Shown piece after piece: positions 1 through 64,000 of a DNA stretch of 64,000 bases; positions within the stretch are counted from its first letter, which is position 1, and every line of letters starts with the position of its first letter. This DNA comes from an uncultured Rhizobiaceae bacterium (GTDB lineage: Bacteria; Pseudomonadota; Alphaproteobacteria; Rhizobiales; Rhizobiaceae). The stretch covers positions 287,956-351,955 of the forward strand of contig CATOTF010000001.1 in NCBI GenBank assembly GCA_951813045.1. The letters run 5' to 3'. The position numbers and the translations under genes were made by a program. Below the pieces are notes generated by a model, which saw only the letters and a program-made list of their open reading frames with translations, was not told the origin of the DNA and made no database searches.

Positions 1-289
1 ATATCTTACCATCAACATGTGGCTGGATCAGTTCAACTGTCGCCTGATGATTCGAGTATGGGACCGTCAAGACCACCAACTCTCCAGCCGCTGCTGCTTC
101 GGTGTTCTCCATACCGGAAATCTGTACACCAACCTTTTCGCTCAACTCTTTGGCGGATTGCGCAGCGCGATCGCCGTCCCGTGAGCCGATAATGACGGTA
201 TGCCCAGCCTTTGCCCACCGAAGCGCAAGCCCGGAACCCAGAGCGCCCGTACCACCGACAATGGCAATCGTCAGGTTTTTACCGCTCAT
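1..289 (-). CDS. NpdG-like NADPH-dependent (F420) reductase family protein, N-terminal part only (3' end outside window)
   Basis: Hand reverse-translation from ATG at 289-287 gives MSGKNLTIAIVGGTGALGSGLALRWAKAGHTVIIGSRDGDRAAQSAKEL..., a Rossmann GxGxxG N-terminus typical of this family. The start overlaps the stop of the upstream thioesterase (ATGA). Confidence 0.55.
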   Translation of the reverse strand, partial: MSGKNLTIAIVGGTGALGSGLALRWAKAGHTVIIGSRDGDRAAQSAKELSEKVGVQISGMENTEAAAAGELVVLTVPYSNHQATVELIQPHVDGKI

Positions 290-711
290 CAATTTGATCC
301 TTTCGTGGAATAACAGGCGCGTCCGACCGCTATGAGGTGATCCGCATCATCATTCACATCCACATCAATGACGGCTATCGTCCGCCCTGCTTTTCGTACT
401 GTTGCCACAGCCGTCAGATCTGTATTCATGGCGGGGCGCAAATAATCGGTTCTGAAATTAATTGTGGGAAGCGGTTCACCGCTTGTTAGTGCCAGGCCGT
501 AACACCCCACGGTGTCGATAGCCGCCGAGATGGCACCACCGTGCCATTGCCGGGTGCCGGGTTGACGTTCCAAGGTTTCAGACATTTTGAGTTTTACGGT
601 CAGTTGCAGTTTCTCATGATCGACCTGGAGAACCTCGGGTCGAAACAATTGGTGGAAAAGGGATCGCCCGATCATTTCCTGCATGTCAGCCTTGGACAGA
701 ATATTGGTCAT
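289..711 (-). CDS. PaaI-type hotdog-fold thioesterase
   Basis: 140-aa ORF with WHGGAISAAIDTVG and FRTDYLRPA motifs typical of PaaI/YbdB thioesterases. It is in an operon with an acyl-CoA synthetase. Confidence 0.75.
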   Translation of the reverse strand: MTNILSKADMQEMIGRSLFHQLFRPEVLQVDHEKLQLTVKLKMSETLERQPGTRQWHGGAISAAIDTVGCYGLALTSGEPLPTINFRTDYLRPAMNTDLTAVATVRKAGRTIAVIDVDVNDDADHLIAVGRACYSTKGSN

Positions 712-722
712 CGCGTGATGCC

Positions 723-1655
723 TCAGCGTGTTCGCATTTTTTGCAAGGCAGGCAGGACGTCTTCGGCAAATCGCGCCACATAATCCATGCGCTCTTCCTC
801 TGGCATCACAAGCGCCATAATAAGGTGGTTGCTACCCTGTTCCACATAGGCACTAAGTTCTTCGATGATTTTATCAGCCGGGCCATAAGCACAATATTTG
901 TCGACGATCTTTTCAAACGGCATGTTGAAGCGGAATGATAATTGTTCGACCGCGCGATTGCGGGCTTCCTGCACATCGTCGTGTTGGGAAATATAGACAA
1001 AGCTGGTGAAAGCGAAGTCATCCGATAATTCACGCCCGGCTTCGCCCGCAAAATCGTGTACTTTTGTGACGGACTCTCCCAATTGCTCTGCCGTGTACAT
1101 ATATGGTTGCCAACCATCCCCCATGCGTGCGGCGCGGCGCATTGCCGGGTCACTACGGCCGCAAACCCAAAGAGGTGGACCACCTTCCTGATAAGGTGGC
1201 GGCAACATATCCATATCTTCAAAATTGAATATTTTACCGTCATAGCTGAAGCGCTCACCTGACCAGAACTTGCGCATGATCTCGATGCCCTCGTTGGCAC
1301 GGACGCCGCGTTCTTTCATGGAGACACCGCAGGCCTCAAACTCCCGAGGGTAATCGCCACCGATTCCAACCGAGGCAATCAATCGTCCCTTGGAAAGGAT
1401 GTCGATTGAGGTCAGTTCCTTTGCCAACATCGTTGGATGACGGAGTGGCATGATGATAGTTGAGGGTAGTAGTTTTATCCGCTCCGTCGCCGCCGCCGCG
1501 TAGGCAAGAACCGTGATCGTGTCGAGAATGGGTCGGAAAAAAATAATGTGTTCACCGGTTGTGAGGATATCAAACCCGTGATCCTCAACCTGTTTAATTT
1601 GGTGTGGTTCCCAAATATCACCATCAATATGAAAGCCAACCTGTACCGTTTTCAT
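723..1655 (-). CDS. LLM-class (luciferase-like) flavin/F420-dependent oxidoreductase
   Basis: 310-aa ORF with TIM-barrel LLM signatures (FDILTTGEH, GRLIASVGIGG, ERGVRANEGIEIMRKFW). Its 4-nt overlap with the upstream gene suggests translational coupling. Confidence 0.8.
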   Translation of the reverse strand: MKTVQVGFHIDGDIWEPHQIKQVEDHGFDILTTGEHIIFFRPILDTITVLAYAAAATERIKLLPSTIIMPLRHPTMLAKELTSIDILSKGRLIASVGIGGDYPREFEACGVSMKERGVRANEGIEIMRKFWSGERFSYDGKIFNFEDMDMLPPPYQEGGPPLWVCGRSDPAMRRAARMGDGWQPYMYTAEQLGESVTKVHDFAGEAGRELSDDFAFTSFVYISQHDDVQEARNRAVEQLSFRFNMPFEKIVDKYCAYGPADKIIEELSAYVEQGSNHLIMALVMPEEERMDYVARFAEDVLPALQKMRTR

Positions 1656-3157
1656 TGCGCCTGCTCCCGCTTGGTGAATTCTGCCAGGATAAATTCTTCC
1701 AGATCGCCACGCTTTACCTTACCGATGGCCGAGAGCGGAATTTTGTCGATCATTGTCATGAATTCCGGCCATTTGGCTTTGTCCAAACCGACCCCTTGGC
1801 AATGGCTTCTCAATGCTTCCAATGTCACCAGCGTATCTGACACCACCACAGCGGCCAATCGCGAACCCAATCGATCATCAGGATAGCCGATTATCGCGAC
1901 ATCGATTACGTCACTATGGCCGAGCAACACATTCTCGATTTCCAATGGTGAAATGTTCTCACCACCGCGCAGGATAATATCCCGAGCCCGACCAATCATT
2001 TTGATGTAACCGTCCGGACGCTGATCAGCGGCATCGCCGGTCTTGTACCAACCGTCCGCTGCTAAACGTCCATCGGGATCGCCGCTCCAGTAACCCATCA
2101 TCATTTGCGGTGGGCAATGAAGCTCCAACTCACCATCAACGACGCGTGTAGTGGTGCCCGGCATCGCAATACCGTCCGTATTCAACCGTTGATCCAGATT
2201 AGCATCGAGTGGAACCGCAGTCACAGCACCGGCTTCCGAGGTTCCAAAATAGGACCAGATCTGGCAATCCGGCATGACGTCGAGGCCCCGTTGAACCAGT
2301 GAACGTGGAACCGGAGCGCCAGCAGACGGAAAGAAGCGCAGTGATTTTACGCGCTCGGTCCCGTTGGTTTCTGCAAACGTTACGAAATCCACCAAAAAGG
2401 GGGTCGGTGCAACGGTGAATACACATTTGTGGCGCTCGATCAGGTCGACAGCTGTATCTATTTTCCAGCGTGATACCAACACCATGACGGAATCAAGCAT
2501 CAGCGACATACGCACCCCGAACAATAAAGCAACTGCATGACCGACCGGTGATGAGACCAATATCGGGTCATTTTCGGTCAGCCCAAAATGTTCAGCAAAT
2601 ACTTGTGTCTGCCGTTCGAGCGAAGCGTAACTGTGCATCGCCGCTTTCGGTGTTCCTGTGGTGCCGGATGTGCAGGCAAGCCATGCCAGTTCGTCTTGAC
2701 CACGCGGCGGTGGCGCGGACGGGCCGATGGGAGCCTCTTCATCGGGGCGAAAACGTCGGTCGCCCAGTTGCTCGAACAAGGGATTGTCGCCCACCAGATG
2801 TTCAGTGAGCACTACACATTTTGCACCTAGAATTTCTGCCAGCTCCGTAATACTTGTGCCGGCTGACCATGGCAGGTTAACCAGAACGGCACCGCAAAGG
2901 CGGATGGCCAAATAGTCAACCACGAACTCAATCACGTTAGGTCGCGCAACGATAACCCGGCTACCGGGAGTTACGCCCTGGGCGATAAACTGACCTGCAC
3001 GCTGTCGCGAGCGTAAGATTAATTCACCGACAGTTACCTCACGCTCGGTTTCCGCAATCGCGAGGGCATTGTGATCTCTTGCGCACAGGCGCGCCCACTC
3101 ATCTGCGGCATAATCGCGAAAATCGATATCTGTCTGCGCAATTGAGCTCATATCCAT
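1652..3157 (-). CDS. AMP-dependent synthetase/ligase (acyl-CoA synthetase family)
   Basis: 501-aa ORF with the AMP-binding motif TSGTTGTPKA, YFGTSE, GWYKTGD and a C-terminal GKVKR lysine motif. Confidence 0.88.
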   Translation of the reverse strand: MDMSSIAQTDIDFRDYAADEWARLCARDHNALAIAETEREVTVGELILRSRQRAGQFIAQGVTPGSRVIVARPNVIEFVVDYLAIRLCGAVLVNLPWSAGTSITELAEILGAKCVVLTEHLVGDNPLFEQLGDRRFRPDEEAPIGPSAPPPRGQDELAWLACTSGTTGTPKAAMHSYASLERQTQVFAEHFGLTENDPILVSSPVGHAVALLFGVRMSLMLDSVMVLVSRWKIDTAVDLIERHKCVFTVAPTPFLVDFVTFAETNGTERVKSLRFFPSAGAPVPRSLVQRGLDVMPDCQIWSYFGTSEAGAVTAVPLDANLDQRLNTDGIAMPGTTTRVVDGELELHCPPQMMMGYWSGDPDGRLAADGWYKTGDAADQRPDGYIKMIGRARDIILRGGENISPLEIENVLLGHSDVIDVAIIGYPDDRLGSRLAAVVVSDTLVTLEALRSHCQGVGLDKAKWPEFMTMIDKIPLSAIGKVKRGDLEEFILAEFTKREQAQ

Positions 3158-3159
3158 AC

Positions 3160-4185
3160 CTAGATTTTTTTAATTTCAGCAACGAGTTTTGCCGTATCGT
3201 CATCGCTCAATCCATCGAACCAGGACTCGTCAATTTGTATCCGATTGACGGTGCTTCCAAATCTCTTTTTTAAAGCAGCAGGAAGGTCGGCGGGTTTCTC
3301 GACGACTGCATAAGCCTCCAGCATTTCGTCGGAAACGAGATTCCCCATTTCCTTCCATTTCTGCTCGCGCGCCATTTCGATAAAGTCGGTCAGGTTAACG
3401 TCCCAGCCATGCATGTCGAGCATCTCTTTATATTCGGGTGTGGAGGCATAAAGGGCCACTCTTTCCTTCAATCCCGCCCGTATACGTTCCAACCCTTCGT
3501 CAGTCGTGGCGCATCCGATAAAGCCGTAGCTTCCCAGATCGATATCATCGAGTGAGCGGCCTGTTTTCTTAGCACCAATCTCCAAATTGGGAAGCATAAC
3601 CTCTTCATGCCATTTGTACGTAATGGGATCGCCGGGCAGGTGCCCATCGGCCATTTTCCCGCAAAGTTGGCACATCAGTTTGTTAATGGCGGCAAGGTAG
3701 ATGGGCGGGCGGCCATATTCTAATGGACCTGGATTATAATAGGGGATCATCAGGTCGTGCTTGTAATACTCGCCCTGATAATTCAGCCGCGTTCCGTTTT
3801 GCCAGCAATCCCAGATCGCGTGGAGCGCTTCCATATATTCGCGCATGCGTTTGACGGGCGGAAGATGTTCCATGCCAAAACGTCTAGTAGAATGCGCCTT
3901 GATCTGACTGCCGATCCCCAGCTGAAACCGCCCTCTTGAAAGGGAGTGAATAGACCAGGCATCATAGGCTGTCGCCATGGGCGAGCGTGGGAAGGCAACA
4001 AATACGCCCGTAAGTAAGTTCACCTTTTCGGTCACCATAGCGCCTGCCACGCAAGACAATGTAGGTGGAACGGTGAGTTCCAACAACGTCGTGCCATCAT
4101 AGCCAAGACGTTCAGCGCGCGCTATCGCGTCGGGCATTTCTTCCAGCTTGTGAGGTCGAACCATGGAATAAACACGCATTGTCAT
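3160..4185 (-). CDS. LLM-class oxidoreductase (resembles the probable F420-dependent subgroup)
   Basis: 341-aa ORF with LLM-like GRFQLGIGSQ and RMREYMEALHAIW segments. It overlaps the hyuB-like stop (4182-4185). Confidence 0.7.
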   Translation of the reverse strand: MTMRVYSMVRPHKLEEMPDAIARAERLGYDGTTLLELTVPPTLSCVAGAMVTEKVNLLTGVFVAFPRSPMATAYDAWSIHSLSRGRFQLGIGSQIKAHSTRRFGMEHLPPVKRMREYMEALHAIWDCWQNGTRLNYQGEYYKHDLMIPYYNPGPLEYGRPPIYLAAINKLMCQLCGKMADGHLPGDPITYKWHEEVMLPNLEIGAKKTGRSLDDIDLGSYGFIGCATTDEGLERIRAGLKERVALYASTPEYKEMLDMHGWDVNLTDFIEMAREQKWKEMGNLVSDEMLEAYAVVEKPADLPAALKKRFGSTVNRIQIDESWFDGLSDDDTAKLVAEIKKI

Positions 4186-5879
4186 TGCCTTTCTTCCGTG
4201 CTGGAGTTGGCGTTTCCACCATAGTGTTTCTCAATGTATGAGTCCGAAAATTTCCTGCTGCGTTGGTCAAGTTCAATGGCTTTCGCGTCGCGTTTTTCCG
4301 GCGAGCCATATCCACCAGCACCGGGCGTTTCTACAATGATGACATCATCCCGGCTCACTTGCACCTCACCGGGTTTGTCGTCCAGTCGGCGCTGGCCATC
4401 CTTGTCTTTAATAAGAAACCGCCCGGAACCGCCATCCTGCCCACCAAATAACCCCCAGGGCTTGTAACGGAAACGCTCGCCAGCGCCGTTAAATACACAT
4501 TCATGGTCAACAGGTTTTAAAACACGCCGCAGGCCCATGCCGCCGCGATAGGTTCCCGCTCCACCCGAATCCTGAATAAATCCATATTCCACCACCCGAA
4601 TGGGATACTCCTGCTCAATCGACTCAACCGGCAAGTTCGATGTGTTGGTAATACCGACCTGCACACCGTCTTTACCATCTTTGGTTGCTCGGGCCCCCAT
4701 ACCACCGGCAAGTGTTTCAAAATATAGATATGGTTTGCCGGTACGTGGATCGACGCCTGAGAACACCGCGGTGGTGTTGGCTCCGTTTGCCGCGGCAATT
4801 ACACGCTCAGGAATTGCTTTGGAAAGGGCACCAAATACAACATCGATAACCCGCTGGCACGAATGCGCTCTTGCTGCCACCGGCGCAGGGAATACAGAAC
4901 TTAGCAAAGTCCCCGGTTCGCAGATGATCTCAACCACATCCAAAATGCCCTGATTGCTGGGCATGTCGGAATCCAGCGCGCCGATCAGCGCGTAACACGC
5001 GCTCGCCTGAACAGCGTTTAACGTTGTATTGATGTTTCCAAGAACCTGTTTGCTCGTGCCCGTAAAATCAAGACAAATATTGTCGCCCTTCACCGTCAGC
5101 TTCAAACAGATGGGAATGTCCATCGTTCCCATTCCGTCGCCATCCATGAAATCGGTGAACTCGTAGGTACCATCGGGGATTTCAGAGATTGCAGCTTTCA
5201 TGCGAACCGCTGTCCGGGACATTATCTCGTCAAATGCTTCCAAGACATTATCGAGCCCATGGACATCAATGACCTCATTGAACCGACGTGCGCCAAGTTT
5301 GCATGATGCGATTTGAGCGTTGTGATCCCCCTTGCGTTCTTCGGGAACACGAACATTCAGCAGGAGGATGTCCATAATATCCGTCTGTAACGTGCCCTGT
5401 CGGAACAGTTTCACAACCGGTATTCGCAGACCTTCCTGATAGATTTCGGACATCCCCCCAGCCATGGAGCCCGGCACCATGCCACCAATATCTGCGTGAT
5501 GCGCAATGTTGCAGACGAAGGCGACGAGCGCACCTTCAACGAAGATCGGCATGGCATAGTTTATGTCAGGCAGGTGGGTGCCACCAGCAGTGTGAGGATC
5601 ATTGGCAATAAAGATGTCGCCCTCGTGAATATCACCATCAAATTTGTCGAGTACACACCGCATAAGACCACCCATGGATGCAATGTGAATGGGTAATGTG
5701 AGGGCCGCCTGAACAACAAGCTTTCCTTCTCGATCAACGATGGCAATGGAGTGATCTTTACGCTCCTTGATATTGGTCGAATATGAAGACCGCATCAAAG
5801 CGGCAAAACATTCATCGGCAATTGAGCGAAGGCTGTTGGAGATTATTTCAAGGCTGATCGGGTCGAGTTTGGCGGCCAT
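4182..5879 (-). CDS. Hydantoinase B/oxoprolinase family protein
   Basis: 565-aa ORF starting MAAKLDPISLEIISNSLRSIADE with NDPHTAGGTHLPD, hallmarks of the HyuB/OplaH B subunit. Confidence 0.9.
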   Translation of the reverse strand: MAAKLDPISLEIISNSLRSIADECFAALMRSSYSTNIKERKDHSIAIVDREGKLVVQAALTLPIHIASMGGLMRCVLDKFDGDIHEGDIFIANDPHTAGGTHLPDINYAMPIFVEGALVAFVCNIAHHADIGGMVPGSMAGGMSEIYQEGLRIPVVKLFRQGTLQTDIMDILLLNVRVPEERKGDHNAQIASCKLGARRFNEVIDVHGLDNVLEAFDEIMSRTAVRMKAAISEIPDGTYEFTDFMDGDGMGTMDIPICLKLTVKGDNICLDFTGTSKQVLGNINTTLNAVQASACYALIGALDSDMPSNQGILDVVEIICEPGTLLSSVFPAPVAARAHSCQRVIDVVFGALSKAIPERVIAAANGANTTAVFSGVDPRTGKPYLYFETLAGGMGARATKDGKDGVQVGITNTSNLPVESIEQEYPIRVVEYGFIQDSGGAGTYRGGMGLRRVLKPVDHECVFNGAGERFRYKPWGLFGGQDGGSGRFLIKDKDGQRRLDDKPGEVQVSRDDVIIVETPGAGGYGSPEKRDAKAIELDQRSRKFSDSYIEKHYGGNANSSTEERQ

Positions 5880-5881
5880 AA

Positions 5882-7948
5882 TTATTCGCCCTCTCCGATA
5901 GTGATGATCAAATGACGATGGGGTGTCACGGTCGCGCTATCGCCGGGATATACAGGCGTAGTGGTGTCAAGCTGTTCAATGATTGCCGGTCCATTGATTG
6001 TTTGGCCCGATATCAGTTCCGCGCGCGAATAGACCGCAGTTTCGACGGCCTCATCATCATTGAAAAACACAGATCGATGTTCTCTTGGCTTCCCATCCAG
6101 TACAGATGCATCATCCGCTACCGGATCACTCTCCTTAAACAGGCGAGCACTTGCTGAAAGGCGGACATTGACGATTTCCACCCCATCATCCGGGCTTGCA
6201 TAGCCATAAGCGGTTTCATGGGAGTCGCAAAACAGGATATGTAGTTCATTTGCGCTTCGAATATCAGTCGTACCGAGCGAGGGCGCGCTCGCAATAGGAA
6301 CAGCAAGTTCAAAATTTTGACCAACATATCGTGCATCCACAACAAGCTGTAACATACGCACATCTGCCGGCGCTTTCTCCTGTTTAAACCAGATCGCTGC
6401 ACGCTTGTTGAGATAGGCGAGAGCATCGCGAAGAATTTTAATTCCAGCGTCATTGAGAGCGAACCGCCGACTGACGACAAAATCTTCTTTCAAATCAGAA
6501 ACCAAAAGACCTTGTGCACAAACAATGCCGGGTGCGGCGGGCACGACCATCTCTCGCATCCCAAGGCTTATGGCGACATCGCGTGCATGTAGAGGCCCTG
6601 CACCGCCAAACGGCATCAATACAAATTCCCGAGGATCGTGCCCCCGCTCCACTGAAATCGTGCGGATCGTGCGAACCATATTGGCTACCATCACGCCCAA
6701 CGCGCCACGGGCCGTTTTCTCAACGGAAAACCCAAGCTCGTCGGCAATCGGTTGATAGGCGGCACGCGAAAGGTCCGCATCCAATCCCATATCGCCATCC
6801 AACAGGCCACGGGTAGACAGGCGTCCAAGCAACAGATTGGCATCTGTTACGGTTGGACGTTCCCCACCCTGACCATAACAGGCAGGCCCAGGCGTTGCAC
6901 CAGCGCTTACCGGTCCCATTTTTAAAAGCCCGTCGCGGTCGAACCAGGCAATCGACCCGCCGCCAGCGCCAACAGTTTCAACATCAACGCTGGGAAGTCT
7001 GATTGGGAAACCGGCCACATCCCGGTCGAATGCGACGTCTACTTCAAAATTCCGGATAAGTGCGACATCAGCACTGGTCCCGCCGATATCCAGAGTTATA
7101 ATATTATGGCGGTCGGCCTGCCTGGCAACATGGGCCGCGCCAACCGCACCAGCTGCCGGGCCTGAAAGCGCAGTACGTACTGGTAGCTCACGCGAGCGCT
7201 GAGGCGACATCAATCCACCGCTTGATTGATTGATCCCTAAAGTCGCACTGGCTGCTTGCCTGCTAACCCCGTCTTCCAGCGTTTGCAAATATTTGCTCAT
7301 AATAGGTTGCAAATATGCGTTCAACACTGTTGTCGACAGGCGCTCATATTCGCGAAACTCCGACTGAACCTCGCTGGATAAAGACAAAGCAATGTGAGGT
7401 GCTTTCTCTCGCATAATCTCTGCGACCAATTGTTCGTGAGCCGGATTGCGAAATGCAAACAAAAACCCAATCGCACAGGCCGTCGCTCCAGTTTTGATCA
7501 CTTCATCAATTGCTTTTTCAATCGCTTCACGTGCTGGCGCAGTGACGACGTCACCCTGCGCATCCATCCGCTCTTCCAGCTCGATGCGGTTTTCTCGATC
7601 AACCAGTGGAACCGGGTGATCGCGTTGCAAATCATACATATGAGGTCTGGTCTGACGGCCAATTTCAAGCAGATCACGAAACCCTTTGGTCGTGATCAAA
7701 GCAACCGTATCACCCGAGCGTTGGATCAGCGCATTCGTACCTACCGTCGTACCGTGGGACAGGCGTGTAATATCATCCAGACTGATGTCATGTTGTTTGC
7801 AGATATCGCTTAAGCCGGTCAGGATGGCTTGCGCCGGGTTGGACGGAGTAGATGATGTTTTTCCCACATGGACGGCGCCGGATTCATCATTCGCCGCGTA
7901 AAAATCGGTAAACGTTCCACCAACATCAACACCAATGGTCCAGCCCAT
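5882..7948 (-). CDS. Hydantoinase A/oxoprolinase family protein
   Basis: 688-aa ORF with N-terminal IGVDVGGTFTDF and later LDIGGTSADV ATPase motifs of the HyuA family. It is spaced 2 nt from the B subunit. Confidence 0.9.
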   Translation of the reverse strand: MGWTIGVDVGGTFTDFYAANDESGAVHVGKTSSTPSNPAQAILTGLSDICKQHDISLDDITRLSHGTTVGTNALIQRSGDTVALITTKGFRDLLEIGRQTRPHMYDLQRDHPVPLVDRENRIELEERMDAQGDVVTAPAREAIEKAIDEVIKTGATACAIGFLFAFRNPAHEQLVAEIMREKAPHIALSLSSEVQSEFREYERLSTTVLNAYLQPIMSKYLQTLEDGVSRQAASATLGINQSSGGLMSPQRSRELPVRTALSGPAAGAVGAAHVARQADRHNIITLDIGGTSADVALIRNFEVDVAFDRDVAGFPIRLPSVDVETVGAGGGSIAWFDRDGLLKMGPVSAGATPGPACYGQGGERPTVTDANLLLGRLSTRGLLDGDMGLDADLSRAAYQPIADELGFSVEKTARGALGVMVANMVRTIRTISVERGHDPREFVLMPFGGAGPLHARDVAISLGMREMVVPAAPGIVCAQGLLVSDLKEDFVVSRRFALNDAGIKILRDALAYLNKRAAIWFKQEKAPADVRMLQLVVDARYVGQNFELAVPIASAPSLGTTDIRSANELHILFCDSHETAYGYASPDDGVEIVNVRLSASARLFKESDPVADDASVLDGKPREHRSVFFNDDEAVETAVYSRAELISGQTINGPAIIEQLDTTTPVYPGDSATVTPHRHLIITIGEGE

Positions 7949-8198
7949 AAATGTGCCCTTCCGGCAATAAAATTTATCTTTGGCGGTGGATCGCCGTAAA
8001 ATACGTAGTGTACTACCAATTATTTATGAGTCAATTCATTCACACGGATTATCGTGTAAGTTTATCGCCAACGGGATAAGATGATTAGTATCCGGGCGCG
8101 GTAATAATATAAGAATGAATTGAGGCCAATAAGCCTGTGGATCCTCTTGCCGTGCGCTAGGTTTCCCCCGTAAATATTTTAATGTTACACTGAGCCCG

Positions 8199-8690
8199 AT
8201 GAACGACAAAACGCCCAATACACCTAGAGATTTCTCCGATCTTTATGATCGACCTGGATATCTAATCCGGCGTCTTCACCAAATTCATGTGGCGATGTTT
8301 TTAGACGAATGTGCCGAATTTAACCTGACCCCGGTACAATTCGCAGTCCTGACGGTACTGGCGAAAACAGGAACGCTTGATCAGGTGTCTATTGCAAAAA
8401 AGATAGGCGCGGACCGCAATACGGTTGCCGATGTTTTGCGGCGATTGGAGCGACGGGGCCTGATTGAGCGCCCGCCTAGCACAACTGACAAACGCACAAA
8501 ACTTGCAAGAATTACAGCAAATGGCAGTTCATTTGTTGAGGCGGTACAACCCAAAATGATCGAAGCTCAAAAACGTCTGACCGCTCCCATCGACCGGGAG
8601 GAGTACGATACGCTGAACCGGATCCTGCAAAAGCTGCTGCAGGGCACCAAAGAATCCAGCCGCGCACCATTGAGCTATGATTTTGAATAA
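8199..8690 (+). CDS. MarR-family transcriptional regulator
   Basis: 163-aa ORF with a winged HTH (LTPVQFAVLTVLAKTGTLDQVSIAKKIGADRNTVADVLRRLERRGLIER). It is divergent from the hydantoinase operon. Confidence 0.85.
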   Translation: MNDKTPNTPRDFSDLYDRPGYLIRRLHQIHVAMFLDECAEFNLTPVQFAVLTVLAKTGTLDQVSIAKKIGADRNTVADVLRRLERRGLIERPPSTTDKRTKLARITANGSSFVEAVQPKMIEAQKRLTAPIDREEYDTLNRILQKLLQGTKESSRAPLSYDFE

Positions 8691-9003
8691 GGGGTCGGTT
8701 TCTCAATCGGTTCATGAAACCGAAGTGAAATTTGATCTTACTGGCGTGGGGTTTGCGATGGCAGAAGGGACTTGGCCCAAAGAGATATTCGGGCTCCGCC
8801 TCGCTATCCAACTAGCTTCAACCTCGCCACCCCTTGACACCGTTATCTTCGACGTTGCGAAAAGCTGCTGCCCCCAGTTTCGATGCGGCCTTTCAAGCCG
8901 TCAGCGATAGATGCGATCCGTATACCGCAAACGAATGCGTCGATTTCTTCAAGGTTCCACCGCATGAGATCAAGAAGCTCCGAAACGCTCTTGAGTCCCA
9001 AAA

Positions 9004-9399
9004 ATGCCCAGAACTGAGTTAATGGGAACTGTAAATGTTTGGGCCGCTTTAATCGGTATTTTGATGTTTAGCATCGGCTCAAGCGATGCGATAGCTGATG
9101 AGCTTTTTCGCTGTAAACCGCTTTATCCGGTGTTTTGCCATAATATTCATGTGGGTTGCGCCGGGCGTACCGCGGTTCCCGCTCGCGCGTTCTCGGTCTC
9201 TCGACAGGGGGGCAAAGCTTCCGTGACATTTGATGATGGTAGCAGATGGTGGGCAGATGTTGAGGAAGCAAATGGTGATACAATTCTGATGCGCATCGGA
9301 TCACAAAACTGGATCCGAATTGAGGATAACGGTCGGTTCAGCTACAGGGTCTATAGTGACGTAAACGCTTTGATGGCCTTGGGCCAATGCACCAATTAG
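9004..9399 (+). CDS. Hypothetical small secreted protein (signal peptide, several Cys)
   Basis: 131-aa ORF with a hydrophobic N-terminus (VNVWAALIGILMFSIGSSDAIA). I recognise no family. It lies directly upstream of eboA. Confidence 0.4.
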   Translation: MPRTELMGTVNVWAALIGILMFSIGSSDAIADELFRCKPLYPVFCHNIHVGCAGRTAVPARAFSVSRQGGKASVTFDDGSRWWADVEEANGDTILMRIGSQNWIRIEDNGRFSYRVYSDVNALMALGQCTN

Positions 9400-9481
9400 A
9401 GATTTCGGTGCGGACGGTTGACAGCATGCTTGGATGACCTGTCTACTTATTCCTATCCATACCACGTTGCTACGAGATATA

Positions 9482-10411
9482 ATGACGGTGAATGCATCCC
9501 AGTTAATTGAGAAGTGGATATCGCGACAATTACCTGATGCTGCCATGCGATGGTTCCAGCAGCAGCTGGAATCCATTAATGACGATCTACCTTCGCGCAG
9601 TTTTGATATCGCTTTCGGCATGATACCACGCAAGCTCGGTAAGGCCGATTTGCGCCTTGAGGATCAGGATTTTGCCGACGCTGCCGGTCTTGTGGCGGGC
9701 TGGGACCCTTCGCGCTGGAGTGTCGACGTCGCTGCACGCATTCTGTTGCTCATTAAAGTATCAACGGTGACCAACGTGGCGTTTGCCACGCGGTTTAAGG
9801 AAATACATCAAACAGCCGACGTCAGCGAACTGCTGGCCCTATATTATGGTCTGCCGCTCTATCACGATCCGGAAGCATTGGTGGAACAGGCGGCCCTTGG
9901 CTTGCGTACCAATATTCGCGCCGAGTTTGAGGCAATTGCCCATAACAACCCGTTTCCAGCGGCGCATTTTGAGCAAAACCCCTGGAACAACATGGTGCTG
10001 AAAGCCCTGTTCATCGGTGCGATGCTCGAACCGGTCCAGGGCCTTGACGGGCGGGCAAACCCGGAATTGGCGCGTATTCTAAGCGATTATGCCCATGAAC
10101 GCTGGGCCGCAGACAGGGCGGTGTCGCCGGAATTATGGCGCTGTATCGGGCCATTTGCGGAAGGCGATTTGCTGGATGATTTTGAGCGGGTGATCGAAAG
10201 TGGAAATGGCACGGAAAAGAAAGCGGCAGCACTTGCCCTGAAAACGGCCCCTGAATCAAAACGTAAAGATACACTTATGGCTCAATTATCGATGTTTAAC
10301 GACGATATTGAAAATGGTCAGCTAACGTGGTCTTCGATTGCCGACGAAATGTTTGAAAACGCCCTTGCGGTTACCCAAAAACTGAATACCGAAGTGGAAT
10401 TGACCCGATGA
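9482..10411 (+). CDS. eboA: EboA-like protein (assigned mainly by synteny)
   Basis: ORF 9434..10411 with the likely start at ATG 9482 (MTVNASQL). Its stop overlaps the TatD/eboB start (ATGA at 10408). It is co-located with the eboB, C, D, E and F families. Confidence 0.55.
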   Translation: MTVNASQLIEKWISRQLPDAAMRWFQQQLESINDDLPSRSFDIAFGMIPRKLGKADLRLEDQDFADAAGLVAGWDPSRWSVDVAARILLLIKVSTVTNVAFATRFKEIHQTADVSELLALYYGLPLYHDPEALVEQAALGLRTNIRAEFEAIAHNNPFPAAHFEQNPWNNMVLKALFIGAMLEPVQGLDGRANPELARILSDYAHERWAADRAVSPELWRCIGPFAEGDLLDDFERVIESGNGTEKKAAALALKTAPESKRKDTLMAQLSMFNDDIENGQLTWSSIADEMFENALAVTQKLNTEVELTR

Positions 10412-11334
10412 TGCTCATCGATTCTCACGCGCATATGATTTCGCGCACAACAGATGATTATGAAGCTATGGCCGCCGCCGGCGTAGTCGCGGTTATTGAA
10501 CCGGCGTTCTGGATCGGCCAGCCACGTACACAAGTGGGCACCTATATTGATTATCTTTCTGCCATCGTCGGGTTCGAGCGCTTTCGTGCGGGGCAGTTCG
10601 GCATCCGCCATTATTGCACCATCGGGTTGAACTCCAAGGAAGCAAACAATGAGGAACTGGCGGAAGGGGTGATGGAAATCCTGCCAAGGTTTGCGTTGAA
10701 AGAAGGCGTCGTTGCGATTGGCGAGATCGGTTACGATGACCAAACCGAACTGGAAGATAAATATTTCCGCCTTCAAATCGAGCTGGCCAAGGAACTTGAA
10801 CTGCCGGTGATGATACACACGCCCCATCGGGACAAAAAACGGGGCACAACCCGCTCGATGGATGTTTGCGAAGAACACGGTATTGATCCGTCCATGGTGA
10901 TTGTTGACCACAATAATGAAGAGACAGTGCAGGAAGTTCTGGATCGGGGGTATTGGGCGGCATTTTCGATCTACCCCAGTACAAAAATGGGGTCGGCGCG
11001 TATGGTGGAACTGCTCAAGACCTATGGGCCGGAACGCATCATTGTGGATTCAGCCTGCGATTGGGGAATTTCCGAACCACTGGGTGTCGCGAAAACCGCA
11101 CTGCTGGCGGCCCAAGAAGGGATTGATAAAGAAGCTATTCGCCTGATCTGCTATCAAAATGCCCTCGATGCTTATGGTCAAAGCGGGCAGATGAAGGAAG
11201 AAGATTGGCTCAACCCCGACCCGATTGACCAACGCACCGTTTATGAAGGTAATTCGATTTTGCGTGGTCAAAGGGAGCCTGTCGTTGAAGACCCGAAGGA
11301 TAAAAAGAACCTGTCAAACCTGATCATCGAATGA
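10408..11334 (+). CDS. eboB: TatD-family metal-dependent hydrolase, EboB
   Basis: 308-aa ORF with TatD motifs DSHAH, GEIGYD, HTPH and DSACDWG. Confidence 0.85.
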   Translation: MMLIDSHAHMISRTTDDYEAMAAAGVVAVIEPAFWIGQPRTQVGTYIDYLSAIVGFERFRAGQFGIRHYCTIGLNSKEANNEELAEGVMEILPRFALKEGVVAIGEIGYDDQTELEDKYFRLQIELAKELELPVMIHTPHRDKKRGTTRSMDVCEEHGIDPSMVIVDHNNEETVQEVLDRGYWAAFSIYPSTKMGSARMVELLKTYGPERIIVDSACDWGISEPLGVAKTALLAAQEGIDKEAIRLICYQNALDAYGQSGQMKEEDWLNPDPIDQRTVYEGNSILRGQREPVVEDPKDKKNLSNLIIE

Positions 11335-11356
11335 CCGCGAAACGAAAGTCGGTTCC

Positions 11357-11998
11357 TTGAGCGCTTCGGTCAAATTCGGCCTGATATTGCTGTGCGTGGC
11401 TTTATTCGTCGCCGCGCCTTTTTTCTTTTTCGGTGATCAAATCGAGGAATTATTTGTTGGCGAAGGCGCCCTTCAACGGTTGCGCGGTTATGGTGGCTTC
11501 GCCTGGGTGGTGGCCATCGGTTTGTTGATTTCTGACCTTGCTTTGCCAGTTCCCACCACGTCGGTCATGGCGGCGCTTGGCATGATTTACGGCCCGCTGT
11601 TGGGCGGAATAATCGCCGCACTGGGATCGGTGGTCTCCGGATTGGTGGGGTATATTTTATGCCGAATTGTTGGTCGACCGGTTGCCGTCTATCTCAATGG
11701 CACCGCGGGACTGGCAAAGGGTGAAGCGCTTTTTGGCCGCGCAGGTGGGTGGGTCGTGGCCCTCTCGCGCTGGTTGCCCATTATTTCGGAAGTCGTGGCG
11801 TGCGCTGCCGGGCTCTCGAAAATGCGGTTTGCCGTATTTTTTGCCGCTTTGGTCTGCGGTTCAATTCCACTTGGATTTGCCTACGCAAGCCTAGGGTATC
11901 TTGGTGAAGATAGCCCGGTTCTGACCCTTCTGGTCACCGCGATCATGCCCTTTATCTTATGGCTTTTGGTTCGCCCGCTACTCCAACGGCTTAAATAA
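11357..11998 (+). CDS. TVP38/TMEM64 (DedA-related) family membrane protein
   Basis: 213-aa multi-TM ORF with an apparent TTG start. The core LPVPTTSVMAALGMIYGPLLGG...GYILCRIVGRP is typical of the SNARE-associated/TVP38 family. Confidence 0.65.
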   Translation: MSASVKFGLILLCVALFVAAPFFFFGDQIEELFVGEGALQRLRGYGGFAWVVAIGLLISDLALPVPTTSVMAALGMIYGPLLGGIIAALGSVVSGLVGYILCRIVGRPVAVYLNGTAGLAKGEALFGRAGGWVVALSRWLPIISEVVACAAGLSKMRFAVFFAALVCGSIPLGFAYASLGYLGEDSPVLTLLVTAIMPFILWLLVRPLLQRLK

Positions 11999-12116
11999 CC
12001 AATCGAGCTGTCGGCAAACGTTATTGTGAAATTAACCAAATTGGCTTGCCAAGTTTCCTGTTTGCGGCAAGACTTGTCGCAGGTTTGTTGCTCGCGGATG
12101 GGAGGCCGTTTAACAG

Positions 12117-12818
12117 ATGCCGCATGCGGGAACGGTAATTCGTGAATCAATTTCAGTTCAGCTTTATAATGATCTACTGACCGGTATTCAGGTTGGCGAT
12201 TATCCGCCGTTGAGCCCCTTGCCAACCGAGGCATCGCTTGCACATGATTACGGTGTTTCCCGCTCAGTAGTCCGTTCTGCCCTTTCCGTTCTCAAAGAAG
12301 ATGGAATCGTTGTTTCACGCCAGGGTTCAGGCACAATTGTGGCACCGGGTAAAAAGGTTCCGCAGAACAACCGGGCGCTTGAGATCGACCCGGCGGAGTT
12401 GAGGGACTGTTACAAATGCCGGGAATCCATGGAGCCGGATATTGCGGCCTATGCAGCGGCCCATAGAACCGGCAAGCACCTTCGTTATCTCGAACTTCAA
12501 TTGAAGATCATCGCGGATGAACTTGCCAGCGGTATTACCCACACGGGCAATGATGCGGACTTTCGTGTTCGACTGGCGGAAATGTCTGAAAATAGGTTTT
12601 TCGAAACGATTATCAATTCACTTCGACCACATATTTTGATCGGTATGAACTTTGCAAAGTCCCTGTCTCCCATGGACCGCAAGATTCATCAACACGAGTC
12701 ACTTCTGGAGCACCGGGCGATTGCCCAAGCGGTGATTGATCAAGATTGTGAGGGGGCGCGTCGGGCTATGAGTGAACACCTAACGCGCGGTCAACGCCGG
12801 ATATTTGTTGATCAGTAA
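12117..12818 (+). CDS. GntR/FadR-family transcriptional regulator
   Basis: 233-aa ORF with an N-terminal wHTH (LPTEASLAHDYGVSRSVVRSALSVLKEDGIVVSRQGSGTIV) and an all-helical FCD-like C-terminus. Confidence 0.85.
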   Translation: MPHAGTVIRESISVQLYNDLLTGIQVGDYPPLSPLPTEASLAHDYGVSRSVVRSALSVLKEDGIVVSRQGSGTIVAPGKKVPQNNRALEIDPAELRDCYKCRESMEPDIAAYAAAHRTGKHLRYLELQLKIIADELASGITHTGNDADFRVRLAEMSENRFFETIINSLRPHILIGMNFAKSLSPMDRKIHQHESLLEHRAIAQAVIDQDCEGARRAMSEHLTRGQRRIFVDQ

Positions 12819-12933
12819 TGGAGACCTTTAACAAGTTTCCATTCCCGCCGGACGTTTTTGGAACTCACGGTGAACAATAGGAATATGCCACTATCCAAAT
12901 GCTTGATATCGCCCAGTTTCAGGCGATTTTCAA

Positions 12934-12953
12934 ATTTGTTTTAAAAAACAAAT
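12934..12953. promoter_or_regulatory. Near-perfect palindrome ATTTGTTTT-AA-AAAACAAAT, candidate GntR-type operator
   Basis: Read directly from the sequence. It has 9-bp arms and a 2-nt spacer and contains the GT...AC core typical of GntR-family operators. It lies 70 nt upstream of the PQQ-dehydrogenase start and downstream of the GntR gene. Confidence 0.3.
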
Positions 12954-13025
12954 AGGAGAGTCATAAGGCCTGCGTTAGCCTTTCGTGGTATAGCTATTTC
13001 TACAACTTTTGGGAGGAATTACCGA

Positions 13026-14336
13026 ATGAGTATATCAAAACCCTTACTTGGGCTCGCGCTGACGACAGGTATCGCGGCTTCTGGAATTACGGCTGCAAAC
13101 GCAGAAATGAATATCAAGCTGGAACCGTATGTAACAGCTGTGAATGCACCGCTTGCGATGGTTCAACCGGCTGGTGATGATAGAAAATTTGTCATCGAAC
13201 AGCACGGTCGCATTAAAATTATCGACAAAGATGGCAAACTGTTACCAACGCCGTTTCTTGATATCCGCAACAAGATTGTCCCTCTGTTTCACGATTTCGA
13301 CGAACGCGGTCTTCTTGGCCTGACTTTCCATCCGGACTTTGCAAACAACGGCAAATTTTATGTGGCTTATTCAACTCAGTTAAACGTTCAGGGTGATCTT
13401 GGAAAAATGTTCTGGTGGGATCACAACAACACCGTTGCAGAATATACGGTTTCAGCCGACGATCCAAATGTCGCCAATATCAGTTCCGGACGTATTATCA
13501 CCGAAATGGACTGGCCACAGTTTAACCATAACGGCCACTGGATCGACTTTGGTAAAGACGGCATGTTGTACATCTCCTCAGGCGATGGCGGTTATGCCAA
13601 CGACTGGGGTATTGGTCACAATGTGACAGAGGGTAATGGACAAGATATGTCGGTTCTCCTGGGCAAAATTCTGCGGATTGATGTCAATAAATCAGAAGGT
13701 GGCAAAAACTACGGAATTCCTGCTGACAACCCATTTGTCGGCAATTCAGATGCTCGTGGCGAAATCTTTGCCTACGGCCTGCGCAACCCCTGGCGCTGTT
13801 CTTTTGATATGAAGGGCGCCAACGAGTTGTTTTGTGCTGATGTGCAGCAAAACAGTTTTGAGGAAGTCGACATTATCGCTAAAGGCGACAATCTTGGCTG
13901 GCGCAAAACCGAAGGTGGCCGGTGCTTTGATTACCAAAAGCCTGATAATCATCCAGCAACCTGCGACAAAACCGGTATCGTTGATCCCATCATAACTTAT
14001 AAAAACTGCTCGGCTCAGCCGAATGGTTGTGCAGGTATTTCAATTACCGGTGGGTATGTTTATCGCGGCGCACACGCTGCCTGGGATGGCAAGTATATCT
14101 TCGGTGATTGGAGCAAGAGCTTCGGCGCCATGGACGGTCAGATATTCTTTGGTAGCAAAGGCGCCGATGGCGATTGGGAAATGGAAGTGGCGAAGGTCAC
14201 CAACATGGACGGTAATATTCCCTACATTCTGGCGTTTGCCCAGGATTCAGCCGGTGAAGTCTATGCTTTGACGTCTATAACAACGGGACCAAATGGTACG
14301 TTGGACACGATCTATAAGGTTGTACCCGCCAACTAG
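13026..14336 (+). CDS. PQQ-dependent sugar (glucose/sorbosone) dehydrogenase, periplasmic
   Basis: 436-aa ORF with a signal peptide (LALTTGIAASGITAANA). Beta-propeller motifs GLLGLTFHPDF, HNGHWIDFGKDGMLYISSGDGG and YGLRNPWRCSFD are present. Confidence 0.8.
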   Translation: MSISKPLLGLALTTGIAASGITAANAEMNIKLEPYVTAVNAPLAMVQPAGDDRKFVIEQHGRIKIIDKDGKLLPTPFLDIRNKIVPLFHDFDERGLLGLTFHPDFANNGKFYVAYSTQLNVQGDLGKMFWWDHNNTVAEYTVSADDPNVANISSGRIITEMDWPQFNHNGHWIDFGKDGMLYISSGDGGYANDWGIGHNVTEGNGQDMSVLLGKILRIDVNKSEGGKNYGIPADNPFVGNSDARGEIFAYGLRNPWRCSFDMKGANELFCADVQQNSFEEVDIIAKGDNLGWRKTEGGRCFDYQKPDNHPATCDKTGIVDPIITYKNCSAQPNGCAGISITGGYVYRGAHAAWDGKYIFGDWSKSFGAMDGQIFFGSKGADGDWEMEVAKVTNMDGNIPYILAFAQDSAGEVYALTSITTGPNGTLDTIYKVVPAN

Positions 14337-14496
14337 AACCCAACAGGAATGGTGCCGCTTGCCACGCTTGCGGCACCATTTTCGATTACCGAAAAATTTG
14401 GAAGAACCTGCAGGTTGTGCCAGATTAGGTCATCAAATGGTCATGACCTTGTTCCGAAATCACGATGTAATTTTATCGAATGTGAGCACAGAACTA

Positions 14497-15210
14497 ATGA
14501 AGTTTATCAATGCCAGCGCCCTGATTTCCATGTCGCTACTGGGTGTTCTTTATCCGGTTCAGTCATCAGCGCAGGACACTTATCTTGGAGAAAAGCTATT
14601 CAAGAAATGCAAGGCATGTCACGCGGTTGGCGAAGGGGCGAAACATCGCATTGGCCCGCAACTCAACGGTTTGGGCGGGCGTAAAGCCGGCACAGTTGAA
14701 GGTTTCGACTATTCTGACGGCATGAAGGCAGCTGGTGAAAACGGGTTGGTCTGGGACAAGAAGACCCTGGACAAGTTTCTGATCGAACCTGATGCGATGA
14801 TCGAAGACACTGCAATGGCTTTCTCCGGTCTGGAGAAAGCTGAGAACCGGACAGATTTGATCGCTTATCTGCTGACCCTTGCCCCCCCGGCCGCCAAAAA
14901 TAGTGGTGAAGTCGCTGCAAAAAAGGCCGTTGTTTCCGCGCCACCGGAATTTACGGAAGCTTATTTATCGGACCCGGCACATGTGGCGACGGGTAAAGAA
15001 CTATGGTTTGGGCAATGCACCCATTGCCACGGGTTCAAAGCTTATCCGGGAAAAGCCCCCAAATTGAAGCCGGAGAACTATACGCCCGACTTCGTCTATA
15101 AACGGGTCGCCAAAGGTTTCAAGAAAATGCCGGCATGGGAGGACGTATTCAGTCAAGACGAGATGAAAGCAATTGTTGCTTATGTGCAAAGCAATAGTTT
15201 TTCTCCGTAG
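14497..15210 (+). CDS. Dihaem c-type cytochrome, periplasmic
   Basis: The track ORF 14293..15210 is over-extended. The plausible start is ATG 14497 (MKFINASALISMSLLGVLYPVQSSA, a signal peptide). It has two CxxCH motifs (CKACH, CTHCH). Confidence 0.8.
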   Translation: MKFINASALISMSLLGVLYPVQSSAQDTYLGEKLFKKCKACHAVGEGAKHRIGPQLNGLGGRKAGTVEGFDYSDGMKAAGENGLVWDKKTLDKFLIEPDAMIEDTAMAFSGLEKAENRTDLIAYLLTLAPPAAKNSGEVAAKKAVVSAPPEFTEAYLSDPAHVATGKELWFGQCTHCHGFKAYPGKAPKLKPENYTPDFVYKRVAKGFKKMPAWEDVFSQDEMKAIVAYVQSNSFSP

Positions 15211-15222
15211 GAGGATTACAGT

Positions 15223-15582
15223 ATGAGAATTTTAAATGCTGTTCTTTGCCTCATGATGATCCTGTTCATTGTTGTGCAGTTCAATGATCCTGATGGCCCG
15301 TTCTGGGCGGTGATATACGTGGTGCCTGCCTTGTGGGCAGGACTGATCGCCATTAAATCAGCGCATATTGTGGGCCGAATTGCATTTTCGATTTTGAGTG
15401 CGTGTGTCGTCGGTGGCTTGGTAATGACCGTCTTTTACTGGCCCAGAACACCGGGCTTTTGGAAACAGGAAGTCTGGTGGGAAACGGAAACGGCCCGTGA
15501 GGGAATGGGCATTATGATTGCGACAATGGTATTGTTGGTAGCGATGTTTACCGTTTGGCGTGCCCGTCAACAATCGATTTGA
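15223..15582 (+). CDS. Small 4-TM membrane protein (possibly TMEM220-like)
   Basis: 119-aa hydrophobic ORF with an NDPDGPFW motif. An RBS-like GGAGGA lies 8 nt upstream. The family assignment is from memory only. Confidence 0.45.
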   Translation: MRILNAVLCLMMILFIVVQFNDPDGPFWAVIYVVPALWAGLIAIKSAHIVGRIAFSILSACVVGGLVMTVFYWPRTPGFWKQEVWWETETAREGMGIMIATMVLLVAMFTVWRARQQSI

Positions 15583-15638
15583 ATAACCTCGACAGGGAAG
15601 ATCGTTGCGAAGGTACGAGTGATAGAGTTGGAACGACA

Positions 15639-16835
15639 ATGATGAGTAAGAACATTGATACCCCGGTGTGGTCTGAAACACTGTTGCAACGCTTTGAAGT
15701 GCCGTTCGAGTTTCCGGTATGTTTTACGGAAAATCTCTTCGCCCTCCAAAACCGGACGCTGGTGGATGTTCTTTGTCGCTTGGAAAGTTCCAAACGCCAC
15801 AAGGTTCTGTTTCTTGTTGACGATGGAGTCGCCGCTGCCCGTTCAGACCTGATTACGCAAATAAAGAACTATTGCGAACATCACGGTGAGAGCATCGAAT
15901 TAATTGCTGAACCTATTCCTGTACCCGGCGGTGAGAAGATTAAGGCCGAGCTGCAATATGTCGAGCAGATGCAAAAAGCGCTCTACGATTATCACGTTGA
16001 TCGTCATTCCTACGTGATCGCCATTGGCGGCGGTGCTGTGCTGGATGCTGTTGGACTTGTCGCTGCTACCGCCCATCGTGGGGTACGCCATATTCGAATC
16101 CCGACTACGGTACTTTCGCAAAACGATTCCGGCGTTGGTGTAAAGAACGGGGCAAATCTCTTTGGTACGAAAAATTATGTCGGCACATTTGCGCCACCTT
16201 TTGCCGTATTGAACGACCTTGATTTCGTTATGGGGCTTGGTGATCGCGACAAGATTGCCGGCATGGCGGAAGCCGTAAAAGTCGCGCTGATCCGCGATGG
16301 TGAATTTTTCAAATGGCTGGAAAAGCACGCCGACGACCTTGCGACGTTCAAAAAGCCACCAATGGCGTACATGATCCAAAGATGCGCCGAACTGCACATG
16401 AAGCAAATCGGTCAGGGGGGCGACCCTTTTGAGACCGGCAGCGCACGCCCTCTTGATTACGGCCATTGGTCCGCTCACAAGCTGGAGAGCCTCACCCGTT
16501 ACCATGTCCGTCACGGCGAAGCGGTGGCCATCGGCATTGCACTTGATGCCCGCTATTCGGTGCTTAGTGGCCTACTGGAACCGGGAGAAGAAGACCGTAT
16601 CTGTTTTCTGCTGGAACACCTGGGTTTCAAACTCTGGCATTCCGCCCTTGAGATGCGGGCGGTTGACGGTGAACTGGAACTGATGAAAGGTTTACGGGAC
16701 TTCCGCGAACACCTTGGCGGGGAACTGACGATTACCCTATTGTCAGGCATTGGCGTGGGTATTGAAGTGCACGAAATTGACGATGGTAACGTGATGGAAT
16801 CCATCAATTGGCTGAAAAGCCGACAGGAGTATTGA
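15639..16835 (+). CDS. eboD: 3-dehydroquinate-synthase-like sugar phosphate cyclase, EboD
   Basis: The track ORF starts at 15555, overlapping the previous gene. The likely start is ATG 15639 (MMSKNIDTP). DHQS-family motifs GGGAVLDAVG and RIPTTVLSQNDSGVGVKNG are present. Confidence 0.85.
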   Translation: MMSKNIDTPVWSETLLQRFEVPFEFPVCFTENLFALQNRTLVDVLCRLESSKRHKVLFLVDDGVAAARSDLITQIKNYCEHHGESIELIAEPIPVPGGEKIKAELQYVEQMQKALYDYHVDRHSYVIAIGGGAVLDAVGLVAATAHRGVRHIRIPTTVLSQNDSGVGVKNGANLFGTKNYVGTFAPPFAVLNDLDFVMGLGDRDKIAGMAEAVKVALIRDGEFFKWLEKHADDLATFKKPPMAYMIQRCAELHMKQIGQGGDPFETGSARPLDYGHWSAHKLESLTRYHVRHGEAVAIGIALDARYSVLSGLLEPGEEDRICFLLEHLGFKLWHSALEMRAVDGELELMKGLRDFREHLGGELTITLLSGIGVGIEVHEIDDGNVMESINWLKSRQEY

Positions 16836-18043
16836 TGGAACTTTCAGGTGGCCGCAATCTGGGGCAATTAACATATTGCACCAATATCCATGCCGGTGAG
16901 ACCTGGGCCGATATCATGGAAGGTATGCGTCGCCATTTACCGGATATAAAACGCGATGTCAGTCCCGATGCACCCCTTGGTGTTGGGCTTCGCCTGTCGG
17001 CCGCCGCCGCAGAAACCCTTCGCGATGGGGCGATATTCGCTGACTTTGAGAAATTTCTCAAAGACGGGGATTATTACATCTTCACGCTGAACGGGTTTCC
17101 CTACGGCAATTTTCACGGTTCACGTGTCAAGGAAGGGGCGTATAAACCCGATTGGACCCAGCAATCGCGGTTGGATTATACAAATACAATGGCAGATCAT
17201 CTCGCAAGATGGTTACCCGTTGGAATGGAGGGGTCAGTCAGCACCGTGCCCGGTACGTTCAAGCCATGGGCTCAAGGGGACGATGGTGATGAAGTTGTTG
17301 CTAAAATCACCGAAAATCTAATCCGCCATGTAGCCCATTTGGTGAAACTGCGGGAAGAAACGGGAAAACTGATCAACCTGGCGCTGGAACCGGAACCGTT
17401 TTGCCTGATCGAAACGATTGAGGAAACGGTACACCTTTTTGAGGACCATCTTTACAGTGCCGCCGCCGCCGCAAGATTGTCCGAACTCACCGGTCTTCCG
17501 GAAACTGCGGCGTCTGCTGCGCTGCGTGAACACCTTGGTGTCTGTTACGATGTATGCCATGCGGCGGTGGAGTTTGAAGACCCGCAATCCAGTCTGGACG
17601 CCTTGCGGAACGCCGGCATCAAAATTTCAAAACTGCAACTCAGTTCTGCCGTGCGTATTCCAAGTGTGGACGGGAATACTGCAAATTTGCTCAAGCCATT
17701 GGATGAGCCGGTTTATATGCATCAGGTGATCGAGAGCCGAAATGGCGACCTCACCCGCCATGCGGATGTGCCAATTGCGATTAAAACTATTGATCAGGCC
17801 CATGGCGCGGAGTGGCGCATCCATTTCCATGTCCCCATTTTTTTGGAAGAGATGGAACATCTGGCCACCACTCAGCAATTTTTGAAAGACGTGTTGGCCA
17901 TTCACGCCAAAAACCCGGTTACCAGGCAATTGGAAGTTGAAACTTATACCTGGGACGTTTTGCCTGAAAACCAGCGAGCGGATGGTCTCAGTGCGGCGAT
18001 TGCAAGAGAGCTAAACTGGGTGCGAAGCGAACTGGCTGTATGA
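16835..18043 (+). CDS. eboE: Xylose-isomerase-like TIM-barrel protein, EboE
   Basis: ATG 16835 overlaps the eboD stop (TGATG), with AGGAG 6 nt upstream. The product starts MELSGGRNLGQLTYCTNIHAGETW. The protein is about 400 aa and sits between eboD and eboC. Confidence 0.75.
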   Translation: MELSGGRNLGQLTYCTNIHAGETWADIMEGMRRHLPDIKRDVSPDAPLGVGLRLSAAAAETLRDGAIFADFEKFLKDGDYYIFTLNGFPYGNFHGSRVKEGAYKPDWTQQSRLDYTNTMADHLARWLPVGMEGSVSTVPGTFKPWAQGDDGDEVVAKITENLIRHVAHLVKLREETGKLINLALEPEPFCLIETIEETVHLFEDHLYSAAAAARLSELTGLPETAASAALREHLGVCYDVCHAAVEFEDPQSSLDALRNAGIKISKLQLSSAVRIPSVDGNTANLLKPLDEPVYMHQVIESRNGDLTRHADVPIAIKTIDQAHGAEWRIHFHVPIFLEEMEHLATTQQFLKDVLAIHAKNPVTRQLEVETYTWDVLPENQRADGLSAAIARELNWVRSELAV

Positions 18044-18921
18044 ACGGAATGACATTCAACACTGCGTTGAAACTCGGTCGTGTCTCAAACCTGCCGACGG
18101 TCTGGACAAATTGTCTGGCAGGTATCGCGCTTACGGGCGGCGTGATTGTCGATATTCGAACCCCATTTATCATCTTCGCCTTGTCGCTGTTTTACATCGG
18201 CGGCATGTTTCTAAACGACGCCTGTGACGCGGAAATTGATGCAATCGAACGCCCGGAACGACCCATCCCCGCAGGACTGGTCACCGCGAAAACGGTATTT
18301 AACTGGGCGGCGGGCATGATGGGCGCTTCCGTGTTGCTGCTGTTTCTGATCGGCATATTGCCCGAAAATGGAACCGGTATCTGGCCCGCCATTTGCGGCG
18401 TTGTACTCGCAGGGTTGATCGTTCTCTATAACCGCCACCATAAAAATAATCCGCTCAGCCCGCTTATCATGGGCCTTTGCCGGGTGCTGGTTTATCTGAC
18501 GGCGGGCGTGTGTTTTGCAGCCGCACTTGGCGTTCCCTTGTTGATCGGGGCGTTACTGCTGGTGAGTTATCTCATCGGCCTTACTTACGTTGCCAAACAG
18601 GAAAATTTCGGCAACGTGGAAAACCTGTGGCCACTGGCGTTTATCGCCGCCCCGGTTCTCTATGGGTTCTACCTCGTATCGCACGAAACGTCGGTCTTGC
18701 CCTTCTGGCTCATATTTATTGTTTGGGTGGGCATAGCCCTCAACTTCATTCGCCGTCGGGGGCCGGGGGATATTCCCCGTGCCGTTGTCAGTCTCATTGC
18801 GGGCATATCATTACTGGATGCGATTATGATCGCGAGCACCGGGAACATAATGTGGGCGGTTTTAGCAGTTGGATTATTTGCACTCACCCTGTTTCTTCAA
18901 AAGTTCATTTCGGGAACGTAA
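18040..18921 (+). CDS. eboC: UbiA-family prenyltransferase, EboC
   Basis: 293-aa polytopic ORF with an Asp-rich motif NDACDAEIDAIERPERPIP typical of UbiA prenyltransferases. It has an ATGA overlap with eboE. Confidence 0.85.
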   Translation: MNGMTFNTALKLGRVSNLPTVWTNCLAGIALTGGVIVDIRTPFIIFALSLFYIGGMFLNDACDAEIDAIERPERPIPAGLVTAKTVFNWAAGMMGASVLLLFLIGILPENGTGIWPAICGVVLAGLIVLYNRHHKNNPLSPLIMGLCRVLVYLTAGVCFAAALGVPLLIGALLLVSYLIGLTYVAKQENFGNVENLWPLAFIAAPVLYGFYLVSHETSVLPFWLIFIVWVGIALNFIRRRGPGDIPRAVVSLIAGISLLDAIMIASTGNIMWAVLAVGLFALTLFLQKFISGT

Positions 18922-18946
18922 AGTCAACACGGTTTACGAGCCTTGC

Positions 18947-20341
18947 TCAGTTTGCTTTTCGCCCGAACACATGATCCAGCACCAATTGCTTGAAGTCCAC
19001 AGCGGCCACCGGTCCTTCCCCCAACAGGTCTTCGCGTGAGCTTATCACCATTGGCCCGTCATCAGGATCATCCGTCAACCTCCCGTGGGAACCTTTGACG
19101 AGTTTGGTGTCATTCAGCGAGATTACATCCATCAGGTTTCGAAACCCGAGTTTACGTTGCGCAACTTTCAGCCCGGCCTTCAGCTTTGGAAATCTAAGGG
19201 CCGGATCGAAGAATAATTCAACTGGGTCATAACCCGGCTTGCGATGAATATCGACGGTAGTCGCATAATCCGGCGCTTTTTCGTCGTCGAGCCAATAATA
19301 ATAACTGAACCACCGGTCAGCACTGGAAATTGCAACCAGTTCACCGGAGCGGTCGTGGGCAAGTCCAGCGGCGGCTTTGCCTTCGTAATCCAACACCGTT
19401 TCAACACCATCAAGTTGTTCCACGAGTTTTTTTACTTCCAACAACCGATCCGGGGATTTGACGTAGATATGTGCCAGCTGATGGTCAGCAAGCGCAAAGG
19501 CATCTGACGCGCCCGCATCAAAAACGTCACGTCCGAGCTCTTCGCGCGTAGCAATCAGACCCGCTTCACGCAACGCGCGGTTAATATGAATTGCGTCGGT
19601 CACTTCTGTAATGCCGTATTCTGATACCACGATCACATCGCGACCTTCCTTGTCGGCCGCTTCAATTAATTCTCCGCAAAGGTCATCGATCTCCTTGAGG
19701 TCAGCGATAAGTCGAGGATGGGAAAGATCGGGGCCAAGCCTTTGGAGGTTGTAATCAAGGTGCGGAAGATACGTCATTGCAAGTGTCGGTTTGCGGGTGT
19801 CGATGACATGTTGAGTGGCTTTGGCAATCCAGGAGCTGGATTCAATGTCAGCAACGGGGCCCCAGAATTTGAACAGGGGAAACTTCCCAAATTTTGCATC
19901 AAGCTCATCGCGCATCCCTTGGGGATAAGCGTAATGGTCGGGAATCTTCAATCCATTGGCGGGGTACATCGGGCGCGGGGTCGCACTCCAGTCGGCGGTC
20001 GCATACATATTGTACCACCAGAACATCTTGGCGCAGGTGAAATCCGGGTCGCGTTTCTTACCCGCGTCCCAGATTTTTTCGCCATGCACGAGTTGGTTAG
20101 GTTGGCGCCAGAGCAGAACTTCCGACAGATCGCGGAAATACCAGCCGTTCGCGACAGCACCGTGATTTGACGGCAAAGTACCCGTAACCAATGTGGATTG
20201 AACCGTACACGTCACTGCGGGAACGACTGTGGACAATGGCCGGGTACCACCGCGCTCGGCAAGTTTTTTCAAATGGGGCGTGTGCTCGCCAATCAACGAT
20301 GGGGAAAGCCCAACGACAAGGATAACAAGAGTAGGTTGCAT
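18947..20341 (-). CDS. eboF: Nucleotide pyrophosphatase/phosphodiesterase (alkaline-phosphatase superfamily), EboF
   Basis: The track ORF extends to 20461. The likely start is ATG 20341 (MQPTLVILVVGLSP..., the typical beta-strand start of the AP superfamily). It is convergent with eboC. Confidence 0.75.
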   Translation of the reverse strand: MQPTLVILVVGLSPSLIGEHTPHLKKLAERGGTRPLSTVVPAVTCTVQSTLVTGTLPSNHGAVANGWYFRDLSEVLLWRQPNQLVHGEKIWDAGKKRDPDFTCAKMFWWYNMYATADWSATPRPMYPANGLKIPDHYAYPQGMRDELDAKFGKFPLFKFWGPVADIESSSWIAKATQHVIDTRKPTLAMTYLPHLDYNLQRLGPDLSHPRLIADLKEIDDLCGELIEAADKEGRDVIVVSEYGITEVTDAIHINRALREAGLIATREELGRDVFDAGASDAFALADHQLAHIYVKSPDRLLEVKKLVEQLDGVETVLDYEGKAAAGLAHDRSGELVAISSADRWFSYYYWLDDEKAPDYATTVDIHRKPGYDPVELFFDPALRFPKLKAGLKVAQRKLGFRNLMDVISLNDTKLVKGSHGRLTDDPDDGPMVISSREDLLGEGPVAAVDFKQLVLDHVFGRKAN

Positions 20342-20929
20342 AAAAATTGGCTGCCAAATTATCACCCGTCGGGGCTGGTCAACGGAAATGATACAGGGGG
20401 AACGCGCATTGGCAAATGTGTTTTTGAAATCCCCGGGATTCAAATAGATAATTAACATCAATAGTCAAATGGTCACTCACTTATGATAGTGTAAAGTCCA
20501 GCTAAGTGAATGGCGACTTCTAAAATATTGGCCCAACAAAGTCTCGTAAGTCCCAAGGTCGGTAGTGGGCAAGCTGCGGTAAAAACTCGGGTAGAGATGT
20601 TATTCTCACTGGCCTGAGCCTGACATTCCTGCTGTTCGTTTCATGCTGTGCCCGGGCCTATTTTACCGACCTGTCAGGAGCGATTATCGCCCGGGGTGCT
20701 GGCGGTTCCCGGCAAGCTCAAAACCGCCAACACCCGGATTGTGGAATAGTATCGGAAAGCAGGATTGCTGATGAGGTTGGGTCGGTAGATTTGGGTCCAG
20801 GTAATCGCACGCCCTTGCCACTTACCTGGACCACCAAGACATCGCTGTTATCCACCGAAGAATAAATGTGTTGCTTAAAAATATCTATTAGTTATCATTG
20901 AAATGTCAACCAATAGAAATTGATATTTT

Positions 20930-21694
20930 ATGTACGACCCTTCTTCCCCATTGCTGCGCCCTGTTATTTCAGAAGACGGCATTCCCAACCCAGAGGCCAA
21001 GGTTCGTTTTGCCGAGGATCGATTGCTTGATGCGGTGATCTGGTGCGAACTTATGCCGAGTGAGGTGGTGACAGAAGCCGACGTCATGGGTCGTTTCGGA
21101 TTGACCAAGGCTGCGGCTCGTTCCGGCCTGTCGCGGCTTGGATATGACGGGTGGGCGATGCCACAACCACGGACCGGATGGCTGATCCTGCCAGTCAGTG
21201 GAGCATTGATCGGTCACGTTATAGGTGCACGGCGAATCGCGGAAGCAGCGCTGACTGAACTGGCTCTTGATGCTTCTGCGCGCGAAGAGCTTGAGCAAGT
21301 TGGGCGCGTACTCGCAGCCACTGATGGGCAAAATGATGCTGGCCTTGTTCGAACCATTAATCATTATCTCAACCGCATTGACGGAATAATGCTGGAAAAC
21401 AGCAATCCGTTTACAGCGCGCCACCTGCGCAAATTGTGGCACCACACGGCTCGGGTCACCCATTATTTTGAAGAGAGTGGCGCGCAACAAAGTTTTAGGC
21501 GCACGGATGGGTCGACGTTGATTCAGGCACTGTGCGCAGGTGACGGGAATGCAATCCGAGCTGCCCGCACGGCGCTGCTCGATGCCCAGGAAACATTCTT
21601 CATGCGCCAATTGCTGCGCGATGAAACACCACTGTCGCGACCAGGGCTGACCTCAAATCGTAAATCGACAACCCAGAACAGGAGAAACCTATGA
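20930..21694 (+). CDS. GntR-like transcriptional regulator (wHTH plus FCD-like domain)
   Basis: 254-aa ORF. The segment EADVMGRFGLTKAAARSGLSRLGYDGWA resembles a GntR wHTH. Its stop overlaps the start of the downstream SBP gene. Confidence 0.55.
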   Translation: MYDPSSPLLRPVISEDGIPNPEAKVRFAEDRLLDAVIWCELMPSEVVTEADVMGRFGLTKAAARSGLSRLGYDGWAMPQPRTGWLILPVSGALIGHVIGARRIAEAALTELALDASAREELEQVGRVLAATDGQNDAGLVRTINHYLNRIDGIMLENSNPFTARHLRKLWHHTARVTHYFEESGAQQSFRRTDGSTLIQALCAGDGNAIRAARTALLDAQETFFMRQLLRDETPLSRPGLTSNRKSTTQNRRNL

Positions 21695-23181
21695 CACACA
21701 TATTGAAACGTCTTTTAACCGCTGTTGCGGTTGTGGCGCTTGCGTCACCGGCATTTGCGCGGGATATCACCGTCGACCTTGCGGGAGAGCCGTCATCACT
21801 TGACCCTCATTTGCAATGGAATCCCGATAGTTATTACGTCTACCGTAATATTTTCGACAATTTGGTAACCCGCGATAATGACGGCAAGATTGCACCTCAA
21901 ATTGCAACAAGCTGGAATCAGATTTCCGACACCCAATTGGAACTTACCATTCGTGAGGGCGTGACTTTTCATGATGGATCGCCGCTGACGCCCGAAGATG
22001 TGGTGTATTCGGTCAAACGCATCACCAACCCGGATTTTGGTTCACCGCAACTGGGCCAGTTTAATCAGATAACCGACGCAAAGATTGTTGACGGTTCCAA
22101 GGTCATGCTCACCACGGCGGGGCCATACCCCGCGTTGATGGCGCAATTGGTTAAACTGTCAATCGTACCCAAAAAGATCGTTGAGAAACTCGGCAAGGAC
22201 GCCTTCAACGCTGCCCCGGTCGGCTCAGGCCCCTATGCGTTTAATAAGTGGAGCCGCGGCGTATCCGTCACCCTTAACCGAAACGACGCTTATTGGGGCG
22301 CGGCCGGCCCGTTTGAGAATGCTATCTTTCGCGCTGTCCCGGACGCGGCTACCCGGGTAGCAGACCTTCTGGCGGGCACGGCAGACCTGGTGGTCAGCAT
22401 TGACTCTGACGCGGGCATTCAACTCAAAGGAAATGCCAAGGTCAAACTCCTTTCCGCTCCAACCGAGCGTGTTGGATATGTCGGGCTGAACCTCGATAAA
22501 CCGCCGTTTAATGACCCGGACCTGCGCAAAGCGGCAAGTCTCGCCATCGACCGGCTCGGCATAACTGAGGGCCTGCTACAGGCCGGTGAAGTGCCAATGG
22601 CACAAATGGCGAGCCCCGCTCATTTCGGTTATTCACCCGATATTCCGGCATTCGAGTATGATCCGGCAAAGGCGAAAGAGCTAACGGCGGCCAAGTCTGA
22701 ACTGGCTTCAACGCCCGCCACATTGGCAACTGCGCCGGTGTTTGATCAACGTATCGTGCAAGCAGTTCAACAGATGCTGAACGATGTGGGGTTCAATGTA
22801 TCCATTAGCATGACGGACATGCCGACATATCTGAACATCGTGCGTTCCGAGCCTGCGGAAAACTCCGAACTCAGCTTCGGACGCTGGTCGTGCGCCTGTC
22901 AGGATGCGGACGGAATCACCTATCCTACCCTGCACTCCAAAAGCCGGTGGTCGCGGGTGAATGTACCGGAAATTGATGCCCTGTTGGAAAAGGCGCGCGT
23001 GTCGCTTGATGTCAAGACCCGTCAGAATGCCTATACCAAAGTGCATCAGATGGTACGGGAGAACCACTATCTGTTACCGATGTATCAGGCTGCGGTTTTA
23101 TATGGGTCATCTTCTGATCTTGAGTTTATGCCAACGGCCAATGAAAGCATGTTCCTCAATCGTATGAGCATTTCTGAGTAA
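21691..23181 (+). CDS. ABC transporter substrate-binding protein, family 5 (peptide/nickel type)
   Basis: 496-aa ORF with a signal peptide (LLTAVAVVALASPAFA) and family-5 SBP features (YRNIFDNLV, GPY.F..W). Confidence 0.9.
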   Translation: MTHILKRLLTAVAVVALASPAFARDITVDLAGEPSSLDPHLQWNPDSYYVYRNIFDNLVTRDNDGKIAPQIATSWNQISDTQLELTIREGVTFHDGSPLTPEDVVYSVKRITNPDFGSPQLGQFNQITDAKIVDGSKVMLTTAGPYPALMAQLVKLSIVPKKIVEKLGKDAFNAAPVGSGPYAFNKWSRGVSVTLNRNDAYWGAAGPFENAIFRAVPDAATRVADLLAGTADLVVSIDSDAGIQLKGNAKVKLLSAPTERVGYVGLNLDKPPFNDPDLRKAASLAIDRLGITEGLLQAGEVPMAQMASPAHFGYSPDIPAFEYDPAKAKELTAAKSELASTPATLATAPVFDQRIVQAVQQMLNDVGFNVSISMTDMPTYLNIVRSEPAENSELSFGRWSCACQDADGITYPTLHSKSRWSRVNVPEIDALLEKARVSLDVKTRQNAYTKVHQMVRENHYLLPMYQAAVLYGSSSDLEFMPTANESMFLNRMSISE

Positions 23182-23182
23182 C

Positions 23183-24109
23183 ATGCTGCGGTTTCTGCTC
23201 AATCGTGGTGGACAGGCGCTGATTGCCGCTTTCGGAGTTGTGACGCTGGTGTTTTTTATCCAGCGTCTCTCCGGTGATCCGACCGCACTCCTGTTGCCGG
23301 AAACCGCGACCCAGGCCGATATCGATGCCATGCGCGTGACGCTTGGCCTCGATCGCCCGCTCATCGTGCAATATTGGGCGTTTTTGAGTGATCTACTGCG
23401 GTTCGACCTTGGCCGTAGCTTTGTCCAGAACGCGGATGTGTGGGATATCGTGTCGAGCCGAATTCCAAAGACACTGCAACTCGCGTTTGGAGCACTTGTC
23501 GTCGCATTGCTCATCGGCCTGCCGATGGGGTTGATCATGGCGATCACGCGGGGAAAACACGTTTCGAAATTCATCATGTGGATTGTGCTGGCGTGCCAAT
23601 CGATGCCGACCTTCTGGTCAGGAATCATGATGATCCTTGTATTCGGTGTCTGGTTAAGATGGTTGCCATCTTCTGGAACCGGGACATTTGCCCATTTGAT
23701 CATGCCGTCTATTGCGCTTGGCTTATTGTCGCTGGCAACCTATGCCCGCATTACCCGCGCTGCGGTTTTGGACGAGTTGGGCAAGGATTATGTTCGTTCC
23801 GCGCGCGCCCGTGGCGTGCGGACCGGGCGGCTGGTGCGACACCATTTGCTGCGCAATTCGATGATCCCGATCATTTCTATCACCGCCCTGGAATTGTCAC
23901 AACTTCTGGCAGGTGCGGTGATTGTCGAGACGGTATTTGCCTGGCCCGGACTGGGATTGTTGACTGTACAAAGCATTGCCGCGCGCGATTTTGTGGTGGT
24001 TCAAACCATTGTCCTGATGGGCGCGTTTGTGACGATATTCGCAAATCTAGCGGCGGATATTCTTTATTCTGTTGTAGACCCGCGTGTGCGACTGGCAGGT
24101 CAGTCATGA
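23183..24109 (+). CDS. ABC transporter permease (DppB/OppB-like)
   Basis: 308-aa ORF starting MLRFLLNRGGQALI with the EAA-loop region YVRSARARGV. Confidence 0.9.
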   Translation: MLRFLLNRGGQALIAAFGVVTLVFFIQRLSGDPTALLLPETATQADIDAMRVTLGLDRPLIVQYWAFLSDLLRFDLGRSFVQNADVWDIVSSRIPKTLQLAFGALVVALLIGLPMGLIMAITRGKHVSKFIMWIVLACQSMPTFWSGIMMILVFGVWLRWLPSSGTGTFAHLIMPSIALGLLSLATYARITRAAVLDELGKDYVRSARARGVRTGRLVRHHLLRNSMIPIISITALELSQLLAGAVIVETVFAWPGLGLLTVQSIAARDFVVVQTIVLMGAFVTIFANLAADILYSVVDPRVRLAGQS

Positions 24110-24942
24110 CGGGGAGAGGGGCGACATTTAAGTCAACACTGACTTGGTGGCCGGCAGGGTTGTTGCTGGTGCTGGTCATCTGCGCAGTGTTTGCATATTG
24201 GCTGGCGCCTTTTGATCCGGACCGTCAGAATCTTCTGGGCCGTCTTAAACCGCCCGGGTTTGAGGCACGCGGTAAAGTCTTTCTGCTGGGGTCAGATGAA
24301 TTGGGCCGCGATGTGCTCTCCCGCCTGATCTATGGCGCACGTGTATCTCTATTGGTCGCCGCGCTGTCCGTTCTTTTGTCGGGATTCGTCGGTGTCACCG
24401 TGGGCATGGCTGCTGGCTATCTGCGAGGCTGGATAGAAACCATCCTGATGCGTTTGGTCGATATTTTTCTGTCCATTCCGGCTATCCTGCTGGCAATTAT
24501 TACAGTGGCGGTTCTGGGACCAGGATTTATCAATGTGGTGCTGGTGCTGGCGCTGACAAGATGGCCCCGTTACGCGCGGGTTGCCTATGGTCAAACGCTC
24601 GCCATTGCCGGGCGACCGTTCGTGACCCTTGCACGGTCGATGGGGGCAAGTCCCCTGCGCGTTCTGGCGCTTCACATTCTGCCCAATATTGTTGGGCCTC
24701 TCCTGGTCGTTGCGACTTTGGAGTTTGGCTTGATGGTTCTTTTTGAAGCCGGTCTTTCGTTCCTTGGATTGGGCGTGCAACCACCAACCGCGAGTTGGGG
24801 GTCCATGCTCTCCACCGGTCGCAACTATATCGCAACTGCGTGGTGGATCGCCATGTTCCCGGGGTTCGCGCTGTTTTTACTGGTCCTGAGCGCAAACCTT
24901 ATTGGCGACCGGTTTGGCGATCGTATTGGAGATGGAAGATAA
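24106..24942 (+). CDS. ABC transporter permease (DppC/OppC-like)
   Basis: True start at ATG 24106 (ATGA overlap with the previous stop). The 5' 222 codons of track ORF 23440..24942 overlap the preceding permease in another frame. Confidence 0.9.
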   Translation: MTGRGATFKSTLTWWPAGLLLVLVICAVFAYWLAPFDPDRQNLLGRLKPPGFEARGKVFLLGSDELGRDVLSRLIYGARVSLLVAALSVLLSGFVGVTVGMAAGYLRGWIETILMRLVDIFLSIPAILLAIITVAVLGPGFINVVLVLALTRWPRYARVAYGQTLAIAGRPFVTLARSMGASPLRVLALHILPNIVGPLLVVATLEFGLMVLFEAGLSFLGLGVQPPTASWGSMLSTGRNYIATAWWIAMFPGFALFLLVLSANLIGDRFGDRIGDGR

Positions 24943-25700
24943 TGAATTTTGGAGATGAATTTAATGGAAAACGGGTGGTGATTACCGGGGCAGCTGGGAT
25001 CATGGGTCGTGCGCTGGTGAGTCAATTCACGGAAGCTGGTGCGGTCGTTTGTGCAACGGATCATAATGCAGAAAATCTTGACGGGTTTTGTGCTGCAGCC
25101 GATTTGACGACTGACACTGGGCTGACAGCATTAATGGATGCGGTGAAAAAAGAATGGGGCGCTCCCGATGTAGTGGTCAATAATGCAGCGCTCTACCCGT
25201 CATCCTTTCTGCTGGATATGCAGGTTGCCGACTGGGACAGGATCATGGATGTCAATGTGCGTGCGCCATTTGTGTTGATGCGCGGTTTCGCATTGCAGAT
25301 GATTGCCCAAGAGACACAAGGCTGTTTCATCAATATCTCCTCGGGTGCTGCCCGCAAGATGCGGCGTACAGCCGTGACGTATTGCATGTCAAAAACTGCC
25401 CTCGACCGCATGACCAAGGGTTTTGCATTGGAACTTGCCGAATACGGTATTCGCATAAACTGCCTTGAACCAGGATTTGCGTCGGGTAGCGCTGTGTCGT
25501 CCCTGTCTGATGAACATATAAGCCGTGTGATGGCCGCCACCCCCCTTCGAACGGAAACGACGGCAGATGATATCGGGCAAGCCGCGCTTTATCTGGCCTC
25601 GTCGGCGGCTAAAAACGTCACGGGAACATCGCTCTCCGTAGATGGCGGGAATTCCGCTGGAACCATGGACGTCTATCAGGAAAAGAAGGCGGCGCTATGA
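24942..25700 (+). CDS. SDR-family oxidoreductase
   Basis: Start at ATG 24942 (MNFGDEFNGKRVVITGAAGIMGRAL). It has the TGxxxGxG cofactor motif and the catalytic YCMSK (YxxxK). Confidence 0.85.
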   Translation: MNFGDEFNGKRVVITGAAGIMGRALVSQFTEAGAVVCATDHNAENLDGFCAAADLTTDTGLTALMDAVKKEWGAPDVVVNNAALYPSSFLLDMQVADWDRIMDVNVRAPFVLMRGFALQMIAQETQGCFINISSGAARKMRRTAVTYCMSKTALDRMTKGFALELAEYGIRINCLEPGFASGSAVSSLSDEHISRVMAATPLRTETTADDIGQAALYLASSAAKNVTGTSLSVDGGNSAGTMDVYQEKKAAL

Positions 25701-26557
25701 ACTGGGACCCATCCCCATACCCATGGCCGGAACCTTATCGGGCCGCTGCATGTTTCAGCGTCGATGTTGACGCGACTGCACCCCATCTATGGCAACATAG
25801 GGATGGGTTACCGGCAACGCTTGCAGCGCTCGAACACCGCCAATACGGCATGCGTAGAGGGCTTGCGCGGATGGTTACCATGCTGGAACGGGTGGGCATT
25901 ACCGGCACATTCTTCGTGCCCGGTGTTGTTGCCGAGGAGAACCCAGAGCTACTTCCAGGATTATTGGAACGTAATCAGGAAATCGCCCTTCACGGATATT
26001 TTCACGAGCTGGTCGGTGATATTTCTGATGCTCAGTTCACCGATGCGCTGGAAAGATCACTGGAGCTGTTCGTTGCGCAAACAGGGCTACGCCCCACCGG
26101 CTTCCGCTCTCCAGCCTGGGAGATGACACCGCATATGCTGAGGGAATTGGCGAGACTCGACCTTTGGGATAGCAGCCTGATGGGCGAAGATGTGCCTTAC
26201 AATATTGGCGGCGTAACGGAACTCCCGGTTAGGTGGGATAATGATGATGCCATCTTCTTCAAGTTCCTTGGTGCTGGAGACCGCCCACCGCAATCTGACC
26301 ATGAAGTCGCAAAACAATGGTGCGAGGATGCCATTTCCCAAACTGACGATGGATGTCTGTTCATGTTGACCGTACACGACTGGATATCGGGGCGCACGAA
26401 CCGGGTGGCGATGCTGGAGGAGCTCTTGAAAACGCTGTCCGAACGCCCGCATGTCTGGATCGCGAGTTGTGACGCATTGGCGAAATACCACGCGACACTC
26501 GAAGGTCGTCTGGACGTATCTTTAGATGATATCCGGCCAATCGAAGGGAGGGTTTGA
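25697..26557 (+). CDS. Polysaccharide deacetylase (NodB-homology) family protein
   Basis: 286-aa ORF with FSVDVD...FFVPG...EIALHGYFHE motifs of the NodB domain. No signal peptide is apparent. Confidence 0.7.
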   Translation: MNWDPSPYPWPEPYRAAACFSVDVDATAPHLWQHRDGLPATLAALEHRQYGMRRGLARMVTMLERVGITGTFFVPGVVAEENPELLPGLLERNQEIALHGYFHELVGDISDAQFTDALERSLELFVAQTGLRPTGFRSPAWEMTPHMLRELARLDLWDSSLMGEDVPYNIGGVTELPVRWDNDDAIFFKFLGAGDRPPQSDHEVAKQWCEDAISQTDDGCLFMLTVHDWISGRTNRVAMLEELLKTLSERPHVWIASCDALAKYHATLEGRLDVSLDDIRPIEGRV

Positions 26558-26560
26558 ACG

Positions 26561-28153
26561 ATGAACAACCACGAAGCGATACAGAATTCTTCACGAGCAC
26601 CCGCCCCGCACCAATATTGGTCGATCACCAAACCGCAGGTCGAAGGCCATGGTGGTATTGTCGCGGCGCAACACTTTGAAGCTGCGCAAGTTGGTGCTGA
26701 TATCCTGTCTAATGGTGGTAATGCAATGGATGCGGCGGTCGCGACAGCCATTGCCCTTTCCGTCGTGGAGCCATGGCTCTCCGGACTGGGTGGCGGCGGG
26801 TTTTTGTTACATGCTGATAAAGACGGGCAGGTTGATACGCTGGACTTCAACATGCGCGCACCCGGCGCAATTGACCCTGACGATTACCCTTTAACGGGGA
26901 GCGAAGGTGGCGATTGGTTCAACTGGCCATCTGTCGAAGATGACCGTAATTTGGTCGGCCCGCTTTCGATCTGTGTGCCGGGTGTCGTATCCGGCCTGGC
27001 TTCGGCCCTTGAAAAATATGGTACGTTTAGTTGGGCTGACGTTAGCGCGCCTGCAATCGCCCTGGTGGAAAGGGGCATGCTGGTTGACTGGTTTGCACAA
27101 TTGGTCTTTGCCATCGACACGCCGGATTTATCCCGAACGGCTGCCGCGAAGAACCTGTTTTTGAATCCCTCCCGGTTGCGCGGAGATTCCTCAGACCCAA
27201 CTGCTGTTTTCCTGCCCATGCCCGCGAAAGCTGCGATGCTGCGGCGGTTGGCCGAAGTGGGCCCACAGGATTTTTACGAAGGTGAAACGGCCGGATCTCT
27301 CATTCGTGATTTGCAGGCGGCGGGTTCAAAAATCACCGCGCAGGATTTAGCGGGATACTCACCAGTGTGGGTGCCATCGGAGAGTGCTGCTTATCGGGAT
27401 CGGCAAATTCACACGATGTCGGGCCTGTCCGGTGGCCCCAGTCTGCTAGCTTCCTTGGAGGAGCTTTCTAAATTCGATCTGGCTGAATTGGATGAAGCAC
27501 AATTTGCCGCTCACCATGCTAACGCCATTCGCGGTGCCTATGAGGTGCGGCTTAAACAGATGGGACATGCGGCGGCGGCGCAAGACTGTACGAGCCATCT
27601 CAGCGTCATCGACAAGTCGGGCAATATGGTGTCGCTGACCAATACGCTGCTATCCCGGTTCGGGTCAAAGATCGTAGCCCCGTCGCTCGATCTGCTCATG
27701 AACAACGGGATGATGTGGTTCGACCCAAGACCGGGCCAACCAAATTCGATTGCTCCAGGCGCCACACCGCTTGCCAATATGACCCCGGTGATCACAACGA
27801 AAGACGGGCTTCCCGATATCGCGATTGGTGCTGCCGGGGGGCGACAGATTTTTCCAGCGCTAGTTCAACTGTTGTCACGGTTGATCGACCGTAAAGACAC
27901 ACCGGAACTGGCAATCCATGCACCTCGTATTGACGCGAGCACCCCGTTGATCGTGATCAACCGTGCCGCCTCGCCGGATACGGCAGCCACCATCGCTGCG
28001 CATCATGCGGTACAGATTTCGGAAGACAGCCTTTATCCTGTTCAATTTGCTATCCCGTCTATGGTACAGGCGGGGCGTAACGGGGCACCCAATATTGGAG
28101 CGGTTCATCCCAATAACCCCTGGACTACTGCGAAAAGAGAGGGTGGGTCGTGA
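26561..28153 (+). CDS. Gamma-glutamyltransferase family protein (no signal peptide apparent)
   Basis: 530-aa ORF with GGNAMDAAVATAIALSVVEP and the autoprocessing/nucleophile region DCTSHLSVIDKSGNMVSLTNTL (Thr retained). Confidence 0.85.
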   Translation: MNNHEAIQNSSRAPAPHQYWSITKPQVEGHGGIVAAQHFEAAQVGADILSNGGNAMDAAVATAIALSVVEPWLSGLGGGGFLLHADKDGQVDTLDFNMRAPGAIDPDDYPLTGSEGGDWFNWPSVEDDRNLVGPLSICVPGVVSGLASALEKYGTFSWADVSAPAIALVERGMLVDWFAQLVFAIDTPDLSRTAAAKNLFLNPSRLRGDSSDPTAVFLPMPAKAAMLRRLAEVGPQDFYEGETAGSLIRDLQAAGSKITAQDLAGYSPVWVPSESAAYRDRQIHTMSGLSGGPSLLASLEELSKFDLAELDEAQFAAHHANAIRGAYEVRLKQMGHAAAAQDCTSHLSVIDKSGNMVSLTNTLLSRFGSKIVAPSLDLLMNNGMMWFDPRPGQPNSIAPGATPLANMTPVITTKDGLPDIAIGAAGGRQIFPALVQLLSRLIDRKDTPELAIHAPRIDASTPLIVINRAASPDTAATIAAHHAVQISEDSLYPVQFAIPSMVQAGRNGAPNIGAVHPNNPWTTAKREGGS

Positions 28154-29103
28154 CACTATTGGCCATTCAGGATCTGTCCGTGAGGGCAGGGGACCTATCC
28201 CTCGTGGATGGCGTTACGCTTGACGTTGGCGCGGGTGAGGTTGTGGCTCTTGTGGGAGAAAGCGGTTCGGGTAAATCTTTAACTGCGCTCTCGGTAATGG
28301 GGCTTCTTGGCGACGGCCTGACCATAGAGAGTGGCTCAATCACCTTGGGTGAGGCCAATCTGTCCGGTGCATCAGCCTCCGTAATGAGTGAATTGCGGGG
28401 TAACGAGATTGCGATGATATTTCAGGAACCGGTTTCGTCCTTAAACCCGCTGGTGCCAGTTGGCGCGCAGGTCGCGGAAAGCCTGATCGTACATGGTCGT
28501 GCAACCGCAGAAGAGGCAAAAGCACAAGCAATTGACATGCTGCGTCAGGTCGGAATCCCCGAACCGGAAAGCCGTGCGCGACAGTTGCCAGCGGAATTGT
28601 CCGGCGGAATGTGCCAGAGGGTCATGATTGCAGCTGCGTTTATCTCAAAACCTCGGCTTTTAATCGCTGACGAACCAACTACCGCACTGGATGTCACAAT
28701 TCAGGCGCAGATACTTGAACTGATGAGTGCGCTGACCACCGAGACCGGAACCGCGATCCTGTTGATTACCCACGACATGGGCGTCGTGGCCGAACTCGCG
28801 GATCGTGTTTGCGTAATGTATGGTGGATGCGTGGTGGAACAGGGGCCGGTGGATACGATCTTCGCAAAACCCCGGCACCCTTACACCCGCATGTTACTCA
28901 ACACGCTGCCACGCCTCGACGAAGAACCGAAAGGCGAGCTGTTTGCTATTCCGGGCAATGTGCCCAGCCCTCAAGACTGGCCGTCGGGATGCCGTTTCCA
29001 AACCCGATGTGACAGGCCGACAGCGGCGTGTTTCGAGCGCCCTGAACTTCAGGGAGATGCCCATCGTTTCGCCTGTTTCCACCCAACGGGAGTGGCGTCA
29101 TGA
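28150..29103 (+). CDS. ABC transporter ATP-binding protein (DppD/OppD-like)
   Basis: Walker A GESGSGKS, signature LSGGMCQR, Walker [13 protein letters not shown]. Confidence 0.9.
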   Translation: MTLLAIQDLSVRAGDLSLVDGVTLDVGAGEVVALVGESGSGKSLTALSVMGLLGDGLTIESGSITLGEANLSGASASVMSELRGNEIAMIFQEPVSSLNPLVPVGAQVAESLIVHGRATAEEAKAQAIDMLRQVGIPEPESRARQLPAELSGGMCQRVMIAAAFISKPRLLIADEPTTALDVTIQAQILELMSALTTETGTAILLITHDMGVVAELADRVCVMYGGCVVEQGPVDTIFAKPRHPYTRMLLNTLPRLDEEPKGELFAIPGNVPSPQDWPSGCRFQTRCDRPTAACFERPELQGDAHRFACFHPTGVAS

Positions 29104-30068
29104 GCCTGTTGTCGGTCCATGATCTCAAGGTTCATTTCCCGGTCAGAACGGGCAAGTTTGGCGACGGTAAGTCCGTGGTAAAGGCCGTTGATGGCGTCGA
29201 TTTGACAATTGACGTGAATGAAACCCTTGCAGTTGTCGGTGAAAGCGGGTGCGGGAAATCCACTACCGGCAATGCGATTTTGGGCCTGGCCCCGGTCACC
29301 GGCGGCAAAATCTTTTTCGAAGGGCGCGACCTGTCGGGCTTGTCAAAAGCGGAACGCAAGCATGTGTGGCGCGAAATGCAAGTGGTTTTCCAGGACCCGG
29401 TTTCGGCACTCAATCCACGACGCACCATAGCACAATCGATTGCCGAGCCCCTGGTCATTCACAATTTTCCTCCAGCTGAAATCGCGGCCCGTGTAGACGA
29501 GTTGATGACGCTTGTCGGCCTGAACAGGGATCAAAGGGACAGGCGTCCCGGCGCATTGTCGGGTGGGCAGCGGCAACGGGTCGTGATTGCCCGCGCGCTT
29601 GCCCTGAATCCCAAACTGATTATCTGCGATGAACCGGTGTCGGCGCTTGATGTGTCAATTCAAAGCCAGATACTCAATCTTTTGATACGCCTTCAGGATG
29701 AATTGGGCCTGAGTTACCTTTTCATCGCGCATGACCTTTCCGTTGTGCGCCATATCGCCGATCGTGTTGTCATCATGTATCTGGGTGTCGTGGTGGAGCA
29801 AGGCCCAACCGCTGAGGTCTTTGCCAATCCGGTTCACCCCTATACCGAAGCGCTGATTTCAGCGATTCCACTGCCCGACCCATCCTTGCGGGGGAAGCGT
29901 AAACGTATTGTCTTGAAAGGCGATCTTCCCAGCCCGCTCAATCCGCCCGTGGGATGCCCTTTTGTAACGCGGTGCCAACTAGCAGAAAGCCAGTGCGAAA
30001 CGGATCGTCCCCCGTTGGAACCAATCACAGAAACACGGATGAAACGTTGCTTTGTTAGGCAACACTAA
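29100..30068 (+). CDS. ABC transporter ATP-binding protein (DppF/OppF-like)
   Basis: Walker A GESGCGKST, signature LSGGQRQR, Walker B LIICDEPVSALD. Confidence 0.9.
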   Translation: MSLLSVHDLKVHFPVRTGKFGDGKSVVKAVDGVDLTIDVNETLAVVGESGCGKSTTGNAILGLAPVTGGKIFFEGRDLSGLSKAERKHVWREMQVVFQDPVSALNPRRTIAQSIAEPLVIHNFPPAEIAARVDELMTLVGLNRDQRDRRPGALSGGQRQRVVIARALALNPKLIICDEPVSALDVSIQSQILNLLIRLQDELGLSYLFIAHDLSVVRHIADRVVIMYLGVVVEQGPTAEVFANPVHPYTEALISAIPLPDPSLRGKRKRIVLKGDLPSPLNPPVGCPFVTRCQLAESQCETDRPPLEPITETRMKRCFVRQH

Positions 30069-30303
30069 TCCGGTTCGGGAGAGATCAATTTGTTCATCAG
30101 AAAAATAATGGAACCCGTCAAATCGGAACTGTTCACATCGTGGATGCGTGCAGGCGGGCTCCATCAACTTGATGCTCGGCCAGGCGGCGATGCTGTACAC
30201 AAGCGAAAGGAGAATCTGGAAGCCAGTTCGATGAACCCCCAAAATACACTTAACCAGTAACTGACTCTGGCCTCACAAAGTGAGGTTATTAATGGAGGAA
30301 AAA

Positions 30304-31866
30304 ATGAAAAAATCAATTGTAGCAATAGCGATGGCCTTGATGGCCACCCAATCGGTTAACGCTGAAACATTTAGATGGGCGGGAAAGACAGACCCGCAAA
30401 CAATGGACCCACATGCGGTTAACTCCGCGCCGGTAATCGGGTTTTTGAACAACGTATATGAAGGGCTGATGCGGCGGGATCGCGACATGCGCATCGAGGG
30501 TGCCCTTGCAACCCGCTGGGAGCCAATCGGCGCGAAAGGCTGGCGGTTCTTCTTGCGGGAAGGGGTCAAGTTTCAGGATGGTTCTGACTTTACCGCCGAC
30601 GATGTCGTCTTTTCTTATGAGCGGGCAACCAAACCGCAATCGGACGTGTCGAGCTGGTTTGCAACGGTGACAGATGTAAAGAAAGTCGACGATTTCACGG
30701 TCGATTTTTACACCAGTGCCCCGAACCCGATTTTTCCCGATACAATCACCAACTTCATGATTATGGATCAGGGGTGGTCTGAGGCAAATAATGCGGCAAC
30801 ACCTGCCAAAGAGACGGAAAATTATGCTACAAGAAACGCCAATGGCACAGGCGCATTCAAGGTTGTTGAGCGGCAGCCTGACCTGAAAACGGTTCTTGAA
30901 CCGCACACCGGCTGGTGGGGTGAAGTAGAGCACAACATAACCAGGGCGGAATATACACCGATCCAAAACCCGGCAACAGCGGTCGCAGCGTTGCTTTCCG
31001 GTGAAGTTGATATGGTCAATCCGGTGCCGACCCAGGATGTTTCGCGACTGTCAAACAGTGCGGATGTAAAAGTACTGGAAGGTATTGAAGCGCGGGTAAT
31101 TATGTTTGGTTTTGCTAACCAGGCCGAAACCCTGAAATATACGGCTGATGCGGGAAAACCGAACCCGTTCCGCGACCCGCGTGTTCGCAAGGCGGTAAAC
31201 CATGCCATTAATGTTGATGCGATCGTGCAAACGATTATGCGTGGCTCGGCGCAACCTGTGTCGCAGCTTGTCAGTTCCACCATGCGCGGTTACTCCACAT
31301 CGCTTGCAGCACGACCTGAATACAATCTTGATAAAGCGCGTAGCCTGCTTGCAGAAGCCGGCTATGCAGATGGATTCAGTTTTGGTTTGAAATGCCCGAA
31401 CAACCGCTACATCAACGATGAGGCCGTGTGTCAGGCAGCCGTCGGGATGCTGGCCCAGATCGGGTTGAAAGCCGAACTGGAAGCTATGCCCGTCAGCAAT
31501 TACTGGTCAGAACTGCGTGCCAACAACTTCGATATGTATCTGCTTGGTTGGTCTCCAGGATCGTTTGACGCGGAGCACCCAATTCGCTTTCTCGTGACAA
31601 CACCAAACCCAGAGAAAAAACTTGGTAGCTGGAACTTCGGTGCATTTTCCAACGCGAGAGTTGATGAATTGTTGCCGCAAATTCAATCCGAGATTGATGA
31701 TACCAAACGGCAAGCAATGTTGGATGAATCGGCAAAGATTTTGCAGGACGAGGCCGGTTATGTACCGATGTATGTTCAGGCGCTTTTATGGGGCGCTCGC
31801 AAAAAAGTCGAGCTTGTTCAGCGCGCTGATAACTTCTTCATCCTGCGTTGGGTAACAGTCAAATAG
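30304..31866 (+). CDS. ABC transporter substrate-binding protein, family 5 (GsiB/DppA-like)
   Basis: Likely start at ATG 30304 (MKKSIVAIAMALMATQSVNA signal peptide), preceded by GGAGGA. The track ORF begins at GTG 30280. Confidence 0.9.
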   Translation: MKKSIVAIAMALMATQSVNAETFRWAGKTDPQTMDPHAVNSAPVIGFLNNVYEGLMRRDRDMRIEGALATRWEPIGAKGWRFFLREGVKFQDGSDFTADDVVFSYERATKPQSDVSSWFATVTDVKKVDDFTVDFYTSAPNPIFPDTITNFMIMDQGWSEANNAATPAKETENYATRNANGTGAFKVVERQPDLKTVLEPHTGWWGEVEHNITRAEYTPIQNPATAVAALLSGEVDMVNPVPTQDVSRLSNSADVKVLEGIEARVIMFGFANQAETLKYTADAGKPNPFRDPRVRKAVNHAINVDAIVQTIMRGSAQPVSQLVSSTMRGYSTSLAARPEYNLDKARSLLAEAGYADGFSFGLKCPNNRYINDEAVCQAAVGMLAQIGLKAELEAMPVSNYWSELRANNFDMYLLGWSPGSFDAEHPIRFLVTTPNPEKKLGSWNFGAFSNARVDELLPQIQSEIDDTKRQAMLDESAKILQDEAGYVPMYVQALLWGARKKVELVQRADNFFILRWVTVK

Positions 31867-31940
31867 CAATGTAACTGTCAACAGGCGCTTCGGCGGCAAT
31901 TTACCGTCGCCGAAGCTTCCTCGTTGCATGTGGGGTGTCC

Positions 31941-32903
31941 ATGTTTTCCTTCCTCGTACGTCGGTTTTTGCAAGCTGGCCTCGTCCTTTTGATTGTTGGC
32001 TTTGTTGCATTCTCGATGTTCAATTTTGTTGGCGATCCAATCGACAACATGCTGGGTCAAGAAGCCTCACAGGCAGATATTGAACGCTTGCGTTCCGTGC
32101 TAGGTCTGGATCAGCCGTTTGTTGTTCAATATTGGAAGTTCCTTATCAATGCACTGGATGGAAATTTCGGGATCAGCTACCGTCAGGGCCGCCCTGTTGC
32201 GGAAATTATCGCCGAACGGGCGCCTGCTACCCTGGAACTGGCGGCTGTGTCGGGTCTTTTTGCGATAACCGGCGGGATCGTTTTGGGAATCTTCACAGCC
32301 ATTCGACGCGAGGGTTTTCTCGCAAATTTCATCATGACTGTCAGCCTGATCGGTGTTTCCCTGCCAACATTTTTAATCGGAATTCTATTGATCTACCTGT
32401 TTTCAGTGGAGCTCGACTGGCTTCCAAGTTTTGGTCGCGGAGAGGTTGTTGATATTGGGGGGTGGAGCACCGGGTTCCTGACGGCGAGCGGTTTGAAAGC
32501 GCTTATACTGCCGTCAATAACTCTGGGTCTGTTTCAAATGACATTGATCATGCGGCTCGTACGCTCCGAAATGTTGGAGGTATTGCGGCAGGATTACATT
32601 CGGTTTGCGCGGGCTAGAGGCCTGTCCGAAAGGGCAATCAATTTCCGTCATGCTTTGAAAAACACGCTTGTTCCAGTCATCACGGTAACCGGTCTTCAAT
32701 TGGGCAGCATCATTGCATTCGCCATTATCACTGAAACTGTGTTCCAGTGGCCGGGTGTCGGCCTTCTGTTTATCAACGCCGTCCAGTTCGTCGATATTCC
32801 CGTCATGGCGGCCTATTTGATTCTTATTTCGGTGATGTTTGTGGCTATTAATTTGCTTGTTGATGTTTTGTACGTCGCAATCGACCCGAGGCTCCGGTCA
32901 TGA
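31941..32903 (+). CDS. ABC transporter permease (GsiC/DppB-like)
   Basis: ATG 31941 gives MFSFLVRRFLQAGL, the canonical N-terminus for this family. It contains YIRFARARGL. Confidence 0.9.
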   Translation: MFSFLVRRFLQAGLVLLIVGFVAFSMFNFVGDPIDNMLGQEASQADIERLRSVLGLDQPFVVQYWKFLINALDGNFGISYRQGRPVAEIIAERAPATLELAAVSGLFAITGGIVLGIFTAIRREGFLANFIMTVSLIGVSLPTFLIGILLIYLFSVELDWLPSFGRGEVVDIGGWSTGFLTASGLKALILPSITLGLFQMTLIMRLVRSEMLEVLRQDYIRFARARGLSERAINFRHALKNTLVPVITVTGLQLGSIIAFAIITETVFQWPGVGLLFINAVQFVDIPVMAAYLILISVMFVAINLLVDVLYVAIDPRLRS

Positions 32904-33841
32904 CCAACACAACATCTTCCAAACCGCTTTCAAGCTGGCAACAGGCCTGGCAAAGTGACCTTGCCTGGAAATTTCGACACAGCCCGATCGCTGTTGTGTC
33001 TTTGGTCATCACGGTATTGTTGGTATTGTCAGCGGTGTTTGCACCACTGGTTGCGCCGTACAATCCGTTTGATCCCGGCAGTTTAAATTTGATGAACGGG
33101 TTCACCGCGCCATTGACGCCCAACGCGTTTACCGGGGATGAATTTCTTCTGGGAACAGATGATCAGGGCCGTGATGTCTTTTCGACCATTCTCTACGGTA
33201 TGAGGATATCCCTGTTTGTGGGGTTCGCGGCGGTAACCCTTGGTTTGCTGATTGGTGTCACCCTTGGGCTGATTGCCGGTTACTTCGGTGGCTGGATTGA
33301 TGCTGTCATCATGAGGATTGCCGATGTTCAGCTCACCTTCCCATCAATCCTAGTTGCCATGCTTATCTTTGGCGTTGCAAAGGGATTCACCCCTGTCGAA
33401 TATCGCGATGAAGTTGCGATCTGGGTCCTGGTTATTGCCATAGGACTGTCTGACTGGGTGCAATTTGCGCGCGTTGTACGCGGGGCAACCCTGGTTGAAG
33501 TGAACAAGGAATATGTTCAGGCAGCGAAGCTGATTGGACGAAGTGCATGGTCCATCATATTTGGGCATATCCTGCGCAATGTTCTTTCCCCGGTTCTGGT
33601 AATCGCGACCATCTCACTGGCACTGGCCATCATCGCAGAAGCTACCCTGTCATTTTTAGGAGCGGGTGCCCCGCCAACTCAACCTTCACTTGGCACGCTG
33701 ATACGTGTTGGACAGGGTTTTCTGTTTTCGGGCGAATGGTGGATCCTGCTCTTCCCTTCCGTGACATTGCTTAGTCTGGCTTTAGCCGTGAACCTATTGG
33801 GAGATTGGTTGCGTGATGCGCTCAATCCAAAATTGAAATGA
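32900..33841 (+). CDS. ABC transporter permease (GsiD/DppC-like)
   Basis: 313-aa ORF with typical LGTDDQGRDVFS and EYVQAAKLIG motifs. Confidence 0.9.
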   Translation: MTNTTSSKPLSSWQQAWQSDLAWKFRHSPIAVVSLVITVLLVLSAVFAPLVAPYNPFDPGSLNLMNGFTAPLTPNAFTGDEFLLGTDDQGRDVFSTILYGMRISLFVGFAAVTLGLLIGVTLGLIAGYFGGWIDAVIMRIADVQLTFPSILVAMLIFGVAKGFTPVEYRDEVAIWVLVIAIGLSDWVQFARVVRGATLVEVNKEYVQAAKLIGRSAWSIIFGHILRNVLSPVLVIATISLALAIIAEATLSFLGAGAPPTQPSLGTLIRVGQGFLFSGEWWILLFPSVTLLSLALAVNLLGDWLRDALNPKLK

Positions 33842-33842
33842 C

Positions 33843-35543
33843 CTGTTAGAAATAAACGACCTTACGGTAGAATTCCCGTCTCGCCATTCTATCTTCAAGG
33901 CGGTTTCTGCGGCAAGCCTGACTGTCGAGCCCGGTGAAATCCACGGGCTTGTTGGTGAATCGGGCGCCGGTAAATCAACTATCGGAGCCGCGATTATGGG
34001 CCTGCTGGAGCGTCCGGGATATGTTGCGGGCGGAGAGATATCGTTCAAATCCGAGTTGACCAGCGGTCTGGATGCCGACGCGATGCGCAAACTTCGCGGC
34101 AAGAAAATCTCCATGATTTTCCAGGATCCGCTAACGTCCCTAAACCCACTGTTAACGGTGGGTGCGCAATTAACGGAGACAATCGTTGCGCATCTCAAGA
34201 TGAGCCAAGCCGATGCTCGTGAGCGCGCAAGAGACCTTCTGGACCGTGTGGGTATTACCGACGCCGAGGCCCGGTTGGATCAATATCCGCACCAGTTTTC
34301 CGGTGGCATGCGCCAACGTGTCGTCATAGCGCTGGCCTTGTGTTCAGAACCTGATGTGATTATCGCTGACGAACCCACCACCGCGCTCGATGTCGCGGTT
34401 CAGGCACAAATCCTTGACCTGATAAAAGAGCTGACCGTGGAACGTCAGGTCGGTGTCATCCTGATCACCCACGACATGGGGGTCATCTCGGATACGACAG
34501 ATCGTGTTACCGTCATGTACATGGGTGAGGTTGTTGAAAGTGGACCAACATTGCAGGTTATGGGTAAGCCTCAACATGAATATACAAAATCGCTCATCGC
34601 AGCCGTGCCCCGACCACAGGTGAAACTGAAGCGATTTTCGCAGATCAGTTATGGGGGCCGCGAAACGCGGTTTGCAATTGAAGACCTGTCGCGTAATTGG
34701 CCGGAATATTCCAATCAACCGGGCAAGCCACTCTTGAGTGTATCAAACCTCAAGAAGCGATTTCCAATCTCCCGCAGTATTATTCCGGGCCGCACAAAAT
34801 GGCTCACCGTTGTGGATGATGTATCGTTTGACATAATGCCCGGTGAAGTATTCGGCGTGGTTGGCGAAAGCGGCTCGGGAAAATCCACCCTGGCCCGCGT
34901 CATCAGCGGCCTGCATGATTTGGACGACGGTAAGGTCATGTTTGACGGTAACGTTGTAAACGATCCGTCAGACCGGGAGGCTCAAGACAGGTTCCGCCGC
35001 GAAATCCAGATGATCTTTCAGGATCCTTTTTCTTCATTAAACCCGCGAATGCGGGTGATGGACATCATTGCGGAGCCTATTCGGCACCACAAATTGCTTG
35101 TCGGTGGCAATATAAAACAACGGGTGGATGAACTGTTGGACCAGGTCGGATTGGGTACATCAGCGGCGGCCAAGTTCCCGCATGAATTTTCCGGTGGTCA
35201 ACGTCAAAGGATATCGATTGCGCGCGCTCTGGCAACGCAGCCCCGTTTCCTGATTTGCGACGAACCAACTTCCGCACTGGACGTATCGATCCAGGCTCAG
35301 ATCCTCAATATCCTGAAGGACCTGCAGGAATATCTCGGCTTGACGATGCTGTTCATTAGCCACGACATGCCAGTCGTTCGCCAAATGTGTGACCGGGTTG
35401 CGGTCATGCGAGGCGGCAAGCTGCTTGAAGTGCAAAAGACAGATGATTTGTTTGAAAACCCGCAGACTGCTTACACCCGCGAGCTGCTCGACCTCATGCC
35501 GCATCTTGATGGACTGTCGCAAGAAGGATTGGAACTGCAATGA
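33843..35543 (+). CDS. Fused double-NBD ABC ATPase (GsiA-like architecture); start codon unresolved
   Basis: There are two Walker A sites (GESGAGKST at about 33955-33981; GESGSGKST) and two signatures ([16 protein letters not shown]). The frame is open from 33837 with no ATG/GTG/TTG before Walker A. The coupled ATG at 33838 is in another frame (see finding). Confidence 0.75.
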
Positions 35544-36160
35544 TCACGCTTTACGGATATGATACGATCAACACGCTCAAGGTGCTGGTGATGCTGTTGG
35601 AGACAAAACTGCCCTACGAACTTGTCTCGGTTAATATCAAGACGGGCGAACAACACCATCCCGAGTTTCTTGCGATTAACCCTGTCGCGAAAGTACCGGT
35701 CCTGGTCGACGGTGAACTCGTCCTCCCGGAATCCAATGCGATACTTATTTATCTGGCGAAGAAGGCGGCATGGGGAGTAGGGGATGAATCGAGCAGTCAT
35801 GACAAAATAGTCTCCTCGCTCTTTTTCCAGGCATCCACCCAAGGGCCTTATTTTGGACAGATTGAATATTGGACGGAATTCGCAAAAGTGCCGAACCCCG
35901 AAGCGCTGGCGCATTATCGCGAAATTGCAATGCGGGTGATTGATTTGATGGACACAGCGCTTGGCAAGAGTGAGTTTCTTTGTGGTGAAACTTACAGTAT
36001 CGCCGATATCGCGCACCATGCATGGATGCACCATTGCGCTCATTTAGGGCTTTCGCTTGAAAAAGTCCCAAACGTTATTCACTGGTATGAAATCGTGGGG
36101 TCCAGACCGGCAACAGTGGAAGCTATTGAGTTGCTCTCTTCCATGAAGTCCAGCGATTGA
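35540..36160 (+). CDS. Glutathione S-transferase
   Basis: 206-aa ORF with a thioredoxin-like N-domain (FLAINPVAKVPVLVDGELVLPESNAILIYL). It has an ATGA overlap with the ATPase gene. Confidence 0.85.
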   Translation: MITLYGYDTINTLKVLVMLLETKLPYELVSVNIKTGEQHHPEFLAINPVAKVPVLVDGELVLPESNAILIYLAKKAAWGVGDESSSHDKIVSSLFFQASTQGPYFGQIEYWTEFAKVPNPEALAHYREIAMRVIDLMDTALGKSEFLCGETYSIADIAHHAWMHHCAHLGLSLEKVPNVIHWYEIVGSRPATVEAIELLSSMKSSD

Positions 36161-36180
36161 TTTCACTGACATTGACAATA

Positions 36181-36207
36181 GCCGCATACAAATAACTTGT
36201 ATGCGGC
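36181..36207 (+). terminator. Perfect 10-bp stem-loop GCCGCATACA-AATAACT-TGTATGCGGC after the GST stop (possible terminator; no U-tract)
   Basis: The inverted repeat is read directly from the sequence, 21 nt after the stop codon. Lack of a T-run lowers confidence in intrinsic-terminator function. Confidence 0.3.
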
Positions 36208-36412
36208 GACGGCACTGGCCTCATATGAAATCCTAAATTCAACTCCTCAATATGAAGCGTACGACTAACCTCACCTTTTAAACATAACGCCACATACTAA
36301 AGCGTAGTGCGCCTGACGAGATTTAGGAATCCCTTTTTGGTCTGATTGAATAGCCCCTAGCTTTGTAGACGCCTTCTTTCCTAATTTTGAGGTAAGGAGG
36401 CCGTTATTGCCA

Positions 36413-36830
36413 ATTCAAAATACAGTAACGATTTTAACGCGAGGCGGTGCACCAGATTGTTGAGCGAGGGTATCCGGTTGCGGAGGTTTCGAAACGATTA
36501 GGTGTCAGTACGCACTCCCTTTATGCGTGGGTGAAGAAGTTTTCCCGGTCTGACGGATCCGGTTCAGATGATCAGCAATCCGGCAAGATACGGAGGCTGA
36601 AGCTGGAACTGGCACGGGCCATCGAGGAGCGCGACATCCTAATTTGGAGCAGGATAAGAAAACAGTCCGGTGAACTGTTTTTCCTGCGGAACGGCCACCG
36701 TGTACTTCGCCCTGAATATGTAAAAGGAGGGTGCAACACGAAGTACACGTTCATGGTTGAGCATCGATCTTCGTTATTGTGCTCAATCTTAATCTGTCGA
36801 CCTCAAACAACACACGAACCGGTGATGTGA
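36413..36830 (+). pseudogene. IS3-family transposase remnant (orfA plus a stub of orfB), frameshifted and truncated
   Basis: The HTH part is intact: HQIVERGYPVAEVSKRLGVSTHSLYAWVKKF. The upstream KYSNDF... segment is in another frame. An extra roughly 50 bp separates ERDIL from ATVYFA. The KYTFMVEHR orfB start then ends abruptly. Confidence 0.6.
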
Positions 36831-37023
36831 AGATAGTCAGGATGATCCTCTCCGCCCTGTAAATGCTCAGGCGGATTATGGAAGCTGACGTCAACAAATA
36901 TCTGGCTGAGCTGGAAGACATCGAGTTGCTGCATGCCGATAAGGTCAGACATTTCGAAGCCATGGGGTTGGAGGCTGACAATGATGATGCGCGGTCTTCG
37001 CCGGTTACAAAAGGTTCCGGAGA

Positions 37024-37812
37024 TTGCTGTTGAATCTGGTTGGTAATCAGCGCGGTCATGTCGGCGAACTGGCCGTCCATCTGATGAAGCCGGAATACGA
37101 GAAGGCGGTCGTTCATCAGATCAGAGGGTTCATGTGCAACGATCTACGCTCTTCCCTGCAAGAAAGTGCTGCAGTTGCACGAACAACCAAGTGTTCCGAA
37201 CATCTTTATTCGCTGAGCCTCAATCCGCCCCATGAAGCAGAAGTCTCCGCACGAGAGTTTGAAGCCGTCGCTGACAGGGCCAAAGAACGCTTGGGACTAT
37301 TTGGTCAGCCGCGTCTTCCGGTCATTCACGAGAAGATTGGTCAAGACGGCCAGTTGCGCCGCCATGCCCATGCCGTGTGGTGCCGCATTGATGTGGAAAG
37401 TATGACAGCGATCCACATTCCCTTCGATCACACCAAGCTTCAGGCATCGGGCAAGGAATTGTTTCTGGAACATGGCTGGGAACTGCCGGCAGGTTATCTC
37501 AACAAACAGGAACGCGATCCGCTCAACTTCACTCTGGAAGAATGGCAGCAGGCCAAGCGGAGAAAGAAAGACCCGAAGGTCATCAAACAGGCCTTTCAGG
37601 AAGCCTGGGCTTCATCGGATGGAAAAGCCTCCTTTGTAGCGGCATTGAAGGATCACGATTATATTCTCGCCTGTGGCGACCGGCGCGGCTTTGTTGCGGT
37701 GGATAATCAGGGCGAAGTCTACGCGGTTGCCCGCTATGTGGGTGTCAGAACCAAAGAAGCTGGTGCCCGGTTGGGCGATCTGGATGATCTGCCTTCTGTT
37801 GAGCAGGCGTAG
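37024..37812 (+). pseudogene. Conjugative relaxase, MobA/VirD2-type relaxase domain only (terminated after 262 codons)
   Basis: VVHQIRGF...YSLSLNPP...HEK..RRHAHAVWCRID...FTLEEWQQAKR matches the relaxase/mobilisation nuclease family. A stop follows VEQA, where full-length proteins continue. Confidence 0.7.
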
Positions 37813-37949
37813 TAGATGGCGGTTCAACTTCACGATATCGACCCCAAACAAGCGTTCAAGGCCAGCCGAGGGCTGGAAGGAATCAATGATGCTATCGGGC
37901 TCGATACTCATGACCGCGACACCTTCTTTGAGCAGCGCCGTTCAAGTAA

Positions 37950-38684
37950 TCTTCAGAGCAAGCTTGGGAGAACGGGTATGATCAACTCCAGCGCGGCGAT
38001 GTGCTGGTGATTGATGAAGCAGGCATGATCGGCTCGCGGTAAATGGCACGCTTTATCACCGAAGCAAGGAACCGTGGCGCAAAGCTGGTGCTTGTTGGTG
38101 ACGCGGAGCAACTCCAGCCTATCGAAGCCGGGGCACCTTTTCGGGCGATCACTGAACGATCAGGGGCTGCCAGATTACGGGAAGTGCATCGCCAGAAAGA
38201 AGTTTGGCAACAAAAAACTTCCCAGCATCTGGCCAAGGCCGAAACCGGAAAGGCACTTCAGGCCTATGATGAGAATGATCGCATTGTTCTGTTACCCGGC
38301 TGCGATGAGGCCATTGCCACCCTTGTTGAAGACTATGTCGCCGATATCTGCATCAATAGCGCCAATGCCACTCGTCTCACCCTTGCTCATCGCAGGGCTG
38401 ATGTGAAAGCGCTGAATGAACACATACGCGACCGGCGCAAGGAATTGGGGGAACTCGTCGAAGACATCTCCTGCAGCACCACCCATGGCAAACGACCCTT
38501 CAGCACCAGTGACTGTCTTGTCTTCACCCGCAATGATCGTGATCTTGACATCAAGAACGGTATGCCGGGCACGGTGACAAAAATCTCCAAAACCAGGATC
38601 ACCGTCCGTCTGGATGATCCCGCCCCTGATGGCGATCCGCGCAAGCAGCCATTCACCACCGTCGCCAAACATTTGTCCGGTTAA
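37950..38684 (+). pseudogene. TraA-type relaxase helicase-domain fragment with an in-frame TAA
   Basis: GDVLVIDEAGMIGSR-TAA-MARFITEARNRGAKLVLVGDAEQLQPIEAGAPFRAI is a contiguous RecD/AAA_30 Walker-B region. It is interrupted by an in-frame stop at 38040-38042. The Walker A part and the C-terminus are missing. Confidence 0.7.
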
Positions 38685-38944
38685 TCGCAAAGAGCGCCAG
38701 CCACAATGAATAAACCACAACTCGTCAACCAACACCTCAGGCCGCTTTTGGCTTTTTTTAACCCTTGTCGCTCGCGGGATATTCTCAATCGGCGGCACCT
38801 GGAAAGATGGCCCGATGTCGACATTAACAAGGTAAATTCAATATCGCCAAAAGGTGGTCTTTTACGTGATAAAATTATTTGGGATATTCGATGCTTAACC
38901 AGTTTTTCCACCTGATTATTGGATAATAGGAGCGTTATCTTAAC

Positions 38945-40591
38945 TTAATTACTGACCGGTTTTGCTGCTTTATTTGGTACTTCTGAAATGCAACTGTTAA
39001 TTACGTCCCACATCAATTCGGGGTGTGAAGCGGCTGCAAGGTGACAGCCTTCCTTTAGAACCGTAACGTCTGCTGACGGGTGATTAGTCGCAAATTTTCG
39101 GATCAAATCCTGATGGGTAAATATGTCATTTGGCCCATGGAGAAAGTGGATCGACAGATGTTCCGGGACCTCACGCAGAACTGCTTCTTGTGATCGTGAT
39201 GCCAGACGAAAGTCGCCTGCAATGCCCAGTGGAGAATTTCTATGCAAGGCTTGGTACCAATCAAAACATTGGCCAGCACCGTATTTCCCATTGAGCACAC
39301 CAACGTCAATCTCGCAGCCCTTGAACAATCGTCTCAAAACGAATTTTGTCGCTTGCTTGTTTGAAAATGTTGTTTTCTGGAACTGCCGAACGAGGGTGTC
39401 GTAAATGTCGGTTTCTCCGGCTAATTTCCTGATACCTCCAAAAAAACTCGATGAAAACGACCGGGAATCAGAATTTATCTTCATCAAATTGATAGATGGA
39501 ATAATAATCTTGCTGAATAAATCGCCATCTAATTTTGCTATCAGCATTGCATAAAAACCGCCGGTGGCATGACCCACAACCGGAATGGGCTTTGGGCATA
39601 CCTGTTTGACAAAGAGTGTTAAATCTTCGACCGTTTTCTCTATCATACCACCGTCGAGATGAACGTCACTATAGGTTTGATTATCCAGATATCCACCTCG
39701 GATGGGCGCAATTAGCCGCAGCTTGTGTTGCTCAAGTTGTGCTTTTGCATTCAGCAATAAAATGGGAAACAGATACCCGTGGATCAGCAGAACGGGAGTG
39801 CCGTCCTGAGGACCTAATTCCCAATACCGCATCAATCGGCCGTTGGACAAACGTTGCGCCGACAGTTTGATATAGTTTCCGAGAAAATCCGTTGTGAACT
39901 TCTCAGTCGCATCCATATGAGACGTTTCCGCTTCACACAGATACAGAATGTGAATCATTTGACCCATTAACAGGCGCACGATTTCCAACTGACCGGTGCA
40001 GTGCAGTTTCGAAGACGCCTTCTTTAATTGCGAGCGCTTGGTTTCTACTGAAACATTATCTGCAACCGCTGCTTCGCCGGGTCCAAAACCCATCATTAAT
40101 TGATAAACCATGCGTTGTTCGGCGGCGGTCAGGTTTGCTGTTGAATTGAACAGGCGCAATATTTCAAAGAACAGTTCTTCTGTTACGAGAATTAATCGAC
40201 GAAGCGTCGTGGGCAACTCTGTGCTGGTTGCTGGCGTATACGGAATGCACCAAATAAAACCATTTGTGCCGTGTGTCGGGGTTAATCTGCCGGCATGAAG
40301 CCCATTGTCAGCGGCATCTTCCACAATGCCGGAAACGTCGTCATCGGTTTTATCGAATATAAGTCGTGATGACATGGAATCGATATTGGAGACGCCGCCC
40401 CGAACAAATCTGCCATCAAGTTGAAATTCCGCCCAACATAGGCTGCTGATGATCCGTGTATCATTGCGAAGATAACGTGAAACAACCTCGCGGCTCGAAA
40501 TAACCGCTTCATCAGAAGGGACTAATGAAAAAACCTCCTCAACAGTCTCCTGGAGAGATTTATCACTATCACGCACCGTATATTGCCCCAT
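38945..40591 (-). CDS. Fusion protein: unknown N-domain, LuxR-type HTH and alpha/beta-hydrolase fold with the nucleophile Ser replaced by Ala
   Basis: Likely start at ATG 40591 (GAGGA 7 nt upstream); the alternative start is 40642. The HTH is LTAAEQRMVYQLMMGFGPGEAAVADNVSVETKRSQLKKASSKL. The hydrolase part has LLIHGY, the elbow VVGHATGGFY instead of GHSxGG, then GPNDIF and EGCHLAAASHPE. The hydrolase-coding half is visibly AT-rich; 60-nt spot counts are about 28-37% GC, against 50-55% in flanking operons. Confidence 0.7.
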   Translation of the reverse strand: MGQYTVRDSDKSLQETVEEVFSLVPSDEAVISSREVVSRYLRNDTRIISSLCWAEFQLDGRFVRGGVSNIDSMSSRLIFDKTDDDVSGIVEDAADNGLHAGRLTPTHGTNGFIWCIPYTPATSTELPTTLRRLILVTEELFFEILRLFNSTANLTAAEQRMVYQLMMGFGPGEAAVADNVSVETKRSQLKKASSKLHCTGQLEIVRLLMGQMIHILYLCEAETSHMDATEKFTTDFLGNYIKLSAQRLSNGRLMRYWELGPQDGTPVLLIHGYLFPILLLNAKAQLEQHKLRLIAPIRGGYLDNQTYSDVHLDGGMIEKTVEDLTLFVKQVCPKPIPVVGHATGGFYAMLIAKLDGDLFSKIIIPSINLMKINSDSRSFSSSFFGGIRKLAGETDIYDTLVRQFQKTTFSNKQATKFVLRRLFKGCEIDVGVLNGKYGAGQCFDWYQALHRNSPLGIAGDFRLASRSQEAVLREVPEHLSIHFLHGPNDIFTHQDLIRKFATNHPSADVTVLKEGCHLAAASHPELMWDVINSCISEVPNKAAKPVSN

Positions 40592-40639
40592 TAAAATCCT
40601 CAACCAGGGGCATCCTAATAGAAAAAATACGAACTCAAA

Positions 40640-40653
40640 CACCCATATGGGTG
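40640..40653. promoter_or_regulatory. Perfect 14-bp palindrome CACCCATATGGGTG in the divergent regulator/autotransporter intergenic region
   Basis: Read directly from the sequence. It lies 49 nt upstream of the preferred regulator start and 130 nt upstream of the autotransporter start. Confidence 0.3.
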
Positions 40654-40782
40654 ATGCGAATCAATCTCATCACTTCTAAGCTTGAAACATAAATGGACAG
40701 TTTAGGTTGCTGTTGAACTTGTTGGTGAACAAAGCAGTAAATAAGCGCCAGAGCCATTGGGATTTCTAGGGGATTATTTGAA

Positions 40783-42882
40783 ATGTATTGCCAGTCGATT
40801 GAACTGAAGGAAATCTTCAGATCAAGAAGAGCGCTTTTACTGTCAGCCAGTGTTTTGGCCATTACAACGGGGTTAGTGGGTTCAAATCAGGCCTCGGCTC
40901 AATGTATACCGGTGGGATCAACGCTGACCTGTACGGGAGATTTATCCGGCGGCTTTGAAGATAACGATCTAACAATTGACCGTATCGAAGTGCTGAACCT
41001 TACAAGTGATTTCGGTAGGAACGGGTTAACTTTCCGAAATCCCGACAATGTCGATATTACCGTTGACGCAAACCTTGGTGCGTTTTCAATCAATCATGGT
41101 GACATTGCCACTTTTCGGAATTTCCGCAATGGGTTCAACATTCGGACAGGTGGCGGGATTCAAGGGTCACTTATTGGGGATATTAATGGGGCTGATCCAG
41201 GGCAGGTTCAAAGTTTTGGGACCAACACGTTCTTAAACAATTTTGGCTCACTGGGGCTTGATGCCGGCGGTGCAATCAACTTCACCCATACAGGCGATAT
41301 TAACGTTGAACGATTTGACACACGCGTCTTAAGAGACACAGCGCAGACTGCAACCGGCAGGTTCGGTGCGATACGCGCCGAGGCTGATACGGGCGATGTT
41401 TCCCTTACCAACATTGGCAATATCGGTATTGATGGTGGTCAACGTACCGTCGCGTCACTTGATTTTGGTAGCGACAATATTGAAGTTCAAGCTGTACAGT
41501 TTAGTAATCAGTTTTCGGAACATTCTGGTATTTTTATCCAGGGTGACAACGCCCTAACGCTGCGCCAAGACGGAGACATAACAACGACCGGCGGCGGAGC
41601 AAACGCATCTGGGGAGACCCGCGAAGCTGAAACTGGTGATGTAGTTGACGCCCGGGCAGATGGCTCTCGCGGTGCCGGAGTTTCAATTGTTCGTTTCACA
41701 AGGCGCGACGGCGTTATAGATACAACTCTGCCAGATCTCGATAATGTTTCAGTTGATATAAATGGTGATGTTACAGTCACGCAGGGAGACATCGTAAGCA
41801 CAGCGCGCGCAACCAGTGGTGTAGGAGCGAACGATATTGGGACGGCCGTCGCCATCACCAACCAACGATCGTCACTGATTGGGGTTCAGATCACAAATGG
41901 CTCAGAAATAGATGTATCTATAGACGGCAACGTCAACGTGACGGGTGGAAATGGAACTGCTCAGGCAACAACTGTTTCCAACGATGGCATGACACGTGGA
42001 TTTACCCATGCCAATGCGCGTGGTGTTTTTGCAACCGGGGTCAACGTGCGCCCCGACACACGAGAGGCGACAGATCCAAGAAACGCAGAGCTTGCGATTG
42101 AGGGTAACGTTACGGTAAAGGGCGGCGATGCCATGGCGCGCGTTGATGGGAATGCCGTGCCTGAAATCAATACTCTCATTTCAGATATTCCCAATTTCAC
42201 CCCGTCAAATGCCTTGGTGGCATCGGGCGGCAGTGCTAGCGGTATAACCTTCACGGGTCAGTTATTTTCCATTGATGGTGAGATTAATGCCAATGGTGGC
42301 GCAGCGACTGGTTTTGTTGACGGACTGGGACTTTCGGGATTGGTCACAGGCGGTAGTGCCAATGCATTGAACATTTTTCTTGGGGCCACCGATCTGTCAA
42401 TGGTTGGGAATATTACCAGCACATCAAACGGAGGCGACGCCGAATTGAGTTTGACCGGAAGTGATGGAACCGGCATCGCCCGAGGTGGTGGATCAACCGG
42501 TTCAGTTTTCGCCGGTACAGGAACGCATACGCAAACAGCACGCCTTACCTCAATTGGAGGAAACGCTATTGTCACCGGTGCAGGTAATGCTGCAGCGGCG
42601 GGAGGGACTGCAACCGGGTATGTTGTATTTGATGGTGCCGATGATCCCACATTTATGTCCATAAACCAGGCTGACATATCTGTAATAGGCGGGAATGCAA
42701 CTAATTCCACGAATGGTGTGGCTACTGGTGGTGCAGCGACAGGAATTATTATCCAGATCGGCCGGGAATCAATCGCTAACATGCGCAACGATCAGGCCAT
42801 TACTGCAATTGGCGGTGATGCTGTTCGAATGGGAACTGCAACAGAGGATCAAACAACACGTGGGGGGGCGCGATCGGAGTGA
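40783..42882 (+). CDS. Autotransporter passenger, N-terminal segment with signal peptide (frame A of a split gene)
   Basis: 699-aa ORF with an extended signal peptide (RRALLLSASVLAITTGLVGSNQASA). The sequence is Gly/Thr/Asn/Asp-rich and repetitive, consistent with a beta-helix. It has no beta-barrel domain and ends 14 nt after a G7 tract. Confidence 0.7.
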   Translation: MYCQSIELKEIFRSRRALLLSASVLAITTGLVGSNQASAQCIPVGSTLTCTGDLSGGFEDNDLTIDRIEVLNLTSDFGRNGLTFRNPDNVDITVDANLGAFSINHGDIATFRNFRNGFNIRTGGGIQGSLIGDINGADPGQVQSFGTNTFLNNFGSLGLDAGGAINFTHTGDINVERFDTRVLRDTAQTATGRFGAIRAEADTGDVSLTNIGNIGIDGGQRTVASLDFGSDNIEVQAVQFSNQFSEHSGIFIQGDNALTLRQDGDITTTGGGANASGETREAETGDVVDARADGSRGAGVSIVRFTRRDGVIDTTLPDLDNVSVDINGDVTVTQGDIVSTARATSGVGANDIGTAVAITNQRSSLIGVQITNGSEIDVSIDGNVNVTGGNGTAQATTVSNDGMTRGFTHANARGVFATGVNVRPDTREATDPRNAELAIEGNVTVKGGDAMARVDGNAVPEINTLISDIPNFTPSNALVASGGSASGITFTGQLFSIDGEINANGGAATGFVDGLGLSGLVTGGSANALNIFLGATDLSMVGNITSTSNGGDAELSLTGSDGTGIARGGGSTGSVFAGTGTHTQTARLTSIGGNAIVTGAGNAAAAGGTATGYVVFDGADDPTFMSINQADISVIGGNATNSTNGVATGGAATGIIIQIGRESIANMRNDQAITAIGGDAVRMGTATEDQTTRGGARSE
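42862..42868 (+). repeat. Homopolymeric G7 tract at the junction of the two autotransporter reading frames
   Basis: The sequence tgggggggcg lies inside the 64-nt window (42819-42882) where both frames are open. Confidence 0.95.
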
Positions 42883-45566
42883 CCGCAGTCACATTCGTTT
42901 CAAATGGCAGTGAAACGGTTACAGTGGAGAACTCAAATTCAATTACCGCCCGAGGCGGAGCGGGAACAGATTTACGTGGGGCGGCAGTCGGTATTTCCTC
43001 TGTAGATGCTCTATTTGGATCCGGGATGCAATCCGATGGTATCGTTCGCGTAACAGGCACAATTATTGCCGATGGTGAGGGAACTGATAACGACTTAACC
43101 GGGGCGCAGTCGGAATCAACGGGTGTGATTGTAAACCACTCCGGAACATCGACATTGCAAGTGGATGGCGGCACTGTCACTGCAACCGGTAATCACACTC
43201 ATGGACTTTCCACATCGTCAGTTTCAGCCAATATAACGTTGGAAAACGGAGCCCAGGTTTCAACTGTGGGTACAGATGCCCATGGCATTTTGATAACACC
43301 AAACACTGCGTTTTTTTCCAGTGACGGATCGCAGTTCAGAGCTGCAACCACGAGTATTCGGATTGACGACGGTTCAACGTTGACGAGCACCGGTGGAACC
43401 GGGATTTTTGACAATGGCAATACGACAGAGCGTGTAGACGACGGAACCGGTAATTTTGTATCGCAACTCCGCGAGGCTGATAATGCCACAACCGTGGACC
43501 TCGCGGGCGCCATCGCTGGTGGTAGCGGCATGGCAATTGACCTTGGGAATGGGGAAGACGCACTGATATTGCGCTCCACCGGGGATGTTACTGGAAATGT
43601 GACCTTGGGTAGCGGTGACGACATGTTCAGTTTCGAAGAAGGATTTACAACGACAGGCCGAATTAGCGGTGGAGATGGTAACGATATAATTGACGCAACC
43701 GTCGATCCTAATACGATCCGTGTGCTCGATTTTCAAGCACTTCCCGTCGATGACTTTGAAACCATCGCCAAAACAGGTGCCGGAACACTCAATATCCAAG
43801 GTCCGGGTATTTCGGGTCCGGCGCTTCTTCAGGCTGATGGTGGCCTTTCGCAAGTTTTGTCGGACCAGATAGACCTTAATATCGAAGTAAATTCCGGGGC
43901 AATCGTTTCAACCGATAATCGAGTTGGTGATGTTACGACACTGGGTACCGGTCGATTTCAAGGGACCGGTACGACCGCGAGTGTCAACAACAATGGTGTT
44001 CTTGCACCCGGCAACTCAATCGGGGCAATTGATGTCACAGGTGATCTGGCCTTGAATGCGGGGGGTACATTTGATGTGGAAATTATGTCGGATAACACGT
44101 CCGATCTGATCAATGTTGCTGGCGACGTGTTCTTGGGCGGCAATCTCCAAGTGACCGCACTTGGTGCGCTGACAGGGTTTTCCACGGCTAATCAATTTAC
44201 CATCATTGATGCTGCCGGGGGGATACCGGGTTCATTCTCCAATGTAGACGGCACTGGTTTACTTGATTCCACGGCTGAAAATCTGCCTGATCTCAATATT
44301 CAAGCCAATGTCGTACCAGATTCGGACGGTGGCGAAGAGTTGCAGCTTAACCTCGTGGCTATCGGTGCAACTCCCCCTGTTGACCCGCCGGTCGAACCCC
44401 CCGTTATGCCGCCTGTTGAACCTCCCGTCACACCACCTGTTCAACCCCCTATCGAGCCACCGGTTTTACCTCCTGTCGCTCCACTATCTGACGTCTCCGA
44501 CAAATCCATACATCCCAATGCGGTATTAGCGGGTGCGGATGTTGGGCGTGATTTCACCGATATCATGCAGCGTCGCACACGGATTGGCGGTGCATCAGGA
44601 GCGCAGGTGGCTTCCTTTGCATTCGATCTTTCCGGATCGGTGGTCGCCGTTGGCCAGAATACCGAGGCTGCATTGAATACGAATGGCAATGCCCGCCATG
44701 TTGAAGGCTTTTCGATATGGACGTCCGGCATCAGTGCCTTTCGTGATGTTGACAATAGTGGCGCGATCACCGGTTTTGACGCGACAACCGGCGGCTTTTT
44801 GATTGGCGTTGACCGCACCTTTGTGAGCGCTACCGCAACATATCAGTTTGGCGTCTCAAGCGGTTATTCAGTAACTGATGTCGATTCCGGCCCTTCGTCG
44901 GCCGATGTTGATACGTTTCATATTGGCGCATACGCCCGGATTGAAGCCGGGGCCCTGCTGGCATCCGCCGCTTTTGCTTACGGCTCTCAGGACTATGAGT
45001 TTGATCGCGTCATCCAGCTTGGTGGCGGCGCCACAGCGGTTGCGAGTGGCGATGCGGATGGGGATGTATTCTCTTTTTCCGCAGCCGCCTCTTATGACAT
45101 TGCACCAATGCTCGGGATTGACCGTGGAGGCAAGTTCCGTTTCGCTCCGCTGGTTCGGTTCGACCATGCTGATGTAAGCAGAGATGCTTTCACCGAGACG
45201 GGCGCTGGCATTTTGAACCTGACGACTGCGGAGGACAATTTCAACCGCACTTGGGGATCAATCGGACTAGAGATGTCCGGCACGGTGGAGACCAGCGCCG
45301 GCATGGTGGTGAACCCGTTCCTGGAATTTCGTTATGAGCGGGCATTAAACGACCCGGTCAATTCGACAAGTTCAGCAATTGCCGGCGTAGCGGGAGCGAA
45401 TTTCACCGCGCTTTCAGCCTCACCAGATCGTAATTCTTTTGCTGTAGGCACTGGGATTAGTGCAAAGCTGACCGATATGATTGAGGCCAATGTTCGCTAC
45501 GACGGTACATTCTCAGGTAATTTTGAAACCCACCGCGCAAGCGGAGGTATAACGATTAGGTTTTGA
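42879..45566 (+). CDS. Autotransporter passenger C-terminal part plus outer-membrane beta-barrel translocator (frame B of the split gene)
   Basis: 895-aa ORF with only a GTG start and no signal peptide. It has the junction region NNNGVLAPGNSIGAIDVTGDLALNAGGTFDVEI, a Pro-rich linker and a C-terminal barrel ending GGITIRF (aromatic terminal residue). Confidence 0.8.
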   Translation: MTAVTFVSNGSETVTVENSNSITARGGAGTDLRGAAVGISSVDALFGSGMQSDGIVRVTGTIIADGEGTDNDLTGAQSESTGVIVNHSGTSTLQVDGGTVTATGNHTHGLSTSSVSANITLENGAQVSTVGTDAHGILITPNTAFFSSDGSQFRAATTSIRIDDGSTLTSTGGTGIFDNGNTTERVDDGTGNFVSQLREADNATTVDLAGAIAGGSGMAIDLGNGEDALILRSTGDVTGNVTLGSGDDMFSFEEGFTTTGRISGGDGNDIIDATVDPNTIRVLDFQALPVDDFETIAKTGAGTLNIQGPGISGPALLQADGGLSQVLSDQIDLNIEVNSGAIVSTDNRVGDVTTLGTGRFQGTGTTASVNNNGVLAPGNSIGAIDVTGDLALNAGGTFDVEIMSDNTSDLINVAGDVFLGGNLQVTALGALTGFSTANQFTIIDAAGGIPGSFSNVDGTGLLDSTAENLPDLNIQANVVPDSDGGEELQLNLVAIGATPPVDPPVEPPVMPPVEPPVTPPVQPPIEPPVLPPVAPLSDVSDKSIHPNAVLAGADVGRDFTDIMQRRTRIGGASGAQVASFAFDLSGSVVAVGQNTEAALNTNGNARHVEGFSIWTSGISAFRDVDNSGAITGFDATTGGFLIGVDRTFVSATATYQFGVSSGYSVTDVDSGPSSADVDTFHIGAYARIEAGALLASAAFAYGSQDYEFDRVIQLGGGATAVASGDADGDVFSFSAAASYDIAPMLGIDRGGKFRFAPLVRFDHADVSRDAFTETGAGILNLTTAEDNFNRTWGSIGLEMSGTVETSAGMVVNPFLEFRYERALNDPVNSTSSAIAGVAGANFTALSASPDRNSFAVGTGISAKLTDMIEANVRYDGTFSGNFETHRASGGITIRF
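44373..44483 (+). repeat. Tandem 12-nt coding repeat, about 9 copies of PPVx (PPVDPPVEPPVMPPVEPPVTPPVQPPIEPPVLPPVAP)
   Basis: Read from the translation of frame B. It lies between the passenger and the translocator domain. Confidence 0.85.
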
Positions 45567-45769
45567 AGGTGAACGGGCCCTTGAGTGACGACATATCAAC
45601 AGCTAACGGACAGCACAAAATAGGGGGTCAAGCGCGTTTCTATGAACCGAGTTAAACGAAACTCGCATTGAAACATCGAAATGTTCATCGCGGTCAGTAT
45701 GTTCCATTTTGATAAGTCAATAATGAATCATCGAGTTTGATGTGTGAGAGGACGAATATAAGTAATGCA

Positions 45770-46195
45770 ACCAAGACTGAGGAAAAGAATACTGACGCGC
45801 TGGCGAACACGCAGGAAAAATCAGTAAACAGCGCCGCCGAAGGCGCTACTGCGGAGGTTGATGCCGAAGCGGTAAAAAAAGTAAGCGTACTGCGCGCGTA
45901 AGTGCGTGAAAGCTTTGACAAGATCGTCATGGCCATTTGGGCGAGCCGGTCGGATGAAATGGAATCCAAAGTCAAAAACCAGATTAAATCCGGCACATGT
46001 CCCGTACGGCTTGCGACGGAAAACTGGAACTCAGGAACCAACAACTGGTTGTTGGATGTCATCGCGCCGGATTTAAAAACCGCAGAATCAGCCATCGTAA
46101 AATTCAAACAGGTGGTAAGATAGAGTTCCCTGGAATTGCACTCCGTCATCACCCGTCTGGTGGATGATGAAGCATTGAGAACCATGGGCACGGAA
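45770..46195 (+). pseudogene. HlyC/RtxC-family toxin-activating lysine acyltransferase remnant
   Basis: IWASRSDEMESKVKNQIKSG..RLATENWNSGTNNWLLDVIAPDL parallels E. coli HlyC ...CSWANLSLENEIKYL...AEDWTSGDRKWFIDWIAPFG. There is no usable start codon. In-frame stops lie at TAA 45899-45901 and TAG 46121-46123, with protein-like sequence continuing after the TAG (LELHSVITRLVDDEALRTMG). Confidence 0.5.
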
Positions 46196-46439
46196 AAATG
46201 GTGTTATCCCAAAGGAATTTGGATTCGATCCATCTTCAATGTCACAACACATAGATAGAACGGAACTTATTTACTTCCCCAAGGGTCAATGTTAAATTCC
46301 GTTTGTATAAGAGCAAGTTCGACCCCGTGCGCCTGAATTCGCGACCTGTTACAAAATTTAAAAATAAAGCACAGCCGTGACCGGCTAAATGCACGTAGCA
46401 GAACCAACTGAAATCCACCGTCAAAAGGCGGAGTGGTAA

Positions 46440-46724
46440 CAGCAAACTTCGCTGAATTTTTGCGCATGCGGCTCCGACCTCAGTTCCCCAATCACATCTG
46501 AATCTATCCCGGTTCACCGTGGGAATGGATACAACGAACGCATCAACGGAACGCTCCACCACGAAGTCTTAAATACCGGATGGTTCTACACCACCGAACA
46601 GGCCCAGATCGTCATCAATAAATGGATCAGGCGGTACAATCGCATCCGGCCTCATAGGTCCTTGAACATGAGATCGCCGGTACAAGAAACCGTATCAAAA
46701 AGTGGCCCAGACATTGGGAGCTAG
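46440..46724 (+). pseudogene. DDE (rve/integrase-core) transposase C-terminal remnant
   Basis: The hand translation NGYNERINGTLHHEVLNTGWFYTTEQAQIVINKWIRRYNRIRPHRSLNMRSP is the conserved C-terminal end of rve-type transposases. The upstream part is frameshifted (…FAEFLRM…PGSPWE). Confidence 0.55.
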
Positions 46725-47047
46725 ACACGGCATATCTACACGTTTGGTTTGCAGAGTTTGCGCGACTTACCAGAGCTCGAGATTGATCACACGGCATCAA
46801 TTGCAAATTGCAGATGAATAACTCTCTCATCCTGTATAGGGATTTATGAGTATAAGACGCTCAGGATTGGTGGGAAAGTTTCAAACAGGAACGAACAATC
46901 GACACCGATCATACTGACACTGCCAACATGTGTCGCAGACAGGTTGACGTCAGACCTCAAAGATGCCGATGTGAATTATCAATCTGGACTTGTCACGGTT
47001 TAGTTCCGTGTCCTTGAATTGGATTAATCCCATCAAGGAGAACTATT

Positions 47048-47323
47048 ATGGCACGAGGCCACACAGACGAATTCAAGCGTGAAGCGGTGCGTATTGCGCT
47101 GACCAGCGGACTTACCCGGAAACAAGTGGCATCAGATTTGGGGGTCGGCTTTTCGACGTTATCGAAATGGATACAACAATCCCGGCCTGATGACCTTCCA
47201 CCATCGGTTGATATTGATCTGGCCAAAGAGAATGAGCGGCTTCGCAGAGAGGTTCGTCTCCTCACGGAGGAGAGGGAGATATTAAAGAAGGCAACAGTGT
47301 TCTTCGCGGGTCAAAGCAAGTGA
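47048..47323 (+). CDS. IS3-family transposase OrfA (HTH)
   Basis: 91-aa ORF: MARGHTDEFKREAVRIALTSGLTRKQVASDLGVGFSTLSKWI, a leucine-zipper-like region and the ILKKATVFFA end. Confidence 0.88.
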   Translation: MARGHTDEFKREAVRIALTSGLTRKQVASDLGVGFSTLSKWIQQSRPDDLPPSVDIDLAKENERLRREVRLLTEEREILKKATVFFAGQSK

Positions 47324-48177
47324 GATTTGCGTTTGTCGAAGAACACAGGAAACACGTTCCGGTGGATCGGCTTTGCCATATTCTGAATGTTACATCGCGT
47401 GGTTATCGTGCCTGGCACAACCGCCCTGTTAGTCAACGGCAGCGCGATGACATGGTGGTTCTGGCGCACATCCGTGAACAGCATCACTTGAGCCTTGGCA
47501 GTTATGGTCGCCCGAGAATGACGCAGGAGTTGAAGGAAGCCGGCCTTGCTATTGGTCACCGCCGTGTTGGCCGCCTGATGCGCGACAACGGCATTCGAGT
47601 GGTCAGAACACGCAAATACAAAGCTACGACCGATAGCAATCACCGCTTCAACATTGCGCCTAACTTGCTGGGGCGGAACTTCCAAGCGGATAAACCCAAC
47701 CAGAAATGGGCAGGTGACATCAGCTACATCTGGACCCGTGAGGGCTGGCTGTATCTGGCAGTGATGATCGATCTACATTCACGCCGTGTGGTGGGTTGGG
47801 CTGTCAGCAACCGGTTGAAGAAAGACTTGGCATTGCAGGCTCTCAACCGGGCTTTGGCCCTTCGAAACCCACCGCCGGGCTGCATTCATCATACGGACCG
47901 TGGCAGTCAATACTGCTCTCATGATTATCAAAAACGAATGCGTGAACTGAAGTTTAAAGTGTCCATGAGCCGAAAAGGCAATTGCTGGGACAACGCCGTG
48001 GTCGAGACGTTCTTCAAAACACTCAAAGCCGAACTCATCTGGCGCGGCACATGGCAAACACGACAGCAAGCAACCGACGCCCTGTTCCAATACATCAACG
48101 GCTTTTACAACAGCCGCAGAAGACACTCAGCAATAGGAGGAATGTCGCCCATCAAATTTGAACGAAAAACGAGTTAA
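47320..48177 (+). CDS. IS3-family transposase OrfB (DDE/rve catalytic domain)
   Basis: 285-aa ORF in the -1 frame relative to orfA and open from 47236. DDE region WAGDISYI...HTDRGSQY...GNCWDNAVVETFF. Confidence 0.9.
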   Translation: MRFAFVEEHRKHVPVDRLCHILNVTSRGYRAWHNRPVSQRQRDDMVVLAHIREQHHLSLGSYGRPRMTQELKEAGLAIGHRRVGRLMRDNGIRVVRTRKYKATTDSNHRFNIAPNLLGRNFQADKPNQKWAGDISYIWTREGWLYLAVMIDLHSRRVVGWAVSNRLKKDLALQALNRALALRNPPPGCIHHTDRGSQYCSHDYQKRMRELKFKVSMSRKGNCWDNAVVETFFKTLKAELIWRGTWQTRQQATDALFQYINGFYNSRRRHSAIGGMSPIKFERKTS

Positions 48178-48529
48178 ACGAGAACAGGATGCGGAATTAA
48201 TACGGGACAAGTCCAGTCCGTTCCGGGCATAGGCACAAGGTTCTTTCAATATGAAAACGTGCCACGCTCTTCCAAATAAGAAGAACGCAACGCGCGCATA
48301 TTGATTGATCGATAATAGCAATCGGGTGAAAGAGCTTCAAAACCGGCTCAAATGATACGCCCTCGCGATCTACTCACAGGCGTCGACACTCAAACGTTCA
48401 TTTCCCTTTGATACACCTTCCCAGTCCGCTAATATCTCAAAAACCTGGTTCGATGTTTCTTCGGTTAGGTGCACCATTTCTCCGATTTGTGTCATTTTGA
48501 CTGTAGTCTTTACACGTTTTCTATGAGCT

Positions 48530-49734
48530 CTATGGCGTCAACAAGCGTGTCACAATGGGCACCGTGTCAATTTTCCAAAGATTCTTCATAAGCGAGTCAA
48601 TTTCAATAGGTTCTACTGCCCTTCCTGATAACGCCAAGGAACGAGCTTTAGTGTCCAGTTCTTCCCGGCTCAGCGTATTGCCAGGATCTCCTTTTGGCTC
48701 GTCCACTCGCCCGGTAAATGAGCTTTGGTTTTTTGTCGTGACGGTTACTTTGCCAATCCATTGTTTGGGATAAGCAGTGTCTACTTCGGCGTCGAGTTCC
48801 ATCGTAACACGATCTAAAAATGAAAGCGCAACCTCGTCGTCGAATACAGCTGCAAATTCAGACAGGCCAGCTTTTCGACGGGCTGCAATTAAACCGAGTG
48901 TAGCGGGCATGGAGAATTTTGTCTGGTGAACACTAACGGGATTGGTTACAGACCCCAGCACATCAATTGCACCCTGGTGTACATGGGCGGTAACGTGGGC
49001 GATATCTTGCGGGGCAAGATCTTGCTCCAATACAACCTTTAACAGGGCATCAGCAGCGGGGTGGGTGTGGCGACACGACGCGTGAAACTTGAAAGATGTT
49101 TCAAGGACACACCAGCGATCGCCAAGACCGTGGAGGAGGTATTCAGGATCCGCGTCGCTTGACATGCCAGCAGCCACCCCCTGTTGGCCTTCCAGAATTC
49201 TACTAGCGCCTGTAAATCCTTCACCAGCGACCCAGGCAGCCAGCAAGCCTTCGGCTGCTGACTTTCCTGTATGCAATTGCTTTGAATCAGCTGCATCGCG
49301 GAGAAATTCCCATAGGCCTGCCGATTGAGTACCTGCGGAACCAAAGGCATGCGCCATCTTGTAGTTATCCAGATCATAAATCGACCCGGCAGCAGCTGCT
49401 GCTGCAAATGTTCCCGCGGTGCCTGTTGTATGAAATACTTTATAGTGTGAGCGGCCAAGAAATTCACCAATACGAATTCCAACCTCGTATCCCGCTACAC
49501 AAGCTGTAATAAAATTCTTACCGGATACACCAGTCTGTTGAGCCGCTGCCAATGCGGTGGGGAAGACCACCGCAGCTGGATGAAACACAGATCCATTATG
49601 GACATCATCCTGTTCGGAAATATGGGATGCCGCACCGTTAACGAACGCAGCAAAAAAAGGTGACGTCATTTTGCGGGTCGTCAATATCTCAGATGGCCCG
49701 TCCGAAGGGCCCATAGTCGACGCAAACGCTTCGA
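48530..49734 (-). pseudogene. MmgE/PrpD-family (2-methylcitrate-dehydratase-like) gene, 5'-truncated by IS21 insertion
   Basis: From AAFVNGAASHISEQDDVH onward the protein matches the PrpD family (HTTGTAGTFAAAAA, SFKFHASCRHTHP). The first roughly 60-80 residues are missing. Codons above 49735 in track ORF 48530..50104 read through IS21 DNA. Confidence 0.75.
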
Positions 49735-49843
49735 TGTGAATCCCGGAGACAAAATGACCACAGAAATGGTTGGGTAATCTGACCGTCGCGGAGTAAAATT
49801 CCGCACTCTGACACCTTGTGCTTGTGAGTATTAGGTGGGGAAG

Positions 49844-51343
49844 ATGTATTCTGTGGATTTGTATAGTCGGGTGCGTCGAGCGTGCCATGTGGATGGGAAG
49901 AACAATAGCGAGGTGGCCCGTTTGTTCGGGATTGATCGCAAAACCGTGGCGAAGATCCTGAAGCACTCGGTTCCGCCCGGTTATCAAAGAACGACCGCGC
50001 CTGTTCGCCCGAAGTTGGATCCGTTTGTTGGGATAATTGATCAGATCCTGAAAGACGACAAAAAGGTCATCAAAAAGCAACGGCACACAGCCAAGCGTAT
50101 TCATGCGCGGTTACGGGATGAGCACGGGTTCACTGGCGGGATCACCATTGTCACTGATTATGTGCGTGAGAAGCAAAGACGAACCCAGGAGGTGTTTGTT
50201 CCTCTGGTTCACGCGCCCGGCCATGCTCAGGTCGATTTTGGTGAGACGTTCGGCGTGATCGACGGTGTCGAACGCAAGCTGCATTACATCGCTATATCGT
50301 TGCCGCATTCGGATGCGTTCTTCATGAAGGCGTATCCGGCGGAAACAACAGAAGCCTTCTGTGACGGTCACAATGCTGCGTTTGCTTTCTTCGGCGGTGT
50401 GCCGTTGTCGATGCTCTACGACAACACCGTGATTGCAGTTGCAAAGATCCTGGGCGGTGGCAAACGGATACGCACGAGAACTTTCTCAGAGCTACAATCG
50501 CACTATCTGTTTGAGGATAAGTTTGGTCGCCCTGGCAAAGGCAATGATAAAGGGAATGTCGAAGGCGTCATTGGTTACGGTCGCAGGAACTTTCTCATCC
50601 CAGCCCCACGGTTCGACAGCTTTGATGCCTTGAACGCCTGGTTGGAAGAATGCTGCCTGAAGCGTCAGGATGATGTTGTTCGCGGACATGGTGAGAGTAT
50701 TGGTGAACGATTGCTGAGAGACCTGGACGCGCTGATGGCATTGCCCCCAACGCCATACGACGCGTGTGAAAAGTTTAGCACGCGGGCAACGTCAATCTCG
50801 ATGATCCGCTACCGCAATAATGATTACTCCGTTCCTGTCGCCTTTGCCCATCATGAGGTTCAGGTTCGCGGTTACATCCATGAGGTTGTGATTGGCAGTG
50901 GAACCGAGATTATTGCCCGCCATCGTCGGTCTTATGAGAAGGCAGACATGATCTTCGACCCGCTTCACTATCTGCCCTTGCTGGAACAAAAGGTAGGTGC
51001 TCTCGATCAGGCGGCACCATTGCAAGGCTGGGGTTTACCCGATGCATTTGCGATCCTTCATCGTTTATTAGAAGCCCGCATGGGTAAGGCGGGAAAACGC
51101 GAGTATGTTCAGATCCTGCGTCTGCTGGAAACTTTTGAGCTGGAGCACGTTCACGCCGCAATCCAACAAGCTTTGGATCTGGGTGCCATTGGCTATGATG
51201 CGATCAAGCACCTTATTCTGTGCCGGATCGAGCGGCGACCGCCCAGGCTTGATCTCGACATCTACCCCTATTTGCCCAAAGCGGTGGTCGAGACGACAAA
51301 ACCTGCCAGCTATGCCGTGCTGTTGTCGGAGGCGGCAGCATGA
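49844..51343 (+). CDS. istA: IS21-family transposase IstA
   Basis: MYSVDLYSRVRRA...HTAKRIHARLRDEHGFTGG...VDFGE..., a typical IstA HTH plus DDE. The track ORF starts at GTG 49835. Confidence 0.9.
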   Translation: MYSVDLYSRVRRACHVDGKNNSEVARLFGIDRKTVAKILKHSVPPGYQRTTAPVRPKLDPFVGIIDQILKDDKKVIKKQRHTAKRIHARLRDEHGFTGGITIVTDYVREKQRRTQEVFVPLVHAPGHAQVDFGETFGVIDGVERKLHYIAISLPHSDAFFMKAYPAETTEAFCDGHNAAFAFFGGVPLSMLYDNTVIAVAKILGGGKRIRTRTFSELQSHYLFEDKFGRPGKGNDKGNVEGVIGYGRRNFLIPAPRFDSFDALNAWLEECCLKRQDDVVRGHGESIGERLLRDLDALMALPPTPYDACEKFSTRATSISMIRYRNNDYSVPVAFAHHEVQVRGYIHEVVIGSGTEIIARHRRSYEKADMIFDPLHYLPLLEQKVGALDQAAPLQGWGLPDAFAILHRLLEARMGKAGKREYVQILRLLETFELEHVHAAIQQALDLGAIGYDAIKHLILCRIERRPPRLDLDIYPYLPKAVVETTKPASYAVLLSEAAA

Positions 51344-52116
51344 ACGACACTGTTACCGATACACCGCAAGTTCTACTCAAACATCATCTGACCAAACTTC
51401 GGCTGCCAACCTTCCAGAGTGAATATACCAAACAGGCCCAACAATGTGCCGCTGAGAATAAGGATCATGTCCAATATCTCCTGCGGTTATGTGAGTTGGA
51501 GCTGATTGAACGTGAGCGCCGAATGGTGGAGCGACGCATCAAAGCTGCGAAGTTCCCGGCAACCAAGAGCCTCGACAGCTTTGACTTCAAAACGATCCCG
51601 TCAGTGAACAAGGTGCTCGTGATGGAACTGGCCCGTTGCGAGTACGCTGCGAAACGCCAAAACATCATCGCGTTAGGACCAAGTGGAACCGGCAAAACCC
51701 ATGTTGCCCTCGGCCTTGGACTGGCTGCCTGCCAAAAGGGGATGAAAGTCCGCTTCACCACGGCTGCTGCACTGGTTCATGAGATGATCGAGGCCGTTGA
51801 TGAACGTCGCTTGCAACGGCATCAAAAACAACTGGCAGCTCAAGACCTGCTGATCATTGACGAACTGGGCTTCGTCCCTCTCTCCAAAACCGGGGCGGAG
51901 TTGCTGTTCGAAGTAATCAGCCAACGGTATGAACGCGGTTCCATCATCATCACATCCAATCTACCATTCGACGAATGGACAGAGGTCTTCGGATCAGAAC
52001 GCCTAACGGGCGCAATACTCGACCGGCTGACACACCACGTCCACATCCTGGAGATGAATGGTGAAAGCTACAGGTTGCACCAGAGCCGAAAACAAAAATC
52101 TGTTCAAATCAACTGA
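51340..52116 (+). CDS. istB: IS21-family helper ATPase IstB
   Basis: 258-aa ORF with Walker A GPSGTGKTH and Walker B LLIIDELG. It has an ATGA overlap with istA. Confidence 0.92.
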   Translation: MNDTVTDTPQVLLKHHLTKLRLPTFQSEYTKQAQQCAAENKDHVQYLLRLCELELIERERRMVERRIKAAKFPATKSLDSFDFKTIPSVNKVLVMELARCEYAAKRQNIIALGPSGTGKTHVALGLGLAACQKGMKVRFTTAAALVHEMIEAVDERRLQRHQKQLAAQDLLIIDELGFVPLSKTGAELLFEVISQRYERGSIIITSNLPFDEWTEVFGSERLTGAILDRLTHHVHILEMNGESYRLHQSRKQKSVQIN

Positions 52117-52363
52117 CACTAAACCAGATCAAAAACACAAACGTCCCAAAATCTGGCCAATTTTACTCCGGGATCAAGACCCATTTTAGGCTGGGATTGA
52201 CACCTGCCAAATTAGAACCGCTTTACATTAATCAATAAATCAAACCCATTGTCGTTATATAGAGGGATGCTCGATATAAGCCCAACACAACCACGAGTTA
52301 CGCCCGAAATTGTGGAAACCATCAAGGATTTAGTCAGTTCCAACAACAAACGAAATTCCTGAC

Positions 52364-52390
52364 AAAAACCCCACGCCAAATAACGTGGGG
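52364..52390 (-). terminator. Rho-independent terminator of mscL
   Basis: On the minus strand the stem is CCCCACG-(8-nt loop)-CGTGGGG followed by TTTTT. It lies 41 nt after the mscL stop. Confidence 0.65.
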
Positions 52391-52430
52391 TTCCTCAATT
52401 AGTCGAATGGCCCGTACTTCCGGGGGCCGT

Positions 52431-52856
52431 CTATTTTTGAAGAGCGTCGCGGATTTCAGTCAACAACACAATATCTGCGGAAGGAGCCGCAGGCTCAGCC
52501 GGGGCTTCTTCTTCCTGTTTTTCCATATTCGCCTTTATTTTGTTCACATAACGCACCATCATAAAGATGATGAATGCGATGATGATAAAATTAATAATTA
52601 CAGTGATGAAACTACCGTAGGCCAGCACAGCACCTTGTTTTTTGGCTTCTTCCAGGGAAGTCGCGGTGACTTCCGACGAAAGACCGATAAAGTAATTAGA
52701 AAAATCCAGACCGCCAAAGATTGCACCAACGATGGGCATGATAATGTCGCCAACCAGCGATGCGGTAATGAGCGCAAATGCGCCGCCGATGATCACACCC
52801 ACAGCAAGATCCATGACATTGCCCTTGGCAATAAATTCTTTAAATTCACTCAGCAT
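52431..52856 (-). CDS. mscL: Large-conductance mechanosensitive channel
   Basis: 141-aa ORF starting [27 protein letters not shown], the canonical MscL N-terminus. Confidence 0.95.
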
Positions 52857-53195
52857 AATAGTCCTCTTATAGATAACGCGCCGTTTTCGACGCCACGAAA
52901 TTGAACATCTGCCGCCCGTCCCCCGGTGAGCAGATCTAAGGTTGAGCCCTCTCTAACAAACGACCCAGCGGCTCAATAGCAGAAAACTTACGTTTCGTTA
53001 ACCACCTATCTTTGACGACAATAATTGTCCCATTTTCTGATTTATCCCCGCCATTGCAATGCCATAAACATGCCAAACCATAATTTGGCGAGCGTCATGA
53101 CCGCGGTTGTGTCATCGGTCAAATTCGTCTTCTACTGGACATAAATAGACCTTTGTGGTGTGTAGAGACAGTCGAGCGTCTGCAAGGAGGAGACC

Positions 53196-56100
53196 ATGCA
53201 GGGCTGGGGCATTCTCTTTGCCGCTATCGCATATTTGTTGTTTTTATTCGTTGTTGCCAGCTTTGGCGACAGGCGCAGGGCTTCCAATACTAAAAGACTG
53301 AGGATGGGCCGGCAACGGTCAACCATCTATGCACTGTCGCTGGCGACCTACTGCACGTCCTGGACGTTTTTTGGTTCAGTCGGACTCGCATCGACTTCCG
53401 GGCTCGACTTCCTTGCGATTTATCTCGGCCCGATCTTGATGATTACGGTGGGATATCCGCTATTTCACCACATAATTGCAGTTTCCAAAAGTGAACGCAT
53501 CACCTCAATTGCTGACTTTTTGGCCTCACGGTATGGTAAGAGCACCGCCGTTGGCGCATTGGCAGCCGTTATCGCGGTCCTTGGAACGGTTCCCTATATC
53601 GCGCTTCAGTTAAAAGCCATTTCTGGCGCTGTGGATACGATGATTTCGCAGGTGCAACCAAGCCTTGTTGCCCTTGAAGCCAGCCCCATTAACACGCCCT
53701 TACTCGTATCTGTACTCCTGGCATTTTTTGCCGTCCTTTTTGGAACACGGCACACTGACGCCACAGAGCACCAGGACGGATTAATGCTGGCTGTTGCAAC
53801 TGAATCGATTATCAAACTGATTGCATTCGTGGCGGTTGGTCTTTTCGTGACCCTGTATCTGTTTGACGGAATTGGCGATCTGATCGCATCGGCTGAACAG
53901 TCCAGCTTTGTAGCAAAGCAGTTTCACGCGGGCATCAATCCTTCTAAGTTTCTCGTTTTCACCCTCCTGAGCTTTTGTGCGTTCGTGTTGTTACCACGCC
54001 AATTTCATGTGGGCGTCGTGGAAAATCACTCGGAAGACGAGGTTAAAACTGCACGGTGGATGTTCCCACTGTATCTGGTGTTGATCAATCTGTTTGTCAT
54101 TCCAGTCGCAATCGCGGGCATGCTCACCTTTGGCAATTCTGTTGATGCCGACACTTATGTTTTAGCGCTGCCATTAGAAAATGACGCCATGGCAGTGTCT
54201 CTTTTGGTATTCATTGGAGGGCTTTCTGCTGCAACCGCAATGGTGATTGTGGCGTGTGTTGCGCTTGCCATCATGATTTCAAACAACCTTGTTGTTCCGC
54301 TTCAATTGCGTCTGGAGCGCGCCAATGTTGGCGGTGTTCACCGCAGACACAGTGATATGGCGGACAGACTGCTCAACATTCGGCGCTCCGCGATTTTCGT
54401 TATTCTGGGTCTTGCTTATACCTATTATCAAATCGCTGGGGATTCTGCAGCGTTGGCCTCCATTGGTCTATTGTCATTTGCTGCAATAGCTCAATTCGCC
54501 CCTGCATTCTTTTTGGGGCTCATTTGGAAAAGACCGTCATCAGAAAGCGCTATTTGGGGTATGAGCGTTGGCTTTACGGCATGGTTTTATACGCTCTTTC
54601 TCCCAACTATTCTCAATTCACAATCAAACTTGCTTACAAACGGACCTTTTGGAATTGAATTTCTCAAGCCGCAAGCACTGTTTGGAATTGATGCGGACCC
54701 ACTCAATCACGGGGTAATCGTTTCCCTGTTGGCCAATGCACTAATCTACGCAGCGGTTTCATTGTTGCGAACTCCCCGTCCAATAGAACGCATGCAAGCT
54801 GGTGTATTTTTGCTGGGCAATCGTGACCCTGGTACTTCGATCATCCCAAAGGGCCGATCTATTACCATTGCTGAGCTCAGGCATTCTGTTGCAAATTATC
54901 TGGGTCGTGAACGTTGTGACCGGGCGTTTGATGCCTATTTCCGCCAACGTGGTGGGGAAGTCGATAACCGTGAACTGGCCGATGAGGGCATTATCGCTCA
55001 TGCGGAACAATTACTGGCAAGCGCAATTGGCGCGGCCTCGTCCCGCCTTGTGATGTCGCTTCTGTTACAAAAACATATACCGGGCGAAGAAAACACCATT
55101 CGCCTGCTCGATGATGCCTCGCAGGCACTTCAATACAACAGAGACTTATTACAAACGGCCCTGGATCAGGTTGAACAGGGAATTTCCGTATTCGACAAGG
55201 AGTTCCGTCTGTCGAGCTGGAATCGTCAATTTCGGGTCCTGTTAGATCTTCCACCCGAGCAGGGGCAGGTTGGCATGCCAATGTCAATTCTGTTCGAAAC
55301 CATTGCTGGAAATGTTGAGACGGTCCATTCCGGAGCAGCTGATCTCACCAAGCAATTGTTAGAGACCCACGTTACATCACTTATTACTCTTCAATCATCG
55401 GGAAGGATAATTGAAACGCAATCCAATTCTCTACCGGATGGCGGCCTGGTTATCTCCTGGAGCGATATGACCGAGAAAACCACCGCAGCACGTGCTTTGA
55501 CCGATGCAAATGAATCACTTGAGCGGCGAGTGTGGGAAAGAACCGAAGAACTGACGCGCCTGAACCAGGACTTGGCGAGAGCACGCGAAGAAGCCGATGC
55601 AGCCAATATCGGTAAAACCCGTTTTCTGGCGGCCGTTGGGCACGATATCCTGCAACCTTTGAATGCCGCTCGCCTTTATACTTCCAGCCTTGTCGAGCAG
55701 TTAGACGGCTCATCCAGCCAGCAACTTGCCGACAATGTGGATGATGCACTTGAATCGGTTGAAGATATACTTGGAGCGGTACTGGCGATATCCCGGCTCG
55801 ACGCCGGGGCACTTACACCCAACATCACCACTTTTCCAGCCGAACATCTGCTAAAACGACTGGAAGTCGAATTCAGACCTGTTGCTGATAGCAAAGGATT
55901 ATCGTTCAATGTCATTTCGAACCGATTTCACGTTCGCTCGGACTACAGCCTGCTGCGACGCCTACTCCAAAATCTGGTATCAAATGCCATCAAATACACT
56001 GAAAACGGCACTGTAACGGTAGATACCCGGCTCAAACGCAACGAACTAGTCTTTGATGTGACCGATACGGGTTCGGGCATAGCCGAGCAGGACGGAGATG

Positions 56101-56738
56101 TGATTTTCCAGGAGTTTCACCGCCTCGAAGGCGGCAAGCAGGCCGCCCCCGGACTTGGCCTCGGCCTCTCCATCGTGAAACGCCTTGCCGCAACACTGGG
56201 GCACCAGCTGAAGGTAACAACCAGCCTGGGCAAGGGTTCCATATTTGAAGTGACTGTTCCACTTGTAATAGCCGCGGAAAATAGCAACGTCTTTAACAAT
56301 GACAGACAGACTATCGAACAAAATGTCTCAAATCTGACAATCGTGTGCATCGACAATGATGTGTCGATATTGGATGGCATGAAAACATTGCTGACAGGCT
56401 GGGGTTGCACCATCCATACATTCTCGAACGCGGATGAATTACTGGATGCTGTTGATGGTCTGAGCCCCGACATTCTGCTTGCCGACTATCATCTGGATGA
56501 TGAAGATGGCCTTCAGGTCATTGCAAGAGCTCGATCGTTGCTGCAATCCGACTTACCGTCAATCCTCATCACAGCAGACCGAAGCGCAGAAGTTCGCGAT
56601 CAAGCCAAGGCACTTAATGTAACGGTAATGAACAAGCCACTTAAGCCCGGTTCGTTGCGAGCGTTTTTTAGCGGGATGGGAAAACAATCTGTGGCAGACG
56701 AAGTTGGCTCATCAATTCGCAAACATGAACTGACTTAA
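53196..56738 (+). CDS. Hybrid sensor histidine kinase with an N-terminal sodium:solute-symporter (SLC5) domain, PAS, HisKA/HATPase and receiver (CrbS/MxtR-like architecture)
   Basis: 1180-aa ORF with about 13 TM segments at the N-terminus. The H-box is FLAAVGHDILQPLNAA, the N/G boxes are NAIKYT, DTGSGI and GLGLGLSIV, and the C-terminal receiver has ILLADYHLDDEDG. Confidence 0.85.
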   Translation: MQGWGILFAAIAYLLFLFVVASFGDRRRASNTKRLRMGRQRSTIYALSLATYCTSWTFFGSVGLASTSGLDFLAIYLGPILMITVGYPLFHHIIAVSKSERITSIADFLASRYGKSTAVGALAAVIAVLGTVPYIALQLKAISGAVDTMISQVQPSLVALEASPINTPLLVSVLLAFFAVLFGTRHTDATEHQDGLMLAVATESIIKLIAFVAVGLFVTLYLFDGIGDLIASAEQSSFVAKQFHAGINPSKFLVFTLLSFCAFVLLPRQFHVGVVENHSEDEVKTARWMFPLYLVLINLFVIPVAIAGMLTFGNSVDADTYVLALPLENDAMAVSLLVFIGGLSAATAMVIVACVALAIMISNNLVVPLQLRLERANVGGVHRRHSDMADRLLNIRRSAIFVILGLAYTYYQIAGDSAALASIGLLSFAAIAQFAPAFFLGLIWKRPSSESAIWGMSVGFTAWFYTLFLPTILNSQSNLLTNGPFGIEFLKPQALFGIDADPLNHGVIVSLLANALIYAAVSLLRTPRPIERMQAGVFLLGNRDPGTSIIPKGRSITIAELRHSVANYLGRERCDRAFDAYFRQRGGEVDNRELADEGIIAHAEQLLASAIGAASSRLVMSLLLQKHIPGEENTIRLLDDASQALQYNRDLLQTALDQVEQGISVFDKEFRLSSWNRQFRVLLDLPPEQGQVGMPMSILFETIAGNVETVHSGAADLTKQLLETHVTSLITLQSSGRIIETQSNSLPDGGLVISWSDMTEKTTAARALTDANESLERRVWERTEELTRLNQDLARAREEADAANIGKTRFLAAVGHDILQPLNAARLYTSSLVEQLDGSSSQQLADNVDDALESVEDILGAVLAISRLDAGALTPNITTFPAEHLLKRLEVEFRPVADSKGLSFNVISNRFHVRSDYSLLRRLLQNLVSNAIKYTENGTVTVDTRLKRNELVFDVTDTGSGIAEQDGDVIFQEFHRLEGGKQAAPGLGLGLSIVKRLAATLGHQLKVTTSLGKGSIFEVTVPLVIAAENSNVFNNDRQTIEQNVSNLTIVCIDNDVSILDGMKTLLTGWGCTIHTFSNADELLDAVDGLSPDILLADYHLDDEDGLQVIARARSLLQSDLPSILITADRSAEVRDQAKALNVTVMNKPLKPGSLRAFFSGMGKQSVADEVGSSIRKHELT

Positions 56739-56753
56739 AACACCTGTCCAAAT

Positions 56754-57455
56754 TCAAACAGCATTGACGGTCATTATTGCATCAGAACCCAGTTTGGAAA
56801 GCTGAATAACCGCTTGAGTACGGCTATCGACATTCATTTTTTGAAGCACCGCAGATACATGCGCCTTAACTGTGGCTTCTGAAACTGCAAGTTCATATGC
56901 TATTTGTTTGTTCAATAACCCCTGCGAAATCATTGACAGTACGCGAGTTTGTTGAGGCGTCAGGGTTGAAAGCCCCCTTACGATTCCTGCTATTTCCGGG
57001 TCGCTCTCGGTCGCTAGGTCAATTTCATCCGGTTTCCAAACATCACCTTGCAAGACTTTCGAGATGGCCTCGCGGATGGTTTCAATTCCAGCAGATTTGG
57101 AAACAAATCCTGATGCGCCCAAGTCCAATGCTCTGCGTATCGTTGTGGGATCATCATTCGCGGATACGATGACAACCGGAATTGCTGCGTATTCAGCCCT
57201 AATTGCCAGAAGCCCAGAAAATCCACTAACGCCCGGCATGGATAAATCAAGCAGAACGAGGTCGATATCATCATTCTCGCTCAACTGCTTCTGAAGTTGA
57301 TCAAATCCACCAGCCTCCAGAATTGAAACCGGCCCGATACCAGCCATGCCGGCATCTAACCCACCGCTCAGGGCCTGGCGCATGGCCCCTCGAAAGAGAG
57401 GATGGTCATCAACGATTACCAGCGTTACAACAGAATTGGCTACATGGCCTGACAT
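56754..57455 (-). CDS. NarL/FixJ-type response regulator (REC plus LuxR HTH; CrbR/ErdR-like by context)
   Basis: 233-aa ORF with VIVDDHPLFR, DLVLLDLSMPG and the HTH LTPQQTRVLSMISQGLLNKQIAYELAVSEATVKAHV. It is convergent with the kinase gene. Confidence 0.9.
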   Translation of the reverse strand: MSGHVANSVVTLVIVDDHPLFRGAMRQALSGGLDAGMAGIGPVSILEAGGFDQLQKQLSENDDIDLVLLDLSMPGVSGFSGLLAIRAEYAAIPVVIVSANDDPTTIRRALDLGASGFVSKSAGIETIREAISKVLQGDVWKPDEIDLATESDPEIAGIVRGLSTLTPQQTRVLSMISQGLLNKQIAYELAVSEATVKAHVSAVLQKMNVDSRTQAVIQLSKLGSDAIMTVNAV

Positions 57456-57603
57456 GATCCACCGATGATGAACAGAATTTCGTGAACACCTATCGTAGGA
57501 ATAATGACGATGTCTGTCTATTCACCATTGGACTCAAGTGTCTTGCTCTTTCTTCAAAAGCGCGGCACACCGGAATCAACTGTTCAATGAAACGGACAAA
57601 CCT

Positions 57604-57888
57604 ATGCGTTTTGGCGTTAGAAATTTGGTGACGTGGTGGCAAAAAACACGGCTCGCTGCTGTTGTTTTATGCGGCGTGGGCATCACTATGGCGCTCGTCA
57701 TTTCAATATTGATAACCACATTGAATGGTACAACAGGCATAAATTTGGTCTCAAGACTTGCATTTTCCATGTTCCCTCTTCTCGCTGTTGTTCTGATTGC
57801 TGTTCTTGCCCGGATTCAGCAGCGGTTCAATTTGCGTACCACTGGGCTCTATACTTCTTTGGGAAAATCAACGGATGATGCAGCGTAA
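57604..57888 (+). CDS. Small 2-TM membrane protein (possibly DUF4212-like symporter accessory subunit)
   Basis: Likely start at ATG 57604 (MRFGVRNLVTWWQKTRLAAVVL...). Its stop overlaps the start of the downstream transporter-like gene (TAATG). The family call is tentative. Confidence 0.45.
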   Translation: MRFGVRNLVTWWQKTRLAAVVLCGVGITMALVISILITTLNGTTGINLVSRLAFSMFPLLAVVLIAVLARIQQRFNLRTTGLYTSLGKSTDDAA

Positions 57889-59483
57889 TGAGCCTGGTGG
57901 ATAATCTCCCAACCAGCAGGCGGTCGCTGGATGTAAATAGTATATCTGGAATACTTTGGATATTCGGGTTGGGATTTGCTGGCGTGATAACACTCCTGCT
58001 GCTGCTCCAACGGCTGGGTTTGCCAATGGTGTATGTTGTCGGCATCACTTCAATTACAACAGTGATCAGTGGTGTTATTCTCAGCTGGTTGGGACGCACG
58101 ATGACCAGCTCGTTATTCTTTTTTGCTAACAAATCCGCAGGAGCCTCACACCTTGGTATTGGCGGTGCCACCGACTGGATTGGTGGTACGTTTCTAATTA
58201 TCTTTTTCTCAATACCGCTGGTCAGCAAGATGATTTTGTCGACTTCGCTGATTCTGGGCCTAATTTTGTTTGCCGCCCTTTTTGCAAACGCCTTTTGGCG
58301 ATCGGGAGTCTTAACTCTCCCCGGCTTCATTGCCTGGAGAAGCAGATCGCAACTTGCGGGTCATCTGTCCCTGATCGTCGTGATTGGTATCCTTGGGTGT
58401 TTCATTCTTTCCGAATTTCAAATTGCCCGTGATAGTTTGGTGATTCTGGGTGGAGTTGAATTCCAGACAGGAACCTGGCTCGTTCTCGCTCTGGCACTTT
58501 TGCCAAGCCTGAGCGGGGGGTGGTTCGCGCTCATGATCGCCAACGCCGTGTTGGCAATCTGGATGCTGATATGTGTGCTGCTTCCAGCTGTCGTCACTGG
58601 GTTTGTTCCACAGGTATTGGCAGGCAATTTGTTGCTGGATCAGAATATTGGGACCTTACCCGCATTAACATTAGAGAGCGTTCAGGCTGGCAATCCACTG
58701 CTTCTTGAATCAAATCAGCTTGCGGGCAGTGCGCCGGGCCTATTTGCCACGATCTTTGTTTTAGCAGCTGGTTTTTCAGTAGTGCCGCAAGCTCTTTCCC
58801 GTGTGGCACTTAACATAAGAGCTGTTGATGCACTTGAAAGTGTCGCCTGGAGCGCATTGTGCCTGTTTCTCATAATCAGCGCCCTACCCCTGTCCATTGG
58901 ATTAATTAGCATAACACCTTCGTCTTCGTCGCTTTCGGTTCTTTTGGAAAGCCAACCCGTTTTGCACACTCTTCCCTATTTTGCGCTGCTCTTTTCTTCC
59001 ATGAACGCACTAGCGGTGGTATTATTTTCCATTTCCAACACGATTGTTCGCGGCATCCGACGGTCGCGCAAACTAGATCCTGGGGAGCAATCGATTTTTT
59101 CCACCCGGTTGATCAGCATTATCATTGGCGTTTCAATCATCAATATCCCAAGTGAAATTATCCCGCCCCCCGATCAACTTATGATCTGGGCGCTGGTTGT
59201 TGGCGCAGGTTGCCTATTTATTCCAATGGCGGCGGGGGCATGGATTTCTAACCTCCCCAGATATTGCCTCGCGATAACCGTACTTTGTGGTGCAGCAGCG
59301 ACAATAACACTCTTGATAGAAAGGATAGAAGGTGTTCCACACAACCCGATAATCGCAAGTGGTGCCGGTATTGTCTGCGGGACAATTATCGTTCTTATAT
59401 CGCGGCTGTATTCGGCCCTTCGCACGGGTAGGCCTCGCGACCCGTTACAATATCAATTGCGTGACCCTGAACTAAATAATTGA
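57888..59483 (+). CDS. Polytopic membrane protein, divergent sodium:solute-symporter-like
   Basis: 531-aa ORF with at least 12 hydrophobic segments. FFFANKSAGASHLGIGGATDWIGGTFLI loosely resembles the SSS motif around ...AGR...G.A.AADWMSAASF. Similarity was judged by eye only. Confidence 0.45.
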   Translation: MSLVDNLPTSRRSLDVNSISGILWIFGLGFAGVITLLLLLQRLGLPMVYVVGITSITTVISGVILSWLGRTMTSSLFFFANKSAGASHLGIGGATDWIGGTFLIIFFSIPLVSKMILSTSLILGLILFAALFANAFWRSGVLTLPGFIAWRSRSQLAGHLSLIVVIGILGCFILSEFQIARDSLVILGGVEFQTGTWLVLALALLPSLSGGWFALMIANAVLAIWMLICVLLPAVVTGFVPQVLAGNLLLDQNIGTLPALTLESVQAGNPLLLESNQLAGSAPGLFATIFVLAAGFSVVPQALSRVALNIRAVDALESVAWSALCLFLIISALPLSIGLISITPSSSSLSVLLESQPVLHTLPYFALLFSSMNALAVVLFSISNTIVRGIRRSRKLDPGEQSIFSTRLISIIIGVSIINIPSEIIPPPDQLMIWALVVGAGCLFIPMAAGAWISNLPRYCLAITVLCGAAATITLLIERIEGVPHNPIIASGAGIVCGTIIVLISRLYSALRTGRPRDPLQYQLRDPELNN

Positions 59484-59501
59484 GCGGAGATTGATGCATA
59501 T

Positions 59502-60470
59502 ATGTTGACGATTGATCCAAAATTTTTCCTTGAATCTTCGATAGATCCGGAGGTGCGCGAATTTAATGCGCAGACAGTAGACCTGCTTAAGGCCAGGCCC
59601 GATATGTGGTCAATGCCGGCTCAACTTGTGCGTCAGGCTCGCGTTGAAGGCAAGGGTCCTTTTCCACTGGAACCGGAAGAGCAAACTGCTCGGGAATTAG
59701 AAATAGATCTCGGAAGCGATGCATTATTGCCCGTTCGCATCTTTCAACCGAAATCCGGCAACTCTCATGGGAGTTATCTACATTTACACGGCGGGGGGTG
59801 GGTCATAGGCAGCGCGTCCGCACAGGATACAAGACTTCAGGAAATTGCTGACCGGTGTCAATTAACCTGCATTTCAGTTGAATACCGGCTTGCGCCAGAA
59901 CATCCTTACCCGGCCGGTCCGGATGATTGTGAAGCAGCCGCACTGTGGCTGGCAAATGGTGATCATAATTTTGACCGACGTTTTCTTGCAATCGGAGGAG
60001 AGAGCGCCGGCGCGCATCTTTGTGCTGTCACGCTAATCCGATTGCGAGATCGCCATGGGCTGATGCCCTTTCAAGCCGCCAATCTGACAGCTGGTGTTTA
60101 CGATCTTGGTCAAACCGCAAGCTCCGCCAATTGGGGCGATAAAAAACTTATACTCAACTCAAGAGACATGCAGAAATTCGTACAGCGTTTCGTACAGGGT
60201 GCAAAACCGCTCACCGATCCTGATATTTCACCGCTCTACGCTGATTTGTCCGATCTGCCTCCAGCCCTTTTTTCTATTGGTACGAAAGACCTGTTGTTGG
60301 ACGACAGTTTGCTAATGGCCACCCGGTGGCACGCAGCGAATGGAAATGCTCAATTGGATGTTACACCAGGTGGATGTCATGTATTCCAAACATTTCGCCA
60401 CCTAAAAATTGCCACGCGCAGTAATGAACTCATTGACAGTTTTTTGAACAGTGCCCGGGAAACCACATGA
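59502..60470 (+). CDS. Alpha/beta hydrolase, hormone-sensitive-lipase-type esterase
   Basis: 322-aa ORF with the oxyanion motif HLHGGGW and the nucleophile elbow GGESAGAHL. Confidence 0.85.
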   Translation: MLTIDPKFFLESSIDPEVREFNAQTVDLLKARPDMWSMPAQLVRQARVEGKGPFPLEPEEQTARELEIDLGSDALLPVRIFQPKSGNSHGSYLHLHGGGWVIGSASAQDTRLQEIADRCQLTCISVEYRLAPEHPYPAGPDDCEAAALWLANGDHNFDRRFLAIGGESAGAHLCAVTLIRLRDRHGLMPFQAANLTAGVYDLGQTASSANWGDKKLILNSRDMQKFVQRFVQGAKPLTDPDISPLYADLSDLPPALFSIGTKDLLLDDSLLMATRWHAANGNAQLDVTPGGCHVFQTFRHLKIATRSNELIDSFLNSARETT

Positions 60471-61285
60471 CGGCCTTTGGAATTGAAACACATCGAAGCT
60501 TCGTCAACACGTGGGAATGCGACTTAAATAATCATCTTAATGTTCAATTTTATTGGAAGAGATTTGGTGACGCTTTACAGATCTATTCCCAGGCCAGCGG
60601 ACAAGAGCAACTCCGATGGACAGATCGACATGTGCGGTATCATGGGGAACTGTCAAATGCCAGCGACCCAATTATCCACTCCGCTCAAGTCGACGACCCC
60701 GGTACCATTGCGCACGTCATGACAAACAGCGTTACCGGTGAATTGTCCGCAACCGCCGTTGATCGCTGTGCCAGCGGATCCGTTATCAACACTGACCTCG
60801 TCTTTGATTTTCCCGAAGGTGCCCACCCTAGAAGCCTTCCTGCGGATACACTCTTACCAATAGATACAGAACAGGTTATCAAAAACGGTACAGGATTGAT
60901 TTCCCATTTGTCAGTCGTGATGCCCAACGAATGTGACTTATCCGGAAGTTTGTCGGATCAGCATCATATCGCACGGTTTAGTGACGCCGCTTCACACTTC
61001 TGGCATCATATGGGGGTTTCTACCGCCTGGATGGGAGAGAATGGATGCGGCAGTGTTGCTGTTGAAATGAAAGCGACGCGGCATAATCCGGTGCCTGCAG
61101 GCACAATTGTTCAGGTGGTCACGTGGTTAGACCAAATATCCAGCAAGGTACTCACGTTTAGACATCAGGTGAGTGATCTAACAACTGGACAACCGCTTTA
61201 TAGCGGTGCCGTTGCCGCACTTTTGATGGACTTAACAACACGTCGGGCGGTGAAACTGCCGGAAGTAATCTCCGATAGGGTCTGA
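60467..61285 (+). CDS. Double hotdog-fold thioesterase-like protein
   Basis: 272-aa ORF with two repeats resembling 4HBT-type thioesterases (VNTWECDLNNHLNVQFYWKRF; VVMPNECDLSGSLSDQHHIARF). It has an ATGA overlap with the esterase gene. Confidence 0.6.
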   Translation: MTAFGIETHRSFVNTWECDLNNHLNVQFYWKRFGDALQIYSQASGQEQLRWTDRHVRYHGELSNASDPIIHSAQVDDPGTIAHVMTNSVTGELSATAVDRCASGSVINTDLVFDFPEGAHPRSLPADTLLPIDTEQVIKNGTGLISHLSVVMPNECDLSGSLSDQHHIARFSDAASHFWHHMGVSTAWMGENGCGSVAVEMKATRHNPVPAGTIVQVVTWLDQISSKVLTFRHQVSDLTTGQPLYSGAVAALLMDLTTRRAVKLPEVISDRV

Positions 61286-61410
61286 GGTTCAATGTGTTAA
61301 ATGACCAAAGCAATAAACCAAAAAGTCACACGTTTCGTTGGAGCTACGTAGCGCTTTACCCGTTTGGTAATGCGCGTTGATTTGTTATTTCTAGCAATAG
61401 GAATGCGGCG

Positions 61411-61854
61411 CTAGCTTCCGATATTTTTTGCCACCTCGATAAAGCGCCGCAGGACATTTTCAGTAACCTTCTTCGCCCGTCCCAGACGACTGTCTTGGGG
61501 AGAGTCTGAACTGTCTTTGTTGGGTAGCGTTTTATTCTCTGCCGGTTTGCTTTCCTGTTTATCCAGAGTACTCGCTTGTTCGAGCAGAGTAATTCGATTT
61601 TCCAATTCATCGACCCGGTTGGACAATTGAGCATTTTCGCTCAACAAAGCCGCCCGGTCGTCAGCCGCCATTGTACACACCATCCCGGAACCTATTTTAC
61701 GACAATAGGACACTGACCCCGTCTGGCGGTCCAAGCGGATGGAATTACCTTTATTATCTTTCACGAGTGAAAACTTTTCACCAGCAAGGGTGATCGTTGT
61801 CATCATCAACAAAGATAAGATCAATGTGCCCGTAAAGGGCAATACTCGGTACAT
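61411..61854 (-). CDS. Hypothetical secreted protein with a coiled-coil segment
   Basis: 147-aa ORF with a signal-peptide-like N-terminus (LPFTGTLILSLLMMTTITLA) and a heptad-like stretch (LLSENAQLSNRVDELENRITLLEQ). I recognise no family. Confidence 0.4.
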   Translation of the reverse strand: MYRVLPFTGTLILSLLMMTTITLAGEKFSLVKDNKGNSIRLDRQTGSVSYCRKIGSGMVCTMAADDRAALLSENAQLSNRVDELENRITLLEQASTLDKQESKPAENKTLPNKDSSDSPQDSRLGRAKKVTENVLRRFIEVAKNIGS

Positions 61855-61974
61855 TTTCCACGACCCACGAGAATAACGTTACAAACAAGGCGCATCCCAG
61901 TTTAAATTCTTGCATTTATTGTTCGACGCGGCAAGAAGCTTGGAAAGCCTGGTGTAATTAGAGAATTGAACACT

Positions 61975-62328
61975 GTGACCAACGAGACCACCATTTACAA
62001 GATTACACCGCGAGCAGCATGGAAGGAAGCGGAGGACCAAGAAGTTTTCAAGGGCGCAGCGATAGATCTGGAAGATGGGTACATCCATTTTTCCACCGCG
62101 CAACAGGCTTCAGAAACCGCAGCAAAGCATTTCAAGAATGAAGAAGATTTGCTGCTCGTTGCGGTTGATACATCGCAACTTGGTGACGCCCTTAAATGGG
62201 AGGTTTCCCGAAACAATGCCCTCTTCCCACATCTATATTCGAGCCTGGATCTGAAACATGTTCTATGGGCTCGACCAATACCCATGGGTAATGACGGTGT
62301 TCATATCCTGCCATTGGAAGCTGAATGA
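61975..62328 (+). CDS. DUF952-family protein
   Basis: IYKITPRAAW...GYIHFSTAQQ...LLLVAVD...KWEVSRNNALFPHLY matches DUF952. The start is either GTG 61975 or TTG 61966. Confidence 0.7.
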   Translation: MTNETTIYKITPRAAWKEAEDQEVFKGAAIDLEDGYIHFSTAQQASETAAKHFKNEEDLLLVAVDTSQLGDALKWEVSRNNALFPHLYSSLDLKHVLWARPIPMGNDGVHILPLEAE

Positions 62329-63413
62329 GAAGCCTGTATTCAACATTGGGCCGGTCATTCCTTTTTCAGATCGACGCAGAAAAAGCGCATAAGCTTTCCA
62401 TATCCGCATTGAGCAAGGGTCTGCATCCAAATCGCCGGAATGATTTGGACACGCGGTTAGCGGTGAATGTTTCAGGGCTGCAATTTCCAAATCCCCTTGG
62501 CATGGCTGCCGGATATGACAAAAACGGCGACGTGCCCGATGCATTGTTACGCATGGGCTTTGGACACACTGAAGTTGGAACCATCACACCAAAACCGCAA
62601 CCTGGAAATTCAAAGCCCCGAATTTTCAGACTGCGGGAAGATGAAGGTGTCATCAACCGACTTGGCTTTAACAGCGACGGCCATGCCCTCGCGCAGGACA
62701 AACTCTCTCAATGCGAAGGTCGACCTGGAATCGTTGGGATCAACATTGGTGCTAATAAAACAAGCGAAAATTTTGTGGCCGACTACGTGAAAGGAATTCA
62801 TGCGTTTTCATCCCACGCCAGCTATTTCACAATCAACATATCTTCGCCCAACACACCGGGGCTTCGCGCATTACAGGAGGCCGACCCACTCGCTGAGTTG
62901 ATAAAACGGGTGTGTGATGCACGTTCACTTGAATCGGAAAAACAATCTAAAAAACTCCCTCTTTTTTTAAAAATTGCCCCGGATCTTAGTGAAAATGAAC
63001 TTGATGACATTGCCGATGCAGTTGAGCGATCTGAACTGGACGCATTAATTGTGTCCAACACAACGTTGTCTCGCGAGGGACTTCAATCTTCCAATGCAAA
63101 TGAGGCCGGAGGGCTTTCAGGTAAACCATTGTTCAAGAAGTCCACAATCGCACTCGCCAAGATGTTCCAACGCATAGGGAAAAACACCCCGCTGGTGGGC
63201 GTGGGCGGCATCACCGATGTGGATTCTGCATTTAACAAAATTGAAGCGGGTGCAACACTTATTCAGCTTTATTCAGGCATGGTTTTCGCCGGGCCTCGCT
63301 TACCAGGTGATATTGTTGATGGACTCTCCCGCAAGCTGGACAAGGAAAATATTAAACACGTCTCTGATGTTGTCGGACGTGCCGCGCAAGATTGGGCAGA
63401 CCGCAGTATATGA
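62325..63413 (+). CDS. pyrD: Dihydroorotate dehydrogenase (quinone), class 2
   Basis: 362-aa ORF with FPNPLGMAAGYDKNG, GFGHTEVGTITPKPQPGN, NISSPNTPGLRALQ, SNTT and LVGVGGI. Confidence 0.95.
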   Translation: MRSLYSTLGRSFLFQIDAEKAHKLSISALSKGLHPNRRNDLDTRLAVNVSGLQFPNPLGMAAGYDKNGDVPDALLRMGFGHTEVGTITPKPQPGNSKPRIFRLREDEGVINRLGFNSDGHALAQDKLSQCEGRPGIVGINIGANKTSENFVADYVKGIHAFSSHASYFTINISSPNTPGLRALQEADPLAELIKRVCDARSLESEKQSKKLPLFLKIAPDLSENELDDIADAVERSELDALIVSNTTLSREGLQSSNANEAGGLSGKPLFKKSTIALAKMFQRIGKNTPLVGVGGITDVDSAFNKIEAGATLIQLYSGMVFAGPRLPGDIVDGLSRKLDKENIKHVSDVVGRAAQDWADRSI

Positions 63414-63495
63414 CTTCAATTCCGAAAAATGCTACATGGCCAATTGGAAAGTTTGACGAGAGATGGGTTGAATCAGCTGTCCGTGCTGACATGCC

Positions 63496-64000
63496 TCAAC
63501 TAAATGTCGCGTTCGCTTTGTTGTTCAGCCGGTAATATAGGGTAATCCCCCGCGCGCCCAGAAAAACTTCAAGCGCTAACCACAAACCGTGGTTCCCCCA
63601 AACGGGTGTCGCAACCCACCAGGTGAGGAGAAATGCGGCAAGCGATACCAGCATCATATTCCGCATATCAACTGACCAGGTGGCTCCAATGTAGACGCCG
63701 TCCATCTGGAAAGCCACAACCCCGACCAAGGCGGTAATTGCAGCCCATACAAGATAGGTTCTTGCGGTCGTTCGAACTTCCTCATTTGTAGTCAGAAGAT
63801 CAATGAGGATGGGTCCCGCAGCGAAAAATATGATCGTTGCAAACCCGGCCAGTATGAAGCCCCAGATCAAAGTCAACCGAACCGCAGCGTCAAATGCAGG
63901 CCGATAACGAGCTCCAACTGCTTTACCAGCTAATTGTTCTGCTGCGGTTGCGAAACCGTCCAGAAAATAACCGGATATCAAAAAGAAATGCATCAAAACT
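63496..64000 (-). CDS. MATE-family efflux transporter, C-terminal part (5' end outside window)
   Basis: The hydrophobic C-terminal TMs have MATE-like FLDGFATAAEQLAGKAVGA. The frame stays open to the window edge. Confidence 0.7.
   Translation of the reverse strand, partial: VLMHFFLISGYFLDGFATAAEQLAGKAVGARYRPAFDAAVRLTLIWGFILAGFATIIFFAAGPILIDLLTTNEEVRTTARTYLVWAAITALVGVVAFQMDGVYIGATWSVDMRNMMLVSLAAFLLTWWVATPVWGNHGLWLALEVFLGARGITLYYRLNNKANATFS

Follow-up and report, generated by a model that had tools for sequence, protein, structure and literature searches.

The window, a 64,000-nucleotide stretch of a Rhizobiaceae contig, contains a complete ebo gene cluster in which all six families are present (9482-20341). 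The five genes that separate parts of this cluster, together with a small secreted four-Cys protein encoded just ahead of it, are recurrent companions of ebo genes and not a foreign insert. On balance, we favor reading the region as an ordinary representative of a widespread ebo biosynthetic cluster of Pseudomonadota type, to which a conserved set of accessory genes is joined; these probably contribute a branch for export and periplasmic oxidation.

The six ebo genes and their layout

The six genes were found in three blocks: eboA-eboB, eboD-eboE-eboC, and a convergent eboF. The open reading frame of eboA (9482-10411, plus strand) opens at 9434, and the start of the gene is probably at 9482. 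The protein matched the EboA_domain model NF035938 with 160 bits (cut-off 50), and the EboA_family model NF035937 with 245 bits, below the cut-off of 320; the orthologue in the closest relative, L126, is 309 aa long and matches PF28008 EboA. Coupled to eboA by an ATGA overlap is eboB (10408-11334, plus strand), encoding a TatD-family metal-dependent hydrolase (PF01026, 64 bits) that shares 73-91% identity with almost all cluster-linked proteobacterial orthologues. The second block begins with eboD (15639-16835, plus strand), whose product is a DHQS-like cyclase (NF004852, 577 bits, cut-off 333; function as given in PMC12904256). A TGATG overlap joins it to eboE (16835-18043, plus strand), which encodes a xylose-isomerase-like TIM barrel matching the TIM_EboE model NF035939 with 456 bits (cut-off 250); the start is the ATG at 16835, and the 402-aa product is exactly that of the NCBI/ENA record. 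A second ATGA overlap leads from eboE into eboC (18040-18921, plus strand), encoding a UbiA-type membrane prenyltransferase (PF01040) of the proteobacterial EboC clade. The top NCBIfam match of this protein was NF035940 EboC at 122 bits, below the cut-off of 250; its motif N-D-x2-D-x3-D is invariant with annotated EboC, and in relatives eboC always comes after eboE. On the minus strand, eboF (18947-20341) encodes a type-I phosphodiesterase of the alkaline-phosphatase superfamily (PF01663, 209 bits) and converges on eboC, with a gap of 25 bp between them. A promoter-like sequence, TTGCCA-16-TATCAT, recognized by consensus match only, lies just upstream of eboF at 20415-20388.

The profile matches and coordinates bear out the first-pass annotation, which had described all six ebo families in an arrangement other than the canonical one. 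Of the models named for Ebo proteins, EboA_domain and TIM_EboE were matched above their cut-offs, and EboA_family and EboC below. Between eboB and eboD, 4304 bp (11335-15638) hold five genes, encoding a DedA/VTT protein, a GntR/FCD regulator, a GSDH protein, a diheme cytochrome c, and a TMEM220 protein.

Linkage of the accessory genes to ebo clusters

For the linkage survey, the well-covered set consisted of 39 loci from species representatives, found with EboD as the seed and each extending 6 kb or more to either side. GSDH was present in 26 of these (orthologues of 64-84% identity), cytochrome c in 29, and TMEM220 in 31, such that each of the three accompanies ebo in about two-thirds to four-fifths of these alpha-, beta-, and gammaproteobacterial loci. 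TMEM220 adjoins eboD in 62 of the 80 EboD-seeded loci. DedA orthologues occurred in 12 of the 80 and also in L126; of the well-covered loci, about a quarter (9/39) had one. In the reverse direction, with GSDH as the seed, 18 metagenome contigs were 7 kb or longer, and 14 of them carried ebo genes. All four long contigs seeded with TMEM220 were ebo clusters, one being from an Opitutaceae (Verrucomicrobiota) MAG, as were both contigs seeded with the four-Cys protein (L130 and L131). Across 57 loci there were 32 gene orders; split and permuted arrangements are the norm in Pseudomonadota, and the linkage persists throughout. The identity of GSDH to the window protein tracks that of the ebo genes, with Spearman coefficients of 0.78 with eboB and 0.56 with eboD, compared to 0.39-0.61 among the ebo genes themselves.

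In L126, the cluster has the identical 11-gene order in flanks unrelated to those of the window, and DNA homology between the two stops at the cluster borders. The stretch from eboA through eboF (9482-20341) acts as a single conserved block in varied genomic contexts. The GC content is unremarkable, at 0.497 in the intervening genes and 0.523 in the ebo genes, and profile searches found no mobile-element genes inside the cluster. The flanks in the window consist of catabolic and ABC-transport genes.

The description of the cluster as enlarged by an insert does not hold in the sense of a recent or foreign insertion, since the same genes are found with ebo in three proteobacterial classes. Its author had allowed that close relatives might have a contiguous operon with the insert absent; the closest relative instead keeps the identical order, in different flanks. 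The suggestion that the extra genes hint at accessory functions is upheld by the recurrence of their families with ebo genes, and the proposed tabulation of neighborhoods returned both recurring intervening gene families and commonly split orders.

Proteins encoded by the accessory genes

The small secreted protein (9004-9399, plus strand) has a signal-peptide-like N-terminus, four invariant Cys, and the motif RCxPxLPVFCxNVHVGCAGR. The family is rare: among 5.8 billion proteins, it accounts for only 32 protein clusters. The AF2 model (pLDDT 87) predicts a small all-beta barrel, and a search of the PDB with this model gave no significant match. The gene lies outside the unit common to the window and L126, and each of the seven contexts seen (the window, L001, L023, L071, L073, L130, and L131) places it within or next to an ebo cluster. 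It is thus a rare accessory of ebo clusters, as its position before eboA had first suggested.

The first of the five intervening genes (11357-11998, plus strand) encodes a DedA/VTT-domain membrane protein (PF09335, 70.6 bits) with about six hydrophobic segments and weak matches to UptA/DedA NCBIfam models, making it a candidate flippase or exporter. The VTT domain is common to this protein and the undecaprenyl-phosphate transporter UptA, and the window protein sits in the context of a membrane-bound prenylated metabolite. However, it scored only 27 bits, far under the equivalog cut-off of 250, and DedA is present in a minority of ebo clusters.

Following it is a gene for a GntR/FCD (FadR-type) transcription regulator (12117-12818, plus strand; PF00392 and PF07729), with orthologues only in the closest relatives, L001, L002, and L126. 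A palindrome, ATTTGTT-N6-AACAAAT (12934-12953), precedes the GSDH gene and is a putative operator for GntR. It has one exact match in the whole window and is found in three of 129 loci, which are exactly those with the GntR gene, at the same position. DNA homology between the window and L126 resumes at 12933, beside the palindrome. The GSDH gene is on the same strand as eboDEC and in the same putative regulated unit; through the palindrome, the regulator would control a GSDH-cytC-TMEM220-eboDEC unit.

The GSDH (glucose/sorbosone dehydrogenase) family protein (13026-14336, plus strand; PF07995, 124 bits) is a six-bladed beta-propeller of an HHIP-like subgroup, and is secreted as judged by its signal-peptide-like N-terminus. 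It has the secreted PF07995 propeller in common with the soluble PQQ-dependent glucose/aldose dehydrogenases of A. calcoaceticus (sGDH, 1C9U), E. coli (YliI/Asd, 2G8S), and P. aerophilum (3A9G) and with the vertebrate Hedgehog-interacting protein (HHIP), but by sequence it is much closer to HHIP than to these enzymes, and PQQ binding is only putative. The sequence match to HHIP had an E-value of 1e-38, versus 1e-16 or weaker for the PQQ enzymes, and in Foldseek the AF2 model (pLDDT 82) gave a TM of 0.71 for HHIP and of 0.60-0.70 for PQQ sugar dehydrogenases. The clade is highly conserved (68-87% identity), has the invariant loop GDGG.ANDWGIGHNVT.GNGQD, and stands apart from YliI and sGDH (E-values of 1e-9 to 1e-16). 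The PQQ-binding signature of the reference sequences is presumably kept only in part. The cofactor is therefore uncertain, both sequence and modeled fold being nearer to non-enzymatic HHIP than to the PQQ dehydrogenases, and the substrate is presumably not a free aldose.

The adjacent cytC (14497-15210, plus strand) encodes a periplasmic diheme c-type cytochrome with CKACH and CTHCH motifs (PF00034 and PF13442) and a signal-peptide-like N-terminus. Its start is most likely at 14497, giving 237 aa; the L126 orthologue was called at 236 aa. Weak matches were obtained to PedF and MoxG, cytochrome partners of periplasmic quinoprotein dehydrogenases, many of which are similarly paired with a c-type cytochrome. 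A homologue of the C-terminal heme domain directly follows GSDH in 75 of 78 GSDH orthologues, and by this gene pairing cytC is likely the electron acceptor of the GSDH protein. The last intervening gene (15223-15582, plus strand) encodes the TMEM220-family membrane protein (PF15071, 49 bits), whose four hydrophobic stretches are transmembrane segments.

Comparison with known ebo systems

The canonical eboABCDEF operon is known from Bacteroidota, cyanobacteria, and eustigmatophyte plastids (Yurchenko et al. 2016, PMC5133447). The window has the same six families, with an EboA-type rather than EboG-type protein, and keeps the tight A-B coupling, but in place of a collinear ABCDEF it has A-B ... 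D-E-C and a convergent F, and there are five or six extra genes. Its EboC and EboA fall below NCBIfam equivalog and subfamily cut-offs. The eboABCDEF genes of Aureibacter tunicatorum pAT1 have one-to-one homologues in the window, with identities of 25% (A), 67% (B), 29% (C), 46% (D), 36% (E), and 45% (F); the accessory set is absent near ebo in Aureibacter.

In common with the Pseudomonadota-type arrangement of a recent preprint (bioRxiv 10.64898/2026.05.21.724671), the window has eboA, B, C, D, E, and F all clustered in an order unlike that of Bacteroidota. The main text of the preprint makes no mention of the dehydrogenase, cytochrome, or DedA genes. It describes the distribution in Pseudomonadota as restricted to specialized lineages, naming Granulosicoccales, whereas here many alpha- and betaproteobacterial lineages carried the cluster. 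The EDB ('edible') cluster of Pseudomonas fluorescens NZI7 (Burlinson et al. 2013), as recounted in PMC12904256 and PMC6282210, has six ebo homologues and three further genes with no assigned function, among them some that encode signal peptides. By description only, these extras fit GSDH, cytochrome c, and TMEM220; relative to that account, DedA, GntR, and the four-Cys protein are additional in the window.

Putative product of the cluster and proposed role of the accessory genes

The first-pass annotation regarded the product of ebo clusters as not identified, which is out of date, as the preprint links ebo to thallusin and saccharoquinoline. There, eboB, C, E, and F mutants lose thallusin, and in vitro EboC farnesylates 6,7,8-trihydroxyquinaldate ethyl ester, and it may cyclize the quinoline core as well, leading to drimane-quinoline meroterpenoids of the saccharoquinoline/thallusin type. 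L-Aspartate enters the quinoline core of thallusin, and the core is proposed to be cyclitol-derived (preprint and PMC12904256 for the pathway chemistry). For the oxidation of saccharoquinoline to thallusin, no enzyme is assigned in the preprint. Confirmed thallusin producers include Bacteroidota with the canonical ABCDEF operon, and therefore the accessory genes are not universally essential unless encoded elsewhere. Thallusin is also reported from Nostoc and one alphaproteobacterium, and Tranquillimonas alkanivorans is the single confirmed Pseudomonadota producer, on which, together with the preprint, the putative assignment of a thallusin-type product to the window cluster is based.

It is highly improbable that the five genes split an ancestral contiguous operon as an insertion with no functional relation to ebo. 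Contiguous proteobacterial clusters with the accessory set absent nearby do exist, in the order F- A B D E C (L012, L015, and L047) or A B F D E C (Azospirillum B510), and only the closest relatives have the GntR gene; yet, through 32 gene orders, most loci from three classes carry these families together with ebo, reverse searches return ebo clusters, and the order in L126, the composition, and the lack of mobile elements all speak against it. We also consider it unlikely that GSDH, cytC, and TMEM220 are an independent periplasmic respiratory module that oxidizes sugars or aldoses and is often parked by ebo, for instance because of common regulation or a common pool of cyclitol or sugar substrates, without acting on its product. 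Such a module would agree with the characterized PF07995 members, which are aldose and sugar dehydrogenases, with the triad in L095, L099, and L101, where no ebo genes occur within 3-8 kb, and with thallusin producers of other phyla that have ebo without the triad nearby. In Ketogulonicigenium, where the accessory set is absent nearby, ebo is accompanied by different oxidoreductases and by a separate cytochrome/dehydrogenase pair. However, the two-way association is very strong, the identity of GSDH follows that of ebo as closely as the ebo genes follow one another, GSDH shares a strand and putative regulated unit with eboDEC, and its clade is both highly conserved and distinct from YliI/sGDH.

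Somewhat less likely again is that the cluster makes a membrane-bound prenylated cyclitol-derived carrier moving other metabolites to the periplasm, and not a thallusin-type signal, with the secreted accessory proteins as clients or partners of this traffic. The 'metabolite traffic' model, as outlined in secondary accounts, draws on studies of scytonemin in Nostoc and on the EDB phenotype of Pseudomonas; the EDB cluster is described in PMC12904256 as affecting indole metabolites with no obvious product. The DedA-type protein and several periplasmic proteins encoded in the cluster would suit a carrier, and as proteobacterial EboC is under the equivalog cut-off, its substrate or product may differ. 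Against a carrier stand the producers and mutant phenotypes in the preprint, its suggestion that the scytonemin observations may be indirect effects, and our finding of no client pathway genes beside the window cluster.

In the favored reading of a biosynthetic cluster with an accessory branch, DedA and/or TMEM220 would move an amphiphilic product or intermediate to the periplasmic face, where the secreted GSDH propeller would oxidize it and pass electrons to the adjacent cytochrome c. A possible role for the small secreted beta-barrel protein would be to bind the hydrophobic product. The accessory genes are thus testable candidates for the still-unassigned steps of the pathway.

The ebo core genes of the window

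All six ebo families were recovered in the window by ORF listing and HMM scans, and the identity of the locus as an ebo cluster is virtually certain. On the forward strand, eboA (starting at 9434 or 9482 and ending at 10411) matched NF035938 EboA_domain with 160 bits (cut-off 50) and gave 245 bits with the stricter NF035937 in the NCBIfam scan, under that model's cut-off of 320; its orthologue in L126, the locus of the closest relative found, matches PF28008 EboA. The adjoining eboB encodes a TatD hydrolase (10408-11334; PF01026, 64 bits, cut-off 27) and is separated by a gap of 4304 bp, holding five genes, from eboD (15639-16835), eboE (16835-18043) and eboC (18040-18921), all on the same strand. 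EboD, a DHQS-like sugar-phosphate cyclase, scored 577 bits with NF004852 (PRK06203; cut-off 333) and 213 bits with the aroB model TIGR01357, below its cut-off of 305, and the xylose-isomerase-like TIM barrel EboE scored 456 bits with NF035939 TIM_EboE (cut-off 250). The best NCBIfam match of the UbiA prenyltransferase EboC was NF035940 EboC, at 122 bits versus a cut-off of 250. NCBI labels the proteobacterial orthologues of this protein only as 'UbiA family prenyltransferase'; the motif N-D-x2-D-x3-D is invariant between it and annotated EboC, further positions are common to both, and the placement of the gene after eboE is conserved. Convergent with eboC on the minus strand is eboF (18947-20341), encoding an alkaline-phosphatase-superfamily phosphodiesterase (PF01663, 209 bits); no EboF-specific model was found in the HMM libraries searched. 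The matches to the EboA-domain, TatD, EboD and EboE models are above cut-off; EboC and the EboA subfamily fell short of their models. Each of the six Ebo proteins has a one-to-one homologue in the annotated eboABCDEF operon of Aureibacter tunicatorum pAT1, with identities of 67% for eboB and its TatD gene, 46% for eboD, and 45% for eboF and the gene in eboF position.

The start and stop codons overlap as ATGA at A/B and at E/C and as TGATG at D/E. Taken with the ORF listing, the HMM scans and the five-gene gap, these couplings confirm the split layout noticed at first pass, in the order A-B-[five genes]-D-E-C with F on the opposite strand, which is not the contiguous, collinear ABCDEF. A non-collinear order is typical of Pseudomonadota, so that collinearity marks a canonical subtype and not the ebo family. 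The genes that characterize the thallusin-type ebo pathway in a 2026 preprint (bioRxiv 10.64898/2026.05.21.724671) are all present here within 10.9 kb. The window carries a normal member of the widespread Pseudomonadota-type ebo cluster, and the cluster as an object is not novel.

An Rfam scan of 8000-21500 gave no match. A consensus scan found 20 promoter-like sites compared to 13.1 ± 3.7 in shuffled sequence (about 1.9 sd above) and a number of terminator-like sites no different from that in shuffled sequence; it was used solely for naming a candidate eboF promoter.

A conserved accessory set travels with proteobacterial ebo genes

The five genes between eboB and eboD encode a DedA protein, a GntR regulator, a GSDH-family beta-propeller, a cytochrome c and a TMEM220-family protein. 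Scanning species-representative genomes with EboD as the seed gave 80 loci. These belong to Alpha-, Beta- and Gammaproteobacteria and, in a few cases with a solitary eboD, to Planctomycetota; the best EboD relatives came from uncultured Rhizobiaceae-group and Rhodospirillales MAGs, at no more than 80% identity. The 39 loci having at least 6 kb on either side of eboD were then searched by tblastn with the window proteins, revealing a GSDH orthologue (64-84% identity) in 26, the cytochrome c in 29, TMEM220 in 31, DedA in 9 and an IPP isomerase in 8. All-against-all clustering showed that the gene after GSDH usually encodes a monohaem cytochrome, to which the C-terminal haem domain of the cytochrome in the window is orthologous, and such a homologue comes directly after 75 of 78 GSDH orthologues. 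The linkage of accessory and ebo genes persists through 32 gene orders found among the 57 loci that have five or more core genes. Candidate culturable carriers of such a cluster are Tranquillimonas alkanivorans, Phaeobacter marinintestinus, whose GSDH protein is 76% identical, Zeimonas arvi (L018) and Granulosicoccus. The A-B and GSDH-cytochrome pairs are invariant sub-blocks in these orders, and D-E-C is also intact except in Granulosicoccaceae; it is along these conserved sub-blocks that the window cluster is split.

The first-pass annotation had described the cluster as enlarged by an insert, and had allowed that a contiguous operon in close relatives would make the arrangement a recent and functionally unrelated insertion. 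Some clusters are contiguous and lack the accessory genes (L012, L015, L047, Azospirillum B510 and Aureibacter), and none of them is a close relative of the window. L126, in which the GSDH protein is 87% identical, keeps all 11 genes between EboA and EboF, these two included, in the order seen in the window. Because the same gene families are conserved with ebo genes elsewhere, the order in L126 is identical and the composition of the region is normal, with unremarkable GC content, a recent or foreign insertion is rejected. The five-gene "insert" is a conserved accessory set.

The flanks of L126 differ from those of the window, with a KAP NTPase and an FMN-dependent-dehydrogenase-like gene upstream and a phage terminase downstream. 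DNA homology between the two is limited to window positions 9491-12778 and 12933-20341, indicating that the conserved unit runs from eboA to eboF; the small gene at 9004-9399 upstream of eboA and a MarR gene lie outside the unit common to both.

Converse searches gave the same association. A metagenome scan seeded with GSDH yielded 45 contigs, and ebo genes were found on 14 of the 18 that were at least 7 kb long. Seeding with TMEM220 led to ebo clusters on all four long contigs examined, one of them L132, from an Opitutaceae (Verrucomicrobiota) MAG. The small Cys-containing protein encoded at 9004-9399, which the first reading had placed with the cluster, retrieved two independent members between eboF and eboC; counting these, L001, L023, L071, L073 and the window itself, the family lies in or beside ebo clusters in 7/7 contexts. 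Across loci, GSDH identity to the window protein rises and falls with ebo-gene identity, in a correlation no weaker than the ebo genes show with one another. The accessory genes are probably linked in function to the ebo pathway, and from the association observed we infer that the set most likely couples the pathway to export and periplasmic oxidation.

The Opitutaceae locus (L132, GCA_051252415.1, 6854-16107) is an EboA-less ebo cluster. Its genes encode, in this order, a multihaem cytochrome of 650 aa, two unknown proteins, TMEM220, a protein of 88 aa that is possibly EboG, TatD, EboE, UbiA, DHQS and the phosphodiesterase; the next gene encodes a 2007-aa protein in which a GSDH domain is weakly matched. 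Beyond Proteobacteria as well, therefore, ebo genes are accompanied by TMEM220 and a cytochrome.

Several further features were observed in the related loci. The GSDH-cytochrome c-TMEM220 triad occurs on one strand, with no ebo genes within 3-8 kb, in the clade of L095 (8147-10284), L099 and L101 (5586-7694); in their relative L092 (2969-5085) an ebo block lies about 5 kb from the triad. Among the loci of this group whose neighbours were scanned, L095 and L092, the triad is directly downstream of an SNF2-family helicase gene. An IPP-isomerase-like gene is present in many related ebo clusters and absent from that of the window. NUDIX-type isomerase genes were found in L019, L021, L027, L030, L031, L041, L044, L059, L077 and L133-L135, and are placed after eboB in Granulosicoccaceae-type loci; the FMN-dependent-dehydrogenase-like gene upstream of eboA in L126 (2636-3694) is possibly a type 2 isomerase. 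The presence of isomerase genes in ebo clusters fits a demand for prenyl donor supply. A 547-aa secreted protein with no Pfam match recurs inside the ebo clusters of one uncultured Alphaproteobacteria group (L009, 16751-18394; also L049, L060 and L065-L068); a GSDH gene is present in some of these loci, and no GSDH orthologue was detected in L009, L049 or L066.

Features of the accessory proteins

The GSDH-family protein (13026-14336, forward strand; PF07995, 124 bits) has a signal-peptide-like N-terminus and was modeled with AF2 as a six-bladed propeller (pLDDT 82, pTM 0.85). Among solved structures HHIP, the Hedgehog-interacting protein of vertebrates, is nearest (Foldseek TM 0.71, phmmer E 1e-38), and PQQ-dependent sugar dehydrogenases come next; Foldseek TM values against 3A9G, 1C9U and 2G8S were 0.60-0.70. 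With NCBIfam TIGR03606 it scored 54 bits, below the cut-off of 435. The clade is highly conserved, with the His of FNHNGHW, in the active-site region, and R-N-P invariant, the latter at the position of H-D-P in HHIP. The C-terminal R-x-R-D-V of sGDH/YliI seems to be replaced by I-L-A-F in this clade, as in HHIP, and the two Arg residues that the PQQ enzymes have near the C-terminus are apparently not kept. An invariant loop, GDGG.ANDWGIGHNVT.GNGQD, aligned by phmmer with the HHIP segment GDGMITLD--DMEEMDG, the Hedgehog-binding loop of that protein.

The adjacent gene, most likely starting at 14497 and ending at 15210 on the forward strand, was identified by HMM scans as encoding a dihaem c-type cytochrome with weak similarity to PedF and MoxG. 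This similarity and the constant presence of the cytochrome argue that the GSDH protein is a redox enzyme. The same scans identified the TMEM220-family protein (15223-15582, forward strand), which has four transmembrane segments. The propeller and TMEM220 both belong to animal-protein families, and only the cytochrome gene lies between their two genes. The DedA/VTT membrane protein (11357-11998, forward strand; PF09335, 70.6 bits, cut-off 33.9) has about six hydrophobic segments, and the DedA family includes polyprenyl-phosphate flippases. The small secreted Cys protein, detected in the ORF listing on the forward strand, belongs to a family of 32 clusters among 5.8 billion proteins and is confidently predicted to form a small beta-barrel. 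A fold search with this model found nothing significant (the lowest E was 0.018, and TM did not exceed 0.46), and its lipocalin/FABP-like resemblance is a hint only.

A putative operator beside the GntR gene

The GntR/FCD regulator is encoded at 12117-12818 on the forward strand (PF00392, 58.7 bits; PF07729, 65.2 bits), and its gene was found only in the window, L001, L002 and L126. All four loci contain the palindrome ATTTGTT-N6-AACAAAT within otherwise divergent GntR-GSDH intergenic DNA. One exact match to the palindrome falls in the window, at 12934-12953, and the remaining 126 loci have none. We read it as the putative operator of a cluster-specific repressor or activator that would act over GSDH-cytC-TMEM220-eboDEC, and the regulator with this candidate site offers a handle on regulation.

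Flanking genes and plasmid-borne ebo homologues

An NCBIfam scan of ten flanking ORFs turned up no PQQ or isoprenoid gene; their products are catabolic enzymes, components of ABC peptide transporters and a gamma-glutamyltransferase. Upstream, on the minus strand, is a catabolic-looking operon (723-7948). Besides an acyl-CoA ligase and hydantoinase/caprolactamase-like A and B subunits, it encodes two luciferase-like (LLM-class) oxidoreductases of the F420 type, with matches above cut-off to TIGR03619 and TIGR03617. LLM enzymes of the F420 class are an unusual find in an alphaproteobacterium-like genome. Downstream of eboF, positions 20930-36160 encode a 254-aa protein without a family match, and then two or more ABC peptide transporters of the Opp/Dpp/Nik type, each with its gene set, as well as an SDR dehydrogenase and the gamma-glutamyltransferase; none of these genes is common to the L126 flanks.

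EboE homologues were also found on 48 plasmid records, from Streptomyces (29), Ketogulonicigenium (5), Mycetohabitans, Salipiger, Deinococcus, Azospirillum, Roseivivax, Aureibacter and other hosts. The Ketogulonicigenium cluster is flanked by genes for two Gfo/Idh/MocA oxidoreductases, a sugar-phosphate isomerase, a GntR regulator, a tricarboxylate (TTT) transporter, and a cytochrome c and dehydrogenase pair.

Product of the pathway and a possible oxidation branch

The premise that ebo clusters belong to an orphan pathway is now dated. The 2026 preprint reported that every thallusin producer, in five phyla and with the alphaproteobacterium Tranquillimonas among them, has ebo genes, that non-producers lack them, and that thallusin is lost on deletion of eboB, C, E or F (10.64898/2026.05.21.724671). 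In the pathway described there, the quinoline core incorporates aspartate, trihydroxyquinaldate is farnesylated by EboC, and no enzyme is assigned to the oxidation that turns saccharoquinoline into thallusin. The same work noted the differing gene order of Pseudomonadota and counted core ebo genes in about 4,400 of 124,295 genomes in one survey. The window cluster would, by a slight balance of probability, make a thallusin-type product.

The dehydrogenase, cytochrome and DedA genes go unmentioned in the main text of the preprint, and our joint literature search on the accessory families found nothing, with no discussion of the ebo-propeller-cytochrome-TMEM220-DedA association in the literature searched. 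Table S3 of the preprint lists locus 788 among 91 genes exclusive to thallusin-producing Maribacter strains, and its authors do not discuss this locus (10.64898/2026.05.21.724671). The locus joins a cytochrome c (COG2010) to a glucose/arabinose dehydrogenase propeller of the YliI type (COG2133), the two families also found as companions of proteobacterial ebo genes, and lies far from the Maribacter ebo genes. As a counterpart of the accessory pair, this fusion is a weak lead.

It is possible, if rather doubtful, that the GSDH protein and cytochrome c oxidise the ebo product in the periplasm. We put forward with equal caution that the HHIP-like propeller, cytochrome c and TMEM220, joined in some lineages by DedA and the small beta-barrel, may form a dedicated branch for export and periplasmic oxidation. 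Such a branch would perform the unassigned oxidative tailoring, for example oxidation of the trihydroxyquinoline ring in converting saccharoquinoline to ring-opened thallusin; alternatively, its outcome would be a lineage-specific oxidised meroterpenoid.

The EDB cluster of Pseudomonas fluorescens NZI7, as described in reviews (PMC12904256, PMC6282210), has six ebo homologues and three unknown genes, some with signal peptides. From that description, these three genes are plausibly the GSDH-cytochrome c-TMEM220 triad, and the accessory set may thereby explain the "three additional genes" of EDB.

The useful result is the comparative one, that in Proteobacteria the ebo genes are accompanied by those for a specific secreted propeller, a cytochrome c, TMEM220 and often DedA. 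Clusters of the ebo type are very widespread and newly tied to thallusin, an algal morphogen acting at picomolar levels, and the accessory genes are a small number of directly testable candidates for the oxidation and export steps that the pathway still lacks. The export and oxidation branch, if true, would place bacterial TMEM220-family proteins and HHIP-like propellers in a functional context for the first time.

What the first reader, a model, noticed from the sequence alone, without database searches (positions are those of the whole stretch)
11357..15582. Periplasmic redox module (PQQ sugar dehydrogenase plus dihaem cytochrome c) with TVP38, GntR and a small membrane protein nested inside the ebo cluster
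**Seen in sequence.** The insert between the ebo blocks encodes five proteins:
- a TVP38/DedA-related membrane protein
- a GntR/FadR regulator
- a signal-peptide-bearing PQQ-dependent glucose/sorbosone-type dehydrogenase
- a signal-peptide-bearing cytochrome c with two CxxCH sites
- a 4-TM protein

All are on the same strand as the ebo genes, with short gaps. A near-perfect palindrome, ATTTGTTTT-AA-AAAACAAAT (12934-12953), sits between the GntR gene and the dehydrogenase gene.

**Established knowledge.** Soluble PQQ dehydrogenases oxidise sugars or cyclitols in the periplasm and commonly pass electrons to c-type cytochromes. DedA/TVP38 proteins have been implicated in lipid-carrier flipping or recycling.

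**Inference.** The module could oxidise or recycle a periplasm-exposed, cyclitol-headed prenyl lipid made by EboC/D/E. That would fit the proposed 'traffic to the periplasm' role of ebo. I know of no description of such a coupling.
Basis: partly seen in the sequence, partly recalled or inferred. Interest (0 to 1): 0.65.

Follow-up and report, generated by a model that had tools for sequence, protein, structure and literature searches.

The report
Periplasmic redox add-on of ebo clusters
The five genes sitting inside this ebo (thallusin-type metabolite) gene cluster are not a chance insert: an exported propeller dehydrogenase, its own cytochrome c, a small membrane protein and a lipid-flippase-like protein travel with ebo genes across many proteobacteria, which gives testable candidates for the pathway's unexplained oxidation and export steps.

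Summary

The coupling to ebo is real and conserved. Orthologues of the dehydrogenase (61-90% identity) are always followed by a cytochrome c and nearly always lie near a TMEM220 gene. In alpha-, beta- and gammaproteobacteria the trio sits among ebo genes in at least 10 different gene orders. The only ebo-less clade is nested among ebo-linked ones.

The VTT/DedA gene follows eboB in 21 loci and is fused to EboD in three genomes. Other ebo clusters carry different oxidases at the same place: a second GSDH plus cytochrome c pair, an 8-bladed PQQ dehydrogenase, or a LodA-like oxidase.

The GntR gene and the first haem domain are specific to one clade. The operator ATTTGTT-N6-AACAAAT is perfectly conserved upstream of the dehydrogenase in exactly the GntR-bearing loci.

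'PQQ sugar dehydrogenase' is not established. The closest solved structure is the Hedgehog-interacting protein propeller, and two PQQ-binding arginines are missing.

A 2026 preprint links ebo to thallusin and leaves its oxidative steps without an enzyme. My best reading is a periplasmic oxidation and translocation module, coupled to the respiratory chain, for the prenylated ebo intermediate. The exact reaction is unproven.

The parts
9434..10411 (+). eboA
   Evidence: NF035937 E 7.5e-73; NF035938, 159.8 bits against a cut-off of 50
10408..11334 (+). eboB (TatD-fold hydrolase)
   Evidence: PF01026 E 2e-17. It is 68-91% identical in all related loci.
11357..11998 (+). VTT/TVP38/DedA-family membrane protein, the presumed lipid translocator
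   Evidence: PF09335 E 2e-19. Weak UptA/DedA hits lie below the cut-offs. It directly follows eboB in 21 loci and is fused to EboD in L117, L121 and L122.
12117..12818 (+). GntR/FCD (FadR-subfamily) regulator, specific to one clade
   Evidence: PF00392 and PF07729. A homologue lies next to the dehydrogenase gene in L112, L113, L063 and L048 only.
12934..12953 (.). Operator palindrome ATTTGTT-N6-AACAAAT, 73 nt upstream of the dehydrogenase start codon
   Evidence: Perfect half-sites with a variable spacer in the window, L112, L113, L063 and L048. There is no other perfect match in 1.24 Mb. About 0.04 matches (up to one mismatch allowed) are expected per window.
13026..14336 (+). Exported six-bladed GSDH-fold (HHIP-like) propeller, the presumed dehydrogenase ('SDH1')
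   Evidence: PF07995 E 1e-35. AlphaFold2 model: pLDDT 83.8, pTM 0.86. Foldseek: HHIP 2e-29, PQQ sGDH family about 1e-19. His168 and Arg253/Asn254 are invariant in the 34 aligned orthologues.
14348..14380 (+). Terminator-like hairpin with a T-run between the dehydrogenase and cytochrome genes
   Evidence: -25.5 kcal/mol, z -5.1. An equivalent hairpin with a different sequence was found in all six other loci checked.
14497..15210 (+). Dihaem cytochrome c: an N-terminal c550/CycA-like domain fused to the module-specific C-terminal haem domain
   Evidence: PF00034 and PF13442. NF043008 E 4e-30 for the N-terminal domain, below its cut-off. The C-terminal domain is found after the dehydrogenase in 29 of 31 loci at 52-73% identity. 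The N-terminal domain is found only in the window's GntR clade and in L002 and L022.
15223..15582 (+). TMEM220-family 4-TM protein
   Evidence: PF15071 E 8.5e-13. Present in 24 of 31 dehydrogenase-anchored loci. Invariant Q-x-NDPD and RE motifs, with no conserved Cys or His.
15639..16835 (+). eboD (sugar-phosphate cyclase); the ORF is open from 15555
   Evidence: PF01761 and PF24621. PRK06203, 577 bits. The start was chosen by comparison with the 398-aa product in L112.
16808..18043 (+). eboE
   Evidence: NF035939, 455.8 bits against a cut-off of 250
18040..18921 (+). eboC (UbiA prenyltransferase)
   Evidence: PF01040. NF035940 E 3e-35, below its cut-off.
18947..20461 (-). eboF (phosphodiesterase/AlkP family), convergent with eboC
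   Evidence: PF01663 E 3e-61

Best explanation
The insert is a conserved accessory module of proteobacterial ebo clusters. A 2026 preprint reports that ebo genes make the prenylated hydroxyquinoline meroterpenoids saccharoquinoline and thallusin.

**Shown here**
- An exported GSDH-fold propeller, a dedicated monohaem cytochrome c and a TMEM220 membrane protein form a three-gene unit that co-localises with ebo genes.
- A VTT/DedA-family protein is a further ebo component, encoded either after eboB or fused to EboD.
- A GntR/FCD regulator and its operator ATTTGTT-N6-AACAAAT were added in the window's clade.

**Inferred**
- EboC prenylates the cyclitol/aspartate-derived head group at the inner membrane.
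- The VTT/DedA protein moves the lipid-anchored intermediate to the periplasmic leaflet.
- The propeller dehydrogenates the cyclitol-derived or hydroxyquinoline ring, either by CH-OH oxidation or aromatisation, or by catechol-to-quinone oxidation ahead of ring opening.
- It hands electrons to its own haem domain. In this clade they pass on through the fused c550-like domain to the respiratory chain.
- TMEM220 acts as the membrane partner, presenting substrate or docking the complex.
- GntR represses the dehydrogenase promoter until a ligand, probably a carboxylate, binds its FCD domain.
- A hairpin after the dehydrogenase gene sets the expression ratio or separates transcription units.
For: **Dehydrogenase-anchored genome scan**
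- 31 loci carry orthologues at 61-76% identity. 16 of them carry ebo genes beside the orthologue.
- 29 of 31 have the C-terminal haem domain immediately downstream, at 52-73% identity. The other two loci are cut by contig ends.
- 24 of 31 have TMEM220.

**eboB-anchored metagenome scan**
- Of 26 loci with at least 5 ebo genes, 12 carry a GSDH-family gene and 10 carry part of the module. In the subset with EboB at 79% identity or more, 9 of 13 do.

**Rearrangement and taxonomic breadth**
- At least 10 different gene orders keep the association, in Rhodospirillales, Rhodobacterales (Phaeobacter marinintestinus), Afifella, Devosia, Ca. Levibacter, Burkholderiales and Granulosicoccaceae.
- In a neighbour-joining tree the ebo-less loci form one Burkholderiales clade nested inside ebo-linked clades, so linkage looks ancestral.
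- Nine contig lengths recur in the dehydrogenase and EboE hit lists.

**VTT as an ebo component**
- VTT-EboD fusion proteins occur in Salipiger, Sedimentitalea and Hoeflea.

**Other oxidases at the same place**
- A second GSDH clade with its own cytochrome c lies between eboA and eboB in 7 loci.
- An 8-bladed PQQ dehydrogenase preceded by a 4-TM protein follows eboB in Salipiger.
- A LodA-like quinoprotein oxidase follows eboB in Sedimentitalea.

**Operator and active site**
- The operator co-occurs exactly with GntR.
- The equivalents of the catalytic His144 and of Arg228/Asn229 of sGDH are invariant in the 34 aligned orthologues.

**Literature**
- No Ebo protein is an obvious oxidoreductase, and the oxidative saccharoquinoline-to-thallusin step has no enzyme.
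- A fused cytochrome c-GSDH protein is among 91 gene clusters found only in thallusin-producing Maribacter.
- The EDB cluster of P. fluorescens NZI7 is six ebo genes plus three extra genes, some exported.
Against: - Several proteobacterial ebo clusters have no such gene within reach: L039, L052, L056, L060, L071, L118 and Halomonas L119.
- Bacteroidota make thallusin with a plain eboABCDEF operon.
- One Burkholderiales clade keeps the trio with no ebo genes within 10 kb.
- The second GSDH-cytochrome pair also occurs in non-ebo contexts.
- Cofactor binding is uncertain. The protein is nearer to non-enzymatic HHIP than to proven PQQ enzymes, and it lacks Arg406 and Arg408.
- The substrate, the direction of electron flow and the topology are all inferred.
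- The terminator-like hairpin suggests that the dehydrogenase gene may be a separate transcription unit from the cytochrome, TMEM220 and eboDEC genes.
Confidence: 0.55

Rival explanations
1. The module serves use of the product rather than its synthesis. It would process an ebo-type, metal-chelating metabolite in the periplasm, for example by reductive iron release from a ferric chelate, recycling or detoxification, with the cytochrome donating electrons rather than accepting them.
For: - In the ebo-less Burkholderiales clade the trio lies next to a convergent TonB-dependent receptor in 7 loci.
- The preprint notes that thallusin chelates metals.
- The module can exist without ebo nearby.
- The direction of electron flow is unknown.
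Against: - The receptor is a generic BtuB-like one below all curated cut-offs. It is convergent with the trio, so not co-transcribed, and it is limited to one clade, so it may be inherited synteny.
- No receptor accompanies the ebo-linked modules.
- The fused c550/CycA-like domain fits electron delivery to the respiratory chain.
- The VTT-EboD fusion points to export of a biosynthetic intermediate.
Confidence: 0.2
2. The association has no functional meaning. An ordinary periplasmic aldose dehydrogenase and its cytochrome happened to land in an ancestral ebo cluster and have since been carried along by vertical descent and by transfer of the cluster as a block.
For: - The annotation sources call the protein a PQQ-dependent sugar dehydrogenase.
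- GSDH-cytochrome pairs occur in unrelated contexts.
- Some ebo clusters lack the module.
- The hairpin suggests separate transcription.
Against: - Linkage survives at least 10 rearrangements across three classes, with EboA down to about 45% identity.
- Three or four unrelated oxidases have been recruited independently at the same position.
- VTT is fused to EboD.
- The propeller family is unusually conserved, with 70% mean column identity.
Confidence: 0.1
3. The propeller is not an enzyme. It would be an HHIP-like binding protein or chaperone that receives the lipophilic metabolite in the periplasm, much as HHIP binds a lipid-modified morphogen, and the cytochrome would serve another role.
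For: - The closest solved structure by both sequence and fold is HHIP: E 1e-38 by sequence, Foldseek 2e-29.
- The C-terminal half matches only HHIP.
- The arginines that hold the PQQ carboxylates are absent.
Against: - A cytochrome c gene follows in every complete locus.
- The equivalents of the catalytic His and the Arg/Asn pair, which HHIP has lost (GLHDPGR in place of GLRNPWR), are invariant in the 34 aligned orthologues.
- The non-orthologous replacements are true oxidoreductases.
Confidence: 0.1

Closest known systems
EDB ('edible') cluster of Pseudomonas fluorescens NZI7 (Burlinson 2013; summarised in PMC12904256 and PMC6282210)
   Same: It is a proteobacterial ebo cluster described as six ebo homologues plus three additional genes of unknown function, some with signal peptides. 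The commonest architecture found here, eboA-eboB-propeller-cytochrome-TMEM220-eboD-eboE-eboC with eboF alongside, also has exactly nine genes.
   Different: I could not read the primary papers or fetch that genome, so the identity of the three extra genes is my inference. The window additionally has VTT, GntR with its operator, and a dihaem cytochrome fusion. No function has been proposed for the extra EDB genes.
Soluble PQQ glucose/aldose dehydrogenases (sGDH 1C9U, Asd/YliI 2G8S, PaeAsd 3A9G)
   Same: It shares the six-bladed GSDH fold (PF07995; Foldseek E about 1e-19, TM 0.6-0.68) and a periplasmic location. The equivalents of the catalytic His144 and of Arg228/Asn229 are conserved.
   Different: Identity is only 18-23%. 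It falls far below the TIGR03606 cut-off (54 bits against 434.55). Arg406 and Arg408 are absent and Gln246 is replaced by Val. It has an obligatory cytochrome c and TMEM220 as partners, and its context is ebo rather than sugar metabolism.
Hedgehog-interacting protein (HHIP) propeller (7PGM, 3HO3, 2WFX)
   Same: It is the best match by sequence (E 1e-38) and by fold (E 2e-29, 27% identity, TM 0.70). The C-terminal blades resemble only HHIP.
   Different: HHIP is a eukaryotic, non-enzymatic receptor with EGF domains. It has lost the Arg/Asn pair that is kept here, and it has no cytochrome partner.
Quinoprotein dehydrogenase and dedicated cytochrome c pairs (methanol dehydrogenase MxaF with cytochrome cL; PedE/PedH with PedF)
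   Same: The logic is the same: a periplasmic propeller dehydrogenase encoded next to a private class I cytochrome c that relays electrons to the respiratory chain. The cytochrome here gives weak hits to PedF and MoxG.
   Different: Those enzymes are 8-bladed PF01011 proteins and are not homologous to this propeller. That type does, however, replace the propeller in the Salipiger ebo cluster.
DedA/UptA undecaprenyl-phosphate translocators
   Same: It has the VTT/DedA domain (PF09335). The weak best NCBIfam hits are UptA and DedA. The inferred role is to move a polyprenyl-type lipid across the inner membrane.
   Different: The scores are far below the equivalog cut-offs (27 bits against 250). 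The substrate here would be a prenylated secondary metabolite, and the fusion to a sugar-phosphate cyclase (EboD) is not a known DedA architecture.
Scytonemin late steps in Nostoc (ScyE/ScyF with ebo; PMC6282210)
   Same: An ebo-dependent route delivers an aromatic intermediate to the periplasm, where an exported protein carries out the final oxidation.
   Different: The periplasmic proteins and the product are different, and no cytochrome c, TMEM220 or VTT genes are involved.

Membership tests
PQQ-dependent soluble glucose/sorbosone dehydrogenase (sGDH/Asd type) | Six-bladed GSDH beta-propeller fold | tested here: met
   PF07995 E 1e-35, 124 bits against a cut-off of 25. AlphaFold2 model pLDDT 83.8. 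Foldseek hits to 3A9G, 1C9U and 2G8S at E about 1e-19.
PQQ-dependent soluble glucose/sorbosone dehydrogenase (sGDH/Asd type) | Catalytic base His144 and the PQQ-contacting Arg228/Asn229 (1C9U numbering) | tested here: met
   His168 and Arg253/Asn254 align to them and are invariant in 34 orthologues.
PQQ-dependent soluble glucose/sorbosone dehydrogenase (sGDH/Asd type) | Arg406 and Arg408, which bind the PQQ carboxylates, and Gln246 | tested here: not met
   By motif alignment the positions read Pro399, Ile401 and Val273. No Arg is present in that strand in any of the three ebo-associated GSDH clades, as in HHIP. The alignment of the C-terminal blades is of low confidence.
PQQ-dependent soluble glucose/sorbosone dehydrogenase (sGDH/Asd type) | Reaches the curated family score (NCBIfam TIGR03606) | tested here: not met
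   54 bits against a cut-off of 434.55.
PQQ-dependent soluble glucose/sorbosone dehydrogenase (sGDH/Asd type) | Binds PQQ and Ca2+ and oxidises aldoses | not testable with these tools
   No biochemistry was possible. No pqq genes were seen in the annotated parts of the window.
ebo cluster (eboA-F) | All six gene families clustered together | tested here: met
   EboA domain model 159.8 bits against 50. EboE 455.8 against 250. EboD PRK06203 577 against 333. TatD, UbiA and Phosphodiest Pfam hits. EboC reaches only 122 bits against 250 on NF035940.
GntR family, FadR (FCD) subfamily | N-terminal GntR winged helix plus C-terminal FCD domain, with a palindromic GT-N-AC type operator | tested here: met
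   PF00392 58.7 bits and PF07729 65.2 bits. The conserved inverted repeat ATTTGTT-N6-AACAAAT is found only in GntR-bearing loci. Binding itself was not tested.
DedA/VTT (TVP38) family | VTT domain within a polytopic membrane protein | tested here: met
   PF09335 70.6 bits against 33.9. Multiple hydrophobic segments. The UptA equivalog cut-off is not reached, at 26.9 against 250.
TMEM220 (PF15071) | Pfam gathering score and four transmembrane helices | tested here: met
   49.3 bits against 27. Four hydrophobic segments. No function is known for the family.
Class I c-type cytochrome | Signal peptide, CxxCH haem site and a distal Met, per domain | tested here: met
   Two domains with CKACH and CTHCH. 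PF00034 51.6 bits and PF13442 59.6 bits. QC.HCHG and MP.W are invariant in 45 sequences.

The most novel reading that the evidence does not exclude
The propeller-cytochrome pair, and the unrelated oxidases that replace it in other genomes, would be the missing oxidative enzyme of the ebo/thallusin pathway. It would act in the periplasm on a lipid-anchored intermediate delivered by a DedA/VTT translocator. The reaction would be either aromatisation of the cyclitol-derived ring or oxidation of saccharoquinoline towards ring-opened thallusin, with the electrons fed into the respiratory chain. That would be a natural-product maturation step coupled to respiration, and the first DedA-family protein assigned to export of a secondary metabolite.
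Probability: 0.2. Interest if true: 0.8.

Novelty: new variant of a known kind. Interest (0 to 1): 0.6.

Why it matters
The ebo genes are among the most widespread conserved gene clusters in bacteria whose chemistry is still poorly understood. A 2026 preprint ties them to thallusin, a picomolar morphogen for the seaweed Ulva. That work leaves two gaps: no oxidoreductase for the required oxidations, and no explanation for the earlier link between ebo and transport to the periplasm.

This locus and its relatives offer concrete, testable genes for both gaps. The candidates for oxidation are an exported dehydrogenase with its private cytochrome, or other quinoprotein oxidases at the same position. 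The candidate for transport is a DedA/VTT protein that in some genomes is physically fused to the first pathway enzyme.

The locus also offers a defined regulator-operator pair for finding the pathway's inducer. Finally, it flags a large, highly conserved HHIP-like bacterial propeller family whose routine annotation as 'PQQ sugar dehydrogenase' is probably too confident.

Tried and rejected
- **My own error.** The first tblastn with the cytochrome used a wrong-frame start (14499) and suggested the cytochrome was not conserved. This was corrected.
- **Plasmid search with the dehydrogenase.** It found only relatives below 45% identity and no orthologues.
- **Exact-sequence look-ups.** Look-ups of the window's dehydrogenase and of P0325 found nothing on record, so the source organism remains unidentified. 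The closest relative is an ENA metagenome contig at 87% identity.
- **Primary papers not held.** The EDB papers (PMC3660686, PMC9328163) and the EboD paper (PMC11567786) are not in the library, so I could not confirm the identity of the three extra EDB genes.
- **Tranquillimonas.** Searching with a Rhodobacterales EboE did not bring up Tranquillimonas alkanivorans, the confirmed proteobacterial thallusin producer, so I could not check whether it has the module.
- **Global hhalign to sGDH.** It misaligned the catalytic-His region. I used motif anchors and MAFFT instead.
- **TonB-dependent receptor.** The receptor next to ebo-less modules could not be assigned a substrate; it gives only generic hits.
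- **TMEM220 literature.** A search found nothing about bacterial members.
- **Simple promoter/terminator scan.** It found no more sites than shuffled sequence gives, and it missed the hairpin after the dehydrogenase gene.

Full report
**1. What is in the window**

ORF listing and profile searches give one co-directional block:

| Gene | Coordinates |
|---|---|
| eboA | 9434-10411 |
| eboB (TatD) | 10408-11334 |
| VTT/TVP38/DedA protein | 11357-11998 |
| GntR+FCD regulator | 12117-12818 |
| GSDH-family propeller | 13026-14336 |
| cytochrome c | 14497-15210 |
| TMEM220-family protein | 15223-15582 |
| eboD | about 15639-16835 |
| eboE | 16808-18043 |
| eboC | 18040-18921 |
| eboF (minus strand, convergent) | 18947-20461 |

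There are four corrections:
- The cytochrome gene starts at ATG 14497. It encodes 237 aa with a signal peptide and the haem sites CKACH and CTHCH.
- eboD probably starts at 15639.
- Three of the gaps are 118-207 nt rather than short.
- The gap after the propeller gene holds a strong hairpin followed by a T-run at 14348-14380 (-25.5 kcal/mol, z -5.1).

**2. Is the coupling to ebo conserved?**

*Scan anchored on the propeller.* A scan of one genome per species returned 31 loci with orthologues at 61-76% identity from alpha-, beta- and gammaproteobacteria.
- Ebo genes lie beside the orthologue in 16 of them.
- A cytochrome gene matching the C-terminal haem domain of the window's protein (52-73% identity) follows the propeller gene in 29 of 31. 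The other two loci end at the contig edge.
- A TMEM220 gene is present in 24 of 31.

*Scan anchored on eboB.* A metagenome scan returned 80 loci. Among the 26 that hold at least five ebo genes, 12 carry a GSDH-family gene and 10 carry part of the trio. In the subset closest to the window (EboB at 79% identity or more), 9 of 13 do.

*Individual contexts.*
- The closest relative, L112 (87% identity), has the window's exact gene order.
- Phaeobacter marinintestinus (L113) has all five accessory genes with ebo, but thoroughly rearranged.
- A 5.2-Mb genome (L120) has the trio beside eboDEC.
- Halomonas shantousis (L119) has a plain ebo cluster.

At least ten different gene orders keep the association.

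*Tree.* In a neighbour-joining tree of 45 propeller sequences, all but one of the ebo-less loci it includes form one Burkholderiales clade nested within ebo-linked clades. Linkage is therefore the ancestral state.

*Contig lengths.* Nine contig lengths recur in the hit lists for the propeller and for EboE, which fits both genes lying on the same contigs.

**3. Independent lines pointing the same way**

- The VTT gene directly follows eboB in 21 loci. It is fused to the N-terminus of EboD in Salipiger sp. CCB-MM3, Sedimentitalea sp. and Hoeflea sp.. This is a classical fusion argument for a shared function.
- Other ebo clusters carry different oxidases at the same position:
  - A second GSDH clade (30-32% identity) with its own cytochrome c lies between eboA and eboB in seven loci.
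  - A third GSDH clade lies beside eboA or eboF.
  - A true 8-bladed PQQ dehydrogenase (PF01011, E 2e-190), preceded by a small 4-TM protein, follows eboB in Salipiger.
  - A LodA-like quinoprotein oxidase follows eboB in Sedimentitalea.
- The supplement of the thallusin preprint lists 91 gene clusters present in all eight producing Maribacter strains and absent from the non-producer. One of them is a fused cytochrome c-GSDH protein, unlinked to ebo and not discussed by the authors.

**4. The regulator**

The GntR gene occurs next to the propeller gene only in one clade: the window, L112, L113, L063 and L048. In exactly these five loci a perfect ATTTGTT-N6-AACAAAT lies upstream of the propeller start codon, 73-90 nt in four of them and about 230 nt in L048. 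The half-sites are invariant and the spacer varies. No other perfect match exists in 1.24 Mb of window plus loci.

This is a phylogenetic footprint of an operator that was acquired together with its regulator. Binding itself is inferred.

**5. What the propeller is**

- The family is very conserved, with 70% mean column identity and a long invariant motif, WPQFNHNGHW...GDGGYANDWGIGHN.
- By sequence, the closest solved structure is the Hedgehog-interacting protein propeller (E 1e-38). Proven PQQ enzymes score 1e-15 to 1e-10. The C-terminal half matches only HHIP.
- An AlphaFold2 model (pLDDT 83.8, pTM 0.86) gives the same order by fold: HHIP 2e-29, PQQ enzymes about 1e-19.
- I aligned it to the sGDH sequence, which I verified against 1C9U. 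The catalytic His144 and Arg228/Asn229 are conserved; HHIP has lost the latter pair. Gln246 is replaced by Val, and the strand that carries Arg406 and Arg408 has no arginine.
- It scores 54 bits against the NCBIfam cut-off of 434.55.

It is therefore a GSDH-fold protein with a plausible active site, but PQQ dependence is not established.

**6. The cytochrome and TMEM220**

The conserved partner is a monohaem protein of about 115-150 aa. In the window's clade, and in L002 and L022, it is fused behind a c550/CycA-like domain. That fits a relay from the private haem to a general electron carrier.

TMEM220 has four hydrophobic segments and invariant Q-x-NDPD and RE motifs, but no conserved Cys or His. 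It is unlikely to hold a redox cofactor. No function is known for the family.

**7. Mechanism**

From the literature:
- ebo genes are reported to make saccharoquinoline and thallusin.
- EboD forms a cyclitol, aspartate is incorporated, and EboC farnesylates a trihydroxyquinaldate.
- The oxidative ring opening has no assigned enzyme.
- Earlier work tied ebo to delivery of an intermediate to the periplasm.

None of EboA-F is an obvious oxidoreductase; this is my reading of the annotations quoted there.

My inference runs in four steps:
1. The prenylated intermediate is moved across the inner membrane by the VTT/DedA protein.
2. It is oxidised on the periplasmic side by the propeller.
3. Electrons pass to the cytochrome and on to the respiratory chain.
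4. TMEM220 serves as the membrane partner.

Whether the reaction is CH-OH oxidation or aromatisation of the cyclitol-derived ring, or catechol-to-quinone oxidation on the way to ring opening, cannot be decided here.

**8. Limits**

- The module is neither universal in ebo clusters nor exclusive to them.
- Bacteroidota make thallusin without it in cis.
- The ebo-less clade sits beside a TonB-dependent receptor. This keeps a role in uptake or utilisation alive.
- A hairpin with a T-run follows the propeller gene in every locus checked, with a different sequence each time. The propeller gene may therefore be transcribed apart from the cytochrome, TMEM220 and eboDEC genes, or be attenuated.

**9. 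Novelty**

The P. fluorescens NZI7 EDB cluster has been described as six ebo genes plus three genes of unknown function, some exported. This is very probably the same nine-gene architecture. The 2016 survey noted inserted genes but did not analyse them. The thallusin preprint does not mention a dehydrogenase, a cytochrome or DedA.

What appears to be new:
- the breadth of the association;
- the trio as a unit;
- the VTT-EboD fusion;
- the non-orthologous oxidases at the same position;
- the operator;
- the HHIP-like nature of the propeller.

All of the components belong to known families.

Noticed in passing
window 14348-14380; L112 8506-8667; L113 11312-11403; L001 11297-11440; L005 11294-11449; L006 11234-11301; L018 11297-11381: A strong GC-rich hairpin followed by a T-run sits immediately after the propeller stop codon in every locus checked. 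The sequence differs each time but the structure is the same. It looks like a conserved terminator or attenuator between the dehydrogenase and cytochrome genes.
   Followed up: partly
L087 7768-9779; L078, L093, L097, L100, L101, L102; L006 16854-18179; L063 7812-9179; L032, L050, L051, L055: Two further GSDH-family clades occur inside ebo clusters. One (30-32% identity) lies between eboA and eboB with its own cytochrome c. The other (35% identity) lies beside eboA or eboF without a cytochrome. An orthologue of the first also occurs away from ebo, next to groES/EL.
   Followed up: partly
L117 (Salipiger sp. CCB-MM3 plasmid NZ_CP014598.1) 9852-11753 and 17104-19592; L121 8154-10004; L122 474-2357: There are natural fusion proteins of a VTT/DedA domain with EboD (616-633 aa) in three genera. 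In Salipiger an exported 8-bladed PQQ dehydrogenase, preceded by an unannotated 4-TM protein, follows eboB.
   Followed up: partly
L121 15751-18773 (Sedimentitalea sp.): A LodA-like quinoprotein oxidase (PF17990/PF18417) and a LodB-like flavoprotein lie directly after eboB, in place of the propeller-cytochrome pair.
   Followed up: no
L010, L012, L013, L016, L017, L019, L026: In soil Burkholderiales MAGs the propeller-cytochrome-TMEM220 trio has no ebo genes within 10 kb. It is followed by a convergent BtuB-like TonB-dependent receptor. One MAG (L009 and L013) has two copies of the trio.
   Followed up: partly
L022 9082-9672; L002 9162-9875; L007, L031, L038, L064, L113 8360-8881: A NUDIX gene that looks like an isopentenyl-diphosphate isomerase recurs in or next to these ebo clusters. 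That would fit prenyl-donor supply.
   Followed up: no
window 10408-11334 and all related loci: EboB is strikingly conserved, at 68-91% identity across classes, whereas EboA in the same loci is 36-65% identical.
   Followed up: no
window 37024-38684, 47320-48177, 49835-52116, 42879-45566: Relaxase and TraA-type helicase fragments, an IS3-family transposase, an IS21 istAB pair (87% identical to one on a Sulfitobacter plasmid) and an autotransporter lie downstream. The window may come from a plasmid, a chromid or a mobile island of a marine alphaproteobacterium.
   Followed up: partly
L120 7526-8332: A SAM-dependent methyltransferase gene is inserted between the cytochrome and TMEM220 genes of an otherwise typical module.
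   Followed up: no
L048 4864-6890 and L036 from 6270: About 2 kb of extra DNA separates the GntR gene from the operator and propeller gene. The DNA after GntR is near-identical in L048 and L036. It may be an insertion element, and the GntR match there is only partial.
   Followed up: no
window 3160-7948 and 8199-8690: Upstream of the cluster lie a luciferase-like monooxygenase, hydantoinase/oxoprolinase A and B subunits on the minus strand, and a MarR regulator. None of them recurs in the related loci.
   Followed up: no

What the first reader, a model, noticed from the sequence alone, without database searches (positions are those of the whole stretch)
38945..40591. LuxR-type HTH fused to an alpha/beta-hydrolase fold that has lost its nucleophile (GHATGG): a candidate ligand-sensing pseudo-hydrolase regulator
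**Seen in sequence.** The protein has three parts. The first roughly 170 aa form an N-terminal region I cannot assign. A LuxR/FixJ-type HTH sits in the middle (LTAAEQRMVYQLMMGFGPGEAAVADNVSVETKRSQLKKASSKL). An alpha/beta-hydrolase fold of about 300 aa forms the C-terminus.

The nucleophile elbow reads V-V-G-H-A-T-G-G, so the position of the catalytic Ser in GxSxG is Ala. The acid (GPNDIF) and His (EGCHLAAASHPE) contexts are retained.

The gene is AT-richer than its surroundings, especially the hydrolase half. It lies in a mobile-element-scarred island and is divergent from the autotransporter gene.

**Established knowledge.** Alpha/beta-hydrolase folds can act as small-molecule receptors (plant D14/KAI2, Bacillus RsbQ).

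**Inference.** This may be a one-component regulator that uses a catalytically dead hydrolase as its sensor, possibly controlling the adjacent autotransporter. I am not aware of a characterised member with this architecture.
Basis: partly seen in the sequence, partly recalled or inferred. Interest (0 to 1): 0.7.

Follow-up and report, generated by a model that had tools for sequence, protein, structure and literature searches.

The report
LuxR-like regulator with dead hydrolase domain
This gene encodes an undescribed kind of bacterial gene switch: a sensor-like domain, a DNA-binding domain and an esterase-like domain that has lost its catalytic serine, with a conserved DNA palindrome in front of it that probably lets it control itself and the neighbouring surface-adhesin gene.

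Summary
ORF 38945-40591 (-) encodes an intact 548-aa protein with four parts: an N-terminal alpha/beta domain, a GerE/LuxR-type HTH, a long conserved helix, and a C-terminal alpha/beta-hydrolase fold. The nucleophile elbow reads GHATGG (Ala342). The acid (Asp489) and His517 are retained.

It is not a fusion artefact. About 100 sequence clusters, mostly from marine Alphaproteobacteria, share the full architecture.

- The unassigned N-terminus plus HTH resembles whole LuxR-type quorum-sensing receptors by fold only. There is no sequence similarity.
- Loss of Ser is clade-specific. The window's clade has Ala/Asn/Ile, while a sister group of about 50 clusters keeps a canonical GxSxG-Asp-His triad. 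The dead domain is still strongly conserved.
- A 20-24 bp palindrome (core ACCCA-NN-TGGGT; window 40640-40653) lies upstream of the regulator in most loci. There are 12 exact hits against 0.18 expected, and the result was replicated on held-out loci. In all five loci with an adjacent autotransporter it lies upstream of that gene.

Best reading: an autoregulated one-component regulator of exported or adhesin genes, with a non-catalytic hydrolase-derived sensor or modulator domain. No characterised member was found. DNA binding and the ligand are untested. I rate it a new variant of a known kind.

The parts
38945..40591 (-). Regulator CDS, 548 aa plus stop. The start is ATG 40591, not the upstream GTG 40642.
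   Evidence: SD-like GAGGA at 40597-40601
40148..40591 (-). N-terminal sensor-like alpha/beta domain (residues 1-148; alpha-alpha-beta3-alpha-beta3-alpha). W53, G101 and W114 are invariant across both clades.
   Evidence: AF2 models. Foldseek top 35 hits are full-length LuxR-type/VqmA receptors. No sequence hit to the PDB or to LasR. Conservation.
39992..40147 (-). GerE/LuxR-type helix-turn-helix (residues 149-200). The recognition helix carries the invariant E183-T184-K185-R186.
39881..39991 (-). Long conserved helix (residues 201-237). It continues the fourth HTH helix and links it to the hydrolase domain. Q211, H214 and C219 are invariant in clade A.
38972..39880 (-). Alpha/beta-hydrolase-fold domain (residues 238-540) with a ~115-residue helical cap inserted after beta6; the conserved cap helices (residues 379-473) span 39173-39457.
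39557..39574 (-). Nucleophile elbow G-H-A-T-G-G. Ala342 (codon GCC, 39566-39568) replaces the catalytic Ser.
39125..39127 (-). Retained catalytic-acid position, Asp489 (D in 115 of 123 relatives).
39041..39043 (-). Retained catalytic His position, His517 (H in 89 of 123 relatives, Q in 22).
40637..40658 (.). Candidate operator AAACACCCATATGGGTGATGCG. The perfect 14-bp palindrome CACCCATATGGGTG is at 40640-40653. It lies 49 nt upstream of the regulator ATG and 130 nt upstream of the autotransporter ATG, and is the only match to the core in the 64-kb window.
40783..45566 (+). Divergent autotransporter gene and likely target. It is split into two frames at a G7 run (42862-42868).

Best explanation
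The gene encodes a cytoplasmic one-component transcription factor of an undescribed family.

**Proposed mechanism**
- A GerE/LuxR-type HTH sits between an N-terminal sensor-like domain and a C-terminal alpha/beta-hydrolase-derived domain.
- The protein, presumably as a dimer, binds the 20-24 bp palindrome CGCATYACCCAWWTGGGTRATGCG in the divergent promoter region (window 40637-40658).
- Through that site it controls its own transcription and that of the adjacent autotransporter adhesin gene.
- The hydrolase-derived domain cannot perform serine-nucleophile catalysis in this clade (Ser to Ala), yet it is strongly conserved. It is joined to the HTH by a rigid, conserved helix that continues the HTH dimerisation helix.
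- I propose that this domain acts as a non-catalytic ligand-binding or allosteric module that sets DNA-binding activity. It would descend from an ancestral ester- or lactone-hydrolysing 'trigger-enzyme' sensor still present in the sister clade.

**Shown:** architecture, register, clade-specific loss of Ser, constraint on the domain, conservation and placement of the palindrome, recurrent adjacency to exported-protein genes.

**Inferred:** that this protein binds the palindrome, the direction of regulation, and ligand sensing by the hydrolase domain.
For: **Architecture and folds:**

**Family size:** 64 clusters at E<=1e-30 and 103 at E<=1e-10, nearly all 520-540 aa. The one short hit examined is a frameshifted full-length gene.

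**Triad survey of 123 full-length relatives**
- Nucleophile column: Ser 55, Ala 29, Gly 10, Asn 7.
- Asp in 115, His in 89.
- The clade with >=38% identity to the window protein has Ala/Asn/Ile. The 24-34% identity group has canonical GxSxG+D+H.
- The NJ tree shows the nucleophile-less clade as monophyletic.

**Constraint**
- Mean pairwise identity in the nucleophile-less clade: hydrolase core 49.7%, cap 46.1%, N-terminal domain 37.7%, HTH 57.0%.
- Relative to the HTH, the hydrolase domain is at least as conserved as in the triad-intact clade.

**Palindrome**
- The exact core ACCCANNTGGGT occurs once per locus in 12 of 22 loci (390 kb). Expected 0.18, maximum 2 in 100 shuffles.
- With <=1 mismatch, 19 of 28 loci have it within 350 bp upstream of the regulator.
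- Held-out loci L023-L030 gave 5 further exact sites in ~101 kb, all in promoter positions.
- The recognition-helix residues ETKR are invariant across both clades, which fits an invariant half-site.

**Target link**
- An autotransporter is adjacent in the window, L001 (Hoeflea ulvae), L011 and L012 (Tateyamaria) and L027.
- The palindrome is upstream of it in all five. In L011 and L012 the genes are convergent, and the site is 67-68 bp upstream of the autotransporter start rather than next to the regulator.
- Other palindrome-facing neighbours are RTX/DUF4214 proteins or small proteins with signal-peptide-like N-termini.
Against: - The window protein itself fails Pfam GerE and hydrolase thresholds. 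The assignments rest on family profiles and predicted structure.
- Nothing shows that this protein, rather than another factor, binds the palindrome.
- Five of 28 loci (L008, L009, L017, L026, L029) have no recognisable site although their recognition helices look the same.
- Apart from the autotransporter, the neighbours are not conserved.
- The window's autotransporter is frameshifted, so the local circuit may be defunct.
- The N-terminal domain could be the real sensor.
- Signal peptides were judged only by hydropathy and by eye.
- The NJ tree has no support values.
Confidence: 0.55

Rival explanations
1. The N-terminal LuxR-receptor-like domain is the ligand sensor. The dead hydrolase domain is only a structural, oligomerisation or partner-binding scaffold and binds no small molecule. 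This would be comparable to PqsE acting on RhlR independently of its catalysis.
For: The N-terminal domain plus HTH matches whole LuxR-type receptors (QscR, TraR, SdiA, RhlR, LasR, CviR, VqmA) by Foldseek, E 5e-4 to 1e-2. W53, G101 and W114 are invariant across both clades. The PDB holds RhlR-PqsE complexes and a PqsE-RhlR fusion among the hits (8dq0, 7r3e).
Against: The N-terminal domain is the least conserved part of the protein. It has no sequence similarity to autoinducer-binding domains. TM-scores of 0.24-0.27 could be carried by the HTH alone. Retention of Asp489, His517 and the oxyanion His-Gly after loss of the Ser suggests that the old active-site pocket still matters.
Confidence: 0.25
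2. The domain is still an enzyme. It would use the retained His-Asp dyad for nucleophile-independent chemistry (general-base catalysis, as in cofactor-independent dioxygenases of this fold), so the protein is a bifunctional enzyme-regulator.
For: Asp and His are kept in about 31 of 35 members of the nucleophile-less clade, and the oxyanion His in 120 of 123 relatives. The domain is under strong constraint. The comparison with nucleophile-independent alpha/beta-fold enzymes rests on my own knowledge and was not tested here.
Against: The nucleophile position varies (Ala, Asn, Ile, and Ser in a few tips) within one clade. That is not expected for a finely tuned active site. His is replaced by Gln or Asn in some members. 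No match to any specific enzyme family was found.
Confidence: 0.08
3. The palindrome belongs to a different transcription factor that regulates this gene family's promoters. The regulator's own targets lie elsewhere and the autotransporter adjacency is incidental.
For: No binding data exist. Five loci lack the site. Neighbouring genes vary.
Against: The site travels with this gene family across unrelated neighbourhoods and several genera, and across proteins that are only ~30% identical. It is a ~20-bp inverted repeat of the size GerE/LuxR dimers bind. The family's recognition helix is invariant. In Tateyamaria the site sits at the adjacent autotransporter instead of at the regulator. It is the only such site in the 64-kb window.
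Confidence: 0.1
4. The gene is a decaying pseudogene, or an artefactual fusion of two genes, inside a mobile-element graveyard.
For: It is flanked by IS and relaxase fragments. The neighbouring autotransporter is frameshifted. The gene has low GC and its individual Pfam scores are sub-threshold.
Against: The ORF is intact at 548 aa and colinear end to end with about 100 clusters of 520-540 aa. All domains are conserved. The AF2 model is confident, pLDDT 84.
Confidence: 0.02

Closest known systems
LuxR-type quorum-sensing receptors and LuxR solos (TraR, LasR, QscR, SdiA, RhlR, CviR) and the PAS-HTH receptor VqmA
   Same: A one-component layout with an N-terminal alpha/beta sensor domain followed by a GerE-type HTH. 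They are the best fold matches to residues 1-235. The candidate operator is a ~20-bp inverted repeat in the promoter, like a lux box. The signature E...G of the HTH (E158, G168) is invariant.
   Different: There is no sequence similarity to the autoinducer-binding domain. The HTH is internal rather than C-terminal. An extra ~310-residue alpha/beta-hydrolase domain follows. No luxI-type gene was seen in the regulator-autotransporter island.
Alpha/beta-hydrolase receptors: plant D14/KAI2, Bacillus RsbQ, and the non-catalytic GID1
   Same: Same fold. KAI2-like proteins and RsbQ are among the structure and profile hits. They illustrate a hydrolase pocket with a helical cap being used for signal perception.
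   Different: D14, KAI2 and RsbQ keep the Ser-His-Asp triad and signal through separate partner proteins. Here the Ser is lost in this clade and the domain is covalently fused to a DNA-binding domain. GID1 lost its His rather than its Ser (own knowledge). The triad-intact sister clade would be the closer mechanistic parallel to D14/KAI2/RsbQ.
PqsE-RhlR of Pseudomonas aeruginosa
   Same: A hydrolase-fold protein modulates a LuxR-type regulator through physical association. Complex and artificial fusion structures appeared among the fold hits (8dq0, 7r3e, 7r3j).
   Different: PqsE has a metallo-beta-lactamase fold and is a separate polypeptide. The resemblance is an analogy only.
Generic MhpC/BioH/PcaD-type alpha/beta hydrolases (Pfam Abhydrolase_1/6, Hydrolase_4)
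   Same: The core fold, the His-Gly oxyanion motif, the elbow geometry, and the Asp and His positions. Triad-intact relatives give weak hits to 3-oxoadipate enol-lactonase, BioH, PHA depolymerase and macrolide esterases.
   Different: All hits fall far below family cut-offs, so no subfamily can be assigned. The nucleophile is Ala. The domain is fused to a regulator.

Membership tests
GerE/LuxR/FixJ-type HTH (Pfam PF00196) | Sequence match to the GerE model | tested here: inconclusive
   The window protein gives no hit at E<=10. 24 of 40 homologues hit at E<=1, best 2.6e-5. The family profile hits GerE 1fse at E=0.009, and all 15 PDB hits are of this HTH type.
GerE/LuxR/FixJ-type HTH (Pfam PF00196) | Four-helix HTH fold | tested here: met
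   The AF2 model has helices at 156-166, 171-178, 182-195 and 201 onwards, with pLDDT >90. Foldseek: VraR C-terminal domain TM 0.86-0.87, rmsd 1.7-1.9 A, prob 1.0.
LuxR-type autoinducer receptors (Autoind_bind PF03472 + GerE) | Sequence match of the N-terminal domain to the autoinducer-binding domain | tested here: not met
   PF03472 is not among the families hit by any of the 40 members. The N-domain profile has 0 PDB sequence hits at E<=10.
LuxR-type autoinducer receptors (Autoind_bind PF03472 + GerE) | Fold of the N-terminal domain (alpha-beta-alpha sandwich) preceding the HTH | tested here: inconclusive
   The top 35 Foldseek hits are sensor+HTH receptors with ~250 aligned columns, E 5e-4 to 4e-2, which is better than HTH-only hits. 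However TM is 0.24-0.27 and rmsd ~17 A, so the HTH alone could carry the superposition.
LuxR-type autoinducer receptors (Autoind_bind PF03472 + GerE) | HTH at the C-terminus; total length ~240 aa | tested here: not met
   The HTH is at residues 149-200 of 548, followed by a 310-residue domain.
Alpha/beta-hydrolase fold superfamily | Core beta-sheet/helix fold with a cap after beta6 | tested here: met
   Foldseek E~1e-10, prob 1.0, TM(target) 0.62-0.70. 37 of 40 homologues hit Hydrolase_4 or Abhydrolase models.
Alpha/beta-hydrolase fold superfamily | Nucleophile (Ser/Cys/Asp) at the elbow Sm-x-Nu-x-Sm | tested here: not met
   GHATGG, with Ala342 aligned to the Ser of GHSMGG.
Alpha/beta-hydrolase fold superfamily | Acid after beta7, His after beta8, and the His-Gly oxyanion motif | tested here: met
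   Asp489, His517 and H271-G272 are in canonical positions.
Hydrolysing alpha/beta-hydrolase receptors (D14/KAI2/RsbQ type) | Intact catalytic triad used in signal perception | tested here: not met
   The Ser is absent in the window protein and its clade. It is present in the sister clade, where 47 of 123 relatives have S-D-H.
Hydrolysing alpha/beta-hydrolase receptors (D14/KAI2/RsbQ type) | Binding of a small-molecule signal in the capped pocket | not testable with these tools
   Model coordinates and docking were not available, and no biochemical data exist.

The most novel reading that the evidence does not exclude
This family would be a bacterial one-component counterpart of D14/KAI2/RsbQ signalling. 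An alpha/beta-hydrolase that perceives, and in the triad-intact clade hydrolyses, an ester or lactone signal is fused directly to a LuxR-type DNA-binding module. It would switch on adhesins and other exported proteins in marine Alphaproteobacteria. The window's clade would have evolved from a signal-hydrolysing receptor into a purely binding, non-hydrolysing one. The palindrome CGCATYACCCAWWTGGGTRATGCG would be its operator.
Probability: 0.25. Interest if true: 0.85.

Novelty: new variant of a known kind. Interest (0 to 1): 0.65.

Why it matters
- **A missed regulator family.** If the model holds, this is a widespread but unannotated regulator family in marine Rhodobacterales and Hyphomicrobiales. 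Databases call its members 'alpha/beta fold hydrolase' or 'hypothetical protein', and LuxR-solo surveys select on the autoinducer-binding signature that this family lacks.
- **A new wiring.** It links a hydrolase-derived sensor directly to DNA binding. That wiring is not described for alpha/beta-hydrolase receptors.
- **A natural experiment.** Catalytic and non-catalytic receptors can be compared within one family, because one clade keeps the triad and the other has lost the Ser.
- **Directly testable.** There is a predicted operator and predicted targets (autotransporter and RTX adhesins), and cultured hosts exist: Hoeflea ulvae, Tateyamaria sp. 1078, Roseovarius atlanticus and Nitratireductor pacificus pht-3B.
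- **Ecological relevance.** The likely targets bear on surface attachment and algal or host association of roseobacters.

Tried and rejected
- **Plasmid megablast** of 38000-46000: no match.
- **Exact look-up of the window protein's contig:** not on record. Its cluster has one unnamed member on a 390,817-bp contig, so the source organism stays unidentified.
- **The repeat finder** with default extension missed the palindrome. It surfaced in the terminator scan and in my own palindrome scan. It is not a terminator: it has no loop, sits in a promoter position and is conserved across loci.
- **Promoter scan:** no sigma-70-like site between 40592 and 40782, so activation versus repression could not be inferred.
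- **N-terminal domain:** no sequence match to the PDB or to LasR.
- **Stand-alone N-domain+HTH versions:** the short hits of 205-237 aa looked like candidates, but the one examined (P0076) is a frameshifted full-length gene. The idea was dropped.
- **Metagenome scan:** only 3 extra loci, so held-out loci were gathered by exact-protein look-ups instead.
- **Conserved partner gene:** all-vs-all BLAST of neighbours found only the autotransporter shared across genera.
- **Hydrolase subfamily or ligand hint:** NCBIfam gives only weak, mixed ester/lactone-hydrolase hits far below cut-offs.
- **Literature:** nothing on this architecture or on the motif.
Full report
**1. The observation**

The ORF is real: 38945-40642 on the minus strand. 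The homologue alignment and a GAGGA 5 nt upstream (40597-40601) point to ATG 40591 as the start. That gives an uninterrupted 548-aa protein.

On its own the protein scores poorly. Pfam gives only sub-threshold hydrolase hits (Hydrolase_4 E=0.012, Abhydrolase_6 E=0.065) and no GerE hit even at E<=10. NCBIfam and PDB sequence searches give weak generic alpha/beta-hydrolase hits.

**2. A real family with a fixed architecture**

A word-indexed search found 39 relatives of 38-61% identity, nearly all about 530 aa and colinear over 93-98% of the query. They come from marine Alphaproteobacteria: Hoeflea ulvae, Tateyamaria, Sedimentitalea, Litoreibacter, Roseobacter, a Novosphingobium MAG and Aurantimonadaceae.

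An exhaustive profile search with residues 1-235 found 64 cluster representatives at E<=1e-30 and 103 at E<=1e-10, almost all 520-540 aa. A more distant tier of 500-520-aa proteins has the same HTH-in-the-middle plus C-terminal hydrolase layout. The one short hit I checked (P0076, 234 aa) is a frameshifted full-length gene. The gene is therefore not a fusion artefact, and no stand-alone version of the N-terminal half was found.

**3. Domains**

- **HTH.**
  - 24 of 40 members hit Pfam GerE.
  - The profile of residues 1-235 hits only GerE/FixJ/VraR/RcsB/LuxR-type chains in the PDB, always at positions 144-205.
  - The predicted HTH superposes on the VraR C-terminal domain at TM 0.87, rmsd 1.7 A.
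  - E158, G168 and the recognition-helix residues E183-T184-K185-R186 are invariant.
- **Hydrolase.**
  - 37 of 40 members hit hydrolase models.
  - The AF2 model (pLDDT 84.3, pTM 0.68) matches esterases, epoxide hydrolases, PhaZ, haloalkane dehalogenases and KAI2 proteins at E~1e-10.
- **N-terminus.** A separate model of residues 1-235 (pLDDT 81) gives an alpha-alpha-beta3-alpha-beta3-alpha domain followed by the HTH.
  - Its 35 best PDB matches are all sensor+HTH one-component receptors: QscR, TraR, SdiA, RhlR, CviR, LasR, VqmA and EL222. They align over about 250 columns with better E-values (5e-4) than HTH-only hits (4e-2).
  - The TM-scores (0.24-0.27) are low enough to be carried by the HTH alone.
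  - I therefore call it a LuxR-receptor-like sensor domain by fold only.
- **Linker.** A long helix (201-237) continues the fourth HTH helix into the hydrolase domain and is highly conserved (52.8% mean identity; Q211, H214 and C219 invariant in the close clade).

**4. The dead nucleophile**

The family profile aligns GHatGG with GHSMGG of esterase 7c4d, and gGHl with the catalytic aGHw.

In the model, Ala342 lies in the strand-turn-helix elbow. Asp489 follows beta7, His517 follows beta8, and a cap of about 115 residues is inserted after beta6. The register is therefore right, and the codon is GCC.

A MAFFT alignment of 123 full-length relatives shows how the triad positions vary:

| Position | Residues observed |
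|---|---|
| Nucleophile | Ser 55, Ala 29, Gly 10, Asn 7 |
| Acid | Asp 115 |
| His | His 89, Gln 22 |
| Oxyanion His | 120 of 123 |

Sorted by identity to the window protein:
- >=38% identity (35 sequences): Ala, Asn or Ile. Ser occurs in only four tips.
- 24-34% identity (about 50 sequences): almost uniformly GxSxG + Asp + His.
- Below 23% identity: degenerate.

An NJ tree (no support values) shows the nucleophile-less clade as monophyletic, with the Ser-bearing tips nested inside it. That fits one ancient loss with possible single-nucleotide reversions.

The dead domain is not decaying. Within that clade the hydrolase core (49.7%) and cap (46.1%) are more conserved than the N-terminal domain (37.7%) and approach the HTH (57.0%). 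Relative to the HTH they are at least as constrained as in the triad-intact clade.

**5. A conserved operator-like palindrome**

A perfect 14-bp palindrome, CACCCATATGGGTG, lies at 40640-40653. It is 49 nt upstream of the regulator ATG and 130 nt upstream of the autotransporter ATG.

Scanning the upstream regions of homologous loci for palindromes returned the same core again and again.
- **First set.** The exact pattern ACCCANNTGGGT occurs exactly once in 12 of 22 loci. The expectation is 0.18 in 390 kb, with a maximum of 2 in 100 Markov shuffles. It occurs once in the 64-kb window.
- **Extended motif.** The flanks extend it to about CGCATYACCCAWWTGGGTRATGCG.
- **Coverage.** With <=1 mismatch, 19 of 28 loci that have upstream sequence carry it within 350 bp of the regulator start. 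Two carry it about 1 kb upstream, in front of a preceding co-directional gene for a small signal-peptide protein. Two carry it only in front of the adjacent autotransporter. Five have none.
- **Replication.** Loci not used for discovery (L023-L030) gave five further exact sites in about 101 kb, all in promoter positions. L027, L028 (one mismatch) and L030 are from lineages not represented before.
- **Literature.** The motif is absent from the searchable literature.

An approximately 20-bp inverted repeat that travels with a GerE-type regulator through unrelated neighbourhoods, while the proteins diverge to 30% identity and the recognition helix stays invariant, is best explained as the family's own operator. 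That implies autoregulation. This is inference; binding is untested.

**6. Targets**

The only neighbour conserved across genera is an autotransporter. It is found in:
- the window (PF03797, 1.6e-46);
- Hoeflea ulvae L001;
- Tateyamaria L011 and L012 (phmmer 1e-55 and 8e-62 to the window's beta-domain);
- L027.

The palindrome is upstream of the autotransporter in all five. In L027 the geometry is nearly the same as in the window (133 and 65 nt against 130 and 49 nt). In the two Tateyamaria loci, where the genes are convergent, the site sits 67-68 bp upstream of the autotransporter start and not at the regulator.

Elsewhere the adjacent or palindrome-facing genes are RTX/DUF4214 proteins (L009, L010), an RTX-Hint protein and a collagen-repeat protein (L008), or unannotated proteins with signal-peptide-like N-termini. 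The theme is exported or surface proteins.

**7. Mechanism**

Most likely (about 0.55) this is an autoregulated one-component regulator of the neighbouring adhesin gene. Its activity would be set by the conserved but non-catalytic hydrolase-derived domain, through the rigid helix that continues the HTH dimerisation helix.

The triad-intact sister clade suggests an ancestral 'trigger-enzyme' or hydrolysing receptor. Its weak affinities are to ester and lactone hydrolases (PcaD, BioH, PHA depolymerase, macrolide esterases), all far below cut-offs.

Rival explanations:
- The N-terminal domain is the sensor and the hydrolase domain is a scaffold (0.25).
- The palindrome belongs to another factor (0.10).
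- Residual His-Asp chemistry survives (0.08).
- The gene is a pseudogene or an artefact (0.02).

**8. Comparison and novelty**

The protein works like a LuxR-type one-component receptor and like an alpha/beta-hydrolase receptor, but it fails defining features of both. It has no autoinducer-binding domain signature, its HTH is internal, and it has no nucleophile.

I found no paper describing this architecture. Published LuxR-solo surveys select on the autoinducer-binding signature, which this family lacks, and would miss it.

I rate it a new variant of a known kind, with a concrete and testable operator and target prediction.

Noticed in passing
window 40783-45566, frame switch at the G7 run 42862-42868: The autotransporter is one ~1590-aa gene split into two ORFs in different frames. 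Tateyamaria autotransporters align colinearly across both ORFs, and the switch falls at a run of seven G. One more G would restore the frame. This could be a sequencing error, a pseudogene, or slipped-strand phase variation of an adhesin.
   Followed up: partly
window 36447-38684 and 47320-48177: The regulator-autotransporter pair is bracketed by mobile-element remains. On the left are an IS3 OrfA fragment (36447-36830), a MobA/VirD2 relaxase fragment (37024-37812) and a TraA/RecD-like helicase fragment (38043-38684). On the right is an IS3-family integrase (47320-48177). The ~7-kb pair may have arrived as a unit.
   Followed up: partly
L015 11672-11683 and L018 8260-8271: In two triad-intact loci a second, one-mismatch copy of the palindrome (ATTACCCGTTTGGGTGTT) lies about 100-130 bp DOWNSTREAM of the regulator's stop, ahead of a small unannotated ORF. 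It may be an additional target or a transcription roadblock.
   Followed up: no
window 39881-39997 (residues 198-237): C198, H214 and C219 in and next to the linker helix are invariant or nearly so in the nucleophile-less clade. C219 is Ser in the triad-intact clade. This could be a metal- or redox-sensitive site.
   Followed up: no
L007 8960-9677 and L023 ~5000: In two Roseobacter-type loci the palindrome precedes a gene for a ~215-aa protein with a signal-peptide-like N-terminus (start MKTTLLLSTVACLFFSAAQATT) lying just upstream of the regulator on the same strand. The two genes may form an operon. The protein has no Pfam family.
   Followed up: partly
L003 2986-7772: Divergent from the regulator is an operon of three unannotated proteins: 314 aa and 964 aa, both with signal-peptide-like N-termini, and a BBP2_2 outer-membrane beta-barrel. 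It may be an uncharacterised surface or secretion system under the same palindrome.
   Followed up: no
L008, L009, L017, L026, L029: Five family loci have no recognisable palindrome within 450 bp upstream, although their recognition helices keep ETKR. L009 has a related TACCC-N6-GGGTA with different spacing at -59. This is unexplained.
   Followed up: partly
window 38945-40591 vs the whole window: The regulator gene has GC 0.461 and GC3 0.457, against 0.512 for the window and GC3 0.59 for a nearby ABC-transporter gene. This is consistent with horizontal acquisition of the island.
   Followed up: partly

Follow-up and report, generated by a model that had tools for sequence, protein, structure and literature searches.

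In Bordetella pertussis the type Va open reading frame (ORF) of bapC (BP2738) is frameshifted at a poly-G tract, and a single-base change restores the full-length product (PMC1891110). [quoted passage not shown] Screens for tracts of this kind have applied thresholds of >8 nt for C/G tracts in Bordetella (PMC1891110) and ≥9 nt for G tracts in Neisseria (PMC5953494), and tracts of 6-7 nt, such as those of bvgS and siaD, can also switch (PMC1891110; PMC5953494). Autotransporter genes broken in a comparable manner include capC and capD of Campylobacter jejuni and C. coli, which are found as both intact and frameshifted copies, some interrupted at G tracts; here the authors concluded, from thousands of genomes, that lineage-specific gene decay and not phase variation was responsible (PMC7168839). 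Finally, two reports on long-read assemblies describe deletions in G/C homopolymers as the typical residual error (PMC12007338; PMC8011154).

The locus analysed here resembles bapC in being a type Va ORF that is frameshifted at a poly-G tract and restored to full length by a single-base change, but its tract is only G7, lies mid-gene, is absent from homologs and is known from one sequence. Two ORFs on the forward strand of the window (the whole 64-kb stretch of DNA that was analysed) divide the gene. ORF A (40783-42882, +) begins at an ATG, preceded at a distance of 9 nt by a Shine-Dalgarno-like AGGGGA read from the sequence (40768-40773, +), and specifies 699 aa, comprising the signal peptide and the N-terminal 694 passenger residues followed by five out-of-frame codons (ARSE and a stop). 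ORF B (42879-45566, +), listed from a GTG and 895 aa in length, corresponds to the final 900 residues encoded by the gene and has neither a signal peptide nor a spaced ribosome-binding site, the GGAG overlapping the GTG itself. The two ORFs overlap by 4 nt. Frame B is open from 42819 and frame A ends in a TGA (42880-42882), and within the 64 nt that are open in both frames (42819-42882, +) lies the frameshift site, a G7 tract (42862-42868, +) located 44% into the gene. This is the sole G run of at least 7 nt, and hence the longest, in the window. A preliminary description of this DNA had reported an autotransporter of roughly 1590 aa divided between a frame A with signal peptide and passenger but no translocator, and a frame B with further passenger, a Pro-rich linker, a beta-barrel and a GTG start, the two being open together only around the G7 tract; its coordinates were reproduced throughout.

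Extension of the tract by one G (G8) fuses the halves into a single ORF of 1594 aa that reads ...TTRGGGAIGVTAV..., and removal of two (G5) gives a single ORF of 1593 aa that reads ...TTRGGAIGV.... Because frame B remains open for 895 codons beyond the shift point, the split is more than chance, and with G8 the rest of the 1594 codons is free of stops or shifts. When every homopolymer of at least 5 nt in the window was scanned for positions at which a shift joins two long frames, 42862 was the only real split; the other sites from the fusion scan were rejected as ordinary overlapping operon genes. There is good support for the conclusion that both ORFs derive from a single autotransporter gene broken at the G tract.

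The gene, of ~4.8 kb, encodes a type Va (classical) autotransporter with a glycine-rich beta-solenoid passenger of ~1250 residues. As expected for this class, the N-terminus of ORF A is of the Sec type (MYCQSIELKEIFRSRR-ALLLSASVLAITTGLVG-SNQASA↓QC), with a basic n-region (KEIFRSRR), a hydrophobic core and an ASA↓QC cleavage site; by inspection of the sequence the predicted signal peptide comprises residues 1-39 (40783-40899, +). In the alignment with relatives, positions A39, Q40, C41 and C50 do not vary. A barrel was looked for in ORF A and none was found. Residues 613-875 of ORF B match PF03797 (E 1.6e-46), and ORF B also matches TIGR01414 (E 5.7e-30). As sequenced, the coding capacity is divided into 699 and 895 aa, and the single polypeptide characteristic of type Va is encoded only with one additional G.

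An AlphaFold2 model of ORF B, built from a shallow alignment of five sequences and of moderate confidence (mean pLDDT 64), predicts short strands over residues 14-494 that resemble a solenoid-like passenger, a disordered Pro-rich stretch (residues 497-545), one helix (residues 546-569) and then 12 long strands running to the C-terminal ...ITIRF, with its aromatic end. The model therefore contains the type Va arrangement in which a helical linker enters the barrel after a beta-solenoid passenger. On the DNA, these elements correspond to a Pro-rich PPVxPPV linker (44394-44484, +), which contains a 24-nt imperfect tandem repeat, is predicted to be disordered and is present as an insertion relative to homologs; to the predicted alpha-helical linker that precedes the barrel (44514-44585, +); and to the 12-stranded autotransporter beta-barrel (44706-45563, +), identified by PF03797, the AlphaFold2 model and Foldseek and ending in ...GGITIRF. 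Foldseek matched the barrel to the translocators of BrkA, EstA, NalP, AIDA-I, Hbp and EspP (E 6e-9 to 5e-7), with a TM-score of 0.73 against the BrkA beta-domain. The protein is thus like these solved type Va translocators in its 12-stranded PF03797 barrel, linker helix and C-terminal Phe. In contrast to them, neither passenger half matched any family in a Pfam scan, and a profile search of the PDB returned barrels only, plus a weak match to an autochaperone-like stretch of the passenger.

Relatives of the protein are few. A search of the fused protein against a database of 5.8 billion protein clusters returned only four, three of which are 1530-1534 aa in length and cover 99-100% of the fused protein at 32-35% identity; among the four are P0001 and P0002 (1534 and 1533 aa, each with 99% query coverage) and P0003, a protein of Hoeflea prorocentri (1530 aa). 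Searched exhaustively with HMMER against 1.84 billion representative proteins, ORF A found 20 proteins, none above 41% identity; ten of these are full-length (1506-1563 aa), and ORF A aligns to their N-terminal halves. Scans of genome and metagenome contigs (GTDB, JGI) added Hoeflea poritis, Thalassococcus, Ahrensia and fragments from metagenome-assembled genomes. No relative above ~42% identity was present in the protein clusters, the GTDB genome contigs, the JGI metagenome contigs or the 1.84 billion representatives, and a PLSDB megablast with the locus and its flanks recovered nothing beyond IS elements and a single phosphodiesterase gene. At a neighbouring gene, the nearest genome is ~78% identical. 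Every complete relative examined is a single ORF, and the four that were scanned for domains share the architecture described here. Judged from these searches, the proteins constitute a small, rare and uncharacterised family of classical autotransporters of ~1500 aa, with about 20 known members, found in marine Alphaproteobacteria including Hoeflea, Ahrensia and Thalassococcus.

The lesion was located by aligning the sequence first with 5 and later with 12 of these relatives. Frame A matches them as far as ...GGDA...TTRGG and frame B from AIGV onwards, and homology places the shift at codons 693-697; frame B read 5′ of the tract (CCSNGNCNRGSNNTW) has no match. With G8 the join RGGGAIG aligns without gaps to GG[ASEDT]A[IFT]G in each of the 12 relatives, an instance of a GGxAxG motif that repeats across residues 447-735 of the fused protein, and G5 would remove one residue from the GGxAxG spacing. 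Since RGGGAIG fits the motif of every aligned relative and G5 loses a residue, G8 (CGT GGG GGG GGC, Arg-Gly-Gly-Gly) is the native state, one G more than the window contains. The earlier proposal that either G8 or G5 would fuse the ORFs holds in so far as both give one ORF; only G8, however, keeps the spacing of the family. At the corresponding site the DNA of relatives reads GGT GGC GCC or GGC GGG TCA, that is, mixed Gly codons without a homopolymer.

The cause of the lesion that we favour, though tentatively and at a little less than an even chance, is an ordinary and recent 1-bp deletion that has made this gene a very young pseudogene. On this account eight ancestral G's would have coded for Arg-Gly-Gly-Gly within one recurring GGxAxG turn of the passenger, and one G would have been lost from the DNA of the clone that was sequenced, most likely through ordinary slippage during replication. 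The product initiated at the ATG would be a 699-aa fragment that is exported to the periplasm, cannot reach the surface because it lacks a translocator, and is presumably degraded. The downstream 895 codons would be effectively silent, since they have neither a signal peptide nor a usable ribosome-binding site. The tract itself would be a chance outcome of Gly codon choice, as opposed to an evolved contingency locus, and reversion by +1 slippage would be possible but as infrequent as is usual for a run of 7 nt. That no second lesion occurs in the 1594 codons is equally compatible with a very recent mutation, an artefact and a maintained switch.

The surroundings of the gene have undergone real decay, and we count this in favour of the pseudogene. 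Upstream are an IS3 orfA remnant (36447-36830) and a Ti-type TraA relaxase in two fragments (37024-37812 and 38043-38684). Downstream, ~1.5 kb without a recognisable gene is followed by an IS3 element (47048-48177) and an IS21 element (49835-52116), the latter 87% identical to a copy on a Sulfitobacter plasmid. The immediate upstream neighbour is a divergently transcribed gene with a LuxR-HTH and an alpha/beta-hydrolase fold (38945-40642); the idea that it forms a conserved pair with the autotransporter gene was rejected, as two loci compared (L015 and L016) have unrelated neighbours. Elsewhere in the window, a gamma-glutamyltransferase has its best matches, at 76-78% identity, among proteins from Phaeobacter, Marinibacterium and Jannaschia, from which we take the host to be a Rhodobacteraceae-like bacterium of a poorly sampled group. 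A promoter and terminator scan gave counts at chance level, with 7 promoter-like sites against 7.0 expected.

A distinct possibility, albeit a doubtful one, is that the consensus was under-called by one base and that the organism carries G8 and an intact autotransporter gene of 1594 aa. In favour of such an error, G8 gives exactly the GGxAxG spacing conserved in the family, and the tract is the longest G run of the window and lies in a gene without other defect. The locus resembles the false pseudogenes that homopolymer errors create in long-read assemblies (PMC12007338; PMC8011154) in that the gene is short of a single base at the longest G run and is otherwise flawless. The contig, of 390,817 bp, contains copies of IS3 and IS21, and an identical IstB is encoded on contigs of >1 Mb and of 0.2-1 Mb; the presence of identical IS21 IstB on several large contigs hints at a long-read assembly. 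Unlike the situation in such false pseudogenes, however, 33 other homopolymers of at least 6 nt lie deep inside long open frames of the window and none of them breaks its frame. Among the 33 are eleven G6/C6 runs, seven A7/T7 runs and a C7 (14882) within a gene for a dihaem cytochrome c. Furthermore, ~35 other genes match Pfam, most of them over complete domains, and no frameshift is apparent in any of them. The assembly does not give the impression of being prone to indels.

The preliminary description had suggested a phase-variable switch as one explanation, beside a pseudogene and a homopolymer error, and this suggestion gained no support from the analysis and lost some. It would require that the gene is an evolved contingency locus, captured here in an OFF state (G7), in which slipped-strand mispairing at the G tract alternates with ON states (G8 or G5); we consider this unlikely. 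The features that recommend it are a poly-G tract within the coding region of a surface autotransporter whose two halves are otherwise undamaged, an ORF of 1594 or 1593 aa being restored by G8 or G5, and the precedents of bapC, which switches between G10 and G11, and of 6-7 nt tracts in bvgS and siaD (PMC1891110; PMC5953494). In addition, the gene contains 33 Gly-Gly(-Gly) runs written in mixed codons, with GGG making up 18% of its Gly codons, and the tract site (GGG GGG GGC) is the only one encoded entirely with G.

Against a contingency locus, none of the homologs whose DNA was examined has the tract, which, at G7 (G8 when ON), is at or below the lengths used to recognise hypermutable tracts (>8 C/G in Bordetella, ≥9 G in Neisseria), a shortfall that only weakens the case for phase variation, since 6-7 nt tracts occasionally switch. 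G/C homopolymers are also not enriched in the window: an analytic second-order Markov expectation gave 2.7 runs of at least 7 nt and 12.9 of at least 6 nt for 64 kb, and 2 and 14, respectively, were observed, so the tract is not over-represented beyond chance. Its position 44% into the gene is not near the 5′ end, and the autotransporter inactivations in Campylobacter were judged to reflect lineage decay instead (PMC7168839), although that verdict drew on thousands of genomes, whereas the present locus is a single sequence from an unrelated passenger family and host. A full-text literature search combining roseobacter, autotransporter and homopolymer found no paper. That G7/G8 serves as a working, slow ON/OFF switch of a large adhesin-like autotransporter in a roseobacter-like marine alphaproteobacterium is improbable; phase variation finds no support, and the locus is an ordinary finding rather than a discovery.

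The remaining explanations, in which the sequence as it stands is functional through recoding or as a natural split, are very improbable even when taken jointly. Programmed recoding would produce the full-length protein from G7 by a -1 ribosomal frameshift or by transcriptional slippage (+1 G), and it has in its favour that frame B is the -1 frame of frame A, such that slippage on G GGG in the P site would yield RGGGAIGV, the same product as G8. However, the 0-frame site (T GGG GGG GCG) does not have the X XXY YYZ form of a slippery heptamer, and it is not conserved, since the homologs lack a G run and are single ORFs that need no shift. The 100 nt downstream contained no frameshift-stimulating RNA structure when compared with shuffled sequence (z = -0.56), and Rfam had no match in the whole window. 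RNA polymerase slippage, moreover, is known mainly for A/T runs of at least 9 nt, which also counts against recoding, and we regard recoding as extremely improbable. To a natural two-gene system, in which passenger and translocator are encoded and work separately, we give almost no credence: long ORFs overlapping by 4 nt do resemble translationally coupled genes, but the idea is effectively refuted by an ORF B that lacks a signal peptide and begins partway through a beta-solenoid repeat, by relatives that are all single polypeptides, and by a barrel that is of the 12-stranded type Va and not an Omp85/TpsB transporter.

The main value of these results is for annotation: the two ORFs are best entered as a single frameshifted autotransporter gene with a native product of 1594 aa, instead of as two proteins; the tract site also offers a cheap check of assembly quality. 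If heterogeneity of the tract were shown, homopolymer phase variation would be extended to a free-living marine lineage, although nothing here points that way. A slow switch, if true, would represent contingency behaviour in a non-pathogen lineage, for example toggled attachment to algae or particles, of which a targeted literature search found no described case. An intact copy of the gene would be of modest interest for surface attachment in roseobacters.

Within the 64-kb window, the only other G/C homopolymer of at least seven nucleotides besides the G7 tract is a C7 run at 14882-14888. It falls inside an ORF for a dihaem cytochrome c (14293-15210), in the part that separates the two haem-binding domains. 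The reading frame of this ORF is unbroken across the run, which serves as an internal control on homopolymer calling.

Within the autotransporter, the predicted barrel helix is preceded by a Pro-rich linker, PPVDPPVEPPVMPPVEPPVTPPVQPPIEPPVLPPV (44394-44484), an insertion of ~40 aa that is missing in all three aligned homologs. Because the linker is made up of an imperfect 24-nt tandem repeat, it is possibly an in-frame, length-variable spacer. From the autotransporter stop codon, a stretch of ~1.5 kb (45567-47047) containing only short or unsupported ORFs extends to an IS3 element; it gave no Pfam or Rfam matches and is possibly degraded sequence.

The IS3 family element (47048-48177) looks intact, with orfA and orfB overlapping at 47320-47323 in the -1 frame. 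It is followed by an IS21 element (istA/istB, 49835-52116) with 87% identity to IS21 of a Sulfitobacter sp. SK012 plasmid. A protein identical to its IstB was found on a metagenome contig with a hifiasm-style name and also on contigs of >1 Mb and 0.2-1 Mb, marking this IS21 as multi-copy or recently mobile.

Divergent from the autotransporter, on the reverse strand, lies a gene (38945-40642) whose 548-565 aa product combines a central LuxR/CsgD-type HTH with an alpha/beta-hydrolase fold. The nucleophile motif was GHATGG or a near variant in each of the six family members aligned, all of which carry alanine at the expected catalytic serine position. This replacement suggests that the product is a conserved pseudo-enzyme regulator. 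Approximately 30 homologs were identified (Hoeflea, Novosphingobium and metagenomes), and linkage of these homologs to an autotransporter was not found in other genomes.

Decayed mobile-element remnants occupy 36447-38684, where a truncated IS3-type orfA (HTH_Tnp_1) is followed by what is left of a Ti-type TraA relaxase in two pieces, the first retaining only the nuclease domain and the second a partial AAA_30 helicase plus SH3_13, with the bulk of the protein gone. These plasmid-type relaxase remnants share the 390-kb contig with a full-length dihydroorotate dehydrogenase (pyrD-like) gene (62325-63413), and their co-occurrence suggests that the contig is not a simple plasmid but either a chromid or part of a chromosome.
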